A stretch of 64,000 bases of DNA from Botryllus schlosseri. Its lineage: Eukaryota. Positions within the stretch are counted from its first letter, which is position 1; each line of letters opens with the position of its first letter. The notes beneath the pieces were generated by a model, which ran no database searches, was not told the origin of the DNA, and was given only the letters and a program-made list of their open reading frames with translations. Below, in pieces: positions 1-64,000 of the stretch. Both the position numbers and the translations under genes were made by a program. The DNA is taken from contig CM119373.1 of assembly GCA_051294905.1 (NCBI GenBank), forward strand, positions 4,156,001-4,220,000. The letters are read 5' to 3'.

Positions 1-648
1 CTAAGTCTTCATGAGTTGTCATCTCAGCAACTTCTTGATCAAGTTCCTTCATATCTATAAGCGTCAATTCAAATGCCTTTTTCATCGAACTAGCGTTGTC
101 GCTTATAATGCGCCTCACTTTGCCGTCGATTTGGTATCTCATGACCACATCTTCATATCTGTTGGCTATGTTGACGGCGGTGTGTCTTTCGGCAAAATGT
201 TCGCAGCACAAAAGACGAGACCTTAACTCAAAGTCGTTGTCAACGAAGTGTGCCGTAAATCCGATGAAAGAATGCATTTGGCGGTTGGTCCAAATATCAA
301 CGGTGACGTACACACTAGTTAAATCTTTCATTTCAGCTGTGATGCTGTTGACGATGAGCTTTTCACTAGAGGGAAGGTGGGTCTCTTTGATCGTTTGCCG
401 ATGAGGAATTGCATAATTATCATTGAGTTCCTCGATAAGCCCGCGAAAGCTTGGTTTGTCAACAATTGAGAGTGGTAGTGATGCACAAGCCATGCTCTTA
501 AGTATAAGCCTAGTTATTTGCCTCTGCTTCGGATGCTGCTTGGAATACTTCCTTTTATGGTCACTACAAAGATGTTCAGTTATCATCGGCTGAGACTTTC
601 CTGTTTTTGTCACAACAACGACTAACTGTCCGGTGTAAGGCGGATTGG
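1..648 (-). pseudogene. hAT (Ac/ZBED-like) transposase, open frame running off the window start
   Basis: Manual minus-strand translation gives ...LPLSIVDKPSFRGLIEELNDNYAIPHRQTI...VYVTVDIWTNRQMHSFIGFTAHFVD...HTAVNIA...IISDNASSMKKAF, the first two catalytic-Asp motifs of hAT transposases. An in-frame TGA lies near 649 upstream. Not in the ORF track because no stop occurs inside the window. Confidence 0.85.
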
Positions 649-944
649 GTCAGGTTTTCATTGCGCAAGAGGTATATTCTTGTTAACTTGCTACGAAATG
701 TCGAAGACAAAGCGGCGTTTTCAGGACAACAATAAATTAGATTAGAATTAACATTAGAGCATAGCGGCGTTTCACAAATTAGATTAGATTTAGAATTAGA
801 GAATAGAAACATTTCACAAACTAGATTAGAATTAGAATTAGAGCAAAGCAACATTTCACAAATTAGATTAGAATTAGATTACTGGCATTTCGCTCTAATT
901 TAGTGTAATTAGACAACTAGAATTTTCTAGTTGTCCAAGTCTTA
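1..944 (-). mobile_element. End of the hAT element, with subterminal ATTAG/AATTAG repeats
   Basis: Repeated ATTAGATTAGAATTA blocks at ~735-880, then CTAGTTGTCCAAGTCTTA ending at 944 (TAAGACTTGGAC... on minus), a plausible hAT terminus. The other end is outside the window. Confidence 0.55.
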
Positions 945-2868
945 TCTCAACGAAGAACTTCATTCATATTCCCTTCCATCGCTATAATCTCGGAAATACA
1001 ATTCGACGGTTCGAGTGTGCAACGGTAAACAACATCCGATGACATATGACATCACAATGACTCCACGCCCAAGTGCTCACGAACCTGGCAAAGCTTGGCA
1101 GAAGAGACGTCACGGTGAAGCCGCGTGATAATCATGCGCAATTTGATTGGTTAATAACGCTGACACCAATCTGCCCGGCCGACCGATGGAAAGGAGACTA
1201 ATCGATCTTTTGAAATCGAGAGCGATCAGTTTTTGTACATCGAAGGTGCCGCCTCACTGTAGTGTCAAAACGGTTGCGTTCACTTCTCTGCTGCACTGTC
1301 TTCGCCTGGTTCGGCATTGAATATTCACACTTTTGTTGACTGGGTTGGCGCTATCGATGAATTTGTAACGCCTTTCAGACCAATACTGCAGTCGGAGATA
1401 CACCAATGGACGCTGGGTCACGCATGGAAACTGCGATGTGAGTATAGAATAGGTCGTATTTGATGCAAGATTTTCTGAATATAACAGTGACTTGCGTTTG
1501 CATACCTCGAATTCATGGCAGTTATGGAATCATCTATTTGTCACATGCACACTGGTTCCCTTCTTGAAAGGCATGTCTGCAACATTCTAACCTGATGTTC
1601 TGACTTAAAAACTTAGAAAGAATGTGTCATCGATTACACTGCTTTACATCCAAAAGCGTCCGGTTTGGATTTTGGTAATTGATCAAGGCGGAGAATGATT
1701 CTAGATATTTGTAATCCGATAATATGAAGGAGCTATTTCCTACGAAACACTGCGGTAACTAGGCATACGGTATCGCTACTTATCGGACGACATTCACACA
1801 TGAATATTTATGTGCGAATATTTTTTACCAGCGCCAACCCATTTCAATTGCAGTTGTTTTCCCCTACCTTGATATAGGCTACATGCTTGGACGTCTTCCA
1901 CTGAGCGCTAGTATCGCCCGCCAACTTACCGTAACAAAACAGCCGTAGCATATAGAAGGAGTGGAATGGTACCGCTCGTGAATTTTTTTTAGCGGCTTCA
2001 CTACGTTGACTTCCTGAAAAAAAAAATGATTGCTGCCAAAACCGTACTGCGCCTTCAACAACATTGTCGTCAAAATGTCCTAGTCGAAGATTTGGGTTGC
2101 GAAGACGACATTCACCCCTCCCTGGCTACGCCAATGTTCAACGATCTGATATATTTTTTCCAGGACGAATCATCTCCTCAAAGTATCATGAGTGACTTGA
2201 CCAAACTAGCGGACAGAGAAAATGCTCGAGCTTCGCAATCAGGTTATATTTCATTCCACTGATATTCTGTTCCGAGGCCCATGTTATAACAGTGATTCAT
2301 ATAGTACAGCGGTTCTCAAGTTTTGGCCCAGCGTTCCCTTTCGGATATTTCTATGGTATGGCACTCCTCATATTATATATACTGTCCTTAAGAGATGAGG
2401 TAGAGGTCCTAGTCGGGTCGAGTTATTCGGGTTTGGAAATATTTCGCGGTTGAATCGGGCCCAATTACTAGTCAACTAATTACCAATCTAATACTTTTAT
2501 GCACTATTTTTGGGATCAAATCAAGGTTCTTGTAACATTTTTGGGATCAAATCAAGGTTCTTGTAACAAATGTTGGGCCCGGGCTCATACCTATCGGGTT
2601 TGAGCCCAATGTATATACCCTTATTCGGTTACGTTGTATTTTGTAGCTCTCGAAAACCAGGATATTTAGTTGATCATTTCGGCCAGAAACCTTCAAATCG
2701 TGTCTAACTGTCTATTGTACAAATGACTCTCACTCTCAAAAGTGGTATAGTACAACGTCTCCAGATTTCGAGACGCTGTGTGCTGCAATGTATAATACCT
2801 AGTTCAAAACATGTTGTCGGGAAAACCTCTATAGTGTGATCGAACTGTTTTAAGGGACACATAGTAAC

Positions 2869-3864
2869 TAGGGATGGTGTGAACCTCTGAAAGGTTCAGG
2901 TTCGTGTGAACGCGAACCTTTTTGAAAGGTTCTGTGTGAACGCGAACGTGAACCTCGTGACGTCACGTGACGTCATATAGCTAATTCCAACCCTAGCTTT
3001 CAATGAAGTGATAGCCTATTTGTACACGATACCTAGCGACGACTCGGGCCACATAATGCCAAAATGCTGAAGTACATTTTGGCGTTTTTTACGTCGCTAA
3101 ATGTATCAACTGAGGCAATCAAATGATATAATACTCCCATAAAATCAACATCATCCTTCGCTTTGCCAATAATTTCGAAGAGGAGTTGCCAGGGAATATA
3201 AGCTTACGCCTTAACGGTCTTGACCAGACCGGGCAATGTATTCGGTGTATGAGTATTGCTACATTGATATTGGGCAGAGTGTAAATCAGGTTTTTATACT
3301 TGCTACCGATATTAGGCTACCCCAAAAGTTATACAGCTGTAGCCAACACCTCAATCGCACGGATTTGGTTTTAATGATACAGTAAACATATGAAGTGAAG
3401 ATAGACCCCGTACGCTAGCTATATTTGTTACATCAAAAAACGATATTAATCTCATTGATTGGTTGAATAAGCATCATTCGCTCTCTACATGTTATGTATG
3501 TCGCTCGTGATGTTGTGTGATTGCGGGTTAGCTCACATCAGAGAGTCACTAATAAATATTCACAAACGGAAAGTTGGATATTTCGAGCAAAATTTTTGTA
3601 ACAAAGCAAGTAAAATCTTTGAGATTGTCAAGGTGCATGCTCGTTTCAAGTTTTTTTTTATGCTGCCGGCGTCATTCATAGAGTGGCACGCAGTTGAAAT
3701 GCAATAACTTCGAACCAAAGATGTCAATATGAAGTGAAAATTGTAATATATGAAAAGGTTCACAGTGCAGAACCTACCAAGGTTCTGTTGTGAATGCGAA
3801 CCTCTAAATTCCCGAGGTTCACACACAGAACGCGAACGTGAACCTCGCGTTCACACCATCCCTA
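2869..3864. mobile_element. hAT-type MITE nested in the 2307-4548 element
   Basis: TIR TAGGGATGGTGTGAAC / GTTCACACCATCCCTA; perfect 8-bp TSD ATAGTAAC; subterminal GTGAAC/GAACC repeats. Confidence 0.85.
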
Positions 3865-3900
3865 ATAGTAACCACTGCATTCGCAGAAAACACTAGATAC

Positions 3901-4315
3901 CAGAGATGAGCAGATTTGAAATTTCTATGTCCTAATCCAATCCAAATCCGAACCTTCAAATCCAAATCCTAATCCATACCTTTTTCATATTCAAGTCCAT
4001 GTCCAATCCTAATCCGATTGCAACTGGAAATTCAGAAAAAATACTAATTTGAGAAATGGAGGGATTCGAAAATTTTCTTTCACAACCAACGATTCATTTC
4101 ATTCAAGATAACTTAGTAACCATAATTACATTAATAACTGATCTAACTTGTCGCCATTCGCCACACGACATTTCAATCTCCCAGAAAATAGGCAAATCCA
4201 ATCCAAATCCTAATCCGTTCTGAAAAAAATGTCTAATCCAAATCCAATCCAAATCCGACAAAATTTCGCAAATCCTGTTTTTTCAAAACCTAATCCTAAT
4301 CCATGCTCATCTCTG
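3901..4315. mobile_element. MITE with AATCC subterminal repeats
   Basis: TIR CAGAGATGAGCA / TGCTCATCTCTG; TSD degenerate. Confidence 0.65.
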
Positions 4316-6727
4316 CTACATCGTCGGTATGTTTCGCGCAAGGCCTTTCGATTATTGATGAAATGTCTTAGGAATGAATGAATGAATTAATTCATTTTGC
4401 AACGAGATCTCACACTATAGAACTCGGTAACCCTATAACAACTACTACACCACCTGCACTATTTCGCAATTTTTCTTCGGCGCCCCCGTAACGTCCCAGT
4501 GTCCCCTCATCACCCAGAGAGCGCTGTCGAAATGGTCAAGAACCACTGATATAGTGCATCCTCATGAAAAATTCCCGAAGCTAATGCAATTCCCTATTCG
4601 CGCGCTTGTACTGTGAAAGTATGTACCTATCAATTCTCGCCTCGCTCACCACTTGTCATAAACACTGTGGCTTTGTAGTAATGTAGGCTATCATGTATAT
4701 ATTGTGAAAGATATATTCTTACAGTAATTTATTTTCATGTGTGTTATTCTGTGCTCACTGATTTCAATCTGTGCTGCAAGATTAAAATTTTGATTTTGGT
4801 ACCGTCGACAGCATCCTATAGCGATTCTGCCGTGACTGAATCGATTGCGGGTACAGCTCCAACACGTGCTGCTGACGCGAAAGTCGGTAAGTTGGCTGCA
4901 TGCAGTAATTTCCTTATTTATATATACTACTACACAGGTGGTATAATAATATATTTACCAACAAATTCGTGGTAATATGCAGAGGTATAATCAGTATGTG
5001 GTCGGGAAAGCAATTCATTTGTGAAAAAAATCTTCACATAATTCAAGAGAAAAGGGACAGTAGGCCTCCACTTATGATATAGACATCAGTATAGTTACAG
5101 TGTTTCTTGACCGTTATAGCGCGCGCACCCTCTGAGATTTCAATAATATATCTCGCAACTAGCACTTTGTCAGGCTGCAACCAAGCGCGGATCATGAATC
5201 TTTTGTTACGGACTATTTATTCACCATCCGTTATACACCTATTCACAAACAAACTGACTCTTTCGGTATCGAATGAAGCCATGGATAAAGCAATTCACAA
5301 ACGCAATAATTAATTGTCTATTTATTTTCATCTACCTACCCTGCATTTGGTGTCTTACCTGCGTGGATTTATTCTAAGGTTAATTAAAGAATTTTGCCAA
5401 TCATATTGGTACTTGCATATACATTACTATTAGTTTTTTGTATCCTCTTTCAGCACACGTGATCAGATTTACCGGTTGAGCAGGCGGAGGTGGTAATTAG
5501 CACGATTTGTTTTACATAAAAAATGGAAGATTTTGACCTGAAAATTAAAATTTTGATAATATTTTATTTTAATAAGCTTGATTTTGACAAAATTTTGACG
5601 TCATGGATGTAAATTATGTGTTTTCGCCCATAAAGGTAAATTGTGCTACTTTTCTCCCTTTCCGGTTGGAACCGTCGGTTCTTAAGAAGTGGTTTGATCT
5701 GAAAAAAAATTGACTTAGAAACCGGCAAATTTTTGCATGAAAACCTTTATTCTAACGAAATCCGGACCTATGAAGAATTCCAGTATAGTCACATCACGCA
5801 TTACGGTCAACACGAGTGTGCACACGTCAACACGTGGGCGATATCGCTCCCCAGGGGTGATTTGGCGGTCTAGGGGGGCGAAAATGACGAAGGGGGCGAC
5901 AGGGGGGCGAAAATGGACAAAGGGGGCGACGGGGGGCGAAAATAGCGAAGGGGCGATAGGGGGGCGATGACGCGTTAAAACGGCTGACCTTTCTTTTTAG
6001 TCAACCCGCCGGTGATTACAGTTTGTATGCCCAATTTTCGGTACACAAAATTTGGGGGGCGATGATCGGTGTTGGCCTTGAAAAGGGGGAGATGGGTCGA
6101 AAAAGGTTGGGAACCACTGGTCAACACCAATGTTCCCTCTAATTTTTGACGAGTCTGCGCACACTCACCAACTCACTGCGTAGACCAGTGGTTCCCAACC
6201 TTTTTTCACCCACGTACCATTTCGAGGTTTTATGCCCTTATTGTCATATCAGAAAATGCAGCCAGAATGCTAGCAATCCCAACTAATAATTTGATAGCAT
6301 GGAAGGATATGACAGTTGATAAGAGAATTCTCAAATATGCACGCAGAGAAAATACAATGAGTTGGAGATAAATCGCGCGAAACGCGAAAAAAAAATTCAG
6401 TTTGCCGCAACTTAGCACCCCCCAATTTGGAGAATTATTGCACTAGCTGGTCGATGGGTGGCATGTGTTTGCTCACAGCGCATCGAAAGTCATGCATGAG
6501 CGCAACAAGTCGGTTTTGTTTCTTCAACTTGATAGTCATCAGACATCAAAATCCTTGCTTGCACTCCCACGTAGAAGGGACAATTTGCAGCTGGGGAATA
6601 GCGTGAGAAGTTAGAGTCTAGTATGAGGAGGCCATGCTAAGCCAGAAGTTTATTGGTGGACGATCTTTGTGTTCAACCCCACCTTAACTAATAACACCCT
6701 TCGGTCGAAGAAATAACAGAATCTACT

Positions 6728-6801
6728 CGCGTACCACCTGGAAGACCTTCGCGTACCACCTGGAAGACCTTCGCGTACCACCTGGAAGACCTTCGCGTAC
6801 C
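6728..6801 (+). repeat. 22-bp tandem repeat (CGCGTACCACCTGGAAGACCTT) x~3.4, inside a hAT MITE starting ~6186
   Basis: Directly visible exact copies. Confidence 0.9.
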
Positions 6802-6803
6802 AC

Positions 6804-7107
6804 TAGTGGGTAGGTGGGTCGTGGGTTTGATCCCCGGCCGGGTCAGACCAAAGACCTGATTAGAAACACTGGTATCCATGACTTCCCTGCTTGGCGCTCA
6901 TGTATTACTGGGATAGCATGGAAGGGTTGTGCAAGACTTAGAAAGCCATACAAGGCTTTATCTGCACCTTCCTTGTCCAGCAGCATATGCACATCATGCA
7001 CTCATGGTATGCATATGCACAGATCGTGTTTATCGTGAGTCGGTGTATATGCCGCAAAAACATCAAGGACAAAAATAAACTACGTCCTCTCCTCCTTTCC
7101 TCCTTTC
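6804..7107 (+). mobile_element. tRNA-derived SINE (core resembles V-SINE)
   Basis: B-box-like GGTTTGATCCC followed by GGTCAGACCAAAGAC...CTTCCCTGCTTGGCGCTCA, and a simple-repeat tail (CTCCTTTC)n. Family recognised from memory. Confidence 0.55.
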
Positions 7108-7505
7108 AGCTGGTTACAGTTTAATCATTTTTCTTACATATTCGGTGGTATATACCTTAAAACGTATTTTATTATTGTGAAGTTCTTTGGTCATTTAAAC
7201 GTATTTCGTAAATGGGTTTTGGGTACATTTAATACAAGTTAATACACTCTTATAGTGTATAACAGATGAAATCCATATTGTGTTACGAAAGCATCTGTCT
7301 GTTTCTTCACAGCGACCAGTGCTCACTGCTCAGTGACGGGGTTAATGAATTGACAGTAAAGTATCATGCGTAATATAGTTCCTGCTTCAATCGTGCCCAA
7401 TGACACTGGACATTTCAAACGCAAATTTGTAATATTACGATCTCCGATATATCTGTTCCATGCTCATATTATCATTAGTATAGCTACAAAATTTTCTGCA
7501 TTCAG

Positions 7506-7628
7506 ACAAAGACGAATGTGACAACGGTACGGATACATGCGACAAGAATGCCACTTGTCACAACACTCCCGGGTCATTCAATTGCACCTGTGATACTGGA
7601 TACACCGGAAACGGAACTGCCTGTTTTG
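7506..7628 (+). CDS. Host exon: calcium-binding EGF-like domain 1
   Basis: AG/GT-bounded 123-nt phase 1-1 exon: (D)[40 protein letters not shown], a six-Cys EGF_CA pattern. Confidence 0.9.
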
Positions 7629-7708
7629 GTTAGTAGTCTTACGAAAACGGCACGGACTTGATATTCCCGTAAACTACTGCAATATCTCTCCCTCTCTCTC
7701 TCTCTCAG

Positions 7709-7831
7709 ATATTAGCGAATGCGATACAGGACTACATGATTGTGATGCGAATGCTCTCTGTCATAACACCGATGGGTCTTACAAGTGTACCTGCAAGTTC
7801 GGCTTCACCGGGAATGGGAGAAACTGCACAT
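7709..7831 (+). CDS. Host exon: calcium-binding EGF-like domain 2
   Basis: (CT)n tract then AG; 123-nt phase 1-1 exon [43 protein letters not shown] donor at 7832. Confidence 0.9.
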
Positions 7832-8763
7832 GTTCGTTTGTATTTTTTTTTTTCAGTTTGATAGCTTTGAAGAGGCACTGCACTCTAAATATGACGTGGT
7901 CAATTTAAAGTTGAAAGCGAGAAAACATTATTGGCACCAATCACTTTCATCAGAAATTTATCGCATTTAAACTCCATCGAAAATGTTGCACGAGTGTTTC
8001 AAATGAGCTCTAGCAATCTCTATGGTGTATCGGGATCAGTCGCCATCAGGCATCGTCAGTCAACCCTTCGAGAAATCTCTGACACGTATCTGTTCAGTGT
8101 TGCGGTTTGTTGGCGCCAATTACGCCTCCGTTCCATGTCTTTGTGCATTGCACAGACGTCCTTCGCAACTTGCAACCAATTAATTGTAGGATTAAGGGTG
8201 CAGCTGCCGAGTTCCCACGGCCGCCCACAACCTCTGATCCGTTGACCACCGGTTATACGTCATATAAACCAGTTGTAGGGTGCGCCGCGGTTCGAACCCG
8301 GAGTTGCATATTGCGAGAGGACATATAACTCTTACCTTTAAATGTTCATATCGTCAAATTACAACTATATGCCGTTTCACGGAATGCCGTACAAGCCCAC
8401 ATATTCCCGCATATCAGATATGGATGCAATCGACAAACCATTCTGCAGCAAAAAAGTAGTAGTATTCAATTTCATTCACGCATGTAGGAAGAATCATGTA
8501 TGAACTTTGTAGTTACGGTATATGACCAGCGCTCATTGTTAGGAAAACGATGCATGTCCGCGGCACCAAGTGTTCATCGTTTGGGTTATATTCTTTAGCA
8601 AAACATGCTTCTACTATGGGACCTAATCATCTCGATCAAAGGCAGGGACCAACGATACCTGATTCAAGAATTGGTGTTGATGAAAATATTGATGTTGAAT
8701 GTGTTTGGTAGGATCATGTCGTGTAATTGGGACATTGCCCGCGCAGTAACACATACTGTAATA

Positions 8764-10221
8764 CAGAGGTCTCAAACTCAAATGTGCTAGCGGGCCAATT
8801 TCCTAGTTTTTGATGACGTCGCGGGCGCAGCATCAATAAAAGGGTTATCCAATGTATAATTTCCAGGTAGGCCGGGACTTTGTAGACTGGTGTTCCACAC
8901 ACATCGTGGAAATGTAATTTACTATTTTACTTTTCACGCTTGACACAGAAAAACTCACATTTTCAAATATTTGAATAAAATTGTGTGCCGGGTATATTTT
9001 TTTAATTAATGAGTTATAGACATCGTGCGAGAGGATGCATCATGACATCGTAAAACTGTCGGGTTACAATATTGCAGCTAGGGAACCATTGACATGAAAC
9101 AATTTTTGTAAATCTACTGAAGATTGATCTTCATCAGAGCATTTGAGCGGTGTAACCTAATCCTGGTTTTAATATAGTCGTGTTGTTACTTCCATTGCCA
9201 AAGTCAAATTGAATCAGCGTTGGATTATTCCTTCCATTATTATTGGAACATATCAATAACAACTTAAATATAATCATTATTGAGTCAAAGTAATAGCATT
9301 GCTTCTTAACCTTTTTAGCGATCGTACCCTTAGGATTTCTCGTAACCCTGTCTATTTTCAACACAATTTCTGATAGTACCTATATTAAAATCAGAAAGCC
9401 CATTCACATAAAATCGCGCGGAGCGCGTAGCGTAGACTATTTTCGAGTTGAATCAATTGACCAAGAAAATATTCTACAGCATGATGTGGTGATTCGTACC
9501 CCGATGAGGTCTACGCACACTGGTAAGAACCCCTGGAATAGAAATGTCCAATCGGCGAAGAATTCATTGGTATTACAGCTGTAGAGTGTGCTATTACCTT
9601 ACTTGCCACCGATAACAACATGGATAAAGAGAACAAACAACACCCAGCGTGTAATCAACTATACGTCACGGGGTCTAGAGAATACCAATAGTCGCCATAC
9701 TGACCTGATTAGATAGCTAAATACACTACGCAACGCAAGCTACGACCTTTTGATGTATTACTGTTCCCCATGGCAGATTCATAGATTGTTGCGTCCGTAG
9801 GATTACGAAGTCACCGTTCCGAGTCGCAAGTCCTCTGATTGTAACGTTTGACCCGACTCAACTCGAGTCATTTTTATTTATTCAACCAGTTAATCCGAAA
9901 TCGAAAAATTTTACGAGAGGGTCGCACCAAACCAAATCACAATTTTCAGTCACGAATCATCAACGGGTTATGTTTTATCATAATGAACTAGAAATGTGAC
10001 GTAATAGCTGATTTTCTACCGCATGGTAGCTTTTAAAAGTGATGTGATAGTGAAGTTTATTGTGATTTCAGTGAATTTTATAGTAGTTTTAGCGTGAACG
10101 TCAAGTTCCTACATCTAAGAAAGATTTATGGCACTTGAATATATTTTGAATCCTTGAAATTCCAAAATGCCGTCGCGGGCCGCACAAAATGTTCTCGCGG
10201 GTCGCGTGTTTGAGACCTCTG
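8764..10221. mobile_element. Non-autonomous hAT (Charlie-like) element, copy 1
   Basis: TIR CAGAGGTCTCAAAC / GTTTGAGACCTCTG; colinear with 41541-42702; TSD matches at 6 of 8 bases. Confidence 0.8.
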
Positions 10222-11418
10222 CTATATTAAGTTTCACGCAAACTGCCGTTTGTTCGTCATAATGAATCAGTTCTGCTGCGTATTGGGCACATGTCACGAT
10301 TACAATGCAGTACGTGAATCCTGGTCATTTCATACGCAGAAAATGCTTAACTTTGTATACGGAAACAACTATCCACTATATGACTATATGCTGCTTTGTA
10401 CTAATATAAAATTGCGACTCGTGCCATTTGCTTCGATTTCAGAATGATTGTTGCAATTTATATATGTGCTTGTGCAACGGTGGAAACCGGTGAAATTGTG
10501 GATTTACAGATTTCAACCATGGCGTGGAGTGGGTGTAAATTGGGTTTGTGGTACTTTTTGTTACAGCATGAAACACTCACGACAATACCCATATCGAAAA
10601 CATCTCGGGGTGCGGAGCAATTCAGAGACGTATTTTAGTTGTAAGTCGGTCTCCGGACATAAACCCGTTGGTTTAAATTAGCGCTTGCCAAACATTTTGC
10701 TTGCTTGCACTATTTCGAGCATTCTCACTGATCTCATATACCACCTCGCTATATCGACCGGAACAGAGGCTGGTAGTTCGAAAGTGCTGAGAGCCACTAT
10801 TTTAGCTTGATCACACGTTAATAGTACCGAGATCACTTAGGCACAAATTATATGACGCGAAGACAAGATTTGATATGCTGATGTGGTAATATGGAATATT
10901 TTGAAATCATGACAAGACTTCATAATTTTATCAATTTTTCACGGATATATTTGTTCATAAAAGTTCGTCCAGTTGTTAAAAAAGGAGCTTTGAAAGCATT
11001 GGAGACGATATGAATCTCTCTTGACTCGCGGTTGAACAATGGTGACCGTAGGTGCACGTCTGACAAATTTCAACCACGAGCCATAGTTGAGCATACGTAG
11101 CGAGCAATCGAACTACGTCGAAGATACTCAGTAACTGGGGCCGCGAAACCCAACGGTACTTGAATGCCAGGAAATTAGAAATCGTGATCTAAATATTATT
11201 TCAATTCGTGAAGGTTCAATGAAGTTACTTGTGTACCACTGAGATGTTCCTCCGCACCACTAGTGGTACGCGTATCACAGTTTTAGAACCACTGCCTTAA
11301 ATGAACCAAATATACTCTTATTCCTATGATTAGGTGAGTTCTATGTGGAGAAGGATGTATAGGTGGTATTTGTAAACAGAATCCACGCATCCGATGTATG
11401 TGGCCTATCGGGTCCACG

Positions 11419-11695
11419 GACATATGAGCATGCGACAATACAGCATGCAACACTTCGTCATGCCACACTTGGGCATGCAGCACGTGAGCAATTGCGGGTT
11501 AGGGGTTAGTTAGGGTTGGATTTAGGTTTGAGTTAGGGTTAGGCTTGGGGTCAAGCTATATATAGCGGTTAATTTCAGGGTTATGTTTCGGATTAGGGTT
11601 AGTTTTGCGGTTATAAAGTCACATGCTTATGTGACGCATGTTAAAGTGTCCCATGCTCAACTGTCGTTTTGCAATGTGTCGCATGCTCATATGTC
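11419..11695. repeat. Fold-back repeat: inverted arms of ~15-bp subrepeats around a TTAGGG-like core
   Basis: GACATATGAGCATGCGACA (11419) is the reverse complement of TGTCGCATGCTCATATGTC (ending 11695); degenerate GGGTTA tract ~11495-11605. Confidence 0.7.
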
Positions 11696-12032
11696 GGGCA
11701 ACCAGCAAATGGATGGTATGTGGCATGCATGTCCCAGATAGAAGCATAAATTTAAACAGTATTTATTTCCTATAGAGTCGCTGTATTTAGGTTTTTTCGA
11801 AGTTAGAAATTGAAACATTTTTCCGAAACCTGAACGAATTGCGTATTATGCGAAACCAGGAGAATGTGCTCCTACTGGAAGTAGTTTGGAGTCTTTCCGA
11901 AAAAAATCATGAATTGACTCATATTTCACGTCGCCACGTCTTATTCTACTTGCGGAACCTTATTGACTATTTTAGCAGCCTCTGGATATCACATCATCAG
12001 TCTTTGTTCGAAATACATTTGTGTCATTTCAG

Positions 12033-12681
12033 CATGCAACAATTCTGTCTTCATCTTTCCGAAGGAACATCACGAAGACTACGTTCTGTATAAACGTACT
12101 CTGTCGGGTATGGCGTCCTCCACCGTTTGTTTCTGGATAGGATCGGTAGATGGAATCAAGCCGGCAAAAGGATCAATTCTAAGTTACTGCACGCCGGGTG
12201 CGCCGGGTTTGTCCTGCAATACCATCGCAGCTTTTTTGAAGGGAACCAAAATCGAAGCGATTATAAATGGCAAACGCTGTACTTTGATATGACTCGAAGA
12301 ATTATTTATAGGACATACATATGTTTAGTCATGTCCAAGAATGCGGCAAGAATCTACATCAACGGTACCGAGATCGGAAACATACATGATATTCCAGCAG
12401 AAGTTGCTAAAGATGGGGTGCTCATATTTGGGCAAAATCAAGATGGTAAAATCAATGGTGATATTCCTGGGAAACCGGTAGATCCTCAACAGGGTTTTTA
12501 CGGCGAGATCGGTGGGATCCATATCTGGGATAGAGTTCTTAACGCAACTCAGATTAACCGTGCGACGAACGCCATACGGTGTGGCCCTGTAGATGATGCG
12601 TTCGTGATTATCAACCAATCGAATGCATGTGTGAAAGGTAATGTGATGACTGACTTTATAGAAACTTGCTTGAATGTGTAA
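12033..12681 (+). pseudogene. Pentraxin/LamG-like terminal exon with a 1-nt frameshift near 12278
   Basis: Acceptor TTTCAG at 12027-12032, phase 1, compatible with the EGF exon ending 7831. ORF 11963 (CNNSVFIFP...TVCFWI...SILSY) switches to ORF 12127 (YICL...IYING...GVLIFGQNQD...FYGEIGGIHIWDRVL), both pentraxin motifs. Aligns with the intact paralog at 47550. Confidence 0.8.
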
Positions 12682-14124
12682 CCCAATACGCACATCGGTT
12701 CAAATCTGCGTGGAAATACTTGTAGCTGATTCGGGAACCGTCTCGCCGAACACACTTCAAGGAATTTCAGTTGTTAGTGCGATTCTGCTGTTTGTAATGA
12801 TGATTTATATTAGCATACTCAAAAACAGCGGTTCTGAAACTCTTTTAGACACCCTCCTTGATGACAGTGAAAAATCCCCGCATTTTCTTGTGCAACCAGA
12901 ATGTTTGTAATCCCAACAAATAGTTTGATGGCATGTAAGGTTAAGACTGCTGAGAGACTTCTCAAATTTCTCAAATTCGATTGAGTACTTTTGTGTTGCC
13001 ATTAAATGCGCTTCATAAAAGTGAATTACTACGGAATTTACCGAATGTACTTGGAGTGGCTACTTTGAGGTTGTAGCCACTTCGATTTAATCAGGGGTAG
13101 GCAACATTTTTGCCATCCAAGGTCGCATTTCGATTTTTATGTAGCTTACGGACGCATTCCAAGACATAGCCGTAATGAACTAACTGGCCGCCAGATACCC
13201 AACTTCAAGTGTTCATTGCTCATGTCCAATCCCGGGGAAGTCCAGATTAATGTGCTTTATCATATAGGCTTACTATATGCACCGAAATCGCGGGTGGTCG
13301 TCTTATGAATAGCTGGTGGAATACGACATGGTCGCGCAATGCGCGAATTTTTTTTCGGATTAACGAATGAATTTCGTCATTAATATTATTAGATTCACAT
13401 ACTGCTACCAATTATCTATTCTTTCTCAGCACATATGATCAGATTCACTGGTAAAGTTGATGGAGGCAGTGTTTTCGAGGGCAAGGTATAAATTATGATG
13501 CATCTTCGGGTGGACTGATTGTTATTGGTCACTTTGTTGCATGACCTTGTTTCTTGACCTCCCATCAGGATGCCTGTATCGCCCACACGTGCCAGACAAA
13601 TTTCTTTCTTGAGAAGCACACGATTCTAAGTTGATATTTATATATATATTCCATAATTTCCCCTGCTGTTTGCATCTGCACTGTGGGCTCAGATTGGAAA
13701 GGGCGATATCAATTAAGGTCGAGAAACGAAGTATTTGATTGAATGACAGTGAATCGCGCGCAGTGCGAAGAAAATATAAAGATTAGTCAAAATCTTTCAA
13801 ATATTCGAAAGTCAATTCGCAAAGTCCACTTGGCCGTCGACGGCCAACAAAACTTACTCATTAAATTACTTGTCACGGCCGCACAATTTGCCTTCCACGG
13901 TCGCAGGTTGCCCACCCTTGATTTAAATCCTTGCTTTTTAGCTAATAGCAACACCTATCACCAATTATCATAATCCAGAGACATATTCTGATCGGTGCCA
14001 TCAGTCTAAAATAAAAATCTAACGTCAGTGTATGGATAGTGCCACGCACTTATTGCATTTGGAATCGTGATATAATTAGGAATATTACCGTTGTTGAAAA
14101 TTGGCAGTTTCATTACATATTTAA

Positions 14125-14347
14125 CAGAGGTGGTCAAAGTAGTCACCGTCGCTACTCAAGTAGAAGTAGGAGTAACACCGGAATTTCTACTCAAGTAAAA
14201 GTAGAAGCTCACAAGTAAGTAAGTAGGTATTCTACGCCTATTTTTGCCTAAAAAACTGAAAACTGTCAAGTAGAAGTAGAAGTAGTCTAAAATCGTAGCT
14301 ACTTAAAAAGTAGTGCGAAAGTAGTACTTCGTTACTGACCACCTCTG
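14125..14347. mobile_element. hAT-type MITE with AAGTA subterminal repeats
   Basis: TIR CAGAGGTGGTCA / TGACCACCTCTG; perfect TSD ATATTTAA. Confidence 0.85.
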
Positions 14348-14625
14348 ATATTTAACTCCTTCCTAGTTCAAATATCCTCACTTCTCTCATGCGACCTGGT
14401 GTCCCTCTCAGATGCTTTTACCCCCCCCCCCCCTACCGATTCAGAACCACTGCTCTTGAATTTTATTTAGTTTCCGATAATAGATTTTATTTGTAAGTAA
14501 ATTGCCGCGATTTAGAATGAATATCTAATAGGCCTACGAATTTACGAGTTTGCTCGAAACTGAAATCGAATATATGCTACGTATTTACTGATTCCATGAG
14601 GCCATATATTACTTTTACTGTACAT

Positions 14626-15542
14626 CAGGGGTGTCGCGGGCCGGATTCATACCTTCAGATCGCTCGCGGGCCGAATTAGTCAAATGATTCTAAAATGTTA
14701 CCTCAAAATGCATGCCCTTGTTTTTCACTTGAACACCTCACCTATACACGTGACGTGATATTATACTATATATTACTATCAAGGGGCTCCATTCTAGCAA
14801 CATCTTTATTCGCAAACAATGGAATTCACGAAACTAGGATGATTGAGCGGTTGACTACAGTTATATACCCCGAAACAGTGGCTCTAGCGACGATATAAAT
14901 TTACATATTCTATGCTTCCTTTGTTATAGTCGTAATCCGGCATTAGTCATTTGTATGCGTTGTGAGGAACACAAGCGATTTGACTGTAATCGCGGACGTT
15001 GGAATTGGATTCACCAGGATTAAATCGCGATTCAGGTTTCTGTGGAGGCCAGGGACCTTTTGAGCCAAAACGGTTGCAGAAGTGTGACTTCAAATATTTG
15101 AATTATATTTTATGACTATTTCAGTCCTAACCTGTAACCTGTAACCTGTAACCTGCGCATAACGGTTTTACATCATTGATGTTTGCGCTTACGTGAATAA
15201 TTACTTTGTGGTCCATTTTTTCATAAATCTCTGACCCCAGTGAGCACATTTTGCCGTTGTGGAATTGGATGTCAATGCCAGCGACTTGGCTCTTAATGGT
15301 GATTAGAGTGAAACCATGACACCGCTTTCGGTTGGTCATAATGTGGCTTATGAACATGAACATACTCGACATCTGCTGTTGGAATAATTGATGGAAGTAT
15401 TTCTACCCAAAAATCTAAGTATTTGTTAGATATGTGCTGAATAACTACGAGTTGTTTCATTTCCTCAGAATTGCTTCGCGGGCCGGATGAAATCATCTAA
15501 CGGGCCGTATGCGGCCAGCGGGCCGTATGTTTGATACCCCTG
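14626..15542. mobile_element. hAT-type non-autonomous element
   Basis: CAGGGGTGTC / GATACCCCTG termini, GCGGGCCG subterminal motifs, perfect TSD CTGTACAT. Confidence 0.85.
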
Positions 15543-16523
15543 CTGTACATTCTAAAATTGTAAAGCATATCGGTCACTTCTTTTCTACATTTTCTTTTAT
15601 TGATTAATTTTGGCGCTTATCGCCTTGTTTTTACGCCATGATAATGAATGTTGTAATGTTCATTGGTGTTTGGCTTTGATACTCTTTTCGGACAACTTCC
15701 ATTCACGCATCCATTTAATATCTAGATATCGCTCGCTGGCATGTGTCCTCATCAATGTCTTTTGCTGCATATTTCAGGGGCTAGGCTACAGTTCGATTTT
15801 GGAAATCATTCATATACCCATTACTTTGATACCAATGAATCAATCTTGTTGAAATTTGGACACAAGGTGCCTTGTGGGACATCCTAACTTTGCTGGAAAT
15901 TTGGTGGAAAAGGGTGAACTCCACACGGCACACCGCGCAACTCGCTTCCCCTTTTGTGATTGTATTTTACACAATACGAAAGATGTTCTAGAATGCTCCT
16001 GGTCGACCGCTCCGATTTCGATGTTTAAATTTGATTTTAACCGGTTGTCAAGTAGCGATGACATGTGAAAATATCATTATATATTGTACATCAATGCGCA
16101 AAATATTATAATAGTTTTGAGAAGAAATAGACAGTTGACTTGTAGTCAATTTGAAATCAATTTCATTGTTCATAACGTCGTGCGTCACAACCTGGAGAAC
16201 TATCGCTGACGTTCGATCAAGACCCTATGGGACAATGCGACAGGCTGATTCATAGGCTACAAAAGCCTCGGAGAAGTGAAATGGTGAAGGTGACCACCGT
16301 TTACCCAGATCAGGCATGGTCAGATTTGACTATGCAAATATGCTTCATAACTCGACTTGAAAATGGACAGTTCACTAGCGCCTTCAATAACACTGGACAA
16401 CAAAAATATTCATCATGGTAGGTGAGAACGATTTACGGTGTATCGGGTGCGCTGAGTTACATTATATATCCAAACGGCCTACAATAAATGTTTTAGAGTT
16501 AGTAGGTCCATCTGCACTGAAAC

Positions 16524-18560
16524 CAGGGTTGTAATGACTCGAGTCATGACTCGACTCGAGTCAGACTCGAGTCACGATTTTTTTGTGACTCGACTTGACT
16601 CGAGTCATTTTCTTGAAATGGGAAAATGACTCGACTCGACTCGAGTCAATATTTGGATTGACTCGACTTGTACTCGAGTCATTACGCATGACTCGATCCA
16701 AGTCATTGACTCGGCTTATTTTATATGACTTGAAGATGAAGAAATTTGCCAATCGTAATGGCTAGATCAACCCATTTGACGAATTCTGGCGACATCGCTA
16801 TTTTTCACCACTGCTTGCGTTGCACTCGCCTGATATCAGATATGCCGCCGAAAAAACAACAGACAATGGTACATAGTAGCAATGCATTGTACAAAATCAT
16901 CCAGTGATGAAGAGGTAATAGATCCTCCGCAATCAAAGTACTCAAGACTTTTCAATTATACAAGCAAACAATCGAAGCAAAGTTCAATTAGAGCCAGTGA
17001 AATGACTCAGATGGTCAAGAGACTGATAAGCTCATGTGTAGATTTGAAGGGGTTGATTCTTTGCATTTTTGGGCGACTAGAAAGAATGAGTAATCAATGC
17101 TCTTCAGTGTGGTTCAAAAATGCTTGTCAATTCCTGCATCTAGTGCCCTAGTGGAACGTGTATTCAGTAGATGTGGATTTATTCTAAGGCCATGCCGCTT
17201 TAACATATCTGAGGATCTCCTATCCTAATTAGTATTTTTGAAGTGTAATTCATTGATTTGATCTGCTGCCTGTGAAAACACACAATACCCCCGTCCATTT
17301 GACGTTTTGTTATATGTGCATTGTGCACGTCAGTAATAATGAATGCGGCTAATGTTGTGTGATGTTTGTACAATATGGCTGTTCTAAAATAACTTCATTT
17401 TTATTTTCCTGGGTGGCTACTTGATAAAATTGTTATGTTGCATAAAAAAACACTGAATTTGGCCTAATTTGAAAAAGTAGAATCAATGATGTGAGAGAAG
17501 AATATTTTAGATTTGAAAATAAATGGAGTATTTTCAGTGAGAAATTCTTTCATAATAATATAATTACATACTAGTAGAAAGCCGGCTATTTTTTCATATC
17601 CAAAATATTCCACTCTAATAACTTCGCTTCTTCTAGTTAGAATTGAGCCAAATTTGCTATGATCCATATTTTTACACAATCTAACAATATCATGAGGTAG
17701 CTGGTAAAATTCGAAAATCTCTATTTGTAATTAATCAAAAAATTTCTCTCATAGCATTGCTTTCCACTGGTTGAAATTAAGCCAAATTTTAGTTCTTCTA
17801 GGCAATTCAACAATTTTAAGAAGTAGCCTAATTTTTGAGGTTTCGTCCTATTTTATGAGCATTTTTGTTGAATGTGGGGCAAATTCGATGAAGAGACAGG
17901 GAATCAGCAATGAAGTAACGCTCCGGCGGCTATTTCGGGAGCTGAGCAGGAAAGTTAACCTTTTTTAGTCAACTACCTGATAATGTGAAAGTAAAACTGT
18001 ACCCCTAGACCCTACATAAACATGCATCTGTTGATTCTCTGTCAGCTGGTATCTAGACGTGAATTCGTTGGTTCTCTATAACCAATTTGTGAGCAGTCGT
18101 CGATGTGCTCGCAATAATAACTCAATGCTTGTATTTGTGATGTATCAGACTGAGAAGACAGATATTTGATGTAAATCTCTAAGATTAGTACGATTATCAT
18201 ATTGGCGGCCTGTCTCGTCTATCTGTAGCTTCGGTAAATATGGCCAGGAACTGTCCGTTATCAGCCTAAATAAACATGTGCCAAGACTCTAACAGGAACA
18301 AATTAAGCATGTTTGGCAAGCAAGGAATTAGATATCACCAAAGCAGGATTGAAAACATAAGTTGAACATGACTTCAATACCGTGGCTTGGACTCGGACTC
18401 GAGTCATAACTCTATGACTCGGACTTGACCCTTTAAACGGTGACTTGGACTCGGACTCGACTCGGTGATGAATTGAAAATGACTCGACTTGACTCGAGTC
18501 AAAACCACAAAAGTAAGATTGACTCGTGACTCGAAACCATGTGACTTGGTTACAACCCTG
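16524..18560 (+). mobile_element. Internally deleted hAT element with a remnant of the C-terminal dimerisation domain
   Basis: TIR CAGGGTTGTAA / TTACAACCCTG; perfect TSD ACTGAAAC; GACTCGAGTC subterminal repeats; ~17060-17250 translates to FW...KCLSIPASSALVERVFSRCGFILRP...LVFLKCN with stops. Confidence 0.85.
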
Positions 18561-18959
18561 ACTGAAACCATGACAATGTGAGAAATGTAAAACACAATTA
18601 AATCGGCGGAACGGAAATGTGTTGTATAAATATATTTCATTCCACATATCGAACAAAAAAAAAATACCCCATTTATTCGTATTTTCATCGGATTTTCCTA
18701 ATATATTTCAATTTGTGACAATAAGCTTTCTATACCGATAAATGTGCTTGAATTAAACAACAAACAGCAGTAATTTGGTAATAACAAACCAAGTATGCCT
18801 GAACCCACAAAAAGTCAATAATTTCTAAACCATGACGCAATAAACAAGCAAGCAATGTTTTTGTTTACCAATGAGTATTCAAATCTTCTCGTAGAAATAA
18901 ATCAAAATCGGGATGTGCATTAGTGAAGGTCTTAGATACAACTTCTGTTATTAACTCAA

Positions 18960-20679
18960 ATTAGCTTGTAGTCATCTGCAGGAAAGTCCTCTTGTACGAT
19001 TTTGATGGGGACAGATTTGCAATAGGCAGCTTGCAGTAATCAGTCATAATGTGAGCATCCCACCTATATCGATATTTCTTTTCAATTTATATGCTTTATA
19101 GGAGAATCCGTCCACCTCGTTCCTCAGTCACAGTTCTAGAATTTTCGGGGAAGCGGTGATACTGAACTTTTATGCTCCTACTTATCCTTGAACCAAGAAC
19201 GTTCGTGAACATCACTGCCACGTTATTCCCGTAGTTTCCTTTTTCTGTCCTCTCACCACAAGTCAAATCCATCGTTGTGTAGCTGATCTTGAGTAAAGGG
19301 CGTTGGTTTACCCTGTATTCGTAATAATGTTGAGGAGTCGTTGTTAATGCATTTTCTACAACATGTACTATTGCGATCTTCATCTTTCACTACATCCTAT
19401 ATCGTAGCATCATTCGAAATCAGCTGCAACTTGAATTCCAGGGGAGTGGGTAATTGGCTGTGAAGCAGAGTCAATGTTGAGGAAGTGCTATGACTTTTTG
19501 TTTTTGTTCCAACCTTACATCTTATTCATGTAAAAATATAAATGATCATGGTGGCTCTTTGGCTCGCACAAAACCACGGGGATTACAAACTGAATCATTT
19601 AGACCAGTGGTTCCCAAACGGTGGGGAATTTTGAGATTTCTGGTGAGGAATAGACTCACTTTTGAAAAAATCTTTACAGTAACATTCTCCTTTATTAAAT
19701 GTCGTGCTGAAATGCCGACCCAATATTTCATAGGTCATTTGCAATTCAGCGATTCATTTTATCAGTGCGTCCAATGAGCGAGAATCGCCTGGATAGCGAC
19801 ACGTGATCTCCAGAAATGTTTTATTCATTTGCACACCATCATCGGTCACGAAACGTAGTGATAGAAAAATTCTGATTCGTTGTAATAAGAGCTCATATTG
19901 CTGAACATGTATTCAAGGAAGATCGTTGACTCGCTAATTGATAGCACATGCGGATTCGTTACAAATGAAATTACGTATTTATGTTATTTCAAGTTCTTTT
20001 AGTACTGTGAGAAAGTGTAGTTTACTGCGGCTTATATATATATCGCACGCATGAGTTCGTCAACATCAGGAAGTTTATCTGACCCATGTATTATTCGGCA
20101 TTTACGTATGTAAATTGAAGCTACTCCGCAAGATTTGGAAAATTTTCAAACCCCTCCTATTTTTCTGTTGGCTGCGCGCCGGGGTAGATACATAGATTTA
20201 CGGAGGGGGGTTTACGGTTACCAGTTCCCCGATGCGTTAATTTTATTGTGTACTGATTAATTCCGGGGATCTGAACAATCCCATTAGCACGTACTATTTA
20301 CTAAGCAAAGTCTTGCAAAATTTTATTGGAGGTAGCACTTTAAAGGGTGGATATGGATATAGAGATTTTAGGTGGGGAATGAAGGCTCGGAATAAATCCG
20401 AAGTGGGGAATTAGGATAAAAAGGTTGGGAACCACTGATTTAGACTTTACCTTGAGTCCATAAGCGCGAGGTTGCAGCGTAATACTGGTGAACCGTTTGT
20501 GGTGCCGGGCGTATATTTTGATCTGCCAGCGCCATAGCCATATCAAAGTACTCCTTGTAAGTGCTTTTGGTGGCATTTCCCATATTGAATCGCTTCATGT
20601 TCAACGTGTTCTCGTAACATATGTAGCAAAAAAAATCCTGGCCATTACGACACTTTCTGTGTTTAGCTTTATCACTCAT
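18960..20679 (-). pseudogene. Degenerate DNA-transposon transposase interrupted by a MITE (family recalled as TcMar-ISRm11-like)
   Basis: N-terminus KCRNGQDFFCYICYE...YKEYF...DQNIRPAP...RLWTQGK (20440-20679), resuming past the MITE as FVIPVVLCEPK...IDSASQPITHS; C-terminal RYRWDAHIMTDYC near 19030-19070. The family label is from memory. Confidence 0.65.
19605..20437. mobile_element. hAT (Charlie-like) MITE inserted in the transposase remnant
   Basis: TIR CAGTGGTTCCCAA / TTGGGAACCACTG; perfect TSD ATTTAGAC. Confidence 0.9.
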
Positions 20680-22810
20680 TTTTAACATAGCCTACTTAAA
20701 ACACCCATGAATTGTACTTTCTGAATATGATAGCAACTGACAGTAGCTAATAATAAAAAGCGTCAGAAAGCGTGTTAAATTTGAGCACATGTCTTGATTA
20801 GTGAAAATTTTGAAGCCTCTGCACAGAGCCGAAATCAGGGGCCTGGTACCATCGACCTACCAGCTTTTTTATACGGATCGCGAGCACCAGAGCTGTAAAA
20901 ACTAATGGGTATCAAAATCCACAATTAGAACTAAATTTCTTTTAAAAATCCGCAACTAACTAACTAAAACACAATGTACTAGGTGTAATTATACCGTATT
21001 GCACATGAGCTAAGAAATATTAGAGACAGAATCGGCATTTCAGGACACCGAGTTTTTGAATTGGAAATGGGAGGGGGTTCAATCCCCAAAATCTACCATG
21101 GCTACATCACTTACATCACCGATAACTCAGAGATAGCAATGCTGGTTTTATGAACTTCACATAACGAAATACAAGGATCGCGACTCACTCCAAACGACGA
21201 CAAGTGATTTTTAGTTGTTGGCAACTATATATTTTTTAGATTGCGCGACTGGACCTAAACCTGTACCTAAAACCTACACTAACAATTCATCTTCCCCAAC
21301 TAGAACTATAAAACTACACAAGAAACAGTATTAAGATGATCGTCAACTAACTAGGTTGGCAGTTGGTTTTATTTCCACGCAATCCGGCCCGCGACGCAAT
21401 TTTCAGTGTGGATAAGGGATATTCAAAAATTACTTTTTTTCTTAAATCGTACTAGCTACTTGATAAAATAGTTAGGTTACCTAATTTAAGCCTGCACACC
21501 AAATTTGCTTTAATTCCAGCAAGTAGCCGCATTGCTACAGCAGAAGAGAGTTTTTCTATCTATTATGTAAAATACATAATAAAAAAATTGAAAATTTTTT
21601 GTTTACCCCATGAAACTGTTAGGTTGTCTATAGAAACGATGTTCGCCAAATTTGATTCAATTCCAACCAGTGGAAGCGGAGTTATTGCCATCGAAAAATT
21701 TTGATTATCAATAAAATAGTATTTACGGTGACCACTTCTTAATAATCACGTAAATAGGCTACTATTTTATTCAAATCCAAATTTTTAACGAGGACACGTT
21801 TAAAAAATCCTAAACGTTAGTTGATCGAAACTGAAAACAGTGACTTTGAAATATTTACTGGGAATTTTGTTGTGCTGACTAAACTAAAAAAAGGTCATCA
21901 TTCTGATTCGTCCGTCGTCATTCGTTCAACTCCCGAATGACCCACTTTTTTGGTGACTTTTGTGGTGTTGACTAAAAAAGTAAATGTAGAGCATCACTTT
22001 GATTTGACTCGAACTTCCGCATCACCTGATTCACGTCATTTTTGCCGATTTTCATTTCAGTTTAGGACGAATCCTCCTAAACGAGTACGTATTGTAACCC
22101 TTTCCTAAATCGACAGTAGTCGATTGTACAGTAGTACACGCACATTCGTGCAGTAGGCTACAGTGTCGGTTTCCCATCGCCATGATATCCACATATGCGA
22201 CCGTTGACAGCTGCTTAGAACAATTGAGAGCCACATATGTTACATGTCTGCCGCTTAGGAATATTGCTAATGTTATGTCGTCCTTCAGTGACATGTCCGT
22301 GGTTGTCGGAATATTGTGTTTACCGAACAACAACATAGACAGCAGCAACAAAATCAGCTTGACAAGGAATAGGCTTCCAATGAATTGTCAATGAATCATG
22401 CAAAGCAGCATTACCGCGAACATGAATTCTAATCTGATGATTGAAAGTATTCCATATTAGCCAACGGCTACCATCCACCTAGCCTACTTGTTATATTTTA
22501 TCACCTGGTCCGCGAGTACAAAGGTTACAGATCCATGGCCTACTAAACTATTAGAGGAACTTTTTGCCGTTAGATAGCGCTATGGTGATACCATCAGTCT
22601 AGGTGCTGTATCACTGTAATTCCGGGAGCTGGTTGCCACGTTAATGAACACTTTCAACGCTGAAGATAAGGTTTTGCATTGTCTATGAAAAGATGGGCAC
22701 CTTTTTCGAATCATGCTGCAAATGGTCTACGTTGGTAATACTCTTCGGAGGTAGGTATATTTATCTGTTGAACCTGCATTTATCTTAAATATAATGATGT
22801 GGGCGACGTG

Positions 22811-22915
22811 AGTAGTGTAGGTACCTGGATTTCGTGCAGGCCAATCAAATTTCGCCACGTCGCCTTAATTGCCACGCCTACATTGCCACATCATCCGCCC
22901 ATTGCCGCACCTATA
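22811..22915 (+). repeat. Left terminal inverted repeat (TGCCACATCATC subrepeats continue to ~23030)
   Basis: Exact reverse complement of 38262-38366; imperfect for a further ~16 bp. Confidence 0.95.
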
Positions 22916-23284
22916 GGACACCCCTTGCCACATCATCCGCCCATTATCGCACCTATATGACGCCCATTGCCACATCATCTACGCCACATCATCAAGCGCC
23001 ACGCCTATAGTGCCACATCATCCATCCACAATATCATGATTATGCGTACTGAGCTGTTTTTGAGAATATGAATTCCCCTGTAATACACTAAACGTTGAAC
23101 TAGATTTCATAACGTCATCACAGAGGAATCAACCAACGATATTGATCTAGGTTTTAGGTTTGAAGCCTGTAGTCACCGCATTTCATACGATTCAGCGCTT
23201 TTCATGTCTCCTCACACTTTACTCAGTCTCATTGAAATAGCATTGCATAGTGTATCAGTTCATTTATTTCGAAAAAAGAGCATA

Positions 23285-23767
23285 TCAATGATATCGTTGA
23301 ACGTTATTGCGTCGATTCGCGTGCTGAAATCCTCCGGATCGGTCGATGTTTCGAGGTAGTCCGCTTTGATGCCATCCGACGCTGCGATCCGAGTTCTTGC
23401 GTTCGATCTGACCGTTTTGTTTGATGTAGCGATCACTGGCTTGTAGTATAAACGATACGAGCGGAAGGTCGGGATTAGGAACAACTACGCTGGGCGAATA
23501 GATGACGAATTCGTCAGCCGGATTCAGAGGTTGATAATGCTCGATCCCGTCGCGAGTATACGTAACGACCAAACCTCCTTCATGCTTCAGAGTGGCTCGA
23601 TATTTCTGAATGACCCCGCTTGTGGCATGTACAAAGAGTTGATCCGAGGTCAATTCTGCTCCATTCGAAGCTTCGATACGTAATTTTGTGATGTCATTAA
23701 AAAGATACAAGTCTTTTCTATAGGGCCCCTGGGCCAGAATAGTATCTCCACGGATTGCTAGACTCAT
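23285..23767 (-). CDS. Hypothetical Polinton cargo protein (~160 aa from MSLAIRGD...)
   Basis: ATG at 23767, 17 bp after the IAP stop; globular-looking composition; minus-strand AATAAA just downstream. No family recognised; the C-terminus may be frameshifted. Confidence 0.5.
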   Translation of the reverse strand: MSLAIRGDTILAQGPYRKDLYLFNDITKLRIEASNGAELTSDQLFVHATSGVIQKYRATLKHEGGLVVTYTRDGIEHYQPLNPADEFVIYSPSVVVPNPDLPLVSFILQASDRYIKQNGQIERKNSDRSVGWHQSGLPRNIDRSGGFQHANRRNNVQRYH

Positions 23768-23783
23768 TCTTTGAAAAGAAATA

Positions 23784-24365
23784 TCAAACATAAGTACAAC
23801 AGTCATCACGCAATTCCACCTCGCCATCAAATTTAGTCGAGCCTCTTCTTATATTAGGTGTCGCATAACAGACATTACGAATATATTGCAACCCCTTCCG
23901 CTTGATGAGAAAAGGACACGCAGGATAAAACTTTGCATGCTCGAGCCAGGGATCATCGCACGGCAACCAATTTTGAAACAACCCTCCGCATGAGAAACAC
24001 TTTAAATGATCCTTATAGCCCAAATAGAACAATCCGCAGTCTGCGAGCTCGGTTCCGGAGGTATTGATATTATCCGGCCACCGCATGAATGTGCTTAGTC
24101 TACGAGCATAGCGTGTCATGTTATAGAAAACGGGATCATTCAATGGGGAAACAGTTACATCTCTATGCTTCGCATAGCATTCACAAATCTTTTCCCCTCT
24201 GTTATTTATCATAGCTTGGTACTGTTCAATGGGACCCATCCGAGTTTCATCTTCGCCTATTCCTATGCTACTTGTGTTACCGATGCAAGCGCAGTTGAAT
24301 GTAGCGTAATTTGTAGGGTCCACACTACGCTTAGGTAGCGAATCGCTTTGATCAATGTTCGACAT
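23784..24365 (-). CDS. Inhibitor-of-apoptosis-like protein with a single BIR domain (193 aa)
   Basis: YARRLSTFMRWP...LADCGLFYLGYKDHLKCFSCGGLFQNWLPCDDPWLEHAKFYPACPFL is a full BIR with CX2CX16HX6C; no RING domain seen. Confidence 0.95.
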   Translation of the reverse strand: MSNIDQSDSLPKRSVDPTNYATFNCACIGNTSSIGIGEDETRMGPIEQYQAMINNRGEKICECYAKHRDVTVSPLNDPVFYNMTRYARRLSTFMRWPDNINTSGTELADCGLFYLGYKDHLKCFSCGGLFQNWLPCDDPWLEHAKFYPACPFLIKRKGLQYIRNVCYATPNIRRGSTKFDGEVELRDDCCTYV

Positions 24366-25939
24366 TGCTATCCGAATTGATATACTCTCATGATCAGTAT
24401 GCTTTATACCGATATTGAGCTATGCACCGTTGAAATATGTGCTTGGTACCGATCGAATGATAGGCCCCCTAGGTCGTATCACGGAAAATTAGAACGTCGA
24501 CTGCTCACAGAAAAAAGCCACGTAGCTCATATCCGTTCCTGGTACGTGTTATCAATAATTAGAATGTTAGTAAGAATGCCACGAGTACAATCACGCGGTG
24601 ATGATTAATACCTAAAAAATGACATCTTGACTCATGCATTAATTTAAAAAAATTAAACTATAGTGTATCGGAACTTAGTTTTACTTTACTGAGATTAGTT
24701 TTACTTTTCAACTAACTTGTCTGTCGATACATTCATTTAATTACGATCCCGAGAAGTCGGATCGATTCCCATAATATAACGATTCAGTGCCGACCTTATG
24801 TCTTATACTTTAGCTGACACTTACTCAGTCTCATTGAAATAGCATTGTATAGTGTACGAGCTCATTTATTTCGAAAAAGAGCATAATATATCAATGATAT
24901 CATTGTGCGTCATTGCATCGATTCACTTGCTGAAATCCTCCAGATTGATGTTTCGATGTCGCTTCACGAGTTCCATTCTTGTATTCATATATATCAACAA
25001 GCAGCTATGCAAATCCACAGCTTAGATAACTAGGGCTCTTGTATGTCATTAACATTATAGACAGCCCTTCGACGATATTCAACTGGCATTGATGCTTTCG
25101 ATACAGCGCAGTATGTATAACGTTACGCTGATCAATTCAATTTCAACAATGGGACCCCCGCACAATTATATGGTCGGATTTTCGTTGAATATTGACGACA
25201 CCCACAAATCGAAAGATCTCTTTTTCCTGCACATCTATGATGCAATTATCCTTCCAATGACTACGAATAACTTGAGATTCCGCAGGATTAATATCCGAAT
25301 CAAATAATACGAGCGTATCTTTTCCAGCTTTCAAAACTTACACTGACGCGTTCGGTCTATGTCGCAACACTACAATATGTGGCCATACAAAACGATGTAT
25401 AGTTATTTTTTGTAGTACCATCCCTACGACTTATTTCAGATCGCGGTTTACTGAGTAGAGCTTAATACTAATACCTGCATAATTTTTTGCATGTCTAGAA
25501 TAAGGGTAATTAAATCCATAGTAAAACGCCAGCGGCGACTAATAACGTTATAATGTAAGCTGCGACGGTGCTACTATAATGTTAGGAGCTATTAAAGCCG
25601 AATACGCTGAAGTATAGCATAGATTTTGCATATAAAATGTATACACAAATTTCCTGTTAAGGGTAGCCTCTGCGAAGCTGCTTATGCCTCGATGATCATA
25701 GTACTTATGAGCTATTGGATAGCGCATATACAATGTATCATATAGAACTTCGTCACTTTCGGATAGTACATATACCCCTGGGATAGAACTTAGACGCTAT
25801 AAAGATCGATGTTCGCCTACGAATTCTCGCTTTACTCATGTCGTATGCTCGATAAATTGTAAGTTGCGGCGAGCAACTCATTTTTAAAGTCCCTAAGACG
25901 CTATTGAAATGAACTCTGACTCGCTATTATCCTCAAACC

Positions 25940-26410
25940 ATGGAATTATCACGAGTATCACCTTCGCTCACTGAAGAAAAGGATGAAATTACATCCGGAG
26001 CATATTCCTTGGCGAGGAATTATATCATCTACGAACTCGACGACTCATGCGTTAAGGCAAATACGAAAGCAGAGAGAACCTTACGGCGAGTTGGGGATGA
26101 AATGTTTGAGCGACACCGAACTATCGTAAACGCGCTCTCTAAACGTCTTCGCTACTGTGATGTAGAAGTCGATGAAAAATATGAAGAATATTCACCCGAC
26201 GAGCGAATGTTCCTGATGATAGCTGATGGAATTTTCAAAGATACCCAAGAAAATTGGGGTAGGATTGTCTCTCTTTTTGTGGTCGCTAGCATTCTTGCTC
26301 GGAATAAGGAGGATGAACATCGCGGTGATCATATAGAAGGTATCATACAGACAGTTGGGAGTTACATTGGTAGTAGAAGACGAAAGTGGATAGCGCAAAA
26401 CGGAGGATGG
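25940..26410 (+). CDS. Bcl-2 family (Mcl-1/Bcl-2-like) protein, exon 1
   Basis: BH4-like SLARNYIIYEL, BH3 TLRRVGDE, BH1 ENWGRIVSLF, BH2 start WIAQNGGW followed immediately by the donor GTAAGC at 26411. Confidence 0.93.
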
Positions 26411-26655
26411 GTAAGCGATTTTACAAGCCTTACTAAGGATTTAGGAATTATTATCTATAGCTCGAGGTACTACGATCCCCAGAACCCTTATCATCCCTCG
26501 AACCTTAGATTCCACCTTATAATTTTGTTCTCAACTTTTCCCACAAAGCACTGTAATTTACTTTCCAAGCGCAGCGAACTTCGAATTACCTAACAAGTAG
26601 GCTACGCTAACTTTCTGTAAGATTTGGAAGGCTAACATTTTTATTATTGTTTCAG

Positions 26656-26775
26656 GACAGTTTTGTAGGATATTTCGATAACACAACATTCGGTAACAAT
26701 AAAGTTTGGAAGAGCCTCATGTTTGTTGGAATTGGACTGACGTCTATTGCAATGGCATTAACACGACAGCGATAA
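26656..26775 (+). CDS. Bcl-2 family protein, exon 2 (rest of BH2 plus C-terminal TM anchor); 196 aa spliced
   Basis: Branch point GCTAAC at 26631, T-rich tract, TTTCAG acceptor; translates DSFVGYFDNTTFGNNKVWKSLMFVGIGLTSIAMALTRQR*. Confidence 0.88.
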   Translation, partial: DSFVGYFDNTTFGNNKVWKSLMFVGIGLTSIAMALTRQR

Positions 26776-26993
26776 GTACAGCTCGAAAGGGCTTCAAAAA
26801 ACGCCCAACAAAACTTTCAAAGATTTCCATTCTTCAAAATAGATCGATCACGGGTGGCGTCAATAGTGGTTTTCGTTGCTATGGGAGCGATATGTTTACG
26901 TATAAGCAATATCGAAGTGCATTGAGTTATGGTTATTATAAAAGGATTGTGCTTGATGATGGAATTCATACATTGCCTTTATCTCTGTAATAA

Positions 26994-27611
26994 ATGGATC
27001 GAATACGTACATTGCATGCTCCGTTTCGGATGATCGTAGCTGGTCCGAGCAGTAGCGGGAAGAGTTATTTTACTTATGAGTTGGTGAAGAACGCAGAGAA
27101 GATGATTAGACCGGCTCCTGAAAAAATTGTATGGTTGTATAATAATTATCAGGCGTTATACGATAAAATGAAAGGGGTAGAATTTTCGCAAGGGCTCTCC
27201 GAGCTCAAAAAGTTACAGAAAGGAAATAGGCACGTTCTCTTGGTGATCGACGACATGATGACGGAAGCGAAAGAGGCCAGAGATCTATTCACTCGATACA
27301 GCCATCACGCAAAGATTAGTGTCGTGTTCATTTGTCAAAATTTATTCTATAGGGGCCAAGGCTTTCGGGATATGACCCTGAGCGCGAGCTATATCGTGAT
27401 ATTTAAAAATCCCCGTGATGCGAGTCAAATCAGTTTTCTTTCACGTCAAATGTTCCCGGATAAAGCCGGATTCCTTACGGAGGCTTATAAAAAGGCAACT
27501 CGAAAACCGTTCTCGTACATACTGGTCGACGTGACGCAAGAGACAGACGAAAATTATCGTCTTCGCAGCAAAATATTCCCACATCAAAAGTTGACGGTAT
27601 ATCAAGAATAA
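26994..27611 (+). CDS. Polinton DNA-packaging ATPase (A32/FtsK-like), 205 aa
   Basis: Walker A GPSSSGKS, Walker B LLVIDD, SHH...VVFICQNLF and FKNPRD motifs. Confidence 0.95.
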   Translation: MDRIRTLHAPFRMIVAGPSSSGKSYFTYELVKNAEKMIRPAPEKIVWLYNNYQALYDKMKGVEFSQGLSELKKLQKGNRHVLLVIDDMMTEAKEARDLFTRYSHHAKISVVFICQNLFYRGQGFRDMTLSASYIVIFKNPRDASQISFLSRQMFPDKAGFLTEAYKKATRKPFSYILVDVTQETDENYRLRSKIFPHQKLTVYQE

Positions 27612-27646
27612 ATACAGCTCGCGCTACAGATTTTAGGGCATTCAAC

Positions 27647-28055
27647 ATGTCGAAGAGGGGAAGTAACATATCTCGAAAACGATTGAGCGACTATCACGTT
27701 AAATTAAAACTTTTGAAAAACGCTAAAGGGAAACAGCGAAAAGAACTTTTATCGAACAATCAATTTTTAAGTTGCGTTTGCCAGTGCGTTCATAACTTGG
27801 CTTCGGGGACAGTACGTATCTCCCCGTCTAGAAAGTTGAGGCTTGGAAAACACAAATCCGATATCAGACAATTGCTGGCGCAAAAAACTCGCAGAGGTCA
27901 ACGGAGGGTGCTACAAAAGGGTGGATTCCTCTCAGGTATAAAAAATTATGATAAAATAGCAACTTTTTTCTAATCAGTCTCTTTTAGCTATATTAGGCGC
28001 TGCAATCCCCGTCATCGGGAGTCTGTTGGGTAAACTTTTCGGAAAGAATGCGTGA
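27647..28055 (+). CDS. Small basic Polinton core protein with a C-terminal amphipathic helix; predicted spliced (exons 27647-27935 and 27988-28055, 118 aa)
   Basis: KLKLLK...CVCQCVHNLASGTV...HKSDIRQL...QKGGFLS; removing GT..AG 27936-27987 gives QKGGFLSAILGAAIPVIGSLLGKLFGKNA*. Confidence 0.75.
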
Positions 28056-28386
28056 ACTACAATTCCCCGCATTTCGAAGCAAGGACGAATGGGAAAAGAA
28101 ATTTGATAAACATATATCGAAAATTAAAAGTTCTCCATTGAATGCTTCCGAGAAACTAGCTCTGTATAGGCATGGTATTGCTCAACTGAGAAACTTGAGA
28201 AAAGACGTAGACGCAGCGACCGCCCGCCCTCCCGCCGCACACACGGGGCTCGCGAGCCCCGTAGCGAAAGAAAAGCGCCCGCAAAAGAAACGCCCGCGCC
28301 GGATTCCACAACCTTCGTTTCCCTGGCTTTATAAGAGACAGCGTAAGCCTAATCCCCGTATATACGGGAAAGAATGGGAGACGTAG
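28048..28386 (+). CDS. Basic hypothetical Polinton protein (112 aa)
   Basis: Overlaps both neighbours in the compact gene array; K/R-rich C-terminus. Confidence 0.6.
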   Translation: MRELQFPAFRSKDEWEKKFDKHISKIKSSPLNASEKLALYRHGIAQLRNLRKDVDAATARPPAAHTGLASPVAKEKRPQKKRPRRIPQPSFPWLYKRQRKPNPRIYGKEWET

Positions 28387-29371
28387 ACTATTTTGATCCG
28401 AAACAGCCCAAATCGTATAGGGGCGCTTATTTGCAAAAGGAAAAAGAATGGCTTAAAGGACAAGATACTTATACTTTTCATTTTCCGTTACGTAAGAAAT
28501 TTAGGCGTGAACGTGTAGTGGTCTCCGGTATCAATGCTCAGTTTCAGAGCGATTTGATGGATCTGCAATCTATTTCAAAGTACAATAGCGGTTTTCGTTT
28601 TGTGGTGGTCGTGATTGATATTTTTAGCAAATACCTTTGGATGATAGCGATTAAAAATAAAACTGCTTCAAGTATGATTTCTGCTTTCAAACGTGTGTTT
28701 CGTGAACGCGTACCGTTAGTGTTACAAACCGATCAAGGTAGCGAATACACCAATCGCGCTTTCCAGAACTATCTAAAGGAGAACAAAGTTAGATATTTCT
28801 ATACGAGGAGCGAATTAAAATCCTCTGTCGTCGAAAGGGTGATTCGTACTATGAAGGCGTTATGTATCGATTTTTCACAAAAAATAACACGAGGAATTAC
28901 GTGAGCGCTCTCGATGACTTTACTTACTCCTACAACAGGACGTACCATCGTAGCATTGCCATGGCCCCAAACCAAGTGAATTCGTCTAATCAGGAATCGG
29001 TTTGGAGAAGACTTTACGGGTTTCAAGAAGCTAAACAACCCGACCTCGCTGTAGGAGTACCCGTCCGTATATCGAAAATTCGAAATCTTTTTGAGAAAAG
29101 CAGCCTACCCAACTGGCAACGGGAAATTTTCTATATCGCAGACGCCCAAAAGGGAGATCCCCCAATGTATCGCTTACGTGATTACGGTGGTGAAGTCATA
29201 CAGGGTAGATTTTATAGAGAGGAGCTCCAACGCGTAAAAGAACCGCAAACTTGGCGTGTCGAGAAGATTATAAGAAGGCGTAAACGCGCGGGACGAGAAC
29301 AGTATTTAGTGCGCTGGTTGGGATATGGAAGTGGATTCGACAGCTGGGTCGATAAGAAGGATATCGTCTAG
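28374..29371 (+). pseudogene. Retroviral-type (rve) integrase with C-terminal chromodomain, frameshifted at ~28860
   Basis: D-D-E motifs QSDLMD / LQTDQGSEY / SVVERVIRT in ORF 28374. MYRFFT...YNRTYHRSI and chromodomain WRVEKII...YLVRWLGYGSGFDSWV in ORF 28862. Only 2 nt (TT) separate GCG from ATG, i.e. one base is missing. Confidence 0.93.
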
Positions 29372-29534
29372 TCGGAACCTTTATCAGTTTTTGGCGCAAC
29401 TAGTAATCATACTGGTCATCGTATCGTTCTCTCTCTATAATCTTACCATTTCGAATGGGAACAAAGAGCTTTGGATATCACTGCTCTCCTCTTGCGTTGG
29501 TTATATGCTTCCGAATCCCAAGCTCAAAATATGA
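29325..29534 (+). CDS. Small two-helix membrane protein of Polintons (69 aa)
   Basis: Hydrophobic FLAQLVIILVIVSFSLYNL and LWISLLSSCVGYMLPNP, a pattern recalled from other Polintons; its stop overlaps the next ATG (ATGA). Confidence 0.65.
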   Translation: MEVDSTAGSIRRISSSRNLYQFLAQLVIILVIVSFSLYNLTISNGNKELWISLLSSCVGYMLPNPKLKI

Positions 29535-30340
29535 GCTACGTCACGCTATTTTCGAACGCTTCCATGGATAAATTTCCTGATAATACAACAGCGAGTTATT
29601 GCGTTGAACTGGACGTCCCGAAAAACGTGGAAGATACAGAAGTTTCTCTGGCTGAGATCTCCTTCCCTACGGATTATCAAAAACAGTATAGGATCACGAA
29701 GAATAGGTATGGGATCAGATCGCAAAAGAGAACAAGAAAATTTCATTTTAAATTGGGAGAATACGACTCGTTATATGACATGTATAGATCGTTGGAAAGA
29801 GACAATCCTGATGCAAAAGTAACATGTTTCCCTGAAAATCATAGTATGTCTATCTCTATACCTCATAACGAGGTAACCGACAAATTGCGACCAGAGACGG
29901 ACATAGGGCATAGTAGCTTGCTACGCCTCGGAGAATTGTACGGTGCTCTTATGTATAAGGAAACGAAGGAGGAGTTATTGGTGTTTCATTTCCCGAATAC
30001 TAATTGTACATTGTGGAATTATTTTTTCACCGAGGGTATCATTCATTTGAACTTTCGCATGCGACATGATCCGACTATCGATTTCGTTTATGTTCATTGT
30101 AATATCATTGAGCCACAAGAAGATAGCGGTAGGCTCTTACCGTTGTTACGCGTCGTACAGGTAAACGATCGTAAATCATTTTCGAAATATTACACGAAGC
30201 CTTTTTATTTCCCTGTTAATATAAATAGGCTAGAACGTGTCGAAATATCGCTACTTGATGAGAAGGGACAGAAAATACCCTTTCGAAGTTCTCCTTCGAG
30301 TGTTGTATTGCATTTTCGTAGACGGGGAGTTGCATTATGA
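29531..30340 (+). CDS. Minor capsid (penton/PX-like) protein 1, 269 aa
   Basis: YVTLFSNASMDKFPDNT..., VSLAEISFP, FVYVHCNIIEPQ..G..LPLLRVV, YFPV...IPF...VVLHFRR: Polinton single-jelly-roll motifs. Start taken at the ATG at 29531. Confidence 0.88.
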   Translation: MSYVTLFSNASMDKFPDNTTASYCVELDVPKNVEDTEVSLAEISFPTDYQKQYRITKNRYGIRSQKRTRKFHFKLGEYDSLYDMYRSLERDNPDAKVTCFPENHSMSISIPHNEVTDKLRPETDIGHSSLLRLGELYGALMYKETKEELLVFHFPNTNCTLWNYFFTEGIIHLNFRMRHDPTIDFVYVHCNIIEPQEDSGRLLPLLRVVQVNDRKSFSKYYTKPFYFPVNINRLERVEISLLDEKGQKIPFRSSPSSVVLHFRRRGVAL

Positions 30341-31059
30341 AATATATTCATATTACGTCACACGAGTCTGATTTTACTATCGATCTCGCGAAACCGATAG
30401 ATTCTGGTGAATGGGAGATAGGGCTTGCCGAGTTGTCTTTTAAAAATAATTTTCAGCCCACGTTCGAGCCTTACGACGGCTTATTATGGTACGTGAATGA
30501 TGCGGAAGGCGATAATAATTTTTATTATTTCCCGGCTGGTGATTATCATGATAAAATTAGTTTGATGAAGCGTATCAATCACGATCAGAAAAAAGCACGA
30601 TTTATTTGGGTAGATGGTTCTGGTCCGGTCTTGATAGCGGGACCCTACAAGAGTTCCAGCGGTCCGAGACTTTTCATGGATAATAGAAACCCCGTTCTCA
30701 GAGGAGGCGCTCGTTCGGAGGTAGAGCTAGATGGTGGATTACATAGACGAAGAAAAATTCACTTTCAAGGGGAACCTGTGTCCGTGACCAACGTTTTAGT
30801 TTATACGGATGTCATCACACCTCAAATTGTAGGTGATACGAGTGCGCCTCTACTACGCAATATCCGCGTTACGACAGGAATAGATGAATATCAGCATATG
30901 CTATTCAAAAAAATATATTTCTTTCCTCTGAATACGGAGCGAGTAAGCGAGATACGCGTTATGCTTCGTGATGATAAAGGCGAAGCTATAAAGTTTGGGA
31001 ACGCGCCTCTTCATCTCACACTTGCTTTGAGACATCATGAGGAGTCATTATTGCTGTGA
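30337..31059 (+). CDS. Minor capsid (penton/PX-like) protein 2, 240 aa
   Basis: FTIDLAKPI..GEWEIGLAEL, VLVYTDVITPQIVGDTSAPLLRNI, YFFPL...IRVMLRDDKGEAIKF; paralogous to the preceding ORF. Confidence 0.88.
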   Translation: MKYIHITSHESDFTIDLAKPIDSGEWEIGLAELSFKNNFQPTFEPYDGLLWYVNDAEGDNNFYYFPAGDYHDKISLMKRINHDQKKARFIWVDGSGPVLIAGPYKSSSGPRLFMDNRNPVLRGGARSEVELDGGLHRRRKIHFQGEPVSVTNVLVYTDVITPQIVGDTSAPLLRNIRVTTGIDEYQHMLFKKIYFFPLNTERVSEIRVMLRDDKGEAIKFGNAPLHLTLALRHHEESLLL

Positions 31060-31408
31060 TCGGGAGGCGTTCAGAAACTATTATCACCAACAGAGCGGTG
31101 GTGATATCAATTTTTTTCGGGGTAAAGTGCAGAGAGGTCATGGACTTGGAAACTTATTTCGTTCGTTCGGAAGAAGCGTTATGCCCCTAATTTCGAAAGG
31201 TGCAAAATCACTCGGGAAGCGTCTACTACATACCGGTGCGCAAGTAGCCTCTGATGTTCTTAATGGAGAGAATGTCGGTGATAGTCTTAAAATACGCGGC
31301 AAAGAAGCCGCTGGGAACGCTCTCGATTCTTTACTGAGAAAAAGAAAAATGCCAAGACGGGGTCGTAAAATCGCGAAAAAGAGACGTCGCAAAGATATTT
31401 TCGATTAA
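31037..31408 (+). CDS. Conserved Polinton core/membrane-active protein (cupiennin- or adenovirus pVI-like), 123 aa
   Basis: YYHQQSGG...QRGHGLGNLFRSFGRSVMPLISKGAKSLGK, an amphipathic helix after QxGxG motifs; basic C-terminal tail. Function is inference. Confidence 0.75.
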   Translation: MRSHYCCDREAFRNYYHQQSGGDINFFRGKVQRGHGLGNLFRSFGRSVMPLISKGAKSLGKRLLHTGAQVASDVLNGENVGDSLKIRGKEAAGNALDSLLRKRKMPRRGRKIAKKRRRKDIFD

Positions 31409-31457
31409 ATATATATTGCACGGCGATAAGCATCATTTGTTACTTGAGACTTGATAG

Positions 31458-32735
31458 ATGGCGGAGTTAATTCATGTACAGTCCCCGGAGGGGGTACATC
31501 CCTCATTGGATTTATTTCACATTCCCGCGACACAGACTAGCGTTGAAAAGAAAAGAATCATCAAGATAGCGCCGATTTCGAACAACTCTAGTGTGATAAC
31601 ATTCCGCTTTGAAGGCTCAGAAGACTTTAACGATTTGAGCGAGAGCTATTTCTTATTTCATTTACAATTAAAGAAAGATGGCGAAGCAATCGGACCCGAC
31701 GATGATGTTGGAGTTGTAAATAATATCTTGGATTCCTTGATTTCTCAACTACAAATTAAAGTCGCTAACGAAACTTTGAAACAAGATATAAAAGTACAGT
31801 GTTATTCGTCCTATCTGCACAATTTATTCGCTCCGCTTGACGTGCAAAGTACCACACTGAGGGCCTCAGGATGGAGAAAAGATACTTTAGGAGAAATGAA
31901 TACGATTGGTGGAACTAACGCCTCGGCTAACAAAGGATATTACAACAGGAGTAAAGCCTATAAGGATGATAACGTGGTGGAAATACGTGCAAAAATCCAT
32001 CACGGACTATGTCTGCAAGACCGCTACATCCTACATGACGTGCCTCTCGAGTTTGAGCTTACCTTGAATCCGAAAAGCTTTTTCATGATGGGAGATGCTG
32101 GCGGTCAATTCACCTTAACGAAAAAGGAATTACAGTTATGTAGCGTACGAGTCAGCGACGATGTGAAGACAGCGATGATGGTGAATGCCCAGGCGAAATA
32201 TCCGTATATCGACATGAAATTGATCACCCGAACATTTGCGGCTGCTACGACGCAGATAGATATCGGGAATCTATATAGCGGGACTCTACCTTCTCGCCTA
32301 ATCATCGGAATGGTAGCTACGAAAGCCTTTCAAGGAGATGTTACGAAAAATCCTTATAATTTCATACACAATAATATGCAACGACTCGAACTGAAACTGA
32401 ACGGATTTCTGATTCCGGAGGGAGGTTATGAGCTAGATTTCGATAAGGGTCATTACACGGAGCTTTACCATAACCGGATTGAGGGTACGGGTGCAATGGA
32501 GAGAAACACAGGACTCCTAACACCTGAAGAGTTCGCTAGTGGTTTCTGTCTACTGGTTTATAATTTGCGCCCTGATGATTTGGATGATTGCTTTGACTTA
32601 CAAAAGAGTGGTGCCTTAAGTTTACGGATCACATTTCCTGCTGGCGGGCTAACAGCGGAAACTACTTTGCTCTGTTTCATGGAATTCCAGAAGCTATTGC
32701 AAATCAGTAGCAGTCGTAAAGTGACCGTGCTATGA
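31458..32735 (+). CDS. Major capsid protein (double jelly-roll, PY/hexon-like), 425 aa
   Basis: LIH..S.E.....LDLFHIPATQTSVE N-terminus; VNNILDSLISQL; LPSRLIIGMV...AFQGD..KNPYNF; typical size and position before the protease. Confidence 0.92.
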   Translation: MAELIHVQSPEGVHPSLDLFHIPATQTSVEKKRIIKIAPISNNSSVITFRFEGSEDFNDLSESYFLFHLQLKKDGEAIGPDDDVGVVNNILDSLISQLQIKVANETLKQDIKVQCYSSYLHNLFAPLDVQSTTLRASGWRKDTLGEMNTIGGTNASANKGYYNRSKAYKDDNVVEIRAKIHHGLCLQDRYILHDVPLEFELTLNPKSFFMMGDAGGQFTLTKKELQLCSVRVSDDVKTAMMVNAQAKYPYIDMKLITRTFAAATTQIDIGNLYSGTLPSRLIIGMVATKAFQGDVTKNPYNFIHNNMQRLELKLNGFLIPEGGYELDFDKGHYTELYHNRIEGTGAMERNTGLLTPEEFASGFCLLVYNLRPDDLDDCFDLQKSGALSLRITFPAGGLTAETTLLCFMEFQKLLQISSSRKVTVL

Positions 32736-33187
32736 ACGGGGATGAAATAGACCAAATATTGTGGTGCTGCGAGTCAACAAAACATATTTTCCTTGGCACA
32801 TTTCCTATCGATCGACTGCCGAGGCGACCCCCTCCTCCTTATGCTATCGTGATCAATTATGACGAAGCTCGAAAAATCGGAAGTCACTGGATATGCATTT
32901 ACGCGGATGAGGATGAGACACATTTTCACGATAGTTTTGGCTTAATGCCACTGAAATACGAGATTGCCTGCTTTATAGAACCAGAAAATTATACCTGCTC
33001 TATAAAGCGTCTGCAGCACAAACGTTCCAGAGCTTGCGGTCATCATTGTCTAAGCTTTATCGTCCATAAGGCGCGCGGATGGAGTACGGAACGTTATTTA
33101 AATTCCTTCGGTGAAGATCATCGCAAGAATGATTCGATCGTGCGACGCTTCGTCAAGGAGCTGAAGCAAGAATATGAAATTGTGTAA
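32732..33187 (+). CDS. Adenain-like cysteine (maturation) protease, 151 aa
   Basis: IVINYD...GSHW (His), HDSFG (Asp), LQ...ACGHHC (Gln, Cys); AATAAA at ~33199. Confidence 0.93.
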   Translation: MNGDEIDQILWCCESTKHIFLGTFPIDRLPRRPPPPYAIVINYDEARKIGSHWICIYADEDETHFHDSFGLMPLKYEIACFIEPENYTCSIKRLQHKRSRACGHHCLSFIVHKARGWSTERYLNSFGEDHRKNDSIVRRFVKELKQEYEIV

Positions 33188-33574
33188 ATGTATATGCGAA
33201 TAAAATCAATAGTTTCAAAGTTTGCTTAGTACGTTTAAGGGCGATATTCGCTACGTTCATTATAGCAATCATCTCAAAGTAGTAGACTCTAAATCAGCAG
33301 TAGCGACTTGCTTTCGGTTAGGTGATAGTGGCTACATATTACCATTATCTAGCAAGAACCAGGAATTTGTATTGAGTGACTTCGCTCCTACAGTAAACGC
33401 AGCTTACATTACGGCGGTACTGAACATCGAGTAATAAGTGGGACTATGCAGGCTACCCTTAATACGAATTTGCATTTTGCTGGTACAATCTATGCTATAG
33501 TTGAGCGACTTTGATACGACCTCGGCACACTTCTTTGATATAGCTGCGCAAAGATGTAGCCTTGAACGCTGGCT

Positions 33575-36500
33575 TGCCTTGTCATTATATGCTTGTAACT
33601 AGTTCCAGGCTTGCGGTGCTAGTCTTCTTGGCTGCATGAAATAGGATGTTTCAGCTTAAAACTCAACGCATTAGCATGCCGAATTTGTAACCATGGCGAG
33701 ATTCGAGTATTAAGCGAGGCTAGATAGTCTACCCTTGACAGAGAACTTGCATATACATTCGAATTTATGCGACTTCGGCTATATTGCCGGTTAACATTAT
33801 AGCCGTGCACAGAACTCATTATTACGTTATTAGGTATTTAAATGATGCGATATAGGGGAAATCTCGGTGTAATTCAATCTGCGCGCATTATCCATGTATG
33901 CTCCAATGCGTTTTGCGGCTTTAGTATAGGTATTGGATCTAATATATTCTATAAAACATGTACGTTGCTATATATTTATCTTAATCCGAAGTGCATTGCT
34001 GCATCGAAAAATTATAGCTATATGCGGTACGCTGTCGATTTTTCAATATTAGTCAAGAAATGAAATAGCCCACCTTCAGTGTTGCGTAATCTGCCTTGTC
34101 ATTATATGCTTGTAACTAGTTCCAGGCTTGCGGTGCTAGTCTTCTTGGCTGTGTGAAATAGGATGTTTCAGCTTAAAACTCAACGCATTAGCATGCCTAA
34201 TTTATAACCACAGCGAGATTCGAGTAATAACCGAGCCTAGATAGTCTACCTTTAACAGAAAACTTGCATATACATTCGAATTTATGCGACTTCGGCTATA
34301 TTGTCGGTTAACATTATAGCCGTGCACAGAACTCATTATTACGTTATTAGGTATTTAAATGATGCGATATAGGGGAAATCTCGGTGTAATTCAATCTGCG
34401 CGCATTATCCATGTATGCTCCAATGCGTTTTGCGGCTTTAGTATAGGTATTGGATCTAATATATTCTATAAAACATGTACGTTGCTATATATTTATCTTA
34501 ATCCGAAGTGCATTGCTGCATCGAAAAAATTATAGCTATATGCGGTACGCTGTCGATTTTTCAATATTAGTCAAGAAATGAAATAGCCCACCTTCAGTGT
34601 TGCGTAATCTGCCTTGTCACTATATGCTTGTTCCGGGCTTGCTTGCGGTACTAGTCTTCTTGGCTGCGTGAAATAGGATGTTTCAGCTTAAAACTCAACG
34701 CATTAGCATGCCTAATTTATAACCACAGCGAGATTCGAGTAATAACCGAGCCTAGATAGTCTACCTTTAACAGAAAACTTGCATATACATTGGAATTTGT
34801 GCGACTTCGGCTATATTGTCGGTTAACATTATAGCCGTGCACAGAACTCATTATTACGTTATTAGGTATTTAAATGATGCGATATAGGGGAAATCTCGCT
34901 GTAATTCAATCTGTGCTCATTATCCATGTATGCTCCAATGCGTTTTGCGGCTTTAGTATAGGTATTGGATCTAATATATTCTATAAAACATCTACGTTGC
35001 TATATATTATATATCTTAATCCTAAGTGCATTGCTGCATTGAAAAATTATAGCTATATGCGGTACGCTGTCGATTTTTCAGTATACTCAAGAAATGAAAT
35101 AGCTCATCTTCAGTGTTGCGTAATCTGCCTTGTCACTATATGCTTGTTCCGGGCTTGCTTGCGGTACTAGTCTTCTTGGCTGCGCGAAATAGGATGTTTC
35201 AGCTTAAAACTCAACGCATTAGCATGCCTAATTTATAACCACAGCGAGATTCGAGTAATAACCGAGCCTAGATAGTCTACCTTTAACAGAAAACTTGCAT
35301 ATACATTCGAATTTGTGCGACTTCGGCTATATTGTCGGTTAACATTATAGCCGTGCACAGAACTCATTATTACGTTATTAGGTATTTAAATGATGCGGTA
35401 TAGGGGAAATCTCGCTGTAATTCAATCTGTGCGCATTATCCATGTATGCTCCAATGCGTTTTGCGGCTTTAGTATAGGTATTGGATCTAATATATTCTAT
35501 AAAACATGTACGTTGCTATATATTTATCTTAATCCGAAGTGCATTGCTGCATCGAAAAATTATAGCTATATGCGGTACGCTGTCGATTTTTCAATATTAG
35601 TCAAGAAATGAAATAGCCCACCTTCAGTGTTTCGTAATCTGCCTTGTCATTATATGCTTGTTCCGGCCTTGCTTGCGGTGCTAGTCTTCTTGGCTGCGTG
35701 AAATAGGATGTTTCAGCTTAAAACTCAACGCATTAGCATGCCTAATTTATAACCACAGCGAGATTCGAGTAATAACCGAGCCTAGATAGTCTACCTTTAA
35801 CAGAAAACTTGCATATACATTCGAATTTGTGCGACTTCGGCTATATTGTCGGTTAACATTATAGCCGTGCACAGAACTCATTATTACGTTATTAGCTATT
35901 TAAATGATGCGATATAGGGGAAATCTCGCTGTAATTCAATCTGTGCGCATTATCCATGTATGCTCCAATGCGTTTTGCGGCTTTAGTATAGGTATTGGAT
36001 CTAATATATTCTATAAAACATCTACGTTGCTATATATTATATATCTTAATCCTAAGTGCATTGCTGCATTGAAAAATTATAGCTATATGCGGTACGCTGT
36101 CGATTTTTCAGTATACTCAAGAAATGAAATAGCCCACCTTCAGTGTTGCGTAATCTGCCTTGTCACTATATGCTTGTTCCGGGCTTGCTTGCGGTACTAG
36201 TCTTCTTGGCTGCGCGAAATAGGATGTTTCAGCTTAAAACTCAACGCATTAGAATGCCTAATTTATAACCACAGCGAGATTCGAGTAATAACCGAGCCTA
36301 GATAGTCTACCTTTAACAGAAAACTTGCATATACATTCGAATTTGTGCGACTTCGGCTATATTGTCGGTTAACATTATAGCCGTGCACAGAACTCATTAT
36401 TACGTTATTAGGTATTTAAATGATGCGGTATAGGGGAAATCTCGCTGTAATTCAATCTGTGCGCATTATCCATGTATGCTCCAATGCGTTTTGCGGCTTT

Positions 36501-37436
36501 AGTATAGGTATTGGATCTAATATATTCTATAAAACATGTACGTTGCTATATATTTATCTTAATCCGAAGTGCATTGCTGCATCGAAAAATTATAGCTATA
36601 TGCGGTTCGCTGTCGATTTTTCAATATTAGTCAAGAAATGAAATAGCCCACCTTCAGTGTTGCGTAATCTGCCTTGTCATTATATGCTTGTTCCGGCCTT
36701 GCTTGCGGTGCTAGTCTTCTTGGCTGCGTGAAATAGGATGTTTCAGCTTAAAACTCAACGCATTAGCATGCCTAATTTATAACCACAGCGAGATTCGAGT
36801 AATAACCGAGCCTAGATAGTCTACCTTTAACAGAAAACTTGCATATACATTCGAATTTGTGCGACTTCGGCTATATTGTCGGTTAACATTATAGCCGTGC
36901 ACAGAACTCATTATTACGTTATTAGCTATTTAAATGATGCGATATAGGGGAAATCTCGGTGTAATTCAATCTGCGCCCATTATCCATGTATGCTCCAATG
37001 CGTTTGCGGCTTTAGTATAGGTATTGGATCTAATATATTCTATAAAACATCTACGTTGCTATATATTATATATCTTAATCCGAAGTGCATTGCTGCATTG
37101 AAAAATTATAGCTATATGCGGTACGCTGTCGATTTTTCAGTATAGTCAAGAAATGAAATAGCCCACCTTCAGTGTTGCGTAATCTGCTTTGTCACTATAT
37201 GCTTGTTCCGGGCTTGCTTGCGGTACTAGTCTTCTTGGCTGCGTGAAATAGGATGTTTCAGCTTAAAACTCAACGCATTAGCATGCCTAATTTATAACCA
37301 CAGCGAGATTCGAGTAATAACCGAGCCTAGATAGTCTACCTTTAACAGAAAACTTGCATATACATTCGAATTTGTGCGACTTCGGCTATATTGCCGGTTA
37401 ACATTATAGCCACGCACAGAACTCATTATTACGTTA
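33575..37436. repeat. Tandem array of ~515-bp units (~7.5 copies) inside the Polinton
   Basis: Anchor ATGATGCG recurs at 33842, 34359, 34874, 35390, 35904, 36420 and 36934; near-identical units in two alternating variants. Confidence 0.97.
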
Positions 37437-38261
37437 GCTATTGGAGAAATCTCAACGTAAATCAATCTGCGTTCACAATTCGCGTAAGCTAATGCTGCAT
37501 CGAGAAATTATAGCTACATTTAGTTTAAATTGGCACGAAAATACATTGATCTTACCTTATGCCTGCGATGCCTGCATCCCTGCGCACATGGCAATACTTG
37601 TAATAGAAATGTGAAGTTTTCAGAATGCGAATTGCTTTACGTCGGAACTAAACATTCTAATTCGTAACGCCAGCGCGGCGTTTTCTTGGAAACGCAACTT
37701 TATTTAGAATGTTCTAATTCACTTTGTCGATGTGGCGCAACTTTTTTGGAATCGTAAGCAACTGTATTCGTGGCACATTTACACGCGTCAATTTCTTGGA
37801 ATAGTATTCAGCAATATGCGCGTGAGCTTTCGCGTCATTGTAGACATTTATGGTGGCGATATCTGCATTATCAAGTTGCATTCGCAGAATTCCTCAAAAT
37901 CATTGACTAATTAATGATGACACAGGTGTTATAAGTGCACACGAACATAGTCTTACATTTATGTGTTATTACTCGAAAAAGGTGTTGTCTCGGAATTTAA
38001 GAGAGAATCGGCGGTTATATTCTCAAAACAGCTCAATACGGCTAGTTTGCTCAATAGCCTGGTGGTGAGCGATGTGAAATTATACCCAACCAAACCAGGT
38101 TCGATTCTAGCTTAGGTAAGTTTTGACGTGGCAATGAGTGACATAGGTGTAGCAATCGACATCGCGCGGGTTGATGATGTGCAGCGTATAGATGCGGCAA
38201 TCAATGCGGTGATGATGTGGCAATGGATGATGTGGCACTATAGACGTGGCAATGGGTGTGG

Positions 38262-38366
38262 TATAGGTGCGGCAATGGGCGGATGATGTGGCAATGTAGG
38301 CGTGGCAATTAAGGCGACGTGGCGAAATTTGATTGGCCTGCACGAAATCCAGGTACCTACACTACT
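38262..38366 (-). repeat. Right terminal inverted repeat
   Basis: Reverse complement of 22811-22915; followed by the TSD GACGTG. Confidence 0.95.
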
Positions 38367-40427
38367 GACGTGCCCTATTGGCGCTTCAAGTTATTGTGGT
38401 ATGACATTATGCTGCTTACATTGATGGATAGTATTCGGACCCCTCTAGTCCGAACCTTAGTTACGCCCGTGTTTTAGGCTATGATACGACGGTGATCTTG
38501 TAATACTCAAACGCTAGACGTACTGTATAAAAACAGTGGGACCTATGTGAGTGCCTATTACGCGCTAGCTTTGAGGATAGTCATTGTTGGTAGTAGAATT
38601 ACGAAAAACTATACGCCTGGAGCACTACAGAAAACGCGGTAACAATAAAAATTGCAAAGGACTGCTACGCACACTCACTCAATCACCATGATACTTGTCC
38701 TCATGATGTGTACATCATCGAGGTAAAACAGATAGATGTATTTTAACGACGATACCCACCTTTAACACCGTAATGAGCCGCTTATGACTTACAATTTACA
38801 CGTGTAAGGCCATCACAATTGCTAGCGACAGCACTCACTTCCTCGATCGTGCGTACAGTCATAAACATTACGAGGCCATATCACTGTGTGTCAATTGCAG
38901 ACTGTAGGCATAAGAATACCATAGTTCTTTAGATGGAACCTGACGCCTTCAGCCCCTCGCGGTAGGTTCTTCACGCAAGTGATGTAATATTTATGTTGCT
39001 AAAAGCCGTTTGTTTTGGATACGGCCTTACAGTCGATACATCAATCGCTAGCTGGTATCCTAATACTGCGTCGCTGTTCGTACGCCGTCTTTACAACAAA
39101 ACAAAAAAGACTGAAGGAAGCGAATAAAAATAGCGTGTAAGGCGTGAAAAGACAGACAGCCGAGAAGAGAAGCATCTGCCACTGTTGTAGGTGGATGTTA
39201 GATTGATAAACAATACTTGGTCGTGTCGACATCCTGATATCTGTTCATTACACCCCGATCTGTCGTGTAATTTACCATCAATAGTGTAGGCCTACGTTGT
39301 GTGCCGCGAGCATATGAAAAAATAAAACCGCGGATTAAGGTGATAAGTTTGATCTACCGTATTACAACATGGGGAAGTTTAATGTTGTATGTGATGGGAC
39401 AATTGAAAAGAAAATTAGCAAATGTTCGCCTTCATAACTTGCCAGTAAAGTATACAATGTTCTTCGTTGGTGAATATCTTCCTATATCAATGCCCAGATT
39501 TCAACATCTAGAAACCGCAAACAATTACAAACTCTATACCACACAGGAACTGTGAACTCATCGAATATGAACGGCTGTAAGAAATCCTACTTTGTAAGTT
39601 GCGCACGCTTTACTTTATGCGTAGAGTGAATACTAATTAGCCCTCAAGTTTACCGGACTACGACCAGACATATCGATCGTGCCTTCCGTCACATGATACC
39701 CCATTTTGTCGCTTGCATTTTTATGTTATCCTCTGTTACGTTTCATTCAGTGTGCATGCCTCCTCTCCACATCGGCTAGGGCCTTGGCCCACGTATATGT
39801 TTGATGTCGAAGACTACTTCAGGTCAATTCGACACCTTCCTATATTTTCGTCGTATCGCAGTCTTGTGGTATTTTGAAATGATGAAATTATTATTAAACT
39901 GATCGTGACTATGGCTAAGACGTGGCGTATAGTAAGCAGTGGTCAAAACGATTTGATAGCTGTAAATAAACCAATGGGCCTTTGCATGACTGTTAATGAA
40001 ATGGATATGCAGAAATGTAATAAAACTATCCACATAGTGCAGACCTGACCATTCCAATATATCTGGCATTAGAGTTACACCTTGATCCGAAAATTCGCAA
40101 GGGTGCTATAGTAAGGATAGGTCCATCGTCGGTGATTAATCATATTACTGCTCTATTTCTCACAGGACATGAATGGTGAGACACAGCATTTTGTCAATGG
40201 ATCTACATTCAATACTGATTGTGGATTGTGGTGATGTATAAGACATTAATTTCTGATATGCGACAGTTGTCCATTTTCAAGTGTTGAACCTAACTGTAGA
40301 CTGATGTCTTCGACTTTTATTTCCAGACTTCGTAACATGGTGTTATGTAGGCCTGTCTGTAAACCATGTCTAGTTTAATCTGAAGGGTATTTTAAGCGTA
40401 AGTGTCAAGGTTCAAGTTTTAAAATCA

Positions 40428-41480
40428 TGGGTTACCGTACGTCCTCCTTTGGGAGGATTTGTCCTCATTTTTCGGATTTTTGAAAATGTCCTCCGAGGAC
40501 GACTAACTATCCTCTTTTTGGCCATTACAGTTTTTATAGCTAGGATTATGGACAGATAGCAGCGAAAATGAGCATAAATGAGGCTTAGACGGACGTTCGA
40601 AATGTCAATTCGTGGTATGATCGAAAGTGATGACTTTTTTAAGTTAACAACAGTAAATTTAAGTAAAAAGTATGTAAATCGGGAGTCGGACGAAATCAAC
40701 TCACTGCTTTCAGTCTTGATGAACTAACTTGTCTGAAATTGTGAAATTGTACTCCTTTCCTAATTCAAACATACGATAATTCTAAAATATAATGTAGTGC
40801 ATGAATAGTAGTATCTCGGCTATTAAGTAAACCAGCTACATTATATTGATATGCAATCGGAAACTAGGAGCGTTGGATCATGACGAGTTGGTGGTCTTTG
40901 TGACATAGAATTTGCCGGGCCGGAGATGGTCAGTAACGAAGTACATGTACTTACGTTTCATAGTACCCACGTAAGTTATGCCTACTTGGAAGTAACGTGA
41001 CATGCCTTGAAAATCTGTACTTGTACTTGAGTAGAAATACACGACTTTTCTTATAAGTCTACTGATCACCTACGATGACTATATTTTGACCATCAAAATT
41101 ATCAGGCCGAGAAGCCAAATTCCGTCCCGCGGTCTTTATCCCCGCTAGAGCTTCTACGTTTGCCGGAGAGTAATACCGCCGGCATCTTTAGTAAGGTTAG
41201 AACACAAGTAATTCGTTAAAGGTTTTCGGGTAATCTTATTATGTTGACAAAAATAGGTCATTTTCGTAACTCGACGCCCGAAAGACCCGCTCTAACGTGT
41301 AATCGCAATTGCAGTCCACGTTTCGTGTCATTTATGAAAGTTTGTAGTTGCCCTTCTACAGCCGCCTGGCTTTCAAACCTTTAAAGGAGGACCAATTGTC
41401 AAAAAGGAGGACATTTGAGTCTCCTCGGGGGACATTTTTGATTGCTGTTGAAAGGAGGCTAATTCTGATATGGTAACCCT
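40428..41480. mobile_element. hAT (Blackjack-like) non-autonomous element
   Basis: GGGTTACCGTA / TATGGTAACCCT termini with GTCCTC/GAGGAC subterminal repeats; TSD not resolved. Confidence 0.5.
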
Positions 41481-43207
41481 CAGGGTTGCATTTTAAACAA
41501 ACGGTGTTATATTATACTGAGTTTAAAACATGTTTTAAACCCGAGGTCTCAAACTCAAATGTGCTACCGGGCCAATTTTGTACTTTTTGATTGGGCTGCG
41601 GGCTGCAGCACCAATAATAGGAGGATTCAATGTATTTCCAAGTAGGCCTTATTTGACGGGACCTTGCAGACTGACATTTCACACGCATCGTGAAAATGTG
41701 ATTCCCTATTGTGAATTCACGCCTGGCACGAAACAAAAACAACTTTTATAATATTTGAGTAAAATTGTTGCTGTACTTGTCATAGTAATTGTGTATTTAG
41801 TTGTAGACACCATGCCAGAGTACAAATGCATCAGAACATCGTAAAAGTTGTCGCGGTAAAATTTTGCAGCTAGCGGACATTTGACTTGTCATAATTATAG
41901 GTAGAATATTTTCGAATTTAAAAAGATTGATCTGATATCAGATCATTGGAGCAGTACACCCTAATCCGGGTTTCTGGCATACGCATGATCACTAGGCTGT
42001 CGATCATGTCATTACCAAACTCAAATTCAATCGGCGTTAGATTTACTTTCGAATATTGGAACAGATCTATAACAACGTGAATATAATGAATACTGTGCTA
42101 AAGCTTTGGAAATGTACAATCGTCGAAGAATCCATTGGTGTTACAGCTGTGAAGCGTATGCTACGACTACTCTATACTAGCCACATTTAATTGGCGATAA
42201 TAACAAGGATAAAGACGCCCAAGATGACGCAGGATGTAACTAATTATACATCAAGAGGGCAACACAATGTCAACGGTTGTCATACCGACCTGCTTAGATA
42301 TCTAAATAGGTCTAAGCTACGCAACACAAGCAAATACCATTTGATATATTACCATTCCTCATACCAGTTTGATGGTTTGGTGCGTCCGTGGTTGTAGCAA
42401 GTCACGGCGTTCCGAGTCACAATAAGTCCTTCTCTGAGAGATCTCTAATCATGAACGGGTCATTTTTTATCATCATAAACAAGTATTGTGACGTAATAGA
42501 ACTGCGTGGTAACTTTTGAAAGTGATGTAATAGTGAAGTTTGATGAGTAGTTTCAGGCTTCTGGAGTAGTTTTAGAGCGAATTTCCAGTTCTCAAATTAA
42601 AAAAAGATACTTGGCAGTTGAATATTGTCGAATATTCGAAATCCAAAATGTCATCGCGGGCCGCACAAAATGGTCTCGCGGGCTGTGTGTTTGAGACCTC
42701 TGTTTTAAACAGTGTTTTAAACAAAAGCCTTTTTAAATTATTTTTTCAAACTTTGTATGATTATGCCATAATTGTGTAAATATACGTCTAAAAAACCAGG
42801 TAGTATTAGACTACGGACGATTTGCACCCATAAAAGTCGACTTATACGATGTGGGGTGGCTGGAACCTTGGAAATCGTCGTCGGTTCAACAGTCTTAGCA
42901 TGTAGCGATAGATCATTGGTACGGAACAGGTGTACTGGTGATGATTATCGCAGACCGGTAAAATGCTGAATAAAGGTGTAGTCCTGATTAAATATATTTT
43001 TGGTCTGTTTAGGACAGTGGCCGGAAGTCCGTTTCGTCGAAAGATCCATATTTATCCTATATTTTCAATTGTCAATGTCAATCCATTTTGACGTCACAGT
43101 TAAATATTCGTGACGTCCTGACTAAGATAATAATCATGTTTTAAACAAGGGCCTTGGTTTAAACATGTTTGTTTTGAATTGATTTTTGTTTTTTAAATGC
43201 AATCCTA
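41481..43207. mobile_element. hAT-type element with TTTAAAC subterminal repeats; hosts a nested insertion
   Basis: CAGGGTTGCATTT / AAATGCAATCCTA termini. Confidence 0.55.
41541..42702. mobile_element. Non-autonomous hAT (Charlie-like) element, copy 2
   Basis: Same TIR family as 8764-10221; perfect TSD TTTTAAAC. Confidence 0.85.
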
Positions 43208-43604
43208 GTTACGGTACCCTACTGTACAGTCAGTCTACGTCTACGCATGACGTAGGCCGAGTGTATTTCCTGAAGCATTTTAAATTACAGACGACGAAAG
43301 CATCGAACACCTGAAAGGCGTCCTTAGTAGCGAACATAACCGGATCGTTTCCATCGAAACTCATGTTAGCAAGCAAGATGATTCCGATGACGCAAGTAGG
43401 TGTTTTAAGCCGATTGCACACGCAAGCATACATACGACTAGATTAAGATCCCCTCTATATTTATGTCGTAGGTATATTTCGTATGGATTAAACCTTGTGT
43501 TTCTCACCTCATCACCATTGTGCACTGTGAGGAGCATCCCAACTTTAACAACAAGATTCATGGATAGTTATGATAAATGACGTAGGCGCATGAAAGAGGA
43601 ATTT

Positions 43605-45005
43605 AATAACACTGGTCAACACATATTTTTAGGCAGATAAAGTAAGAGTGGTTACGGGGGTTCTGAAGCGCACTGATTCCGAATATGATTTTTTGAAATT
43701 GGCTCTTGTTTTCGAGATAAACCATGGGACTATTTTGACCAAAATCTTCCATTTTCGCTTTGGCTGGATATAAAATCGGCTCATACGTACTATAAAGTTT
43801 AGAAATGATTCTACCTGTTATTTTTACACACAAAAGACTCTTTTAAATCAAAATATAGCAACAACACTATATTTAGGGGTATTAGATTTATCATAGTCAT
43901 AGACTTTCACGGATATCATGTACATAAATAAATTCCAGTCATGTATATAGTATCTACTCGGATACTCAAATACGGTGGTCATAATTCAATCATTTTACGT
44001 CAACCACCAATTGTAAATTTGAACTAATCAGTTAGAATATAATATTATTCATTTATTTTTAAGCACAATTGTTTCTTGTACGATTTTCGCCTGTAGCAAT
44101 TTAGTGCAGTTTATCGAATGGTTTCAGCAACGGTCTGCCATAATATAATCATCTCATCGGCCCTAATATCTTTCTTTAGTTGTTTTGACGTCTTGGTGTA
44201 ACCTCTTCCCTTGCTAATCTACAAGATAATGAGGAAATATATTAAGATGAATGAACAGGAAATGAACTTTTATGCTCATGTTTGTTCCAAGTTTTCCATA
44301 TGCAGATACGAATTTTTGGACCAGCTGTTTGTAGTTGGGTGCTTTGTGATCATCTAAGACGTTTTATCTACTACATTTAGGATAAATGCCATGCAGTGAA
44401 CTCCTTTATAATACGACATTGGGATCTTTCATCCGTATTGGAATCTGAAATCGATCAAATATACCAGATTTAATCTTCTCGTTTGATAAGGATACTAGGT
44501 ATACGTACTTTGTTGACTCAGCGGGAAATTATCCATTCACAAGTCAAATGAAATGAGACACATATGAGCTTTTCAAGGAAAAAATTTATAGCATTATACT
44601 CCTCTTTAATCTTGGTAGAATGACAAATTGATACAGGAGAATATGTATTTCCATTGTGCAAAAGTAAAATTTGTAGGCTTAACAAACTGCTTTTTTGACA
44701 AAGAAATATTTCGCAACACGTCATGTTAATATTGATAGAACGACGTGAGGGTTCTTCATAGTCAATTATCTATTTATGTGCAGCATAAAATTGAAAAGGA
44801 AATACTATTTTCTTCCTATCAAGTGAAATATTCAAGGGTAAATATAGTAATTTTTAGCTCTTTTGGAGGTATAAAAATCTTCCGAACAAGAGCCATTCCA
44901 GTGAAACTAATGTGATATTCGTGATCATCAACCTCGAAAATCCCAGAAACGGCTCTCAGATGTTGTGCCAAAATTTAATTTTCTATTTTGTTGACCGCTG
45001 TAATA
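43605..45005 (-). mobile_element. Degenerate DNA transposon, same transposase family as 18960-20679
   Basis: TIR-like ATAACACTGGTCAACA / TGTTGACCGCTGTAAT; minus strand ~44130-44270 reads KVHFLFIHLNIFP...QGKRLHQDVKTTKERY*GR*DDYIMADRC. Confidence 0.7.
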
Positions 45006-46884
45006 ATTTAAGTTTAGTGCTAAGCACGCGTTGTTGTCCATAAAGTATTGTAATGTAAACTACTATGCAGTTACTGAGTCGTGTTAATCGATGAGTCTAC
45101 TGAAATGAACTATTTGCTGCAAAGTCATGCCAATTACCTCATCAGTAACGCTAATAGCACGAGCATCGGATTTTGCTACTTGGGCCGCTATCTTTACAGC
45201 CACAGCAAGCTGGTGACGACATCAATAGCCTGTAAAATATCTTATGATGAGTAAATAAAACTGTAACAATGAAGTCACTCAGTTATGCTCGGTGTTTATA
45301 CATAGGCTGCGTCAGTTTGTACGCGAAAACGATTATAAAATTGAATAGAATAATATCTTCATATCTAAATAAATCCGAATATTTTCTGCTGACACTCGTC
45401 AAGGGTAATCGCCTGCAATTAGTAGAGAATTGGGAAAATTGTCGTCCAGCAACAGTCATATGTCGTCAAATATGACGTCAGCGGCATGGAATTCCGATTA
45501 ACTGAGGCGAAGAGATGGCCCACGCTTAATGTACTACTGGCGTCCAGCATTTCCGGGATAACATGTGGAGTGGTGTGCAAGACTTTAAAATCCTTACAAG
45601 GCCATTTCTGTACTTTCCTTGTCCAGCGGCATATAGGGTACACATTGTGCACTCATTGTATGTATATGGACCAGTGTTGGGATGACTCGAGGTAACACTT
45701 TCATATGACATGACATGACTTGACTAGAGTCATTTTGCAAAATTTACTTAACTTCACTCGATGAATAACTCAAAAATACGGAAGTATTCGTGACTGGGGG
45801 CAAAATTTACGAGTCAATTTTAAGTTATATCTCGCGAACCGCATTCAATATATGAATCCATTCGCGGGGAACCCTATGTAAAATTGGGATAATAAGCGAA
45901 AAATTACTATTGGTATTTGAATATGTAGTGACCGACGACATGGAAATAATATCTATATAAATAAACATTTAGAAAGACGTATTCGTCACGCACACGCAGA
46001 AATGCTAATAAAATACTTTAGTAACTGTACACTGTACAGCTACATGCTACAGACCTAGAGTCAGTTATTATCAGCCAAAATATAGGACCTAATACGAAGC
46101 TTCGTTGAAAGTTGAAACAAATAGACATGCTACAATAGCCTATACGCAATACCCATCTACTCATCCGTGAGAATATTAACGCACAAACTGTATTTGTTCG
46201 ATGTAAATCATACAAGAGAGTTGGTAAAGATGAGCACTGCGCAACGTAAGCATTGGGCCGTCAAAGAAACAAAGACACATTGCTATTTAGATTAATCTTC
46301 TACTACTACTACGACCACGTGAGCTGCGATTGCTCAGTTTGCGGTTAATTTATTTGTGATCTAGCAATCGAGGATCAATGAAACGTAACATCAGTGAATG
46401 AATGGTTGCTCTCACATGTGACATCGGCATTTCTCGCACCATTCGAACATACACAAACTACAGTGATTTATTCGACACCGTTTACTTGGTGACTTGAAAT
46501 TGACTCGTAAATTTTGCTCCGAGTCACGAGTCACAGCACATTTTTGAAGCTCCGAGTCAAGTCAATAAAGCCATACGAAAAAGTTGACTCGAGTGATCCC
46601 AACACTGCTAACTCGCGAGCAGCGTGAAGAAAAATTTCAAGTTGCGTTAATCATCACATTTTTTGAATATATGAACATAAACATAAAAGTACAACTAAAC
46701 TTTCACTAATTCTACAATTTTTCAACTAGCTTTTTGGCCCTACTTTACATTACTTCCGTGGCCCACCCTTTGAGAACCCCTGGTGTAAGCGGTGTCATAA
46801 AAAGTCCAGAAGAGGCCGCGCTACAAGTAGACAGCTATAATGAATAAAAAAAATAGGTAATATCGGCCTCGTAACTGACCATTA

Positions 46885-47390
46885 AGGGTGTTCAAAAATG
46901 ACTCTCTTTTAATTGTACTGGCTACTTGATAACATTGTGAGGTTACCCGATTTAAGTCTACACACCAGATTTGGTCCAATTCCGACCAGTAGCCGCATAG
47001 CTACAGGAGAAAGAAAGTTTCTATTTATCATATAAAAACTATTTAACAAAAATTCAAAATTTTCTTTTCACTCCATGGAAGTGTTAAGTAATCTATGGAA
47101 ACGTTGTTCACTAAATTTGACTCAAATCCAACCAGTGGAAGTGGAGTTATTGCTGCCGGAAAATTCGCATTTTAATATAGTAGTATTTACGGTGGGCATA
47201 CCTACAATAAATATATAATTGAAGAATGGGCCACCGTAAATACGGTATTATTCATGTCAGAATTTTTGTACGGCAATAACTTCGCTTTCACTGGATGGAA
47301 TGGAGTCAAATTTGGTCTCTAGGCTTAAATTAGGTAACCTAAGAAGTAGGTAGTACAATTTGAGAAAAGAGAATACATTTTTGAACACCC
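46885..47390. mobile_element. Palindromic MITE; related fragments at ~17560-17850 and ~21415-21770
   Basis: GGGTGTTCAAAAATG / CATTTTTGAACACCC termini and internal inverted similarity. Confidence 0.6.
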
Positions 47391-47549
47391 ATTGACCAAA
47401 AAAACGGGTGCATTATCATATGTATGATTTGAGTGAGTGTCATGACATCCGCGGAATCCACGAGACTGGCTCTTGGAACCCCTAGTGTTCCATGGAACGC
47501 CGGTCCAGAACCACCGCTTTAAAGGTCAACGACACTCTTGTGTTTTCAG

Positions 47550-48190
47550 AGTGTAACAATTCCATCTTCAAATTTCCGAATGAAAACCATTTGGATTACG
47601 TCCAGTACAGCGGCACGCTACAGAGTATGGCGTCGTTTTCCACGTGTTTCTGGATAAGTTCAGTGAACGAAAGCAAACCGGCCAAGGGCTCAATTATAAG
47701 TTACTGTGCATTCGGTTCAGCATATTGTAATACGTTCGGAATAGAAGTGTATGGAAACGAACTGAGGTACTGGAATGAGAAGACGTTGAACTGGGATGCG
47801 TATCCCATGCGTCGCATGATTACTTATCAGACACATATCTGTCTACTCGTAAAACATTCTGCATTGCAAATCTACATCAACGCTACCATGATCGACGGCA
47901 GACTCGGAGCTGCATCACCAATACCAGGTGGTGGCGTGCTGATTTTCGGGCAGAATCAAGATCACGATTACGTTGGTGTTCGGCCTGGTAAACCGGATCA
48001 TTTTGACCAAGGTTTCTACGGTATAATGGAAGGTTTACGTATCTGGAATAAAGCTCTCAGTGCATCTGAAATACATCGTATGTATAGGTGCGATGGAAGC
48101 AGTTGTGAGGATGACGCAATCGTGATTGTTAACCAATCGAACACATGCTTGCAAGGTCAGGTGATTGCAAACTGCAGTGTACCTTGTTAG
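47550..48190 (+). CDS. Intact pentraxin/LamG-like terminal exon (paralog of 12033-12681)
   Basis: TTTTCAG acceptor, phase 1; CNNSIFKFP...FSTCFWI...THICL...IYINA...GGVLIFGQNQD...FYGIMEGLRIWNKAL. Confidence 0.88.
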
Positions 48191-48337
48191 GCGGTGTAAA
48201 CTATATATGTCATCTATAAAATCAGTATATTTAGTTTGATGCGAAAACTTTTATTATAATGCGATTTCATCTGTTTGTGATATTGTCCTCAGTTATAGAT
48301 CGTATACTCGGTCTTTATAATTGGTTGGCGACTAATT

Positions 48338-48790
48338 CAGTAGTTCCCAACCGGGAACCGGGAAATTTTTAGGGAGGAATTTGGCTATAGGTTTGTATCA
48401 GAAGATACAGCACTGGGTTCACAAGGTTTTTAGATTTTTAGGGTAGAACTGCTAAGTGTGAAACTAATTCTTTGCAATTGTATGTTTCCATGGCGGATTT
48501 TAATCTAGGTGTACATTATGTTTAAATGCCTTCCATAGATATTACACCCCCTGATAAAGTGAGACTTGCGAGACAATTTCGTTGGGCCCGTGACAGCCTC
48601 TCGACATAAATTCTACAAAGCAGAAAAAAGTTGAGCCGGATTCAGCACAACGCTCCTGGTGAAAATGTTTACTTTTTTAAGCCAACATATGAGCTAACGT
48701 GAAAAACATACCAAATACATCGATTCAACTCAAACTATAGCAAGCGGACTCGTTTATTTAGTTTTCGTCGAGAAAGGTTGGGAACCACTG
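48338..48790. mobile_element. hAT (Charlie-like) MITE
   Basis: CAGTAGTTCCCAACC / GGTTGGGAACCACTG; perfect TSD GACTAATT. Confidence 0.85.
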
Positions 48791-49690
48791 GACTAATTTA
48801 TCGTTGGAAATAAATTGATGTATTTCTATTCATACGCTACCCTATTAGGTACATAGCTACCCTATTAGGTACATAATTACTTTATTTCGGAAGTTGTTGG
48901 TTATTAGAGTAAAGACTGCTAAGCATATGTCGATCGTGATGTCTAATTACACCGGAAATATGTTCAGAGTGCGCCGTGTATGTTACTGCATCACCAAGCC
49001 AGAAGAAACAGGATATCCTGACATGTTAGGCTTCGATCAGCTGTTCCGAGCCTTCGGCTAACCCTAAATTATTGATGACTCACAACACAAGAGAAACTCC
49101 CCCATAACACACATCTAATACATTACTATAGAATACTAGTGCACAAACTGAACTGTGCACCAACAAAACAACAAACGTAAGTGCACGTAACTATAGGTGA
49201 AATGACATCAGAAAATGTTAGAGTACAATTGGAAGTTGTAGCAAACATTACTTGAGTAACTGAATCAGTCAGCACTCATCAACCACATCTAAGCTACTCT
49301 GAGTAAAGTGTTATCGAATAATAATTCAAAACTTTGATCCATAGTCAACAGCGTAAGATCAGCGATTTCCAGGTATGCACGAAGAAGATGATGATGAATA
49401 GCCAGGGCTCTTTTCCAGTTGAACAGTGTGTCTTAACCTTTCTTCTTCTCTGGGGGGTTGTGTGCAGGGTTGTAACCAAGTCACAAGGCTCCGAGTCACA
49501 AGTCAATCTCACTTTCGTAGTTTTAGGTCGAGTCAAATCAAGTCATTTTCAATTCACCATCGATTCAAAGTCAGCGAGCAGAGGGTCGAGTCCAAGTCAT
49601 GTATAAACACATTTGTTTCGTACGCACCGTCAGCATGGCGATCTCATTACCGACTCCTCCATATTAGAACCATTGCAAAATTATTTGGAT

Positions 49691-49763
49691 CATCTCCGCC
49701 GGGATTCGAACCCGGAACCTCTGGATTAGAAGTCCAGCGCGCTATCCATTTCGCTACGGAGAC
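49691..49763 (-). tRNA. trnR(UCU): tRNA-Arg, anticodon UCU, intronless
   Basis: Minus strand GTCTCCGTAGCGAAATGGATAGCGCGCTGGACTTCTAATCCAGAGGTTCCGGGTTCGAATCCCGGCGGAGATG folds as a 73-nt cloverleaf; a T4 terminator lies ~10 nt downstream. Confidence 0.95.
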
Positions 49764-49829
49764 CCACGATGGAGCGAATAAATCGAAATTTTATAACATC
49801 AAGTTCAGACTAGCAGGGCGTGGTATGAC

Positions 49830-50824
49830 CAGGGCCGTAACTGCCGCACCCCAAGCCCCCCAATTGGGGGGACCCGAGCTCGAAGGGGGCCCAAAAATAT
49901 TTCGTGAATTCGCACAAATTATAGAGTATTTTTTGAAAATTTAAGCAACTTTATCAAAATTTTTTCGCGCTGCGCGCGATTTCAAGTTGCCAAGTATCTT
50001 GAATATTGGTTGCTCTTCCCACAAGAAAAAATACGCAAGATTTATAGAAATGGGCATAGCAGCGTTGGCCATTACCTCGCCACGACGCACCAAGACATAT
50101 AAAGTTTTAGGTCATGTAACATGCGACTGCAAAAAGTGTGCCAGAACGATCGGCAGCGGCCGAAAATTATGCTGACCGAAAACTTCGTTATATATACAAA
50201 ACACATGGGGGTTTAATAGTCCATTGGCATCTAAATGACTGGCACCTAAATGTTCCTGTCTTGGCAATCTGAACCTCACAAGACAAATGCCACCCCGCAG
50301 GGAAAAATTATATGCCAGTGAAGAAATACCTATTTGAAATCGTGTGATCTTTTAGTTTAGTACGTTTGGGCGATTGTATATTTTTGATATAACAGACAGG
50401 AGGTCACGAAATAACATCATGTAACGAAGTCATAGCAATGGGTTCACCTGCCCGAAGATGTTTAATTATTATTTACGGGCTCTACATTTTCCAAGACAAC
50501 ACGTGACTCAGCTCTACCGGAAAATCTGATTACGTGAGCAACTGAGCATAGAGGACAAGAAATTGATAGCAATATATATGCTCCCGATCTTATTGAACGA
50601 TTTTATCATGAATTATAAAAATTTTTCGCGCTTTGCGCGTTTACGCGCTAAAAACTGACTCAAGAAAGTGACACCCAATATACGCTGTAAGCAGTGGTAA
50701 ACAACGGACAGGGTGAGGGGGGTCTGTGGGGCGAAGCCCCCCCAGAAGTTAGGTTTATCAATTTATGGGGGGCCCAGGACCAACGTTTTTGGGGAGGGCC
50801 TGACGAAGTGCTGTTATGGCCCTG
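49830..50824. mobile_element. hAT-type MITE with GGGCCC subterminal motifs
   Basis: CAGGGCCGTAAC / GTTATGGCCCTG; perfect TSD GGTATGAC. Confidence 0.85.
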
Positions 50825-51938
50825 GGTATGACATGGCATGGAATGGGGAATTTCCATACTCCCAACCCGCCCAAATCGTTCCATATCATACTTCACGATT
50901 TTCCATATCTTAGCAACATTCTCCCATTCTATATTTGATACTTTTTCCATACTTTCGAAACTTTCCCAACCTCTCAAGCGATATTCTATTTCTGATGCAT
51001 GGAAATGTTCCGGCGTTAATATTATAATTAATTAGGATGAAATGATCCATTTAAACAGCCGTGATGCGCCATCTCCAGTTATTTTGTATCATATGTGGTC
51101 AGCGATGCAGGTTGTCTTATCACGGAGGACAGAACGTAAATTATAGATAGCATACACAATGGATTATTTGAAAATCGCAACAGAATCTCATGAAATGTAG
51201 GTCTAGTGTAGTAACATTTTTCTAGCAGTAGCATCATCTACATAATACATAAAACAAAGGTATTTTAAAGTTAGAAGAGTTGCTCCCAATCTTTTTTTCT
51301 TCATTCACCACAGCCTGAAATCTTTATTTCTAACCTATAAAATTGCTCCCCCATTAAAATTTTGGAAGAAGTAGCTTTGTCAAGACTTGCTATTGGCGAC
51401 AGTTAAGACCCTCATACTTGAACAGCAAGTAATACAATTAATGAGCACGGAACTACTAACCAACCGTTCATGCAGTGTTGCGCCCCCGTAAAATGTATTA
51501 ATTAAGCCGACAGAAAATAGGAAGGACTTTAAATGTTTTGAAATGCAGCGAGGTAGCATCAGTTTACATGGTTAAATGCCGAATATTATCTTATTGTAAC
51601 GAACCAGGAGATACTCAATCACACCATTTCGCACACAAATGAATAGTAACCTATATTCGAAAGATCGAGCACCGCTGTCCAGTCGATTCTCCCAAATGGA
51701 GATTCTGATAATACGTAATGGTGAATTGCAAATGAGCTGAGAAATATTAGAGATGCCATTGGCATTTCATAAAGACATTTAATAGATGAGGTTAGCAATA
51801 TGAAGAATTTATTTTTGAATGTGTCTATTCCCAACCAGAAACCCCTAAATTCCCCAGCGGTGGAAACCACTGCATTGGAATGTATCTTAGCATATAATTT
51901 CACATCGTTACAATCATTTTGCGACATCGGATCTCATG

Positions 51939-52105
51939 AGTAGTGAGGTTTGGTCAAATATACGCAGACCAATCCCAGAAGGCCACGTCGCCTTAATTGC
52001 CACGCCTACATTGCCACATCATCCGCCCATTGCCGCACCTATAGCACGCCTATTGCCACATCATCCACCCATTGCTATATCATCGCTGCATTGATTTCCG
52101 CATCT
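51939..52105 (+). mobile_element. Terminus (TIR) of a second Polinton-related element; the other end is not in the window
   Basis: Starts AGTAGTG; 51982-52043 is identical to 22854-22915, at the same +43 offset from the terminus. Confidence 0.85.
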
Positions 52106-54976
52106 TGATACTTTTCTCAGATATTGTATTATGTGTATTTAGGACTAATATCATCCGTCCATATTTTTTAAACTTGATTTTATGTGTACAAGTTACGGTT
52201 TCTGCAGTTTCCACATTTTACGACTTAAGATTGCTGCGTCAAAACTTACCTTGGCTAGAATCGACAGATTTTCTATTATGTGTATTTAGGACTATGTATT
52301 TAAATTCCTATTCAGATTATACATAAATGCGAAAACTATGATGTCTATGTAAGGTTATATTCTCCGGATAATATTATTAATATCAAAATTCTACACATCA
52401 TCACTAATTACTTAATATAAAATGTGATTTTGAGCGCTGCGACTTGATAATATGAACCCCTACGCTTCTGATGCATGATTTTTTGTGATAAGGACCTAGG
52501 TAACATTCAGAGTCTGCAACGATTGTTTGGATATACATTATAGCAATACCCCACTAAACTATAGGCGGTTATATTACTCTATTGCTCAGAGATAACTCAT
52601 CCGTCCATATTTTTAAACTTGATTTTATGTATACAAGTTACTGTCTCTGCAGCCTCCACATTTTACGACTTATTTTCATTAGACGCAGGCAAGCGATTCT
52701 CCAGTTCGGAGCTACGGAAACAAATCACTCGCATGTGCGCGTTCCGAATAGTCTTGTAGAATTTTCTAAAGTCGTAACAGCTTAGTAGCATATACGCGAA
52801 TCCCAAGGTGAAAATAATCGAATGAACTATAGCCGTAGGCGTGCGATTCGCAGGGCTTTATTTATACAAACTCTATCGATGCCTGTACGCGAACCCCAGC
52901 GTTAAAACGATTAGGTCTAATTAACACGTTCCGAAGCCGAAAATTTAGTCAACATCATTGAGATAGCCATGATTTGAAGATGGTGATCGAGTGTGACAAT
53001 AGCACTCGCCAAGGTTAGACAAACATAACCTTAAACTACTCTCTACTTCACAAAATATAAAGTTATAAAAGTAAGCAGATTTTGTCGATATTGCTTTGTG
53101 ATGATTTTGATGTTGTTCCATACCGATTGGGAAGATAGGACTCCTAATTCCTTAACTAACTACATAATCCCTAGTAACGTAGTCAGACGCATAACGGAAT
53201 TTACGCAAATCGATATTGCTCTGCGATAATTTTGACCACTATGTTTTGATAATAACTTGCTTCCGAGAAATAGATAACATTCATTATACGTTAGATGATA
53301 CTTTTCCTTTATATTCTATTATGTGTATTTAGGGCTAATGCGACATCACTATGTTGGCGACAGACCTGATTTGAACACGCTAATTTTGCAAATTAAACTT
53401 ATCACCCAACACGAACACTCAATGAAGAGCACCCCGGAGCACCCACATAAATGCTCCACAATTTGTGACGTATAATATACTGAGCATATAATAAGCTGAC
53501 AAAACTGATACTTGAGTACTCCGAAATGTACAAGTACTTTACCTTTACACGACGTTTTTGTAAAATGAATACTAATGGTACGCGAATGATCATAGACTAA
53601 GCTTGCTTTCAGAGTTGGAAACTAAATGCATATGAAAATTTAACTATGTTTTCCCCTCACGCATCAGATGTAGGCCTACTCAAGTGTTTATGAGGCGGCG
53701 AATAGTTCGAAGGTTGTTGGTATGCAAGGACGTCACATAGAATTGTGGAGTTTTCTGTAAACTATATTCCAGTGATCTATTTTCAATCACTATACTTTTA
53801 TTAATCTAAACTAAGTACTGTTAGTAGGCAAATCCTAGAAAAGTATCCTCTGATAAAAGCAGGAGTAATTCGTTATCTCTGAAATAAATAGATAGCGCGC
53901 CATATGAGCGGTGTTACGATGACTGACAAATACTTTGAATTAATGCATAGAAGTAGCGATTTCGAACTACGTAAAAAGTTAGTCGAGCTCACGCATTTTC
54001 CATTAAGTTTCGAAGATGCGTTTTATAATTGCTCTAGGTGTGAAATAGACATCGCACTCCTGCGGGGAAACAACATGAATTCAGTCTTCACACCGCAGAA
54101 ACACAGCCGCTTGGTTAACATCACAAACCGCAATTGAACTCAAGATTGCCATACATGGAATCGCTGTTAACGATGTCTGACTGCGGCGTTTCGACGAGTA
54201 ACGAATTCTCGTATTTAGTATTGATTGTGACACATAGTCAAAACAGCGACAGTTTTCACAACCCGGTACATACATTGAACCAACTGATGTAAGGTGAAAC
54301 ATTACGTTCGCAGCAAAAAAAAAAAAGTTTGCAGGGTATGACCACCACCAACATATAGAGTAGTGAGTGAGTAATTAAACTACATACCCTGATTTTACTA
54401 TATTCCGAGATCCGGATCACGATTCAAGTCTACCTGAGAATCCGAACTACCCTGTGAAGTTGATATATCAAGTTGTGAACCGTGAAAGGGTTGTAATCTC
54501 GGTGAAATAGTGTGCGACACATTTTTCCATAAGTCGAATGCATGTCGGTTCATACTAAGACCATTAGGAATTTGCACAATGACAGGTTATTGAAACCGAT
54601 GCCAAAACTCAGTATAATAGACTGATATTGACCGCGTGTATGTTTGACATATATGCAGCATCTTGGATCGGCGGTGGAGCACTGAATGGCACTGCAGAAG
54701 TCATCTACTCTCCTAAGCTTGGACTGATCTGGGCTATTGCGCCACTGTGTTACGGGTTTAGTGTTCAAGTACTTTATCTTTACACGACGTTTTTTGTAAA
54801 ATGAATACTAATTTTATTGAAAAAATAAAAAATAAAAAAGAGCGAAAAATTACATTATATCCCGGAACGCAACAAGAAAAATCGTATGAATTTGTAAACT
54901 ACTTGTTCATGACATAATAATAATTCTACGTATACTTTTTCACATTTTATAACACTTTAAGTAATACTTAACAGTT

Positions 54977-57900
54977 TCAGTTTTAAATAAAATACGGAAT
55001 ATAAACTAATCGAAAAATTCGGTAACCAATTTCGCGTAGGCTATGCATGCATACAAATGAGGAAAGTTACATCAACGCGTGTTAAAGTAGCTGTATCGAG
55101 TTATCGAATGATTTTCTCCTTACATCAAAACAACTAGAATGTATAACTAAATTAAAAAACGTATCTAAATGAGCTCCAGGGCATTGTGATTATGCTGCAT
55201 ACCAAATTTCATCACACATTTCATGATGGAACAACTTTAAAACTAACGCAGTTCTATAGCAACTTTTGCCTAAATCTGTTTTCGGTAGCGTGTACATATA
55301 CATAGTCAGATTTAATAACAGAATTATCATGCTAATATGTGACTCCTCACCTTGAAACTTGGTACGTAGTTGTAGGACATTGTGATTATGCAGCATACCA
55401 AATTTCCTCACGCATTTCATAATGGAACAACTTTAAAACTAACGCGGTTCTACATCGACTTTTTGCGTACATCTGTTTTGCGTGGGGGGCGTATAGCACG
55501 TACCTATACATAGTCAACTTTAACAACGGAATTACCATGCTTAACATTGAATCCCAACTCGAAACTTGATACGTAGTTGTAGGACATTATGGTAATGCAC
55601 CATGCTAAATTTCATCACACATCTAATGATGGAACACCTTTAAAACTAACGCAGTCGAATACCGACTTTTACGCATATCTGTTTTGCGTGAACATAGCAT
55701 ATACCTATACATAGTCAATTTTAATAGCAGAATTACCGTGTTAAACATTGAATTCCCACCTTGAAAGTGGGTACGCGGTTATAGGAGATTATAACAATGC
55801 ACCATACCAAATCCCATCACACATTTCATGATGGAACAACTTTAAAACTAACGCGGCTCTACATCGACTTTTTGCGTACATCTGTTTTGTGGGAGCGTAT
55901 AGCACGTAGCCTACCCATACATAGCCAACTTTAATAACGGAATTACCATGCTTAACATTGAATCCCAACTCGAAACTTGATACGTAGTTATAGAACATTA
56001 TGGCAATTCACCATGCTAAATTTCATCACACATCTAATGATGGAACACCTTTGAAACTATCGCAGTCGAATACCAACTTTTACGCATATCTGTTTTCCGT
56101 GAACATAGCATATACCCATACATAGTCAATTTTAATAACAGAATTAGCATGCTAAACATTAAATTCTCACCTTGAACGTTGAAACGCGGTTGTGGGACAT
56201 AATAACAATGCACCATACCAAATTTCGTCAGACATTTCATGATGTAACACCTTTAAAACCAACGCAGTTCTATACAGACTTTTGGCTAAATCTGTTTTTC
56301 CGTAGCGTAGCACGTACCTATACATAGTCAACTTTAATAACGGATTTAGCATGTTAATAATCGACTTAGTTTTAAATAAAATACGGAATATAAACTAATC
56401 GAAAAATTCGGTAACCAATTTCGCGTAGGCTATGCATGCATACAAATGAGGAAAGTTACATCAACGCGTGTTAAAGTAGCTGTATCGAGTTATCGAATGA
56501 TTTTCTCCTTACATCAAAACAACTAGAATGTATAACTAAATTAAAAAACGTATCTAAATGAGCTCCAGGGCATTGTGATTATGCTGCATGCCAAATTTCA
56601 TCACACATTTCATGATGGAACAACTTTAAAACTAACGCAGTTCTATAGCAACTTTTGCCTAAATCTGTTTTCGGTAGCGTGTACATATACATAGTCAGAT
56701 TTAATAACAGAATTATCATGCTAATATGTGACTCCTCACCTTGAAACTTGGTACGTAGTTGTAGGACATTGTGATTATGCAGCATACCAAATTTCTTCAC
56801 GCATTTCATAATGGAACAACTTTAAAACTAACGCGGTTCTACATCGACTTTTTGCGTACATCTGTTTTGCGTGGGGGCGTATAGCACGTACCTATACATA
56901 GTCAACTTTAACAACGGAATTACCATGCTTAACATTGAATCCCAACTCGAAACTTGATACGTAGTTGTAGGACATTCTGGCAATGCACCATGCTAAATTT
57001 CATCACACATCTAATGATGGAACACCTTTAAAACTAACGCAGTCGAATACCGACTTTTACGCATATCTGTTTTGCGTGAACATAGCATATACCTATACAT
57101 AGTCAATTTTAATAGCAGAATTACCGTGTTAAACATTGAATTCCCACCTTGAAAGTTGGTACGCGGTTATAGGAGATTATAACAATGCACCATACCAAAT
57201 CCCATCACACATTTCATGATGGAACAACTTTATAACTAACGCGGCTCTACATCGACTTTTTGCGTACATCTGTTTTGTGGGAGCGTATAGCACGTAGCCT
57301 ACCCATACATAACCATCTTTAATAACGGAATTACCATGCTTAACATTGAATCCCAACTCGATACTTGATACGTAGTTATAGGACATTATGGCAATTCACC
57401 ATGCTAAATTTCATCACACATCTAATGATGGAACACCTTTGAAACTATCGCAGTCGAATACCAACTTTTACGCATATCTGTTTTTCGTGAACATAGCATA
57501 TACCCATACATAGTCAATTTTAATAACAGAATTAGCATGCTAAACATTAAATTCTCACCTTGAACGTTGATACGTGGTTGTAGGACATAATAACAATGCA
57601 CCATACCAAATTTCATCAGACATTTCATGATGTAACACCTTTAAAACCAACGCAGTTCTATACAGACTTTTGGCTAAATCTGTTTTTCCGTAGCGTAGCA
57701 CGTACCTATACATAGTCAACTTTAATAACGGATTTAGCATGTTAATAATCGACTCCCCACCTTGAAACTCGGTACGCAGTTGTAAGACATTATGACAATG
57801 CACCATGTCAAATTTTGTTACGCATTTCATGATTGAACAACTTTAAAACTAACGCAGTTCCATACCGACTTTTGCGAGTGCGTAGCACGTACCTATAAGC

Positions 57901-58130
57901 ATACTCAACTTTCATAGCGGAATTACCGAGCTAAACATTGAATGCGCAACTTGAAGATTGGTTCACAGGTGTAGGGCAGTATGACAATGGAACACATCAA
58001 ATTTCATCACACATTTCATGATGGAACACCTTTAAAACTAACGCAGTTCTATACCAACTTCGCGTGAATCTGTTTGCGGGAGCGTAGCACGTACCTATGC
58101 GTGATCAACTTTAGTGATGGAATTACATAT
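54977..58130. repeat. Satellite of ~200-bp diverged monomers with a ~1389-bp higher-order unit
   Basis: The AAATTTCATCACACAT-like anchor recurs at 55204, 55400, 55607, 55809, 56018, 56220...; near-identical blocks are offset by 1388-1389 bp (ORFs 55190/56579, 56034/57422). Confidence 0.93.
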
Positions 58131-61100
58131 GTAATTAAGTTTCAACACTTTTACAATGATTCGTCTTGCTTCCTATAACACCCCACTCGAGAAAATGCGT
58201 CGTAGGATATAGATGAAACTAGCACCACTCATCAAGACCGCTGAAAACAGTACATTTCAACATTTAGTAGCAGTAAATTTCTAGTAAAGTACAAGACGTG
58301 ATGATTTCCGAGTGAGTTAAAAAGTAAGTATTGCAGGTATAGTTTACCTGAAAACCGAATACTCTGAAATAGAAGTAGATGCAGTGTAAATAGTTAATCA
58401 CTTGATTAAGTTTAGTGCAAGCAGATAAAACCTATACTTGAGTAGTACAAAATGCACGAGTACTTCGCTATCGCCTCCCTCCACGTAATAAGTGTCTACG
58501 GTTTAAGACTGCTTTTACCGATACTCGTCGGTTTCAGTTTTAGATAGAATTCGGAAACCAAATAATTTCATAAACATAAGCTAATTTAATGAATTTACTC
58601 GAATGTACTATGCCGCGCTGATAAGATTAATTATAATATACTTATCATGTTACAGCGATTTTTCTAGCGTAGAAATCTTTAAAATGTAGTAAGCAGACCA
58701 AATGAAGATATTCGTTGAGCTGAATAAACATAAAAAATACTCTAGACTACTTTATCGGTACTTTACAGTTACAGTTTTAGATAAAATTTGTCCCTTTCAC
58801 CTATAATTACAACTCCTCGCTATCTAAACATGTTTAGAATATATTATTTGCGATGATACGAACCCGTGAAGTACTCAAGTTGCTTTTCGTAGGATATAGA
58901 TGAAACTGACAACACTCACCAAGACCAGTGATCCACTGAAAAAAGTACATTGTAGCAGTAAAGTCCTACTAAAGTACAAGAAGTAATGATATCCCAGTTA
59001 GTTAAAAAGTAAGTATTGAGGTATAGTTTGCTCGAAAAAGCGAAAAACTCTGAAATAGAAGTAGATGCAGTGTAAATAGGTAATCACTTCATTAAGTATA
59101 GCGCAAGCAGGCCAAACCTATACTTAAGTACTGCAAATGTACAAGTACTTCGCTATGTTCTCCCTCCACGTAAAAAGTGACTAGGTTTTAGAGTACTTTA
59201 TCGGTACTCGACAGTTTCAGTGTTAGATAAAATTTGGTAAGACTTTAAATTTTAAAGTAGTTTGAGCTTACGTTTGTATCACCCTGACAAGTAACATTAT
59301 CAGACATGAAAATGATACTATCACCGAATATAGAAGTTAACACGCGTCAATGTGCTTCGGAATTCACGAGAAATTGCTTACTAAGAGAAGTATATTGTTG
59401 TATACACAATAGTGGAGAGAATATTTAAAATGTAGTAAGCAGGCCGATGGGTATTCGTTTAGTTGTATAGACATAAAAAACATTCCCGCGCGCGTCTTAG
59501 TATTAGGTGGTAGGGTTAGGAAGTGTTTTGTTTAAGAGCGCGCGGGAATGTTTTTTATGTCTATACAACTAAACGAATACCCATCGGCCTGCTTACTACA
59601 TTTTAAATATTCTCTCCACTATTGTGTATACAACAATATACTTCTCTTAGTAAGCAATTTCTCGTGAATTCCGAAGCACATTGACGCGTGTTAACTTCTA
59701 TATTCGGTGATAGTATCATTTTCATGTCTGATAATGTTACTTGTCAGGGTGATACAAACGTAAGCTCAAACTACTTTAAAATTTAAAGTCTTACCAAATT
59801 TTATCTAACACTGAAACTGTCGAGTACCGATAAAGTACTCTAAAACCTAGTCACTTTTTACGTGGAGGGAGAACATAGCGAAGTACTTGTACATTTGCAG
59901 TACTTAAGTATAGGTTTGGCCTGCTTGCGCTATACTTAATGAAGTGATTACCTATTTACACTGCATCTACTTCTATTTCAGAGTTTTTCGCTTTTTCGAG
60001 CAAACTATACCTCAATACTTACTTTTTAACTAACTGGGATATCATTACTTCTTGTACTTTAGTAGGACTTTACTGCTACAATGTACTTTTTTCAGTGGAT
60101 CACTGGTCTTGGTGAGTGTTGTCAGTTTCATCTATATCCTACGAAAAGCAACTTGAGTACTTCACGGGTTCGTATCATCGCAAATAATATATTCTAAACA
60201 TGTTTAGATAGCGAGGAGTTGTAATTATAGGTGAAAGGGACAAATTTTATCTAAAACTGTAACTGTAAAGTACCGATAAAGTAGTCTAGAGTATTTTTTA
60301 TGTTTATTCAGCTCAACGAATATCTTCATTTGGTCTGCTTACTACATTTTAAAGATTTCTACGCTAGAAAAATCGCTGTAACATGATAAGTATATTATAA
60401 TTAATCTTATCAGCGCGGCATAGTACATTCGAGTAAATTCATTAAATTAGCTTATGTTTATGAAATTATTTGGTTTCCGAATTCTATCTAAAACTGAAAC
60501 CGACGAGTATCGGTAAAAGCAGTCTTAAACCGTAGACACTTATTACGTGGAGGGAGGCGATAGCGAAGTACTCGTGCATTTTGTACTACTCAAGTATAGG
60601 TTTTATCTGCTTGCACTAAACTTAATCAAGTGATTAACTATTTACACTGCATCTACTTCTATTTCAGAGTATTCGGTTTTCAGGTAAACTATACCTGCAA
60701 TACTTACTTTTTAACTCACTCGGAAATCATCACGTCTTGTACTTTACTAGAAATTTACTGCTACTAAATGTTGAAATGTACTGTTTTCAGCGGTCTTGAT
60801 GAGTGGTGCTAGTTTCATCTATATCCTACGACGCATTTTCTCGAGTGGGGTGTTATAGGAAGCAAGACGAATCATTGTAAAAGTGTTGAAACTTAATTAC
60901 ATATGTAATTCCATCACTAAAGTTGATCACGCATAGGTACGTGCTACGCTCCCGCAAACAGATTCACGCGAAGTTGGTATAGAACTGCGTTAGTTTTAAA
61001 GGTGTTCCATCATGAAATGTGTGATGAAATTTGATGTGTTCCATTGTCATACTGCCCTACACCTGTGAACCAATCTTCAAGTTGCGCATTCAATGTTTAG

Positions 61101-61165
61101 CTCGGTAATTCCGCTATGAAAGTTGAGTATGCATATAGGTACGTGCTACGCACTCGCAAAAGTCG
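57866..61165. repeat. Near-perfect palindrome: arms 57866-59493 and 59538-61165, truncated by the gap
   Basis: Paired coordinates sum to 119031 at both the tip and the distal end (no net indel); one mismatch noticed near the distal end. Confidence 0.95.
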
Positions 61166-61265
61166 NNNNNNNNNNNNNNNNNNNNNNNNNNNNNNNNNNN
61201 NNNNNNNNNNNNNNNNNNNNNNNNNNNNNNNNNNNNNNNNNNNNNNNNNNNNNNNNNNNNNNNNN
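61166..61265. other. Assembly gap (~100 N)
   Basis: Run of N. Confidence 0.99.
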
Positions 61266-64000
61266 GGGCGTATAGCACGTACCTATACATAGTCAACTTT
61301 AACAACGGAATTACCATGCTTAACATTGAATCCCAACTCGAAACTTGATACGTAGTTGTAGGACATTATGGTAATGCACCATGCTAAATTTCATCACACA
61401 TCTAATGATGGAACACCTTTAAAACTAACGCAGTCGAATACCGACTTTTACGCATATCTGTTTTGCGTGAACATAGCATATACCTATACATAGTCAATTT
61501 TAATAGCAGAATTACCGTGTTAAACATTGAATTCCCACCTTGAAAGTGGGTACGCGGTTATAGGAGATTATAACAATGCACCATACCAAATCCCATCACA
61601 CATTTCATGATGGAACAACTTTAAAACTAACGCGGCTCTACATCGACTTTTTGCGTACATCTGTTTTGTGGGAGCGTATAGCACGTAGCCTACCCATACA
61701 TAGCCAACTTTAATAACGGAATTACCATGCTTAACATTGAATCCCAACTCGAAACTTGATACGTAGTTATAGAACATTATGGCAATTCACCATGCTAAAT
61801 TTCATCACACATCTAATGATGGAACACCTTTGAAACTATCGCAGTCGAATACCAACTTTTACGCATATCTGTTTTCCGTGAACATAGCATATACCCATAC
61901 ATAGTCAATTTTAATAACAGAATTAGCATGCTAAACATTAAATTCTCACCTTGAACGTTGAAACGCGGTTGTGGGACATAATAACAATGCACCATACCAA
62001 ATTTCGTCAGACATTTCATGATGTAACACCTTTAAAACCAACGCAGTTCTATACAGACTTTTGGCTAAATCTGTTTTTCCGTAGCGTAGCACGTACCTAT
62101 ACATAGTCAACTTTAATAACGGATTTAGCATGTTAATAATCGACTTAGTTTTAAATAAAATACGGAATATAAACTAATCGAAAAATTCGGTAACCAATTT
62201 CGCGTAGGCTATGCATGCATACAAATGAGGAAAGTTACATCAACGCGTGTTAAAGTAGCTGTATCGAGTTATCGAATGATTTTCTCCTTACATCAAAACA
62301 ACTAGAATGTATAACTAAATTAAAAAACGTATCTAAATGAGCTCCAGGGCATTGTGATTATGCTGCATGCCAAATTTCATCACACATTTCATGATGGAAC
62401 AACTTTAAAACTAACGCAGTTCTATAGCAACTTTTGCCTAAATCTGTTTTCGGTAGCGTGTACATATACATAGTCAGATTTAATAACAGAATTATCATGC
62501 TAATATGTGACTCCTCACCTTGAAACTTGGTACGTAGTTGTAGGACATTGTGATTATGCAGCATACCAAATTTCTTCACGCATTTCATAATGGAACAACT
62601 TTAAAACTAACGCGGTTCTACATCGACTTTTTGCGTACATCTGTTTTGCGTGGGGGCGTATAGCACGTACCTATACATAGTCAACTTTAACAACGGAATT
62701 ACCATGCTTAACATTGAATCCCAACTCGAAACTTGATACGTAGTTGTAGGACATTCTGGCAATGCACCATGCTAAATTTCATCACACATCTAATGATGGA
62801 ACACCTTTAAAACTAACGCAGTCGAATACCGACTTTTACGCATATCTGTTTTGCGTGAACATAGCATATACCTATACATAGTCAATTTTAATAGCAGAAT
62901 TACCGTGTTAAACATTGAATTCCCACCTTGAAAGTTGGTACGCGGTTATAGGAGATTATAACAATGCACCATACCAAATCCCATCACACATTTCATGATG
63001 GAACAACTTTATAACTAACGCGGCTCTACATCGACTTTTTGCGTACATCTGTTTTGTGGGAGCGTATAGCACGTAGCCTACCCATACATAACCATCTTTA
63101 ATAACGGAATTACCATGCTTAACATTGAATCCCAACTCGATACTTGATACGTAGTTATAGGACATTATGGCAATTCACCATGCTAAATTTCATCACACAT
63201 CTAATGATGGAACACCTTTGAAACTATCGCAGTCGAATACCAACTTTTACGCATATCTGTTTTTCGTGAACATAGCATATACCCATACATAGTCAATTTT
63301 AATAACAGAATTAGCATGCTAAACATTAAATTCTCACCTTGAACGTTGATACGTGGTTGTAGGACATAATAACAATGCACCATACCAAATTTCATCAGAC
63401 ATTTCATGATGTAACACCTTTAAAACCAACGCAGTTCTATACAGACTTTTGGCTAAATCTGTTTTTCCGTAGCGTAGCACGTACCTATACATAGTCAACT
63501 TTAATAACGGATTTAGCATGTTAATAATCGACTCCCCACCTTGAAACTCGGTACGCAGTTGTAAGACATTATGACAATGCACCATGTCAAATTTTGTTAC
63601 GCATTTCATGATTGAACAACTTTAAAACTAACGCAGTTCCATACCGACTTTTGCGAGTGCGTAGCACGTACCTATAAGCATACTCAACTTTCATAGCGGA
63701 ATTACCGAGCTAAACATTGAATGCGCAACTTGAAGATTGGTTCACAGGTGTAGGGCAGTATGACAATGGAACACATCAAATTTCATCACACATTTCATGA
63801 TGGAACACCTTTAAAACTAACGCAGTTCTATACCAACTTCGCGTGAATCTGTTTGCGGGAGCGTAGCACGTACCTATGCGTGATCAACTTTAGTGATGGA
63901 ATTACATATGTAATTAAGTTTCAACACTTTTACAATGATTCGTCTTGCTTCCTATAACACCCCACTCGAGAAAATGCGTCGTAGGATATAGATGAAACTA
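61266..64000 (+). repeat. Direct copy of 55487-58221 (offset 5779 bp)
   Basis: Identical ORF translations at constant offset (55789/61568, 56579/62358, 57555/63334). Confidence 0.93.

Follow-up and report, generated by a model that had tools for sequence, protein, structure and literature searches.

The DNA polymerase is the defining gene of Polintons, and whether animal Polintons are viruses, transposons or both is debated. A locus in Botryllus schlosseri raises the question of how a Polinton that has virion genes and no polymerase of its own is copied and spreads. The locus lies in a window of 64,000 nt (GCA_051294905.1, CM119373.1, positions 4,156,001–4,220,000 of the forward strand), and all coordinates below refer to this window. 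The element at 22811–38366 is a genuine virus-like transposon (Polinton) without a DNA polymerase gene of its own. The explanation we favour, with a probability of about 0.72 as a whole, is that it represents a single insertion from a non-autonomous sub-lineage within an adintovirus-like family of Polintons abundant in the host genome, and that this sub-lineage was derived by replacement, integrated repeatedly and was replicated in trans by polymerase-bearing sisters.

The element has the terminal inverted repeats (TIRs) and 6-bp target-site duplication of Polintons/Mavericks. The duplication, GACGTG, abuts both ends (22805–22810 and 38367–38372), and the element termini are AGTAGTG...CACTACT. 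The left TIR, with the tip AGTAGTG, is at 22811–22934 (plus strand) and the right TIR at 38243–38366 (minus strand). The inverted repeat measures 129 nt at 96% identity, a count that takes in five flank bases because the GACGTG duplication is partly palindromic. Both TIRs and the duplication had been described as perfect in a first-pass annotation of this DNA; this is correct for the duplication and for the first 104 nt of the TIRs, where the two ends match 100%, but not beyond, where they diverge. TIR positions ~8–30 differ from copy to copy; conservation sets in at ~45 and continues towards the interior. Polymerase-less and polymerase-bearing copies have the same 7-nt tip and the same inner part from ~45 nt, and within each copy the two ends agree in the tip region that varies strongly between copies. 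The tip of 22811–38366 is 92% identical to those of two polymerase-bearing sisters and 80–86% identical to those of other polymerase-less copies. Another locus (L036), considered as a ~2-kb miniature element, was dropped, as its second TIR-like piece is without the tip.

At the left end, the minus strand carries a 180-aa ORF with no assigned function (23285–23827), which polymerase-bearing sisters also have, and an IAP-like gene with one BIR domain (23784–24365; PF00653, E 1.7e-18). The 180-aa ORF is the most transcribed part in single-cell RNA runs, with reads that derive from sister copies. The other genes are on the plus strand. An A32/FtsK-like packaging ATPase, as found in Polintons/Mavericks, is encoded at 26994–27611 and matches PF04665 (Pox_A32) at E 8.3e-9, over the curated cut-off. 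No function is assigned to two small ORFs of 108 and 112 aa (27647–28386) or to a basic ORF of 123 aa (31037–31408). Two penton-like ORFs, of 269 aa (29531–30340) and 240 aa (30337–31059), are paralogues of each other (E 5e-12), and the model of the second (pLDDT 85.9) matches the mavirus penton at E 2e-8. The capsid gene (31458–32735; 425 aa) is assigned by structure-model matches: its model, of low confidence (pLDDT 59.6), matches the double-jelly-roll capsid proteins of Sputnik (E 3e-13) and mavirus (E 6e-11). The capsid and penton proteins of a Polinton/Maverick are therefore present as judged by predicted structures. A 151-aa ORF at 32732–33187 is protease-like by position and size; it has no Pfam or PHROG match to an Ulp1/adenain-like protease, and its best PDB sequence match, the ASFV S273R protease, is weak (E 0.53). 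Thus the virion module is open, as had been claimed, with respect to the ATPase, two pentons, capsid gene and three small ORFs, but the protease is an open ORF of putative identity. The IAP gene and the Bcl-2 gene described below are open as well.

PHROGs returned nothing for eight proteins, and a word-based protein search found zero relatives of penton 2 and one relative of the capsid protein (77% identity); a HMMER search with a two-penton profile found 6063 relatives. To the right of the genes is a non-coding tandem array of eight units of ~515 bp (33493–37515), and sister copies have related arrays with different unit numbers. TRF overlooks this array, the longest TRF period being 500.

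A retrovirus-like integrase with an rve core (E 1.5e-13) and a chromodomain (E 1.2e-8) lies at 28374–29371, spread over two frames by a break near 28860 that the first-pass annotation did not mention. The view that the element is not a decayed copy needs qualifying for 22811–38366 itself, which is damaged: its integrase is frame-broken, and this function would therefore now also be needed in trans. The integrase is open in seven of the 11 polymerase-less copies, and the break is absent from 20 of 21 other copies examined. A break unique to this element was ruled out, as one polymerase-bearing copy at another locus has it.

What takes the place of the polymerase is a 2.2-kb cassette (24598–26763, plus strand) that contains a Bcl-2 family gene (25940–26593, plus strand; PF00452, E 1.4e-20). 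Three sister copies align on both flanks of the cassette and have 5.35 kb between these flanks, with open ORFs of 426 and 1294 aa; the 5.35 kb comprises the 426-aa ORF and polymerase codons 1 to ~1214. No RNA run was listed among those that contain the cassette stretch. When the sister polymerase was compared with the 64-kb window by tblastn, residues 1215–1294 matched 26745–26987 (plus strand; 76% identity, E 2e-28), and there was no other match. No polymerase ORF is found in 22811–38366, where 80 of 1294 codons are left, and these carry frame-breaking indels that differ among copies. There is no ORF of more than 84 aa in 24420–25912, and Pfam scans of 14 ORFs of the element found no helicase, primase or polymerase family. 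The first-pass annotation, which saw neither a pPolB ORF nor a sizeable remnant, was thus right about the ORF, but an 80-codon remnant exists. It had also named a pPolB fragment inside the element as evidence against its own proposal of a polymerase-less lineage. Such a fragment is present, which makes the lineage a derivative by deletion/replacement and not one that was primitively without polB.

The 1294-aa ORF of the sisters is, on sequence comparison, a protein-primed PolB. PF03175 occurs in most of its 120 listed homologues (38–58% identity) and in 20 of the 30 nearest Atlas clusters, and polymerase motifs are visible by eye. It should be mentioned that Pfam scans of this protein do not detect PF03175 and give only weak Pox_F12L and RAP matches, and that a PDB sequence search finds a zinc-finger stretch only. 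Since PF03175 misses even the intact polymerase of this Polinton family, 'polB-less' calls based on PF03175 alone are unreliable. The genome contains 25 matches to the polymerase with identities of at least 93%; 17 of them are full-length and stop-free, and these are candidate helper loci. Taken together, the genome searches suggest about 40 copies of the family.

The same polymerase-less arrangement occurs elsewhere in the genome. A 2401-bp query that spans both junctions is found whole at no fewer than 10 other loci at 92–99% identity, a lower bound, as 40 of 1492 candidates were scored. All eight polymerase-less copies with two recovered ends lie in unrelated flanking DNA, and each has a perfect 6-bp duplication different from the others; the other three of the 11 copies have one end beyond the fetched DNA and were left out of this count. 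The cassettes are 96.0–99.6% identical among copies, and copies at different loci share some of the indels that break the frame of Bcl-2 and of the polymerase remnant. Integration was thus repeated and independent after the loss of the polymerase. These data uphold the proposal of a lineage as opposed to a single deletion after insertion, and the polB-encoding partner that had been envisaged is found in the sisters, which have both the TIR and the virion module in common with the polymerase-less copies. A one-off decay at this locus, or an assembly artefact in which the collapse of a repeat conceals polB, might be suspected from the polymerase remnant and from the 4-kb tandem array inside the element. 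However, the recurrence of both junctions at other loci with differing duplications speaks against it, as does the position of the sisters' polymerase, to the left of the ATPase and outside the array, which the sisters also possess; we regard this explanation as extremely improbable.

The relationship between the two kinds of copies differs along the element. In a tree of the left arm (the IAP side), a branch with SH-aLRT 99.8 separates the 11 polymerase-less copies from three sisters. In the virion region a single polymerase-less group is rejected (AU p = 1.4e-58), and there are three strongly supported mixed groups. Both trees include only three polymerase-bearing copies, and the left-arm clade might break up with wider sampling of these; for the region adjacent to the junction, with 11 copies of each kind, the AU test gives p = 0.021. 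The polymerase-less copies are mosaics with their sisters, and the intermixed virion genes point to repeated recombination between the two kinds. Instead of co-replication, ectopic gene conversion among copies in the chromosomes could have produced the mixing.

Purifying selection acts on the virion genes and the IAP gene. Among polymerase-less copies, pN/pS is 0.07 for the ATPase, 0.16 for the protease-like ORF, 0.19 for the capsid gene, 0.20 for penton 2 and 0.21 for IAP, each with an excess of synonymous variants (p < 1e-7). The dN/dS check on capsid genes that had been suggested therefore gives a positive answer, with the qualification that selection within the polymerase-less lineage itself cannot be given credit for the low values of the virion genes, because these come from a pool common to both kinds of copies; pairwise values are equal within and between the two kinds. 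Variants private to one polymerase-less copy have pN/pS of 0.11–0.40 in virion genes. All seven core genes are open in four of the 11 polymerase-less copies, and at least one is broken in the other seven. Bcl-2, the sole gene private to the polymerase-less lineage, shows no detectable constraint: its pN/pS of 0.74 is indistinguishable from neutral (p = 0.17), and it is broken in five of the 11 copies. The suggestion that the lineage blocks apoptosis thus finds little support from Bcl-2; IAP is conserved, but the sisters carry a conserved IAP too.

These findings may be accounted for as follows. An ancestor of the sub-lineage exchanged 5.35 kb for the 2.2-kb Bcl-2-bearing cassette. It thereby lost the upstream 426-aa ORF and, of the protein-primed polymerase gene, about 94%; the final 80 codons were left behind as a dead remnant. 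The derivative retained the cis-acting ends, integrase, packaging ATPase, two pentons, capsid gene and protease-like gene, and then integrated at no fewer than 11 loci. As the sub-lineage carries no replication gene itself, it is most likely copied by a polymerase that co-resident polymerase-bearing sisters supply; these sisters have the same TIR architecture as the sub-lineage, and their virion, ATPase and integrase genes recombine repeatedly with those of the polymerase-less copies. Spread by way of virions and spread only inside the germline are both candidate routes.

If spread were confined to the germline, the element would be a non-autonomous transposon, mobilized by the polymerase and integrase of the sisters without the formation of particles, and its capsid genes would look intact only through constant overwriting from polymerase-bearing copies. 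The single pool of virion genes is in keeping with this, as are the seven of 11 polymerase-less copies with a broken core gene and two single-cell RNA runs in which virion genes drew almost no reads. However, the constraint on private variants in virion genes is not expected under free decay between conversions. This alternative, which we consider unlikely yet worth keeping in mind, departs from the favoured explanation solely in the route of spread, and replication in trans is common to both. A further departure would be spread with no role for the Polinton polymerase, by integrase-mediated cut-and-paste, with host polymerases making the copies during gap repair or when the chromosome is replicated. 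The retention of the integrase, open in most polymerase-less copies, and the TIRs and 6-bp duplications, which are the integrase signature, agree with this. Nevertheless, tips that are matched at both ends and variable between copies fit better with a free linear genome that is copied from end to end than with simple excision and reinsertion, and the occurrence of the broken integrase version in a polymerase-bearing copy elsewhere suggests that trans-complementation takes place in the family; we consider such spread very unlikely.

A stronger form of the favoured explanation is that the sub-lineage is a long-lived, capsid-encoding 'satellite' of a polintovirus, which traded its polymerase for a small cargo cassette, survives by co-replication and recombination with polymerase-bearing sisters inside the same cells, and packages itself with virion genes from the shared pool. 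We hold this tentatively, at somewhat less than even odds. If it is true, the copy-specific, end-matched TIR tip would record separate rounds in which a free linear genome was replicated by protein priming ahead of each integration. A multiply integrated polymerase-less sub-lineage with exchanged virion genes offers a natural handle on the virus-versus-transposon question, and its cassette junction can serve as a specific marker in particle fractions, free linear DNA, and other individuals or species.

The element resembles the adintovirus-like animal Polintons described in the available portions of Starrett et al. (2021; PMC8502044) in its TIRs, 6-bp duplication, rve integrase with chromodomain, A32-like ATPase, double-jelly-roll capsid, penton, and protease-like ORF after the capsid gene. 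Bcl2 and IAP homologues are listed there as adintovirus accessory genes, and the sister polymerase, in escaping PF03175, resembles their divergent 'Beta' PolB class. Unlike these Polintons, the polymerase gene is absent here and from at least 10 other copies, and there are two tandem penton paralogues. No polymerase-less capsid-bearing lineage is described in the parts of PMC4028283 and PMC6431247 at hand, and a keyword literature search pairing adintovirus or polinton with Bcl-2 returned nothing on the subject.

Mobile polB-less polintons have already been reported from butterflies (2026 preprint), and Bcl2/IAP cargo is known from adintoviruses. According to the accessible text of Igolkina et al. 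(bioRxiv 10.1101/2025.02.07.637071), Pieris mannii has TIR-bearing copies without polB beside near-identical copies that keep it; the former seem still mobile, and the authors ask by what route they are mobilized. As reported there, polB loss accompanies LINE or gypsy insertions and is described for a few structural variants. In B. schlosseri, by contrast, a Bcl-2 cassette replaces polB, there are at least 11 insertions, eight with verified distinct duplications, and the lineage forms a single clade in one arm but is a recombinant with its polymerase-bearing sisters in the other arm.

Polinton-like viruses (PLVs) also combine a capsid, penton, ATPase and protease module with the absence of protein-primed PolB. 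As far as the consulted sections of PMC11161782 and PMC5499653 go, they mostly lack an rve integrase and have other replication genes instead. The present element differs from PLVs in having an rve integrase and a polB remnant and no alternative replication gene among the 14 ORFs.

Defective-interfering genomes and satellite viruses arise by internal deletion of a helper, retain its cis-acting ends and need that helper in order to replicate. The polymerase-less lineage has likewise lost its replication gene, kept its ends and been propagated after the loss. However, classical satellites usually borrow a capsid and defective genomes are usually short-lived, whereas this lineage has virion genes of its own and a diversified cassette (96.0–99.6%), and is fixed in chromosomes.

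The window's polymerase-less Polinton is delimited at 22811–38366, as the first-pass annotation had it, and the 6-bp target-site duplication is indeed perfect: GACGTG lies directly outside both termini, which read AGTAGTG...CACTACT. The terminal inverted repeats (TIRs), also described as perfect, are identical over their first 104 nt, but beyond that they consist of imperfect ~14-nt motifs and have diverged (129 nt at 96% by inverted-repeat search). The 7-nt tip and the sequence inward from ~45 are common to all family copies compared (loci L001–L027, and the window copy at 22811–22850 and 38327–38366). TIR positions ~8–30 are hypervariable from copy to copy, and the two ends within each copy agree (93–100% over 120 nt); this matched but copy-specific stretch may be a record of end-to-end copying in free linear replication. 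The tip of the window copy is 92% identical to two polymerase-bearing sisters, vs 80–86% to other polymerase-less copies.

The leftmost gene, on the minus strand, is a 180-aa ORF to which no function is assigned, followed on the same strand by an IAP with a single BIR (E 1.7e-18). A 1.5-kb stretch with no ORF >84 aa separates the IAP from a Bcl-2 family gene (E 1.4e-20), to the right of which are an A32-like ATPase (E 8.3e-9), two small ORFs, and an rve integrase with chromodomain that occupies two frames in the window copy. Then come two penton ORFs (29531–31059), which are mutual paralogues (E 5e-12), a 123-aa ORF, a 425-aa capsid ORF, a 151-aa ORF that is a candidate protease, and a tandem array of eight ~515-bp units found by repeat search at 33493–37515. 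ORFs flanking the element in the window (12094–12681 and 47486–48190) have pentraxin/laminin-G-like domains, which mark the host as an animal.

Structural modelling of penton 2 (50 sequences, pLDDT 85.9) gives matches to the mavirus penton (E 2e-8), the Sputnik penton and adenovirus penton bases. All top matches of the 425-aa protein are double-jelly-roll capsid proteins, i.e. those of Sputnik (3e-13), mavirus (6e-11) and PBCV-1, for a low-confidence model built from seven sequences with a pLDDT of only 59.6. Searching with a profile of the two pentons yields 6063 relatives (E ≤ 0.001). Among these (P0009, P0011, P0088, P0097), some of ~540 aa match the profile in three to four stretches and resemble fused tandem pairs, and the call for one of them also includes an rve-chromo integrase; pentons in tandem may be a widespread arrangement. 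Of 99 capsid-gene matches scored in the 495-Mb genome, where the window spans C3:4156001–4220000, 35 are full-length, open and 96–98% identical to the window copy's. Further capsid-gene lineages, most with open frames, are present at about 80%, 64–69% and 34–35% identity.

Three sisters align to the window through 24597 and resume at 26764; the intervening segment is 5.35 kb in the sisters vs 2.17 kb in the window copy. The sister segment contains two open frames, one of 426 aa and one of 1294 aa, the latter terminating just before the ATPase. Direct Pfam scans of the 1294-aa protein gave no DNA_pol_B_2 (PF03175), and a genome-wide PF03175 search did not detect it, the search's own controls being likewise unmatched. 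PF03175 is present, however, in most of the 120 homologues listed for this protein (38–58% identity, over 90–100% of residues 440–1294), PF03175 families make up 20 of its 30 nearest Atlas clusters, and the usual polymerase motifs are seen by eye. At residues 303–324 the sister polymerase P0001 (L001:3739–7623) also resembles a C2H2 zinc finger. Polymerase matches at ≥93% identity number 25, 17 of them full-length without stops; the genome also holds polymerases at 62–79% identity.

No remnant large enough for pPolB had been seen in the window copy; tblastn places residues 1215–1294 at 26745–26987 (E 2e-28). There is no other match to the polymerase in the 64-kb window, nor any trace of the 426-aa ORF. 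The C-terminal remnant, together with the substituted segment, thus shows descent from a polymerase-bearing ancestor by segment replacement, and the lineage is a deletion/replacement derivative.

It is nevertheless a lineage rather than a single copy, as had been proposed. With 40 of 1492 candidates scored, a 2401-bp junction-spanning query was found whole at at least 10 other loci (92–99% identity). Ten such loci, left arm through array, are collinear with the window save for private insertions and deletions. Both ends were recovered in eight of the 11 polymerase-less copies, each bounded by a perfect 6-bp duplication of its own within unrelated flanking DNA; in the other three, one end lies beyond the fetched DNA. 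Subsets of copies at separate loci have frame-breaking indels in common, both in the polymerase remnant and near the Bcl-2 3′ end; the lineage therefore diversified and went on integrating after polymerase loss. A polymerase-encoding partner with the same TIR had been named as something to look for; the sisters have the same ends, and two of them each have their own target duplication. The earlier interpretation is right in its main point: the polymerase-less elements form a lineage that propagates alongside sisters which encode polymerase and have the same ends.

The two kinds are separate on the left and mixed on the right. In the left arm (23204–24597) a branch with SH-aLRT 99.8 divides the 11 polymerase-less copies from three sisters, and mean identity is 97.2% within the polymerase-less group vs 95.5% between groups. 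In the virion region (29531–33187) identity is 97.9% among polymerase-less copies, 97.9% between these and sisters, and 97.7% among sisters; both kinds are mixed in three well-supported groups, and forcing the polymerase-less copies into one group lowers the log-likelihood by 209 units (AU p = 1.4e-58). For the 2.6 kb adjoining the junction, with 11 copies per kind, the same test gives p = 0.021. The mixed groups and rejected constraint show that the two kinds exchange right-hand genes, which could occur while the two replicate together or through ectopic conversion among chromosomal copies. As to propagation itself, we infer dependence on a helper as the most economical mechanism, whereby polymerase-less copies would be replicated by the polymerase of the sisters.

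The window copy, for which decay had been considered less likely, is damaged: its integrase frame is broken near 28860 by a single-nucleotide length difference. The break is absent from 20 of 21 other copies examined and present in L030, a polymerase-bearing copy at another locus and the nearest relative of the window copy in the junction-side region; the broken allele has apparently been passed on or exchanged. The core set of seven genes (ATPase, integrase, both pentons, 123-aa ORF, capsid and protease-like) is fully open in 4/11 polymerase-less copies and 3/3 sisters, and Bcl-2 is open in 6/11 polymerase-less copies.

Among polymerase-less copies, pN/pS is 0.07 for the ATPase, 0.10 and 0.19 for the integrase halves, 0.20 for penton 2, 0.19 for the capsid gene, 0.16 for the protease-like ORF and 0.21 for the IAP, all with excess synonymous variants (p < 1e-6); penton 1 is under less constraint (0.46). 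Pairwise estimates concur, and are equal whether copies are compared with their own kind or across kinds. As the virion genes form a pool common to both kinds, the constraint on them is not assignable to the polymerase-less lineage alone, whereas that on the IAP is, since the IAP tracks the lineage. Bcl-2 (0.74, p = 0.17) is not distinguishable from neutral, and the suggested function as anti-apoptotic cargo is to that extent weak for this gene.

Two single-cell RNA runs place 135 and 86 reads on the element, most at 23057–23770 and running in the same direction as the 180-aa ORF, with poly(A) beginning near 23263; the variants they carry are those of other family copies, not the window copy. 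Bcl-2 and the virion genes are nearly without coverage in these runs. Contigs from X7, a run of uncertain kind, have minus-strand joints with GT..AG ends (27116>29446, 29575>32062, 30211>32062 and 32111>32993), the first supported by one single-cell read, and may represent spliced antisense transcripts across virion genes.

Related pieces occur elsewhere. The Bcl-2 part of the cassette (25908–26766) is found at 17 other places (82–83% identity), including six inverted pairs spaced 8.5–12 kb, near which the matches listed include no related capsid gene; Bcl-2 seems to be present in each arm of a different element family that lacks the capsid. Outside the element, the window has a piece resembling the family TIR (96%) as well as a satellite array (51969–52105, 53499–53576, 54480–54834, 55198–63872). 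Both are also in locus L036, which is the left-hand member of a TIR pair spanning 12.3 kb and in which a 694-bp stretch is 98% identical to the cassette's non-coding middle (25069–25762); the first 4 kb of L036 has no ORF >111 aa.

Polintons are defined in PMC5499653 by pPolB plus integrase, and PLVs are described in PMC11161782 as without both, using other replication genes. Bcl2 and IAP homologues are given as adintovirus accessory genes in PMC8502044. Polintons lacking polB are reported from Pieris mannii, apparently still mobile, and the authors ask how (2026 preprint, 10.1101/2025.02.07.637071). Jeong et al. describe pPolBs of marine molluscs and nematodes that carry a VSR-nuclease insertion, with which the weak RAP/nuclease-like match at residues 818–867 of the sister polymerase may be compared.

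Follow-up and report, generated by a model that had tools for sequence, protein, structure and literature searches.

The 64-kb window analysed here (64,000 nucleotides of Botryllus schlosseri contig CM119373.1) contains a Maverick element of 15,556 bp, at 22811-38366, which is bounded by inverted ends and a 6-bp target duplication and which holds an inhibitor-of-apoptosis (IAP) gene and a Bcl-2 gene (Table 1). A reading made from the sequence alone had described an open, single-BIR, RING-less IAP gene on the minus strand and an open Bcl-2 gene on the plus strand, both on one element. This description was upheld by family matches (PF00653, E 1.4e-18; PF00452, E 1.2e-20) and by the position of both genes inside the element's ends, with the addition that the Bcl-2 gene has two exons.

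Structure and class of the element

The terminal inverted repeats, their AG/AGT motif, and the 6-bp target duplication are those of Maverick/Polinton elements. A retroviral-type integrase is present (PF00665 and PF00385), though split between two frames in this copy. The packaging ATPase (PF04665), the major capsid protein (a weak match to PF21738), and a protease are likewise present, and their relatives adjoin the polymerase in related loci. The protease has no family match and is, from gene order, presumably the maturation protease; the 269- and 240-aa ORFs we take, from position and gene order, to be likely minor-capsid (penton-like) genes. The capsid protein matches P0001 at 77-78%. No Rfam family was found within the element.

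Table 1. Features of the element and its flanks, with positions in the window.
Feature	Positions	Strand	Remarks
Left target-site duplication, 6 bp	22805..22810	.	Identical 6 bases right after right end
Left terminal inverted repeat	22811..22934	+	Begins AGTAGT; 124 nt; 4 mismatches to right copy, first 105 identical
3'-end module	23211..23357	-	AATAAA at ~23263-23268; likely poly(A) site of IAP/ORF159 unit (signal and poly(A)-type reads)
ORF159	23285..23764	-	Directly behind IAP stop; from first ATG 23285-23827, 180 aa
IAP, single BIR, RING-less, intronless	23784..24365	-	193 aa; PF00653
Second 3'-end module copy	24814..24959	-	Within spacer; AATAAA at ~24865-24870; 83% identical to 23211-23357 by blastn
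Bcl-2 homologue, exon 1	25940..26410	+	157 codons; BH3, BH1 (NWGR), first half of BH2; PF00452, E 1.2e-20
Bcl-2 intron, GT-AG, predicted	26411..26655	+	245 nt; conserved BH2-splitting position, directly after TGG of GGW motif
Bcl-2 homologue, exon 2	26656..26775	+	39 codons; remaining BH2 and predicted membrane anchor; homology to Styela clava C-terminus
Protein-primed DNA polymerase remnant	26762..26987	+	Last ~75 codons, two frames; in Bcl-2 3' untranslated region; profile match; AATAAA at 26989
Packaging ATPase	26994..27611	+	PF04665, E 8e-9; in 20/119 related loci
Spliced antisense RNA introns across virion block	27118..32994	-	32114-32994, 29577-32062 (or 30213-32062), 27118-29446; GT-AG joints
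Two small core-region ORFs	27647..28386	+	108 and 112 aa; first has relatives in 4/119 loci
Retroviral-type integrase and chromodomain	28374..29371	+	Two-frame split; PF00665, PF00385; sibling copies differ in split region
ORFs of 69, 269, 240, 123 aa	29325..31408	+	Relatives in 5, 2, 3, 3 of 119 loci; no Pfam family
Major capsid protein, double jelly roll	31458..32735	+	Open, 425 aa; PF21738 weak, E 0.02; 12/119 loci
Likely capsid maturation protease	32732..33187	+	Open, 151 aa; relatives in 12/119 loci
Tandem array	33575..37442	.	7.5 units of ~515 bp, 92-99% alike
Right terminal inverted repeat	38243..38366	-	Pairs with left repeat
Right target-site duplication, 6 bp	38367..38372	.	Matches left copy

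The protein-primed B-family DNA polymerase is represented by its last ~75 codons only. This tail, which lies directly behind the Bcl-2 stop, corresponds to positions 824-900 of the 901 in a profile built from 16 related long ORFs, all homologous, of which five passed PF03175; it is the sole match to that profile in the window (E 1e-16). In related loci (e.g., L011, L063, L066, and L076) the polymerase terminates in this tail, immediately before the ATPase, and as judged from this arrangement of sequences the polymerase is lost by internal deletion. The tail was recognised by neither Pfam, the Atlas, nor the phage collection, and its motif had no match in viral contigs; a regular-expression test for polymerase motifs carried no information, as it missed all 16 control ORFs too. 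The earlier description of the element as lacking polB is thus true in function, with the qualification that the tail persists. The element is a polymerase deletion derivative rather than an autonomous Maverick/adintovirus-type member, and the word "intact" applies to its IAP and Bcl-2 genes, not to the whole. At 3.9 kb the tandem array is about the size of the lost polymerase. An original position of the polymerase at the array, leaving an orphan promoter that drives the antisense RNA, was rejected once the tail had been located before the ATPase.

A contig from the DNA run X4 departs from the window sequence exactly at 22810, as expected of an empty site. Together with the perfect target duplication, this contig suggests recent movement of the element, and the insertion site looks polymorphic.

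Among 119 related loci, only 13 of which are at least 8 kb long, a BIR was found in one and a Bcl-2 gene in none; neither occurred among 21 ORFs upstream of the polymerase in 8 of 11 related loci examined. Word-index protein searches returned one match for the capsid protein, one for the IAP, and none for Bcl-2 exon 1. No related locus turned up in scans that took the capsid, the ATPase, or the polymerase tail as query, and a motif scan of viral contigs gave seven loci, none related.

The Bcl-2 and IAP homologues

The Bcl-2 homologue combines a helical bundle with BH3, BH1 (NWGR), and BH2 motifs. The model of exon 1 (pLDDT 88) has zebrafish NRZ as its best Foldseek match (TM 0.78). The assignment of exon 2, with the BH2-splitting intron after TGG and the C-terminal membrane anchor, is based on sequence and homology, with no splice among the joints listed: exon 2 aligned to the C-terminus of the Styela clava relative with a score of 79, a value reached by none of 2000 shuffles (18 +/- 4), while reading through the intron gave 14. 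The best 19-residue hydropathy in exon 2 is 1.64. Homologous pieces at 78-84% identity retain the motifs within the stretches that they cover. At position 97, a residue conserved in the family and kept by P0153 is changed in this copy.

Among named sequences, Styela clava XP_039252627 is the closest (49%, E 2e-37). In a tree of 57 rows, without labelled pro-death rows, the element's gene and the Styela clava gene fell in a five-row group with support of 100/96. An intron right after the TGG of BH2 has been described for cellular bcl-2 genes (PMC7527217). A host origin of the Bcl-2 gene is favoured because of this relative, the tree grouping, and the cellular-type intron position, and we infer that the element probably acquired it from the ascidian lineage in the form of genomic DNA, intron included. 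An X17 contig covers position 26804, in the region of the junction between Bcl-2 and the polymerase tail, and runs 89 letters from there to its end.

The BIR of the IAP occupies residues 89-153 and includes the Cys/His zinc ligands, while the C-terminal RING ubiquitin ligase of cIAP, XIAP, and baculovirus IAPs is absent: Pfam found no RING, and the minus-strand frames downstream of the BIR hold at most three Cys per 45 residues. A homologue that is 95% identical and of equal length (P0154) is RING-less too. The best single-domain PDB matches are BIR constructs of cIAP1 and XIAP (E 4e-25). In what would be the peptide-binding groove of a type II BIR, a DDPW-x-EH stretch agrees with the cIAP1/XIAP construct 3uw4, while the immediately preceding residues and the aromatic pair right behind it differ. 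The domain matches support the view that both genes are captured homologues of death regulators, apparently with the hallmark residues of working domains.

Behind the IAP lies ORF159, for which no Pfam or NCBIfam family was found; it gave only an Atlas lead of 0.83 and a single-sequence model of pLDDT 37. A different frame may be used for its 3' third.

Transcription across the element

The start codons of the IAP and Bcl-2 genes face away from each other and are 1,574 bp apart, so that the ~1.6-kb intergenic region noted earlier is correct in length, although this spacer holds a duplicated 3'-end module with a poly(A) signal. The idea that the spacer is a decayed gene was not adopted, given 6 stops in 187 codons and a likeness to ORF159 not above that of shuffles.

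None of the data sets listed as containing the stretch is recorded as RNA, runs X6 and X17 are RNA only by guess, and contig depth gauges expression poorly; of 281 raw reads, 21 were at least 99% alike to the window, and hence most of the RNA comes from other copies. With these limits, X17 depth was 10.7-12.7 in two IAP bins vs 0.8-1.0 in three spacer bins, while the DNA run X4 covers both alike. When set against DNA coverage, the X17 signal over Bcl-2 exon 1 was no stronger than that over the spacer (0.27 vs 0.17-0.38), no Bcl-2 splice joint was present among the 15 listed of 18 joints, and an X6 contig crosses the intron unspliced (26044-26718). Beside position 23263, 14 raw single-cell reads of sibling-type sequence carry a loose T-run. 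Transcription on the IAP side is supported by these RNA-like data, mostly from sibling copies, and the IAP-side unit appears to be transcribed and polyadenylated in a single-cell run. The suggestion that the two genes form a divergent, co-regulated pair fared poorly, since a duplicated minus-strand 3' end and its poly(A) signal separate them and the IAP bins lie far above the Bcl-2 exon 1 signal; they are probably not a shared-promoter pair.

The virion block is crossed by spliced antisense RNA, with four GT-AG joints in X6, three in X17, one read in X23, and none in the DNA run X4. This RNA is non-coding, the longest ATG frame over its exon chains being 50-66 codons. A literature search on filler arrays or spliced antisense RNA in Mavericks found none, and searches on adintoviruses with Bcl-2, polintons with inhibitors of apoptosis, ascidian polintons, and polinton spliced antisense RNA gave nothing on topic among the papers listed.

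Precedents, competing explanations, and significance

As far as the available portions of the sources describe them, several known systems resemble this element in part. Adintoviruses share its integrase, packaging ATPase, capsid block, and inverted ends, and Bcl2 and IAP homologues are reported among their accessory genes; in the text layer of their Suppl. Fig. S2 the labels for Bcl2 and IAP stand on different lines, although the maps themselves may show both together (Starrett et al. 2021, PMC8502044). The present element carries both death genes, with the intron retained in Bcl-2 and a mere tail left of the polymerase. Intact vertebrate Mavericks resemble it in their 6-bp target duplication and in the (AGT)2 motif at the ends, and the size falls within their 12.7-24.6 kb; the core genes all lie on the same strand, as in Xenopus tropicalis Mavericks, but the intact elements have a full polymerase and intronless genes, neither of which is true of this copy with its split integrase (Barreat and Katzourakis 2021, PMC8097293). 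African swine fever virus (ASFV) likewise carries Bcl-2 and IAP homologues, A179L and A224L, but is a large, autonomous cytoplasmic virus, unrelated to Mavericks, in which function has been tested (PMC5618007). Planarian Burro LTR retrotransposons also bring BIR and BCL2-like domains together on one mobile element, though within a single polyprotein rather than as separate genes of a DNA element (PMC6431247). The vNr-13 gene of herpesvirus of turkeys is a two-exon viral Bcl-2 with a host-like intron and membrane tail, as here, for which an unspliced reading yields a false truncated protein; it differs in being a herpesvirus gene that shares 64% identity with its host counterpart and has been examined by experiment (PMC7199394). 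The available text of 10.1101/2024.03.25.586562 holds a general remark only on anti-apoptotic homologues, and that of a coral polintovirus preprint mentions neither BIR nor Bcl. The pairing of BIR and Bcl-2, which the sequence-only reading had singled out, is uncommon in the sample of related loci but not new, other viruses and mobile elements having it as well (ASFV, Burro).

The explanation that we favour, at a little better than an even chance, is that the element is a polymerase-deleted provirus of Maverick/adintovirus type, likely helper-dependent, with two genes in its left arm that are likely of host origin and are predicted to protect the cell carrying them from death. The internal deletion would have removed the polymerase, and because the polymerase is deleted the copy cannot replicate alone and would rely on a helper copy. 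The Bcl-2 homologue is predicted to be membrane-bound and to engage the BH3 helices of pro-death partners, and would now use the poly(A) signal of the polymerase. The IAP would be a separate unit whose 3' end is common with ORF159. A BIR protein without a RING cannot ubiquitinate, and this one is predicted to be a decoy for caspases or IAP antagonists. The earlier proposal of a two-level block of one pathway fits poorly with ascidians, which lack caspase-9 and Apaf-1 according to the available text of PMC10959488; the two proteins may act on parallel death routes rather than at two steps of a caspase-9 pathway. Selection would have operated in the replicating parent family, against death set off by integration, by virion production, or by the ends of linear DNA. 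No support was obtained for the lytic phase or the germline effect first proposed; this copy has lost its polymerase and has a split integrase.

These same losses would also fit passive cargo, genes useful in an ancestral virus that are now carried in young defective copies and look intact through recent insertion. Weak Bcl-2 RNA with no splice among the joints listed, constraint tests short of significance (p 0.053, 0.75, and 0.08), and spliced antisense RNA over the virion genes, which would suit a silenced element, point the same way. Against it, homologues 16-22% diverged in protein have kept motifs and uninterrupted frames in the parts that they cover, and the IAP bins lie ~10-fold above the spacer in X17; we consider it unlikely. 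Alternatively, the integrated genes could favour the germline or stem cells that carry them, with no need of a particle phase, which would help to explain the enlarged IAP families of ascidians. The apparent transcription and polyadenylation of the IAP-side unit are consistent with such an advantage, as are the more than ten BIRC2-like genes described for a botryllid genome (PMC10542563) and the reported presence of IAP protein in the test cells of oocytes (PMC8278520), as far as the available text of each goes. The polymorphic look of the site argues against domestication of this copy, the capsid, ATPase, and protease frames remain open, and a benefit of this kind seems very unlikely.

It is highly improbable that the proteins do not block death at all, the Bcl-2 homologue being pro-death or acting in calcium signalling or autophagy, and the BIR protein serving in signalling or as a dominant negative of host IAPs. 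The fold cannot tell pro- from anti-apoptotic members, and the structures of pro-death BOK and BAK match the Bcl-2 model too (ranks 22 and 38, in a PDB rich in pro-survival entries). The lack of ubiquitination and of the caspase-9 route could be read the same way, as could one Ciona Bcl-2-like protein that was not assignable to a class (PMC10959488, available text). Against this, pro-survival members give the best matches in both sequence and structure: the 60 matches listed for each search were all Bcl-xL, Mcl-1, or "Bcl-2-like 4" in the profile search, and NRZ, Mcl-1, A1, Bcl-2, or one unnamed protein in the single-sequence search. A moderately close match also sits in a cluster named NR13-like anti-apoptotic.

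A broader conjecture, which we rate as quite unlikely, extends the helper-dependent provirus to a class of polymerase-deleted Mavericks in which a host Bcl-2 gene takes the polymerase slot, an array refills the genome to capsid length, capsids and survival are traded with helpers for replication, antisense RNA imposes dormancy, and the elements serve as vehicles spreading IAP and Bcl-2 genes through ascidian genomes. The match in size between array and polymerase could point to a packaging limit and the spliced antisense RNA to latency, but either may be accidental.

Accessory death blockers are one of the arguments for a possible virus phase of animal Mavericks. This element, itself no proof of such a phase, illustrates a probable route by which these genes arrive, as genomic DNA with an intron kept, and their persistence beyond the polymerase. 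It offers a test setting in an invertebrate chordate whose death pathway is reported to be without caspase-9 and Apaf-1.

Structure of the element and its two captured genes

The IAP and Bcl-2 genes both lie inside a Maverick of adintovirus type, which ends in 124-nt inverted repeats (AGTAGT start, four differing positions) and is flanked by a perfect 6-bp target duplication. Behind the Bcl-2 gene, the plus strand encodes, in order, a packaging ATPase, two small ORFs, an integrase with rve and chromodomain regions split across two frames, four ORFs, the major capsid protein, and a likely protease, followed by a tandem array whose alternate units are more similar to each other (up to 99%). A contig of the DNA run X4 tracks the left flank and, at this one contig end, departs from the window sequence exactly at 22810, as would an empty site. 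The host ORFs flanking the element share ~70% DNA likeness. The duplication around the assembly gap farther right may have arisen in assembly, or may belong to a palindromic element.

Features in and around the Maverick element
Feature	Position	Strand	Description
Host ORFs	12289-12681; 47492-48190		pentraxin / laminin-G-like
Element	22811-38366		15,556 bp
Direct repeats	23211-23357; 24814-24959		on either side of the IAP and ORF159 cassette
ORF159	23285-23764	-	directly behind IAP
IAP	23784-24365	-	193 residues; one BIR domain (PF00653, E 1.4e-18)
Bcl-2 exon 1	25940-26410	+	two-exon gene
Bcl-2 exon 2	26656-26775	+	matches C-terminus of Styela clava relative; hydrophobic tail
Antisense RNA	27118-33450	-	ATPase-to-protease block
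Antisense introns	32114-32994; 29577-32062; 30213-32062; 27118-29446	-	consensus GT-AG
Array	33575-37442		3,868 bp; 7.5 units of ~515 bp
Lone Maverick-type end	51939-52290		diverged; AGTAGT start near 51940; 89% to element end over 110 nt
Nested repeats	54979-64000		~200 bp
Inverted repeat	57866-59493 / 59538-61165		1,628 nt, perfect
Gap	61166-61265		100 N, adjoining inverted repeat

The sequence-only reading had placed a single-BIR, RING-less IAP on the minus strand and a Bcl-2 gene on the plus strand, and both positions were borne out. No RING was found in the IAP, nor any downstream minus-strand frame with cysteines enough to add one through splicing. The 245-nt GT-AG intron of the Bcl-2 gene starts directly behind the TGG of the GGW motif. 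Against the C-terminus of the Styela clava protein, the nearest named relative (49%), exon 2 scored 79, a value reached by none of 2000 shuffles (18 +/- 4), while the intron read-through scored 14; naive calling gives an ORF of 217 aa, rejected here as such a read-through. Together with the Bcl-2 tree, this nearest relative points to an ascidian as the probable host. The predicted model of exon 1 (pLDDT 88) had zebrafish NRZ as its top structural match. A 3,949-aa protein, P0017, has nine stretches that match exon 1. An intron also interrupts the viral Bcl-2 of herpesvirus of turkeys (excerpts of PMC7199394); intact vertebrate Mavericks are described as lacking introns (excerpts of PMC8097293).

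A polymerase remnant behind the Bcl-2 gene

The 218 bases from the Bcl-2 stop to the ATPase resembled the C-terminal end of a polymerase. A motif drawn from this reading frame, searched in 28 of the 64 parts of a metagenome collection, identified 119 related loci; there were 107 motif-bearing frames, of which 104 had a closed end, and 91 of these stopped at most 25 residues on. By tblastn, 104 of the 119 loci matched the window fragment, and the ATPase was present too in 20. All 16 frames with at least 700 residues upstream of the motif were homologous, five of them passing the PF03175 cut-off, and a profile built from them matched one stretch of the window and no other, covering profile positions 824-900 of 901 (E 1e-16). 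The start of this remnant is also covered by a short second frame. Judging from these matches, the element's polymerase was lost by deletion, its tail being left behind the Bcl-2 gene.

The remnant starts at ~26762 and overlaps the final codons of Bcl-2, which puts the break where that gene's coding sequence ends; behind the polymerase stop comes the next AATAAA, at 26989. Either Bcl-2 took the polymerase's place, or the deletion fused an upstream Bcl-2 to the polymerase tail. The median length is 4.3 kb for ten related polymerase frames with both ends closed, and the array measures 3.9 kb, a closeness that may mean, for this one element, that the array brings the genome back to packageable length.

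Transcription across the element

Four of 24 listed runs were aligned to 22400-33450 at a 90% likeness threshold. From the raw single-cell run X23, of which ~3% was sampled, 281 reads were placed (21 at least 99% alike); minus-strand depth was highest at 23138-23506, and 14 reads carried a loose T-run next to 23263. The first AATAAA downstream of IAP and ORF159 is at ~23268, and the two likely share a 3' end. The ATG of ORF159 is preceded by a pyrimidine-rich AG, a possible splice acceptor, and its region has the element's highest RNA-like depth; an alternative frame, 23263-23484, ending on the poly(A) signal, may be its true C-terminus.

The genes had been regarded as a simple divergent pair, a description that probably does not hold: within the 1.57-kb spacer lies a copy (24814-24959, 83%) of the 3'-end region closing the IAP side (23211-23357), with its own minus-strand AATAAA. 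Minus-strand RNA begun near the Bcl-2 promoter would meet the spacer signal before IAP. X4 joints skip ~1.6-1.7 kb across the two repeats, and may reflect copies without the cassette or mis-joins. Depth in X17, RNA by guess, was 10.7-12.7 over IAP bins versus 0.8-1.0 over the spacer, where X4 DNA was equal over both; the contrast was smaller in X6, which may contain DNA. The signal over Bcl-2 ran the other way: exon 1 stood at spacer level in X17, and no joint of its intron was among the 15 splice joints seen out of 18. An X6 contig spanning this intron unspliced could be DNA, pre-mRNA or antisense RNA.

Antisense joints over the virion genes were found in X6 (four), X17 (three) and X23 (one read), and none in X4. 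No ATG frame exceeded 66 codons over the antisense exon chains, and the RNA is apparently non-coding; of the three minus-strand donor motifs that score highest in the block, two are used. For these reasons it may as easily be a cryptically spliced read-through transcript as a regulator. In the literature searched, which took in few subscription papers, no report of such a spliced antisense transcript across the virion genes of a Maverick was found.

The pairing and its possible role

Bcl2 and IAP homologues are on record in adintoviruses (excerpts of PMC8502044), and the pair is known from ASFV (PMC5618007) and planarian Burro retrotransposons (excerpts of PMC6431247). Among the 119 loci, of which 13 reach 8 kb and few span the accessory arms, a BIR occurred in one and Bcl-2 in none. 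As a measure of how common the pairing is, this sample is thin. The BIR domain of that one locus (L045:1485-1697) and a Maverick polymerase tail stand ~1.2 kb apart on their metagenome contig. Neither the two genes on one Maverick nor ascidian Mavericks were found in the literature searched, which took in few subscription papers.

We lean toward a Maverick that depends on a helper and carries two captured genes that would shield the carrier cell via parallel routes, the Bcl-2 homologue acting as a membrane-anchored sink for BH3 and the IAP as a BIR decoy without ligase. The proposed "two-level" block was a picture taken from the mammalian pathway, and caspase-9 and Apaf-1 are reported missing from the ascidian genomes examined (excerpts of PMC10959488); nor does the pairing show an infectious phase. 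That both genes are passive cargo is rather unlikely. The Bcl-2 homologue P0153 differs at 4/49 family-conserved versus 17/79 other columns (p 0.053), and the same comparison with P0003 gives p 0.75; the Bcl-2 tree did not include P0003 and P0006 (each <100 residues). The sole IAP homologue that a word-index search returned, P0154, shares 95% identity and the same final residue position, with differences at 7/86 N-terminal positions and 2/107 elsewhere (p 0.08). Such comparisons may serve as weak protein-level proxies for selection on both genes. Cell-level drive or a benefit to the host appears improbable, and a non-protective role of both proteins more improbable still.

The pairing of IAP and Bcl-2 is real, yet less surprising than first held. 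The features that merit further attention are an intron-bearing Bcl-2 sitting in the polymerase slot, an array close in size to the lost polymerase, and the antisense RNA.

Follow-up and report, generated by a model that had tools for sequence, protein, structure and literature searches.

An intron-bearing Bcl-2-like gene on a Maverick/Polinton-type element of Botryllus schlosseri, with a probable origin in host genomic DNA

A 64,000-nucleotide stretch of the Botryllus schlosseri genome (assembly GCA_051294905.1, contig CM119373.1, positions 4,156,001 to 4,220,000; hereafter the window) contains a Bcl-2-like gene that lies inside a mobile element and is interrupted, within its BH2 motif, by an intron of cellular type. 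We consider it probable that the gene is cargo of this element, that it was captured once, at the DNA level, from a host gene found on another contig (C14), and that it gives rise to a spliced pro-survival product.

A Bcl-2-like gene split within BH2

Exon 1 opens with the ATG at 25940 and closes with the TGG (26408–26410) of an NGGW motif; its length of 471 nt (157 codons) places the intron in phase 0. The donor GTAAGC (26411–26416) directly follows the GGW of BH2, a GCTAAC branch point occupies 26631–26636 with its branch A 20 nt upstream of the AG, the acceptor TTTCAG ends at 26655, and the stop codon of the gene ends at 26775. A preliminary description of this DNA had put the donor, branch point and acceptor, and the 245-nt phase-0 intron between them, at the same bases exactly. 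Without splicing, the frame continues past exon 1 for 60 unrelated residues and then stops. Exon 2 comprises 39 codons and translates as DSFVGYFDN...KVWKSLMFVGIGLTSIAMALTRQR. Hydrophobicity peaks in a 17-residue segment (Kyte-Doolittle mean 1.82) with basic residues on either side. The same exon matches residues 205–241 of Styela clava bcl-2-like protein 2 (RefSeq XP_039252627) with 16 of 37 positions identical (E 2e-9), and the match begins right behind the GGW of that protein. Both the hydropathy and this homology agree with the initial reading, in which removal of the intron restores GGW-DSFVGYF and adds a hydrophobic tail.

Residues 48–157 of exon 1 cover the whole of the Pfam profile PF00452 (positions 1–100 of 100) with an E of 5.1e-21 and 75.5 bits, the curated cut-off being 31.4 bits, and the last position of the domain, at GGW, is the proposed donor site. 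A BH3-like LRRVGDE (L-x3-G-D), the BH1 motif NWGR (NWGRIV) and the BH2 motif WIAQNGGW are all present in the translation. The exon 1 protein matches 185 PDB sequences at E ≤0.01; the matches listed are Bcl-2 family members throughout, and of the solved structures BCL2L10 and Mcl-1 come closest (E about 1e-10), in line with the Bcl-2/Mcl-1-like identity first assigned. A word-indexed protein search with exon 1 as the query gave no matches. The spliced product is predicted to be a tail-anchored protein of pro-survival type, 196 residues long, which would be anchored at mitochondria and act against apoptosis.

The gene is carried by a Maverick/Polinton-type element

The gene lies within an element that begins and ends with AGTAGT, carries terminal inverted repeats (TIRs) and is bordered by a 6-bp target-site duplication (TSD) (Table 1). 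As matched, the TIR arms span 22806–22934 and 38243–38371 (129 nt, 96% complementary), with short sub-repeats in the left one. Three other copies in the genome are collinear with that of the window, and their homology stops at the same ends. All three copies for which both ends were seen have 6-bp TSDs (GACGTG, ATGGTT and CGTATC).

Table 1. Coordinates in the window of the Bcl-2-like gene, of the element that carries it and of the other genes and repeats of the element
Feature	Position	Strand	Evidence
Bcl-2-like gene exon 1 (BH4-like to BH2, 157 codons)	25940..26410	+	Pfam PF00452
Phase-0 intron, 245 nt (GTAAGC...GCTAAC...TTTCAG)	26411..26655	+	Sequence, copy comparison, acceptor use in RNA
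Bcl-2-like gene exon 2 (linker, tail anchor, stop)	26656..26775	+	Match to Styela clava protein, hydropathy
Whole Maverick/Polinton-type element, 15,556 bp	22811..38366		AGTAGT at both termini; copy comparison
Left target-site duplication GACGTG	22805..22810		Repeated at 38367–38372
Right target-site duplication GACGTG	38367..38372		Repeated at 22805–22810
Left terminal inverted repeat	22811..22934	+	Inverted-repeat match
Right terminal inverted repeat	38243..38366	-	Inverted-repeat match
180-aa ORF with no family match, overlapping the BIR ORF end	23285..23827	-	ORF in 4/4 copies
BIR-domain (IAP-like) gene	23784..24365	-	Pfam PF00653, E 1.4e-18; ORF intact in 4/4 copies compared
A32/FtsK-type packaging ATPase	26994..27611	+	Pfam PF04665 (Pox_A32), E 8.3e-9
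rve integrase, C-terminal chromodomain; split between two frames here	28374..29371	+	rve E 1.4e-13, Chromo E 1.2e-8
Three ORFs, family unknown (269, 240 and 123 aa; the last with a basic tail)	29531..31408	+	ORF list
Double-jelly-roll major capsid protein	31458..32735	+	Predicted fold and Foldseek
151-aa ORF where a Maverick cysteine protease would sit	32732..33187	+	Position; H...D...Q...C pattern by eye only
Tandem array, units of about 515 nt, at the expected PolB place	33600..37600		Periodic ORF starts, repeated BLAST matches

The major capsid protein was recognized from its predicted fold. An AlphaFold2 model built from eight sequences (pLDDT 72.8, pTM 0.75) matched in Foldseek the capsid proteins of Sputnik (3j26_A, E 2e-15) and mavirus (6g44_A, 1.6e-13), and further those of PBCV-1 and SGIV, the top set ranging from E 2e-15 to 1e-11. 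At the sequence level the ORF has a weak Pfam match (PF21738, E 0.02), and the capsid module has no match in PHROGs. The integrase reading frame is broken near 28860 by a one-base length difference from the three other copies, and each of the four copies compared has some interrupted genes. Neither the 180-aa ORF nor the three ORFs between integrase and capsid gene match Pfam or PHROGs; from their position, the latter may encode minor capsid or core proteins. ORFs are present at the places expected for an Adenain-like protease and a penton, and they match no Pfam or PHROGs family even at E 10. The element contains no tRNA genes.

No ORF reaching 120 aa lies in the space from the protease-like ORF to the right TIR, and the same kind of array of approximately 515-nt units is present in all four element copies compared. 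A genome-wide search with PF03175 (PolB) gave no matches, but since the control was likewise silent this result is uninformative. Since the array fills the space expected for PolB and no long ORF occurs there, we file the element as a PolB-less relative or derivative of Mavericks/Polintons and not as a complete Maverick. The original description of the gene as virus-borne thus holds in so far as a TIR- and TSD-bounded element with a double-jelly-roll capsid gene surrounds it; the carrier is, however, endogenous and PolB-less, with a frameshifted integrase and no demonstrated virion.

The intron and the reading frame are conserved among copies

Copies from the same genome were compared in two sets, one of 30 aligned copies and one of 50 distinct gene places. 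Exon 1 measures 471 nt in all 30 aligned copies and is open in 28. All 30 have a GTAAG[CT] donor and the acceptor TGTTTCAG, with introns of 227–260 nt. The aligned copies fall into two families; exon 1 is about 87% identical between them and exon 2 about 83%, against about 70% for the intron. Over the 50 gene places, GT stands right behind the TGG in 48 and an in-frame exon 2 follows a YAG in 46, and intron lengths are 58, 183–184, 197 and 227–259 nt. Between the families the intron has a JC distance of 0.31 and about 21 gap columns. Judged by this comparison of copies the intron is real, because the splice sites are kept while its length varies and its sequence diverges faster, far beyond chance.

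Exon 1 is under purifying selection: between families its dN/dS is 0.20 at a dS of 0.42. The corresponding value for exon 2 is 0.62. Within the family of the window the dN/dS values are higher, 0.64 (exon 1) and 0.92 (exon 2), and other genes of the element copies are decaying, as would be expected if the copies of the Bcl-2-like gene were functionless passengers kept intact only by recent amplification. We regard this as unlikely, given the constraint between families, the exon 1 ORFs of at least 150 codons in 48 of the 50 gene places, and the palindromic relatives, in which the Bcl-2-like gene is the only long ORF retained.

In a second Maverick lineage (L060 and L061), the gene occurs in a version with neither the GT donor nor exon 2; at least one lineage can thus do without the tail anchor. 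We also considered this version as an intron-less, cDNA-like copy and rejected that reading: the sequence after the TGG fits the 5' end of the intron, minus its first two bases, better, and no exon 2 follows downstream.

The acceptor receives a spliced leader in a paralogue

In 16 reads of RNA run X22, a spliced leader is attached at AG|G of 26655/26656; it is the 25-nt chordate sequence of published record (PMC3795323, Table 1). These reads share 10 fixed differences from the window and thus come from a paralogue about 97% identical to it, and their coverage extends from 26656 to about 27011, beyond the start of the ATPase. A 19-mer of the leader occurs 372 times in the genome, always outside the window. 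The reads represent trans-splicing at the 26656 acceptor and not cis-splicing. RNA run X18 gave 27 reads on the stretch, of which 24 overlap it only partly; depth is 0.8–5 in exon bins and 0 in four intron bins (26418–26633), which is too thin to count. Among the reads and contigs the 26410/26656 junction was not seen, and in the 27 reads of X18 no joint rose to the reporting threshold. Contigs from two further runs guessed to be RNA, X1 and X8, pass straight across the intron; these runs behave as DNA and are uninformative on splicing.

Use of the host spliceosome is thus shown for the acceptor, in a paralogue, and we infer cis-splicing of exon 1 to exon 2. The proposal of expression through host nuclear splicing, for which RNA reads across 26410/26656 had been suggested as a check, stands as regards the acceptor, which takes the host spliced leader at 26656; the exon–exon joint was not found. 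Because the sole RNA junction at 26656 is that of the spliced leader, with coverage running into the ATPase, and because a tail-less variant occurs in another lineage, exon 2 might never be joined in cis: the product would then be a tail-less or read-through Bcl-2 protein, and the AG at 26655 would act only as a spliced-leader acceptor for the genes downstream, from the ATPase at 26994 onward. Such an arrangement is very unlikely, however, since a role as leader acceptor alone would conserve neither the donor nor the frame. Both are kept in nearly all copies, with an open, homologous exon 2 frame and its tail anchor behind introns as different as 58 and 259 nt, and exon 2 is matched, directly after GGW, by the tails of both the C14 gene and the Styela protein.

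A host gene on another contig is the probable source

Contig C14 contains a single-copy Bcl-2 relative with three exons, in flanks that are unique save for a short repeat. In a tree rooted with outgroups of unknown gene context only, the 36 distinct element sequences together form the sister group of this gene (support 99/97), whose branch measures 0.03 against a stem of 0.21. Its intron lies at the same place as in the element copies, after the TGG of BH2, a position reported to hold an intron in nearly all bcl-2 genes of metazoans (PMC7527217). The upstream exon, starting MAAAT, matches the N-terminus of the Styela clava protein, and its downstream neighbour is preceded by an acceptor, TTGCAG, that sits just ahead of the codon where the elements carry their ATG. 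Ahead of that ATG, the element copies retain what decay has left of the upstream acceptor region of C14. The locus is best explained as orthologous to Styela clava bcl-2-like protein 2 and appears NR13/Mcl-1-like. A genome search for host Bcl-2 genes with a Bax-like protein yielded, in all 150 scored matches, the amplified family.

Homology between C14 and the elements forms one gapped alignment, which starts in non-coding DNA of the upstream intron (25–110 nt of it), takes in the BH exon, the BH2 intron and the TM exon, and ends about 120 nt beyond the stop. Since the homology runs through introns and non-coding flanks, capture took place as genomic DNA and not as cDNA. The intron position, a comparison that had been advised along with a phylogeny, bears out the earlier proposal that the intron is of host type, and the alignment through non-coding DNA bears out the proposal that the gene is not a retrocopy.

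Transfer in the reverse direction would make C14 an element copy that was domesticated and acquired its upstream exon afterwards, and the element gene an old viral cargo; the rooting of the tree leaves this some room, but it is highly improbable, given the first coding exon common to C14 and Styela clava, the position of C14 as a short-branched sister to the element clade and not nested within it, and the acceptor remnant ahead of the element ATG.

We therefore retain capture from the host. On this account, an ancestor of this family of endogenous Maverick/Polinton-type (adintovirus-like) elements would have acquired the gene a single time from the C14 three-exon gene. The captured piece would have begun within the intron upstream of the BH exon and run through that exon, the intron splitting BH2 and the exon for the tail anchor to about 120 nt into the 3' flank. 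Left out would have been the first coding exon of the host, and a start codon would have arisen anew, as an ATG two codons inside the BH exon. In the nucleus the element gene would be transcribed and its 245-nt intron excised by the host spliceosome, and its product may, together with that of the neighbouring BIR/IAP-like gene, keep the cell alive during element activity.

Amplification and spread

Through amplification on mobile DNA the Bcl-2-like gene has reached hundreds of copies in the genome, with roughly 576 candidates, and many of the copies are arranged as inverted pairs. The TIR of the window element did not match the palindromic loci with which it was compared. Queried with exon 1 and the capsid protein, IMG/VR gave no confirmed relatives, and only integrated copies were seen. 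A metagenome scan with a three-sequence alignment returned five distant relatives of cellular type (24–33% identity), of which two have GTGAGT after the TGG and three read on continuously.

A more speculative view, which we hold to be possible though doubtful, is that the amplification is non-neutral. The Bcl-2-like gene would be the main or only protein-coding cargo of long, palindromic, non-autonomous Maverick relatives, present as hundreds of near-perfect inverted pairs, each with two intact intron-containing genes facing a short telomere-repeat-like centre. Such satellites might be kept since the anti-apoptotic product, made through host cis- and trans-splicing, would let cells outlive the replication of a helper Maverick, and the palindromes might be copy-back products of protein-primed replication, comparable to defective adenovirus genomes.

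Discussion

Bcl-2 and IAP genes of adintoviruses have been published before, as has a spliced viral Bcl-2; the present gene is a documented new example. A close parallel is vNr-13 of turkey herpesvirus (HVT079/HVT096), an NR13/Mcl-1-type pro-survival homologue that keeps the cellular structure, with its two exons and single intron, and is present in two copies per virus, in the inverted repeats (PMC7199394). The preliminary statement that most viral Bcl-2 genes are intronless can be kept with vNr-13 as its published exception. Both genes combine a virus-type carrier with a retained cellular intron, and many copies in B. schlosseri likewise form inverted pairs. The carrier of vNr-13 is, however, a large herpesvirus whose infectious cycle is known, whereas that described here is a 15.6-kb endogenous Maverick-type element. 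For vNr-13 the published account reports a sequenced transcript and a function tested by knock-out, whereas here function and cis-splicing are deduced from sequence. Unlike in vNr-13, the host donor locus is here still recognisable through non-coding DNA.

Homologues of anti-apoptotic Bcl2 and of IAP have been reported in adintoviruses (Starrett et al. 2021, PMC8502044), and the element described here has a comparable pair of BIR and Bcl-2 genes near its left end. The main text of that paper describes no intron or splicing for its Bcl2 and IAP genes, in contrast to the intron found here, and a PolB gene, which our element is without, belongs to the definition of adintoviruses. In vertebrate Mavericks, TIRs and a 6-bp TSD go together with genes for an integrase, a packaging ATPase, a capsid and a protease, which form a compact module (Barreat and Katzourakis 2021, PMC8097293); the B. 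schlosseri element shares the TIRs, the 6-bp TSD, the integrase, the ATPase and the capsid gene, but a satellite array takes the place of PolB. The intact ORFs of vertebrate Mavericks are given in that report as intronless, and its account of them makes no mention of host-derived apoptosis genes, whereas the present element carries an intron-bearing cargo gene. With cellular genes of the NR13/BCL2L10/Mcl-1 type, this cargo gene shares the order BH3–BH1–BH2, the NWGR and GGW motifs, the phase-0 intron after the TGG and a tail anchor on a separate last exon. It differs from them in being truncated at the 5' end, with the first coding exon lost and a new ATG, and in its hundreds of mobile copies.

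The gene would thus present a clean case of a host survival gene taken by a virus-like element, as DNA and not via mRNA, in which one can still make out the donor locus, the break points inside host introns, the first exon that was lost and the start codon that arose anew. With several hundred mostly intact copies in the genome, the question arises whether this pro-survival load affects cell death in the host or serves the elements only. More broadly, use of the acceptor in a paralogue suggests that Maverick-type elements can carry spliced cargo and make use of the host spliceosome, including its spliced-leader trans-splicing.

The intron-bearing Bcl-2-like gene

Direct inspection of the window sequence confirmed, to the base, the ORF, the NGGW motif, the donor, the branch-point motif and the acceptor proposed in a preliminary description (see table). 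Exon 1 is 471 nt long, so the 245-nt intron is of phase 0. The Pfam Bcl-2 family matches residues 48–157 along its whole profile (1–100 of 100; E 5.1e-21; 75.5 bits, cut-off 31.4), and since the match reaches residue 157, the Bcl-2 domain stops precisely where the donor is proposed. Among solved structures, zebrafish BCL2L10 (E 4.2e-10) and Mcl-1 (6.1e-10) come closest in sequence, which makes the earlier label 'Mcl-1-like' a fair one. Exon 2 encodes 39 residues, including a 17-residue hydrophobic stretch (Kyte–Doolittle mean 1.82) flanked by basic residues. Of the named relatives, the best is 'bcl-2-like protein 2' of Styela clava (XP_039252627), with 49% identity across exon 1; exon 2 matches its residues 205–241 (16 of 37 identical, E 2e-9), starting right behind its GGW.

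Features of the carrier element, the Bcl-2-like gene and related loci (bare coordinates refer to the window; element genes in left-to-right order within 22811-38366)
Feature	Location	Strand	Remarks
Whole element, 15,556 bp	22811-38366	.	termini, TIRs, target-site duplication; Bcl-2 gene 3.1 kb inside
BIR/IAP-like gene	23285-24365 region	-	E 1.4e-18; overlaps 180-aa ORF without assigned family
Bcl-2 gene	25940-26775	+	next after BIR/IAP-like pair
A32-type packaging ATPase	after Bcl-2 gene		E 8.3e-9
Two small basic ORFs	between ATPase and integrase		
rve integrase with chromodomain	28374-29371		rve E 1.4e-13; chromodomain E 1.2e-8
Three ORFs without assigned family	between integrase and 425-residue ORF		
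425-residue ORF, double-jelly-roll capsid protein	after three unassigned ORFs		fold model and Foldseek
151-residue ORF	after capsid ORF		protease position; candidate by place
Tandem array	33600-37600		fills the 4 kb before the right repeat; about seven units of ~515 nt; expected PolB place
Bcl-2-like ORF start	25940	+	reads through NGGW
TGG codon of NGGW	26408-26410	+	direct inspection
Donor GTAAGC	26411-26416	+	direct inspection
Branch-point motif GCTAAC	26631-26636	+	direct inspection
Acceptor TTTCAG	ends 26655	+	direct inspection
Stop codon of exon 2	ends 26775	+	direct inspection
Bcl-2 gene without donor, second Maverick lineage	L060:1432-1953, L061:1432-1953		capsid gene 2.5 kb away, convergent
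Palindrome L046	1220-10000		arm at least 4374 nt, arm identity 100%; spacer 33 nt (5594-5626)
Palindrome L047	1-9996		arm at least 4977 nt, arm identity 100%; spacer 42 nt (4978-5019)
Palindrome L044	2465-10000		arm 3618 nt, arm identity 100%; spacer 300 nt
Palindrome L055	3933-8264		arm 2145 nt, arm identity 100%; spacer 42 nt
Mutator-like transposase ORF, 585 aa	L057:6548-8302		PF20700, E 6e-51; inside 14-kb inverted Bcl-2 pair
Repeat of ~260 nt adjoining host Bcl-2 gene	L031:225-487	-	at least 40 copies, 96–99% identity

Comparison of gene copies

The gene is highly repeated in the 495-Mb genome: a DNA search gave 40 scored matches of 419 candidates (10 at 93–100% identity, 30 at ~82%), and a protein search 150 of 576. 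In 30 aligned copies exon 1 is always 471 nt long and is open in 28; all 30 share the donor GTAAG[CT] and the acceptor TGTTTCAG, with introns of 227–260 nt. Between the two gene families in this alignment, identity is ~87% in exon 1, ~70% in the intron and ~83% in exon 2. The dN/dS ratio is 0.20 for exon 1 (dN 0.086, dS 0.423) and 0.62 for exon 2, and the intron interior shows a JC distance of 0.31 and ~21 gap columns. We also tallied 50 distinct gene places, leaving out 11 loci that duplicate an included place. GT stands right behind the TGG in 48 (GTAAGC 32, GTAGGT 8, GTGGGT 6, GTAAGT 1, GTACGC 1), and an in-frame exon 2 follows a YAG in 46, with intron lengths of 58 nt (4 copies), 183–184 nt (7), 197 nt (3) and 227–259 nt (32). 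Judged from the copies, the intron is real: exon length and frame stay constant and the splice sites are conserved, while the interior is free to vary, as an intron would.

Exon 2 was not detected at four of the 50 places (L042, L066, L060 and L061). Loci L060 and L061 represent a second Maverick lineage, its capsid protein ~68% identical, in which the TGG has no GT behind it and exon 2 is absent; the product is predicted to end nine residues past the GGW, without a tail anchor.

Use of the splice acceptor in RNA

Two runs that had been guessed to be RNA gave contigs that continue across the intron, as DNA does, and were rejected as splicing data. Bulk RNA run X18 yielded 27 reads only, thin over both exons and with none in four intron bins, and no splice joint at the listing threshold; so few reads count neither for nor against splicing. 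Run X22 contributed 97 reads spanning 26654 to ~27011, of which 16 carry a loose 5′ part whose consensus is a leader preceded by a short stretch, which we take to be the end of a template-switch oligo. When the AG that opens the match is added, this leader equals the 25-nt 'Chordata 1' consensus for spliced leaders (PMC3795323, Table 1). The genome contains 372 copies of the leader's 19-nt core, against none for a reversed control, and none of the copies lies in the window; two of three sampled places have GT right behind it. The 19-mer is dispersed across all large contigs, and at three of the 372 places (L069, L070 and L071) conservation is confined to the 25-nt leader while the flanks differ, which is unusual for spliced-leader RNA genes.

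Because the leader is joined at 26656, the 3′ splice site that the host spliceosome employs is, to the base, the predicted one. The leader reads carry 10 fixed differences from the window and therefore stem from a paralogue, ~97% identical; acceptor use in X22 is trans-splicing in that paralogue. These reads extend beyond the start of the packaging-ATPase gene and may mark where a trans-spliced mRNA of the downstream genes begins. The earlier proposal of expression through host splicing thus holds for the acceptor, which receives the host leader in trans, but the cis junction 26410/26656 was seen in neither X18 nor X22.

Host gene and origin of the captured copy

Almost all metazoan bcl-2 genes are described as having a BH2-splitting intron behind the TGG (PMC7527217; see also PMC8998228). 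The single-copy, three-exon host Bcl-2 gene on contig C14 (locus L031) has one at this position (184 nt, GTACGC...TTGCAG), in keeping with the claim that the element gene retains a host-type intron. Apart from a short interspersed repeat and a single 87% copy located on a small contig, the flanking sequence of this gene occurs nowhere else in the genome, and no element genes lie within 4–5 kb on either side. The ~260-nt repeat adjoining the gene is probably a SINE- or MITE-like element of young age. A maximum-likelihood tree built from 37 distinct exon-1 proteins of this genome and nine outside relatives places the C14 protein as the sister of the 36 element-borne sequences taken together (support 99/97), with a short branch of 0.03 versus 0.21 for the stem of the element clade; outside these, the Styela protein comes next.

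Homology between the C14 gene and the element copies forms a single gapped alignment that starts 25–110 nt upstream of the BH exon (the part matching element exon 1), takes in BH exon, intron and TM exon, and ends ~120 nt beyond the stop codon. The C14 gene has a splice acceptor immediately ahead of the position at which element copies start, and it reads AAA where they have ATG; an exon starting MAAAT lies ~430 nt further upstream and matches Styela residues 1–36 (45% of 38 columns; E 0.003 with three loci searched). Origin from a cDNA is ruled out by the retained intron and by homology in the intron and 3′ flank, which upholds the proposed DNA-level capture. The simplest reading of the sequences is one capture of 0.9–1.0 kb of host genomic DNA, with subsequent loss of the first exon and gain of a new start codon.

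The carrier element and its copies

The carrier has terminal inverted repeats of 129 nt, and both termini start AGTAGT. A 6-bp target-site duplication is present in all three copies with both ends seen (the window's element and two others). Three other copies, located on different contigs, are collinear with the element, homology stopping at its ends. An AlphaFold2 model of the 425-residue ORF from eight sequences (pLDDT 72.8, pTM 0.75) has as its best Foldseek matches the major capsid proteins of Sputnik (E 2e-15), mavirus (1.6e-13), PBCV-1 and an iridovirus; the ORF is thus a double-jelly-roll capsid protein. Candidate protease and penton ORFs lie where these genes are expected, with no Pfam or PHROGs match up to E 10. 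At least 99 of 273 candidates for this gene were scored as matches, most with open frames, in four lineages at 93–100%, ~80%, ~68% and ~35% identity. No PolB gene was found within the element; the tandem array at its expected place is present in all four copies compared and differs in length among them. A one-base length difference from the three other copies splits the window integrase into two frames, and each of the four has some interrupted gene, the set differing from copy to copy. The BIR/IAP-like ORF with its overlapping 180-aa ORF recurs with unchanged layout in all four.

Because it combines TIRs, a target-site duplication and capsid, integrase and ATPase genes with an absent PolB and interrupted genes, the carrier belongs, on sequence grounds, to the Maverick/Polinton (adintovirus-like) kind, as an endogenous and partly decayed member or derivative that lacks PolB. 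The description of the gene as virus-borne therefore stands as far as a Maverick-type element with a capsid gene is meant, but this is a partly decayed endogenous element known from integrated copies, not a demonstrated virus particle genome.

Most other gene copies lie outside capsid-bearing elements, as convergent inverted pairs 3–16 kb apart. All four examined regions with such pairs are near-perfect palindromes, every arm bearing an intact intron-containing Bcl-2 gene aimed at the centre, with almost no other long ORFs. In seven pairs the arms are 99.30–99.96% identical, against 97.7–99.6% between different pairs of one family. On contig C9 two palindromic units adjoin, head to head and tail to tail, in an array that repeats every ~6.2 kb, and the spacers of L046 and L047 hold degenerate TTAGGG-like (telomere-repeat-like) sequence. 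A comparison of the window element's TIR with the palindromic loci gave no match. The transposase ORF at L057 is probably a nested insertion.

Relation to known viral Bcl-2 genes

Starrett et al. report Bcl2 and IAP homologues in adintoviruses in one sentence, and the main text makes no mention of introns in them (PMC8502044). In turkey herpesvirus, vNr-13 is a viral Bcl-2 that keeps the cellular exon–intron structure; it is present in two copies, in inverted repeats (PMC7199394). Intact vertebrate Mavericks are reported to be intronless (PMC8097293). A full-text literature search for Bcl-2 or Bcl2 with Polinton, Maverick or adintovirus found nothing else relevant. Given the adintovirus homologues and vNr-13, an intron-keeping virus-type Bcl-2 is of a kind already published, of which the present case is unusually well resolved.

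Altogether, the splice sites, the copy comparison, the C14 gene and the use of the acceptor by the spliced leader confirm the observation in the preliminary description and support its interpretation. Quite probably, the gene would be transcribed in the nucleus and its intron removed by host splicing, giving a predicted tail-anchored pro-survival protein that would act jointly with its IAP-like neighbour.

Follow-up and report, generated by a model that had tools for sequence, protein, structure and literature searches.

Polinton/Maverick elements are recognised by inverted ends, (AGT)2//(ACT)2 termini and target duplications of 6 bp, and in vertebrates their core genes have been described and searched for as intronless (PMC8097293). 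In a nematode study the Maverick core genes are likewise given as intronless, with introns in cargo only (bioRxiv 10.1101/2022.07.12.499685), and viral genes have been assumed to be intron-free (PMC9356565). Dinoflagellate eupolintoviruses contain introners (PMC12166617) and cryptophyte PLVs contain group I introns (PMC12220804), and the accessible parts of PMC10748475, bioRxiv 10.1101/2024.03.25.586562 and bioRxiv 10.1101/2025.02.07.637071 report no intron of the kind considered here. Across the literature covered, mostly articles outside subscription journals and without their supplements, we found no report of an intron in the GasderminX gene family or of antisense Polinton RNA. Mirusviruses are reportedly intron-rich according to one study. 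The locus described here resembles the known Polinton-type cases in having introns inside integrated DNA, and the intron of its Bcl-2 cargo gene fits the nematode cargo pattern; it differs from them in that the candidate is a single spliceosomal intron, the element is an animal one and the gene affected belongs to the core virion module. This candidate has no repeated copy in the 64-kb stretch of DNA analysed (the window), and it seems to be common to divergent families.

The two described proteins most relevant to the affected gene are GasderminX of adintoviruses and protein X (mu) of adenoviruses. GasderminX has a protein-X-like part near its end, and its membrane activity is a speculation at the level of HHpred matches (PMC8502044). 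Adenovirus protein X is the precursor of a DNA-condensing core protein and is cut at (M/L)xGG sites (PMC7998265); a mu-core-like gene has been reported in entomopoxvirus-associated PLVs (PMC11296320). The likeness of the window gene to GasderminX lies in a small basic protein encoded after the ATPase gene, with a protein-X-like C-terminal part, and in the presence of a cupiennin-like partner gene in the same virion module (PMC8502044), and its likeness to the protein X precursor lies in a basic, presumably DNA-binding part, a predicted xGG cut site and a conserved C-terminal part (PMC7998265). It differs from GasderminX in being split by a GT-AG candidate intron, and from adenovirus protein X in having a longer helical N-terminal domain and one motif, in which Gln replaces Met/Leu. 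We know of no intron in the coding region of adenovirus protein X itself.

The element and its genes were placed in the window as follows.

22811..38366, no strand assigned: Polinton/Maverick-type insertion of 15,556 bp, with (AGT)2//(ACT)2 ends and terminal inverted repeats of ~129 nt, flanked on each side by a target duplication of 6 bp
25940..26775, plus strand: Bcl-2 cargo gene; its GT-AG intron of 245 nt (26411-26655) lies right after the GGW motif
26994..27611, plus strand: A32-like packaging ATPase (PF04665, E 8e-9)
27607..27646, plus strand: AATAAA overlapping the stop of the ATPase gene; an acceptor-like TTTTAG follows, 10 nt ahead of the next start codon, as a candidate trans-splice site
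27647..27935, plus strand: exon 1 of the small core gene (predicted GasderminX family), 96 codons + 1 nt, 289 nt
27936..27987, plus strand: candidate phase-1 GT-AG intron, 52 nt in the window and 51 nt in most sibling contigs
27988..28055, plus strand: exon 2, 68 nt, with a predicted protein-X-like hydrophobic tail and the stop codon
28048..28386, plus strand: 112-aa ORF, occupying the position that follows the target gene in related loci
28374..29371, plus strand: rve integrase that includes a chromodomain; its reading frame is split in two in the window copy
29531..32735, plus strand: two conserved ORFs, a 123-aa basic ORF and the double-jelly-roll major capsid gene, all open without introns
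32732..33187, plus strand: presumed adenain-like cysteine protease, with His, Asp and Gln/Cys motifs present

The terminal inverted repeats, the (AGT)2//(ACT)2 ends and the 6-bp duplication are those of a Polinton/Maverick, and the gene content agrees (ATPase, rve integrase, capsid and protease). The capsid and protease labels are the weaker ones: the major capsid gene has a weak Pfam match (E 0.02), and the ORF at 32732-33187, which we take to belong to the adenain-like family, has no Pfam match. The ORFs at 29531-31059 are presumably minor-capsid-like, going by position and recall; they stand as two in tandem, not one. QxGG and QxGxG motifs occur in the 123-aa basic ORF at 31037. For protein-primed DNA polymerase B, the window contains no ORF of >425 aa and gave no match by tblastn with 3 PolB-like queries, and the copy is without the PolB gene of an autonomous Polinton/Maverick. 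A 7.4-copy array of ~515-bp units (dimer 1030 bp) lies at 33609-37436, where the polymerase gene might be expected; despite the array, the element size of 15.6 kb is within the normal Maverick range. Contigs of all three sequencing runs compared (X2, X3 and X17) differ from the window at the integrase break, which is therefore either found in this copy alone or due to faulty assembly. Because its integrase is broken and its polymerase gene absent, the window copy may be inactive.

Several further observations concern the neighbours of the target gene. No spliced leader was found among the 18 of 107 loose contig ends that were listed. When the ORF at 28048 was compared with a profile of next-gene ORFs, it scored 8.4 bits, whereas the best of its 200 shuffles reached 9.9, so that assignment to the pz family was not supported by the profile score. 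The Bcl-2 intron was found spliced in one X3 contig, which has a single mismatch next to the joint. The window sequence is left near 25906 by X2 and X17 contigs, and near 26763 by those of X2, so the Bcl-2 cassette seems to lie in other contexts in other copies. On the minus strand, a single-BIR (IAP-like) ORF (23784-24365) overlaps a 180-aa ORF of no known family (23285-23827), of whose 3' end a decayed partial duplicate (83%) was found at 24814-24959; with the BIR and Bcl-2 genes, the element has two anti-apoptosis-type genes.

Unspliced, the ORF of the target gene runs from 27647 to 27973 (108 aa) and leaves a 74-nt gap to the next start. Its end is as given in an earlier, sequence-only reading of this DNA, which had also proposed that a 52-nt segment of the form GTATAA...CTAAT...TTTTAG is a hidden intron, and the splice signals were confirmed at 27936-27987. 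GTATAA follows directly after an exonic CAG, a branch-point-like CTAAT lies ~13-17 nt upstream of the acceptor at 27987, and a pyrimidine tract and TAG are found at the 3' end. The segment thereby combines the GT donor, branch point, pyrimidine tract and AG acceptor of a U2 spliceosomal intron, with a donor that is weak past +3, and it has stop codons in all 3 frames. Its AT content is 0.79, as compared to 0.574 +/- 0.075 for all 52-nt stretches between 26994 and 33187; it is the highest-AT 52-mer in this 6.2-kb gene block, and the top 11 stretches all overlap it. When a loose branch-point and pyrimidine filter was applied to the gene block, 3 donor/acceptor pairs were retained, each of which ends at 27987. 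The 289 nt of exon 1 and 68 nt of exon 2 add up to a multiple of three with a phase-1 junction, and removal of the segment preserves the frame and collinearity with intronless homologues (one X at the break). As sources of the segment, a tandem duplication and a repeated introner found no support within the 64-kb window, which has no second copy.

The two exons differ in the kind of protein they encode. Exon 1 is rich in Lys+Arg (26%, with 3% Asp+Glu) and ends just past a QxGG-F motif, and exon 2 encodes 21 mostly hydrophobic residues. The predicted exon 2 helix has a mean KD of 2.08, which is as hydrophobic as in the family, and a best hydrophobic moment of 0.51 that is typical of the family (0.44 +/- 0.10) and was matched by 340 of 5000 shuffles. 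What had been called a clean amphipathic helix is therefore more safely called a hydrophobic helix; its hydrophobicity stands and its clean amphipathicity does not. Exon 2 by itself has no Pfam match. It was rejected as a separate gene, because the internal ATG in its frame meets a stop two codons on. The stop of the spliced gene (28053-28055) overlaps the next ATG (28048) by 8 nt, and 6 of the 8 other gene junctions in the block also overlap, in line with the suggestion that the spliced gene would end in the manner of its neighbours.

To score splice pairs against the gene family, we used a profile of 111 positions that was built without the two closest relatives, with one X placed at the break. 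The pair 27935/27988 scored highest of 73 donor/acceptor pairs (106.8 bits; profile positions 3-110 of 111), the runner-up reached 95.0 bits, and the unspliced ORF reached 84.8 bits with a match ending at profile position 91. Alternative donors (27908, 27921) and acceptors (27959, 27977, 27996), among others, gave lower profile scores. A phmmer search with the unspliced protein returned 349 matches among 1.84 billion representatives; all 150 of the matches listed stop at query residue 99 or earlier, and the unspliced tail is therefore not homologous. No relative was found among 12 candidates from a word-index protein search with the unspliced ORF. The profile end was reached by 247 of 263 homologous proteins, and the other 16 end early.

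At the DNA level, we compared 80 metagenome loci that were selected via the ATPase and not via the target gene, and are for that reason free of bias for the latter. The target gene has an unbroken tail in 60 of them; the other 20 run into a contig end (9), break farther upstream (6) or have no match (5), and none of the 80 breaks at the column of 27936. One residue type occupies the break column in 56 of the 60 unbroken loci, and its codon family agrees with the bases on either side of the segment. The next ORF was found in 48 of these 60 loci, where it overlaps the gene stop in 39 cases and starts within 14 nt of it in all 48. The alignment with homologues proposed in the sequence-only reading thus makes the 52 nt an insertion relative to the family. 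Searches with the ATPase query gave no confirmed relative among viral contigs and 6 distant ATPase loci (37-48% identity) among prokaryote genome contigs.

The closest relative, P0034 (53% identity; best of the 349 matches), ends in Gly-Lys-stop three letters past the same motif and in the same column as the break in the window. Such an end is a possible outcome of a phase-1 GT donor at this site, and is compatible with a stronger donor than that of the window; P0034 is the only one of the 16 early-ending proteins that stops at the break column with a residue of this kind. A tree was built from 51 N-terminal parts; its columns are few and its bootstrap had not settled. In this tree P0034 is sister to the window gene (98/82) over a path of 1.01 changes per site, and P0035, which is unbroken as a protein, branches next (95/89). 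Going by these three residues of the P0034 protein, an intron common to the window lineage and P0034 is likely, and the gain looks old because the sister stops at the same column. An intron gain in a viral gene, as had been proposed, is supported by the insertion relative to homologues together with the spliceosomal signals.

To place the protein by structure, a model of the homologue P0035 (45% identity to the window protein) was used, which is all helical (pLDDT 88.8) with its last helix at 97-118. Foldseek of this model against viral proteins matched GasderminX of Terrapene adintovirus (E 1e-5, TM 0.68/0.73), the sole match below 0.001. Of 117 family members, 24 matched Pfam Adeno_PX (PF05829) at E <= 0.05, the lowest value being 1.6e-4, and 97 of the 117 have Gln two positions ahead of GG. 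These sequence and model matches place the gene in the adintovirus GasderminX family, with a putative protein-X-like tail, and what the sequence-only reading had taken for a core viral structural gene is accordingly a conserved gene of the Polinton virion module. By position and size alone, it would correspond to pm of vertebrate Mavericks. Solved structures gave no clear match, whether by sequence (best E 0.26), by Foldseek (best E 0.19) or by VIA-align (best Z 6.4, rmsd 5.0), and no cellular gasdermin was among the listed sequence, Pfam, Foldseek and VIA-align matches. The Atlas returned only unnamed clusters at 0.91-0.92, with low recognition.

Contigs of the three runs were compared over 23100-33300, taking X2 as DNA and X3 as RNA (both by guess) and X17 as RNA-like. 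Joints were listed at a threshold of 5 in 100 from contigs that are strandless and drop rare forms. None of the 14 joints listed from X2, X3 and X17 contigs is 27935/27988, at an X3 depth of 212.6 at 27940 and with other splices visible in X3; the X17 contig ends at 27925 and does not cover the segment. This missing joint is weak but real evidence against the intron, weak because of the threshold, the loss of rare forms from strandless contigs and an antisense intron that covers the gene. An assembly artefact was rejected as the source of the segment, inside which X2 and X3 contigs align. The A-run at 27940 is one base shorter in X2 (348 of 348 depth) and in X3 (161.8 of 212.6), so most copies have a segment of 51 nt; the length of 52 nt given earlier holds for the window copy but not for most sibling copies, and the sixth base of the run in the window may be private or an error. 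Sibling contigs thus vary in this interior A-run; for substitutions, the comparison covered the best 40 of 321 entries. The 51-nt form is a multiple of three and is still closed by an in-frame TAG within the segment, so the tail is unreachable by plain reading.

The antisense intron belongs to a transcript of the opposite strand.

26890..33200, minus strand: spliced antisense RNA over the structural block, with exons at >=32995 (at least), 32063-32113, 29447-29576 and <=27117 (at most)

Three GT-AG introns on the minus strand separate these exons. The joint 32111/32993 was found in X3 and X17, which come from two studies, and the joints 29575/32062 and 27116/29446 in X17 only; none of them was found in the DNA run X2. 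Joint depth in X17 was 28-59, above that of most sense-gene bins, and the three joints probably lie on one molecule. The last antisense intron (27118-29446) spans the whole target gene. The first antisense donor, CAG/GTATAA (X3 and X17), has the same nine bases as the donor of the candidate intron, which shows that this donor is one the host is able to use. The 130-nt exon of the antisense RNA has two stops in each of its frames; a protein gene was rejected for that reason, and the RNA is likely non-coding. Several joints whose ends are non-canonical were attributed to diverged copies and not considered further.

Across these results, the segment 27936-27987 is very probably a real intron, whether ordinary or regulated. 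Our main reading, to which we assign a probability of about 0.65, is that of an ordinary spliceosomal intron that was probably acquired a single time, in an ancestor of the present Polinton lineage, and whose removal yields a 118-residue predicted virion-core precursor. The host spliceosome would remove the segment to give this protein, predicted to be like adenovirus protein X, whenever a sense transcript is made, and the simplest reading of the runs would be that the sampled tissues held mostly antisense or unprocessed RNA. By analogy, the Lys/Arg-rich part from exon 1 would bind and condense the packaged DNA, and the cysteine protease of the element would cut after QxGG in particle maturation, as in adenovirus protein X. 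The hydrophobic helix from exon 2 would then be released or anchored inside the capsid, and it may act on membranes at entry. Unspliced RNA would meet a stop within 12 codons and lead to a tail-less product or to degradation.

Regulation of the same intron, the splice switch put forward as a possibility in the sequence-only reading, is an unlikely alternative, by which the intron would be mostly retained and removed late in a particle-forming cycle, integrated copies would be without the tail, and the spliced antisense RNA may help to hold the tail off. The intron lies three codons past the predicted cut site, between the basic part and the hydrophobic tail, has a weak donor, is the sole intron found in the sense structural block and was likely kept over ~1 change per site, all of which would suit a switch, as would the spliced antisense RNA that spans the gene and the dominance of the unspliced form in X3 while other splices are visible there. 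However, the spliced form was seen in no condition, the antisense RNA is spliced at an identical weak donor, relatives are mostly without the intron, and the end of P0034 fits a stronger donor. In X3 most of the Bcl-2 RNA likewise keeps its intron (spliced form 5.36 versus ~85 in the bin), so low splicing is not special to the target gene. It is more doubtful again that a retained intron between a DNA-binding part and a membrane-active tail, kept over ~1 change per site and paired with a multi-exon antisense non-coding RNA over all of the structural block, makes up a latency-to-late switch in the style of adenoviruses or herpesviruses that sets the time at which an integrated Polinton forms mature particles.

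We regard as improbable a disabling insertion, in which an AT-rich stretch whose ends resemble splice sites by coincidence would have entered the gene in a lineage already dead. It would agree with the lack of a spliced contig, with a window copy that has no polymerase gene and a split integrase, and with the large insertions in decayed Mavericks that are mis-called as introns (PMC8097293). However, the segment is present across sibling copies in the DNA run X2, with no insertion-free form listed, whereas the integrase break differs from the window in contigs of all three runs. Exon 2 fits the family profile to its end, and no combination of donor, branch point and acceptor other than the one present would preserve frame, column and gene overlap; the break in P0034 is at the same column, and no similar sequence lies elsewhere in the window. 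Recoding without splicing, by which 51-nt copies would be read through a single in-frame stop to place 17 extra residues before the tail, can barely be entertained: the length found in most copies is divisible by three and has a single stop in the exon 2 frame, but the idea does not work for 52-nt copies (the window and perhaps some of the X3 depth), such an insert occurs in no relative examined, and the branch point, the acceptor and the P0034 stop two residues past the motif are left unexplained.

If the ordinary-intron reading is right, an old intron in a virion-core gene means that the lineage needs nuclear splicing for its particles, and ORF-based screens would label the gene truncated and the element defective. 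A read across 27935/27988 would arise solely from sense late-gene expression and would be a marker proof against DNA; this specificity would therefore make it a simple assay of when and where the particle-forming phase occurs, a phase given as not observed for vertebrate Mavericks in PMC8097293. The spliced antisense RNA, which was directly observed, is a second lead, on the silencing of structural genes.

Outside the element, the window contains a second, diverged Polinton-type end at 51937-52073, which starts with AGTAGT and shares 89% with the first end across 110 nt. At 57866-61165 lies an inverted repeat of 1628 nt, perfect and with 44 nt between its arms, within arrays of ~200-bp units (54979-64000). 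Laminin-G/pentraxin-like host ORFs lie at 12015-12681 and 47492-48190, and are 70% alike over 175 nt.

Follow-up and report, generated by a model that had tools for sequence, protein, structure and literature searches.

What is a tandem array of about 3.9 kb doing in a Polinton that appears to have lost its polymerase gene: does it restore a genome length that particles could package, or is it one more repeat array inside a transposon? The window, a 64,000-nucleotide stretch of Botryllus schlosseri DNA, contains such an element near its center. Here we describe the array and its host element, trace the origin of the repeated unit, and weigh the explanations for its amplification.

Structure of the tandem array

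The array spans 33575–37436 on the forward strand and is real. In the assembly, it comprises seven full units of 514–518 bp and a 252-bp half unit (7.5 units), which start at 33575, 34092, 34610, 35126, 35640, 36156, 36670, and 37185 and measure 517, 518, 516, 514, 516, 514, 515, and 252 bp, with the last copy ending at 37436. The array is 3,862 bp long, which is a quarter of the element and 3,345 bp more than a single unit would contribute. It lies after a protease-like ORF (end at 33187) and before the right terminal inverted repeat (TIR, 38243–38366), which confirms the coordinates, units, and position of the near-identical non-coding repeats that an earlier note had placed between the protease and the right TIR. 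The array was missed by TRF because the longest TRF period was 500; a separate repeat search recovered eight copies.

Any two full units differ by 3–30 substitutions and 0–6 gaps, with U1 being the most divergent. Units U3, U5, and U7 alternate with U4 and U6, defining a higher-order dimer of ~1030 bp, and seven columns follow the pattern 0010101. This alternation indicates that the last expansions copied the dimer; the array grew stepwise. The two halves of the unit are not repeats of each other.

The longest ATG frames in the array encode 66–98 amino acids, and the three that were scanned have no Pfam match. Searches of the array against Rfam gave no match, and the predicted DNA folding of the unit is no better than that of shuffled sequences (z 0.43). 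As far as tested, the array thus appears to be non-coding, with neither a coding nor an RNA signal. A sigma-70 scan, not relevant to an animal host, scored below chance. In a raw RNA run, of which ~3% of the reads were sampled, the depth on the unit (0.26–0.44) is similar to that on the core genes, at thin coverage.

The array resides in a Polinton derivative

The element, hereafter E1, extends from 22811 to 38366 (15,556 bp), with AGTAGT/ACTACT ends. It is flanked by a 6-bp target-site duplication, with identical hexamers on the forward strand at 22805–22810 and 38367–38372. The left TIR (22811–22934, forward strand), which begins with AGTAGT, and the right TIR (reverse strand), which ends with ACTACT, are both 124 bp long and pair with four mismatches. 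Host pentraxin/laminin-G-like ORFs are found on both sides of E1, together with one tRNA gene (12289–12681, 47492–48190, and 49691–49763).

The left part of E1 carries two genes on the reverse strand. The first is a 180-aa ORF with no assigned function (23285–23827), whose 3′ end is partly duplicated at 24814–24959 (83% alike); it has no match in Pfam, PDB, or NCBIfam and no Atlas match above 0.79. RNA reads from run X23, mostly 85–95% alike, pile up at 23263–23615, at the 3′ end of this ORF, with a poly-T loose end, indicating that relatives of the ORF are transcribed. The second is an IAP gene with a BIR domain (23784–24365; PF00653, E 1.4e-18), flanked by two partial copies of the neighboring gene end (23211–25495). 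A Bcl-2 homologue follows on the forward strand (25940–26775; PF00452, E 1.2e-20), with a likely GT-AG intron at 26411–26655, a call based on the splice-site letters and the downstream frame. The gene thus seemingly keeps a 245-bp intron, a sign that it was captured as DNA; according to the available text of PMC8097293, introns are absent from the genes of intact vertebrate elements. Bcl2 and IAP homologues have already been reported in adintoviruses, as stated in the accessible part of PMC8502044.

The remaining genes are all on the forward strand. An A32-type packaging ATPase (26994–27611; PF04665, E 8e-9) is followed by an rve integrase with a chromodomain (28374–29371; PF00665 and PF00385), which is split into two overlapping frames with a break near 28860 and forms one ORF in the relatives L005, L009, L017, and L018. 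Two paralogous ORFs at 29531–31059 (paralogy E 5e-12) have homologues beside the major capsid protein (MCP) in related loci, and we take them to be probable minor capsid (penton) genes. The MCP itself (31458–32735) has a weak PF21738 match (E 0.02), 4433 relatives at E ≤ 0.001, and an Atlas similarity of 0.99 to a cluster in which 24% of the members carry the DJR family. The next ORF (32732–33187), presumably an adenain-like protease, is named from its position and catalytic pattern; a homologue comes after the MCP in 9 of the 10 loci that are at least 4 kb long, and the ORF has a weak PDB match (E 0.53). Neither the two penton-like ORFs nor the protease-like ORF had a family match.

E1 therefore has the (AGT)2…(ACT)2 TIRs, 6-bp target-site duplication, integrase, packaging ATPase, and jelly-roll major capsid protein of a Polinton/Maverick. 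Together with its presumed protease and its size, these features liken it to the autonomous Polintons/Mavericks and adintoviruses described in the available texts of PMC8097293 and PMC8502044. In contrast to autonomous Polintons, a quarter of E1 is a tandem array and its protein-primed polB (pPolB) is reduced to a C-terminal remnant. E1 is thus best filed as a non-autonomous Polinton derivative.

A remnant marks the probable site of polymerase loss

None of 42 full-length pPolB queries (tblastn, E ≤ 0.5) matched inside E1; the control locus L021 scored ~400 bits with the profile. A profile built from 23 pPolB C-termini ranked the frame 26703–26987 first among the 1183 frames of the window (E 0.001, against 1.2 for the next), a score reached by none of 2000 shuffles (1861 of the 2000 were reported). 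The matching segment of ~65 codons (26787–26990, forward strand) lies between the two genes, some 12 bp downstream of the Bcl-2 stop and immediately upstream of the ATPase start. Pfam gave it no support, and a search for closer relatives of it found none. With modest confidence, we read it as a remnant of pPolB that marks the site of polymerase loss. A reading of "no trace of polB" was dropped, as the weak in-element match of the full-length scan (iE 0.045) is this same segment.

In vertebrate Mavericks, polB and the ATPase belong to a common module, according to the available text of PMC8097293. On our reading, polB would have been lost from a position to the left of the ATPase. The array lies 6.6 kb from that site and would not be a substitute put in its place. 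In size, the array and its net gain compare with the 3.4–4.2 kb of 23 full-length pPolB relatives, in agreement with the earlier observation that the array is about as long as a pPolB gene.

The repeated unit derives from the element itself

A motif of ~150 bp within the unit recurs in inverted orientation at 25532–25706 (reverse strand), between the leftward and rightward gene blocks of E1. The two are ~63% alike, with a score of 87 against a maximum of 48 in 200 shuffles. Directly before the array lies an older diverged copy of the motif (33414–33551, forward strand; score 49, reached by 0 of 150 shuffles), and directly after it a diverged continuation of the unit (37439–37613, forward strand; score 54, 0 of 300 shuffles). 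The CpG observed/expected ratio is 1.29 in the array and 1.36 in the element genes, compared with 1.02 in both host flanks, and the 64-kb window contains no copy of the unit outside E1. The motif homologues at both ends, the element-like CpG content, and the confinement of the unit to E1 within the window identify it as the element's own subterminal DNA. Its source region may have belonged to an inverted end that was formerly longer.

Sibling copies in other samples

Sequencing runs containing related copies were compared with the window; 24 runs were listed, 20 of them with part of the element (11 studies), and four were compared over 22000–34091, an interval that includes one unit. A joint between a unit end and a unit start is present in all three DNA-type contig runs (X3, X5, and X8, from three studies), with letters unlike those of the window junction. 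This indicates that sibling copies carry arrays too, and that the array is not an assembly artefact. In X5, four long contigs tile the core at 0.6% divergence from the window, one of them continuous from the Bcl-2 stop across the remnant as far as 29248. Across sibling contigs, divergence amounts to 0.6–1.3% in the core and 1.7–2.9% in non-coding DNA, and the oldest splits among units (up to 30 of 517) exceed both. Furthermore, a flank contig of X3 departs from the window precisely at 22810, which is what an empty site would look like. Taken together, this suggests a polB-less family that moved after polB was lost. No polB branch is found among the loose ends listed, contigs being prone to drop rare variants. 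The lower X5 depth upstream of 26770 was considered as a sign of polB-bearing siblings and rejected, since the Bcl-2 stop is itself within the core contig.

The ratios of summed depth between unit and core, which are not copy numbers, are 2.9, 1.3, and 4.2 by bin and 0.5–5.0 by site, compared with 7.5 units in the window; siblings seem to hold fewer units, roughly about 3–5. Joints at 23208–25495 and 23490–25087, which may belong to other elements, define relatives that are 1.6–2.3 kb shorter at the left end. Sibling contigs without the 1.6 or 2.3 kb around the IAP gene indicate that the IAP module comes and goes.

In X3, the summed depth is ~4,100 on the core and 22 in the adjacent host flank, a ~190-fold excess that is not a copy number. 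It could stem from numerous copies in the chromosomes, free DNA that replicates, or enrichment; E1 may still be amplified in some animals. In X5 and X8 (organisms B and C), the core is ~99% identical to the window and no contig covers the host flank 22404–22810, which may be due to low depth of the host, to filtering, or to a different host species.

A second element in the window and distant relatives

A separate element, E2, begins at 51939 and continues to the window end at 64000, its right end lying beyond. It has an AGTAGT end and TIR subrepeats 89% like those of E1, and lacks any ATG ORF of 100 aa. Arrays of a ~202-bp unit, unrelated to the unit of E1, fill 4393 of the 7555 bp of each arm (58%), and the palindrome center at 59515 implies a full length of 15,154 bp. 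An alignment of the 515-bp and 202-bp units reached a score also attained by 3 of 200 shuffles, so no kinship is demonstrable. E2 also contains a second-order duplication of 1,389 bp, and a perfect palindrome of 1,628 bp whose loop measures 44 nt. After a gap of 100 N (from 61166), the 2,735 bp at 61266–64000 are identical, in the same orientation, to 55487–58221; this repeat probably reflects an artefact of scaffold overlap at the palindrome.

Metagenomes yielded 21 loci with an MCP identity of 25–30%, one of which carries polB. Protein scans of IMG/VR for close relatives returned no loci, a 23-nt pattern from the unit was absent from the viral and prokaryotic contigs searched, and no phage sequence matched the unit. 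One of the distant loci (L009, 26% MCP identity) shows, at its contig edge (1–1430), 15-bp subunits in blocks of 260–307 bp, and has no polB match in the 11.6 kb of its incomplete contig. In another polinton-like contig, a TATA-binding-protein gene adjoins the protease (L017:6980–7522).

Genome length and the case for compensation

With a single unit, E1 would measure 12.2 kb. The inferred ancestor, with one unit and a whole polB of 3.4–4.2 kb, would measure 15.4–16.2 kb, a sum that takes polB sizes from distant relatives and assumes that the left cassette with IAP and Bcl-2 was already there. The present length of E1 is 96–101% of that value, and the one-unit form would be 75–79%. For adenovirus, the available text of PMC4189039 describes genomes below 75% that rearrange upward, a virion stability that needs ~90%, and 15-kb vectors that are packaged as direct and inverted dimers. 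The one-unit form would thus be at about the adenovirus lower packaging limit. It would also be below the range of intact vertebrate Mavericks, which measure 12.7–24.6 kb (mean 16.9 ± 1.7 kb), a distribution read by the authors as a size constraint in the available text of PMC8097293.

The earlier note had proposed that amplification compensates for the loss of polB. The lengths and the adenovirus precedent fit this proposal, whereas sibling depths suggest fewer units, left ends that differ by about 2 kb speak against a fixed length, and the array is not at the polB site. On this analysis, we tentatively favor a length-restoring amplification in a helper-dependent Polinton, at a confidence slightly short of even. 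On this view, E1 still has its integrase and full set of virion genes, all but a remnant of pPolB has disappeared from between Bcl-2 and the ATPase, and copying would depend on another Polinton's polymerase. A 515-bp piece of the right subterminal region was amplified head to tail in steps, monomers first and dimers later, probably by unequal recombination, and the family would have spread on after the polB loss, as the sibling contigs suggest. Longer arrays may have been favored as they brought the genome from ~77% to ~98% of its former length, by adenovirus analogy into the stably packaged range. The youngest duplications (3 of 514) could be later than the insertion.

Alternative explanations

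The alternative that survives best, though we consider it unlikely, is neutral expansion, in which unequal crossing-over lengthens and shortens a subterminal duplication that was already there, and the match with the size of polB is a coincidence. The older diverged copies on both flanks of the array, and the dimer-level duplication with a divergent edge unit, are the usual pattern of drift, and the apparent copy number differs across runs. Moreover, arrays are common inside transposons (available texts of PMC4079207 and PMC8268682), and repeats of at least 60 bp also occur in 2 of the 8 distant relatives scanned. Against coincidence, the length of E1 is back within 4% of that of its inferred ancestor, and a second helper-dependent element, E2, implies a similar length with unrelated repeats.

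We consider it improbable that the array serves the dosage of a cis-element, with the ~150-bp motif acting as an enhancer, promoter, or packaging signal whose extra copies help E1 compete with its helper. The motif is found at both ends of E1 in inverted orientation, with blocks of identity kept despite ~37% divergence, and its left copy lies between divergent gene blocks. Among U2–U7, 3 of 26 variation events fall inside the motif against 7.6 expected (p 0.03), but U1 was omitted post hoc, the depletion vanishes when it is included (10 against 10.5 expected), and 61 of 369 windows are equally low. The portion of E2 inside the window lacks the motif. Protein-primed replication begins at the termini, which also speaks against this reading.

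The earlier note had likened the array to the hr regions of baculoviruses, which have an imperfect palindrome core in each repeat and act as enhancers or origins. As in hr regions, a non-coding unit is repeated and its motif is present at several places in the genome; in contrast, the unit of E1 shows no palindrome excess. Of 500 shuffles, 126, 48, and 279 attained its counts of 6-, 8-, and 10-mer palindromes, and 4 of 60 matched its best hairpin, so that the comparison gains no support from these tests. Herpesvirus amplicons with repeated origin or packaging segments offer a precedent for dosage and combine both effects (available text of PMC12111873); the length and dosage readings are not exclusive.

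It is very improbable that the array is satellite DNA of the host that landed in the element, or that it arose as an error of assembly. A likely overlap artefact does lie nearby in E2, but the units of the array differ in a patterned way, their junction recurs in three runs from three studies, and their composition is element-like. Of the marks of a host satellite, copies outside the element are not found within the 64 kb, and high abundance is not seen, the depth of the units being within ~5-fold of that of the core genes.

Relation to known systems

Length-restoring amplification can be compared with several known cases. PolB-less insect polintons with 3.2-kb LINE or gypsy cargo have been described (available text of 10.1101/2025.02.07.637071). 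Like E1, these are TIR-flanked, lack polB, carry a block of other DNA of similar size, and apparently stayed mobile. In contrast, their filler is a foreign transposon, whereas that of E1 is its own subterminal DNA at a distance from the polB scar; the available text of that study does not discuss length compensation. Undersized helper-dependent adenovirus and HSV-1 vectors, in the available texts of PMC4189039, PMC7226970, and PMC12111873, likewise regain length by duplication or need a stuffer. Such vectors are engineered and their packaging is measured directly, whereas E1 is natural and integrated and its packaging would follow by inference only. Kilobase arrays that grew out of repeats belonging to the element itself, subterminal or internal, also occur in Tetris (TIR-220) and in the central repeats of oyster Helentrons (PMC4079207 and PMC8268682, as far as available), elements that have no capsid and hence no packaging constraint.

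The main texts of PMC8502044 and PMC8097293, whose supplements may show cases, do not describe tandem arrays, and the available parts of PMC11131425, PMC11161782, and PMC6855363 contain nothing on a self-derived array for polB loss. In the open literature searched, supplements aside, we found no Polinton reported in which such an array makes up for a lost polB. PolB-less polintons with cargo and arrays in transposons are known already, and a self-derived, length-restoring array in a Polinton would be new; the stuffer role of the array is plausible but unproven.

Implications for animal Polintons

A further-reaching and somewhat doubtful reading is that E1 represents a natural defective-interfering animal polintovirus. 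It would supply capsid, integrase, and two anti-apoptosis genes and borrow the polymerase of a helper, and the size of the capsid would have driven a 3.3-kb rebuild from its own terminal cis-region.

Should the length relation not hold, the array would be of the ordinary kind that transposons carry. According to the available text of PMC8097293, no particles of Mavericks have been seen so far, and a length floor on polymerase-less copies would amount to indirect evidence for a packaged stage. If true, the defective-interfering reading of E1, together with gene-less palindromes of similar length, would be evidence at the genome level for a particle stage of animal Polintons.

What the first reader, a model, noticed from the sequence alone, without database searches (positions are those of the whole stretch)
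51939..64000. Second Polinton-type terminus leading into essentially non-coding repeat DNA
Seen: an AGTAGTG start and a 62-bp TIR core identical to element 1 at the same offset, while the first ~43 bp have diverged. The following 12 kb has no recognisable viral gene, only short duplications, satellite and a palindrome. Inference: a non-autonomous derivative mobilised in trans. The conserved core may be the replication or packaging signal shared across subfamilies. Its right end should read ...CACTACT followed by the TSD CTCATG (51933-51938).
Basis: partly seen in the sequence, partly recalled or inferred. Interest (0 to 1): 0.7.

Follow-up and report, generated by a model that had tools for sequence, protein, structure and literature searches.

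The report
Gap-broken palindromic Polinton passenger element
This is the real end of a mobile element related to the virus-like Polinton transposon next door, and it most likely opens a gene-less, roughly 15-kb mirror-image passenger element whose far half is cut off by a gap in the assembly.

Summary
The terminus is real: AGTAGTG at 51939, and a 62-bp core identical to both ends of the Polinton at 22811-38366. Beyond the TIR it resembles that element's right end, not its left. The '12 kb' is only 7.6 kb of independent sequence. The rest is a 1,628-bp mirror arm running into a 100-N gap, then a 2,735-bp exact copy of 55487-58221, probably contig overlap. There are no viral genes, but one truncated host choline-transporter exon that a related copy elsewhere lacks. 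The mirror centre (59515.5) lies 7.58 kb from the terminus, so a fully palindromic element would be 15,154 bp (neighbour: 15,556 bp). Best reading (0.62): a helper-dependent fold-back copy of one Polinton end. The neighbour has no recognisable polymerase, so it cannot be the full helper. This scan has noted such palindromes before elsewhere in this genome (21 unchecked notes seen). No paper describing the form turned up in five targeted searches.

The parts
51933..51938 (+). Candidate 6-bp target site (CTCATG); partner copy not in window
   Evidence: Sequence; unverified as a TSD
51939..51981 (+). Terminus: (AGT)2G end motif, diverged offsets 8-25, conserved block 51964-51974 with CCAATC, same length as in element 1
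   Evidence: end motif as in PMC8097293 section 7
51982..52043 (+). 62-bp TIR core identical to both ends of element 1, start of a 42-bp-period GCCACATCATC repeat
52045..52111 (+). Sub-terminal block closer to element 1's right end than to its left
   Evidence: local score 67 (right) vs 46 (left), shuffle maxima 35 and 28 of 200
52230..52264 (+). Second block matching only element 1's right sub-terminus (38135-38101), 31 of 35
   Evidence: score 50 vs 20 for the left end, shuffle maxima 29 and 27
52106..54978 (.). AT-rich non-coding body with short dispersed duplications; motif 53493-53539 recurs in the palindrome arm (58419-58465, 59105-59150)
   Evidence: repeated 14-mers 92 vs shuffled mean 0.4
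54659..54761 (+). Isolated SLC5A7 (high-affinity choline transporter)-like exon piece, after a TGCAG acceptor, cut at its 3' side by an element-internal repeat
   Evidence: absent from a related copy
54979..57754 (+). 1,389-bp tandem duplication, two copies, 16 differences in 1,388 columns
55178..58126 (+). Satellite of about 202-bp units (14 anchors before the gap, monomers 69-100% alike, 411-bp higher-order pairs)
58200..59480 (+). Two older tandem units about 686 bp apart, 81% alike
57866..59493 (+). Left arm of the visible palindrome, ending in a GC clamp
59494..59537 (.). 44-nt centre: 1-nt bulge, 5-bp inner stem, 33-nt loop; axis 59515.5
59538..61165 (-). Right arm, 1,627 of 1,628 identical, truncated by the contig end
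61166..61265 (.). Assembly gap, 100 N
61266..64000 (+). Exact direct copy of 55487-58221, probably overlap of the next contig
   Evidence: 0 mismatches to copy 1, 13 to copy 2 over 880 bp
22811..38366 (+). Reference element 1: Polinton with 105-bp perfect TIR, TSD GACGTG on both sides, ATPase, rve+chromo integrase in two frames, DJR-like capsid, protease-like ORF, BIR and Bcl-2 genes, no pPolB found

Best explanation
51939 is one end of a gene-less, helper-dependent Polinton derivative that is a mirror image of itself about the centre at 59515.5, about 15.15 kb in all. The assembly breaks inside the mirror arm and restarts 4 kb before the centre. Inferred mechanism: a protein-primed Polinton polymerase started at a right-type end and copied inwards. 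The new strand folded back at a short imperfect inverted repeat beside a GC clamp and was copied back, giving two identical ends. Such a molecule needs only a helper's polymerase and terminal protein, and its integrase (6-bp TSD), possibly also its capsid. Displaced single strands snap back along their whole length, which would keep the arms alike. The arm has since gained a satellite, duplications and a host exon piece. Shown: end homology, its right-end type, absence of genes, the mirror, the gap and the duplicate. Inferred: full-length symmetry, right end, TSD, copy-back origin, helper dependence, packaging.
For: The end matches element 1's right end in two blocks beyond the TIR, as expected for a copy of one end. 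Shared motifs tie the TIR-side body to the hairpin arm: 53493-53539 with 58419-58465 and 59105-59150, and 54965-54993 with 58759-58787. The predicted length of 15,154 bp is close to element 1 (15,556 bp) and inside the 12,723-24,620 bp range of intact vertebrate Mavericks (PMC8097293 section 7). The centre has a bulged 5-bp stem and 33-nt loop, like the 5-bp repeat with 35-bp spacer that primed fold-back duplications in wild-type yeast (PMC10622511 passages), and sits at one of the most GC-rich 12-mers of the arm (58 of 7,081 windows as high). Other copies probably exist: an unnamed ENA protein call matches 53904-54002 at 33 of 33 residues and then 54786-54809 at 8 of 8 (expected 1e-06).
Against: Only 1.63 kb of the predicted 7.56-kb right arm is visible, and it ends exactly at a contig end, which is also the pattern of a fold-back library or read artefact. 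The single arm mismatch lies 33 bp from the contig end and does not discriminate. No right TIR or TSD was seen. The only gene-bearing neighbour lacks pPolB and differs at offsets 8-25, so no helper is identified. Collection scans for the TIR core gave nothing usable: 0 hits in five scans and 1 chance hit in the sixth. Sequence look-ups among this scan's notes found no look-alike for the terminus, the arm or the satellite.
Confidence: 0.62

Rival explanations
1. An ordinary, non-palindromic non-autonomous Polinton derivative or decayed copy. The mirror is a fold-back artefact (amplification or read chimera) at the end of a contig, and the post-gap contig carries the true continuation.
For: The mirror arm ends exactly at the gap and is 99.9% identical. 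The post-gap contig repeats 55487-58221 exactly in direct orientation. A short imperfect inverted repeat can prime fold-back in a tube as well as in a cell (inference).
Against: The centre sits at a distance that gives an element of Polinton size and at a GC clamp. By eye the 44-nt centre does not look like a sequencing hairpin adapter (recalled, not computed).
Confidence: 0.2
2. A real but only partly palindromic element or rearranged locus. The inverted and direct duplications are real local events (satellite-driven or break-induced), and the right end differs from the left.
For: The region has already undergone a 1,389-bp duplication (98.8%) and an older 686-bp one (81%). Fold-back duplications arise at breaks without any virus (PMC10622511 passages).
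Against: The direct copy starts exactly at the gap edge and has no mismatch in 2,735 bp, whereas the two true duplications have diverged.
Confidence: 0.11
3. A solitary or truncated Polinton end of about 330 bp, followed by unrelated host repeats (for example a Helentron-type satellite carrier) and an exon of a host gene.
For: Similarity to element 1 stops at 52264. Short satellites carried by Helentron elements are common in a marine invertebrate (PMC7492417 passages). TIR-only Polinton insertions are reported in C. elegans (10.1101/2024.01.15.575659 passages).
Against: Duplications start right at the TIR edge (52106-52149 with 53296-53339) and chain to the arm. The exon is the only SLC5A7-like piece among 2,197 translated segments of the window, lacks its 3' end, and is skipped in a related copy.
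Confidence: 0.07

Closest known systems
Polinton/Maverick elements (PMC8097293, section 7 and passages read; PMC4196379, passages on the racket model)
   Same: (AGT)2 end motif; TIR core shared with a neighbouring element that has a 6-bp TSD, ATPase, integrase, capsid and protease-like genes; predicted size in range
   Different: No genes; if the reading holds, the inverted repeat is about 7.5 kb per arm against 46-1,447 bp in that survey
AAV snapback genomes (PMC8235507, abstract and passages)
   Same: Self-complementary copy of one genome end, replicated only with helper functions, template switch proposed
   Different: Hairpin-primed parvovirus, transient in virus stocks; here protein-primed type ends and chromosomal integration
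Phi29 subgenomic molecules from polymerase template switching (PMC4974454, one passage; the 1998 primary paper not read, their palindromic form recalled)
   Same: Protein-primed replicon, 1-8 kb products mainly from the right end
   Different: Phage, not integrated or inherited
Foldback-type DNA transposons (FB, Galileo; search listing of PMC4168063 only, the rest recalled)
   Same: Very long inverted repeats with internal tandem repeats, often gene-less
   Different: Depend on cut-and-paste transposases; their ends are not shared with a Polinton
Terminal palindromes of Halocafeteria virophages and PLVs (10.64898/2026.07.28.741278, passages)
   Same: Palindromes in Polinton-related integrated elements, hairpin role proposed
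   Different: 52-nt palindromes at the termini of gene-bearing elements, not a central fold of a gene-less one

Membership tests
Polinton/Maverick (autonomous) | 5'-(AGT)2 end motif | tested here: met
   motif from PMC8097293
Polinton/Maverick (autonomous) | TIR at both ends | tested here: inconclusive
   One end only; CACTACT occurs once in the window, in element 1
Polinton/Maverick (autonomous) | 6-bp TSD | not testable with these tools
Polinton/Maverick (autonomous) | pPolB, integrase, ATPase, protease, capsid genes | tested here: not met
   Longest frame 97 aa; 0 of 42 segments at a Pfam cut-off
Non-autonomous Polinton derivative | Ends shared with a gene-bearing Polinton of the same genome | tested here: met
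   62-bp identical core plus two right-end blocks
Non-autonomous Polinton derivative | Several independent insertions | tested here: inconclusive
Non-autonomous Polinton derivative | A helper with polymerase and intact integrase and matching ends | tested here: inconclusive
   Element 1 has no recognisable pPolB and a split integrase; rest of the genome not available
Whole-element palindrome (form noted by this scan, not a published family) | Near-identical arms about a short centre | tested here: met
   1,627 of 1,628 over the visible part
Whole-element palindrome (form noted by this scan, not a published family) | Arms extend to both termini | not testable with these tools
   Right arm cut by the gap at 61166
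Helentron-associated elements (HINE) carrying satellites | subTIR, inner inverted repeat, microsatellite and 3' short palindrome flanking the array | not tested
   Features read in PMC7492417; no dedicated search made

The most novel reading that the evidence does not exclude
An inherited, integrating 'snap-back' satellite of a polintovirus: a gene-less 15-kb hairpin made by copy-back from one end, kept at helper-genome size for packaging, with arms held identical by replication through the hairpin, able to pick up and spread host exon fragments, and with its own terminal subtype pointing to a helper other than the neighbouring element.
Probability: 0.3. Interest if true: 0.8.

Novelty: new variant of a known kind. 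Interest (0 to 1): 0.5.

Why it matters
Polinton replication through a folded single strand is a proposed model (PMC4196379 passages). An integrated element that is a full fold-back of one end would be a footprint of that chemistry, and a DNA counterpart of copy-back defective genomes that became heritable. Its size match to gene-bearing elements would bear on whether Polintons package DNA in capsids. Comparing end subtypes (conserved 7, 11 and 62-bp blocks at fixed spacing) narrows down which bases the enzymes read. Practically, such hairpins break assemblies and leave false duplications. This particular copy is incomplete, so it adds a subtype and a prediction, not proof.

Tried and rejected
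No whole genome is held for this window, so no census, right end or empty site could be looked up. No reads were laid, so depth, junctions and the hairpin are unchecked. Empty-site proxy: the left flank 51299-51872 is about 70% like 20384-19605, but that host repeat is a small element with its own 18-bp inverted ends (hAT-like, label recalled) and ends at 51872. The last 66 bp do not align beyond chance (171 of 500 shuffles as good), so the proxy is void. TIR-core patterns: 0 hits in viral contigs, metagenome contigs and the first genome scan; 1 hit (L001) is a low-complexity intergenic stretch between bacterial genes, rejected. Element 1 capsid and ATPase found no related loci in viral contigs. 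Rfam on 9,917 of the 10,166 bases from 51000 to 61165 gave one sub-threshold miRNA match on the hairpin itself (35.8 bits against a cut-off of 100), rejected. ORF 53904-54137 (77 aa): no atlas hit, and its one database relative changes frame content after residue 33, so it is treated as a spurious gene call, useful only as a sign of another DNA copy. A telomere-like loop was considered: only 2 TTAGG in 44 nt, not pursued. A word-index search for long SLC5A7 relatives found none; the HMMER search did (185 at E up to 0.001). Runs X21-X24 with share 0.00 are no evidence either way. Literature: 10 searches; the five aimed at this form listed 16, 20 of 22, 20 of 86, 11 and 28 papers, none with a title or abstract start on whole-element palindromic Polintons. 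The library lacks most subscription papers and Repbase, and no supplements were read.
Full report
1. Observation. Position 51939 begins AGTAGTG, preceded by CTCATG. Against element 1 (22811-38366; 105-bp perfect TIR; GACGTG on both sides) the first 7 bases match, offsets 8-25 match 5 of 18, offsets 26-36 match 10 of 11 (with CCAATC), offsets 37-43 match 1 of 7, and offsets 44-105 are identical to both ends, all without an indel. Element 1 is a Polinton by its genes: A32-type ATPase, rve and chromo domains, a DJR-like capsid by language-model features (score 0.99 to a cluster with PF21738 on 24% of members; recognition value below the tool's threshold) and a protease-like ORF (motif recalled). 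The end motif is the commonest Maverick type (PMC8097293 section 7). The terminus is therefore real.

2. Which end it is. Beyond the TIR, the new terminus follows element 1's right end. Offsets 107-173 score 67 against the right end and 46 against the left. A second block, 52230-52264, matches only the right end (31 of 35; score 50 vs 20; maxima of 200 shuffles 29 and 27). Nothing else in 51939-61165 matches the first 52 kb of the window except one weak 40-50-bp match at E 0.023.

3. What follows. No frame exceeds chance length (97 aa vs shuffled median 104). Of 51 stop-to-stop segments of 45 aa or more, 42 were scanned (7 lay in the second copy of a duplication, 2 others were not sent); none reached a Pfam cut-off. 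The body is a patchwork of short duplications that starts at the TIR edge and shares motifs with the palindrome arm, which argues for one element. It holds an SLC5A7-like exon piece at 54659-54761 (E 2e-07 to human CHT1 residues 59-96). This is the only such piece among 2,197 translated segments of the window, and an internal repeat cuts it off at the 3' side. An unnamed ENA protein call runs 33 of 33 residues along 53904-54002 and then 8 of 8 along 54786-54809: a related copy without the roughly 780-bp block that holds the exon. Then come a 202-bp satellite with a 1,389-bp duplication and two older 686-bp units.

4. The palindrome and the gap. 57866-59493 and 59538-61165 are inverted copies with 1 mismatch in 1,628 bp. 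The right arm stops at a 100-N gap. After the gap, 61266-64000 equals 55487-58221 with no mismatch, and matches the first copy of the 1,389-bp duplication, not the second (0 vs 13 differences). The centre is a 1-nt bulge, a 5-bp stem and a 33-nt loop beside a GC clamp (58 of 7,081 windows as GC-rich). That is the geometry of fold-back priming (PMC10622511 passages). It says how the mirror was made, not whether it was made in a cell or in a library.

5. Best explanation (0.62). If the mirror runs to the end, the element is 15,154 bp, close to element 1's 15,556 bp. Both ends would be right-type ends, as a copy-back from one end predicts. It would move with the polymerase, terminal protein and integrase of a helper. 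Parallels: template-switch products from the right end of phi29 (PMC4974454 passage) and AAV snapback genomes (PMC8235507 passages). Element 1 is not a sufficient helper: no pPolB-like segment was found in its annotated ORFs or in 32 further segments (most of the 515-bp array was covered by one unit only), its integrase is in two frames, and its outer terminus differs. Multi-copy status is suggested by point 3 and: 20 of 24 listed runs from 10 studies hold 0.33-0.80 of the words of 51939-55150, among them seawater metagenomes and runs of 44 and 76 million letters.

6. Against. The right TIR, the TSD and 5.9 kb of the right arm are unseen. A mirror that ends at a contig end is also what a fold-back artefact looks like (rival, 0.20). 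A real but partial rearrangement (0.11) and a solitary end among host repeats (0.07) remain. Six collection scans for the TIR core gave only a chance hit.

7. Earlier notes. Before looking, I gave even odds to a real hairpin. Searches showed 21 distinct AI notes from this genome describing complete palindromes, mostly 13-16 kb, with Polinton ends, several with a 6-bp TSD. They are unchecked and I could not test them genome-wide. They raised my odds, gave me the words 'satellite' and 'snap-back', and pointed me to PMC8097293. Look-ups by sequence found no look-alike for this terminus, arm or satellite. This copy may be a different subtype, or the index may simply miss it. Several notes mention a small gene in a unique centre; this centre is only 44 nt and has none.

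8. Known and new. It is not an autonomous Polinton (gene test failed). It works like a non-autonomous Polinton derivative, and probably like a snap-back defective genome. Five targeted searches listed no paper on whole-element palindromic Polintons. In the texts I searched, 'palindrom' occurs 0 times in PMC8097293 and in 10.1101/2024.01.15.575659, once in a legend in 10.64898/2026.10.13.758929, and refers to 52-nt terminal palindromes in 10.64898/2026.07.28.741278. PMC3014272 reports no non-autonomous Polintons in anole (passages). PMC6431247 and PMC11161782 were read as passages for background. Subscription papers, Repbase and supplements were not seen. Verdict: new variant of a known kind, interest 0.5. 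The architecture is unusual, but this copy is incomplete and its key feature is unverified.

Noticed in passing
window 22811-38366: Complete Polinton insertion (TSD GACGTG) with two anti-apoptosis genes (BIR E 1e-18, Bcl-2 E 1e-20), no recognisable pPolB, integrase in two frames, and a 515-bp tandem array at about 33575-37440. Its capsid has only one close database relative (77%).
   Followed up: partly
window 54659-54761: Single SLC5A7-like exon piece inside the element; 8 of 10 long homologues align from the base at the acceptor AG.
   Followed up: yes
window 54359-54365: A second AGTAGTG, shortly after a poly-A run at about 54316-54327, not followed by the TIR core; it lies in the block that the related copy lacks.
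   Followed up: no
window 51299-51872 and 19600-20442: Two diverged copies of a small host element with 18-bp inverted ends (hAT-like, label recalled); element 2 sits 66 bp from the end of one.
   Followed up: partly
window 47492-48190 and 12015-12681: Two related pentraxin/laminin-G-like coding stretches, 70% alike over 175 bp.
   Followed up: no
window 49691-49763 (-): tRNA-Arg(TCT) or tRNA-derived repeat.
   Followed up: no
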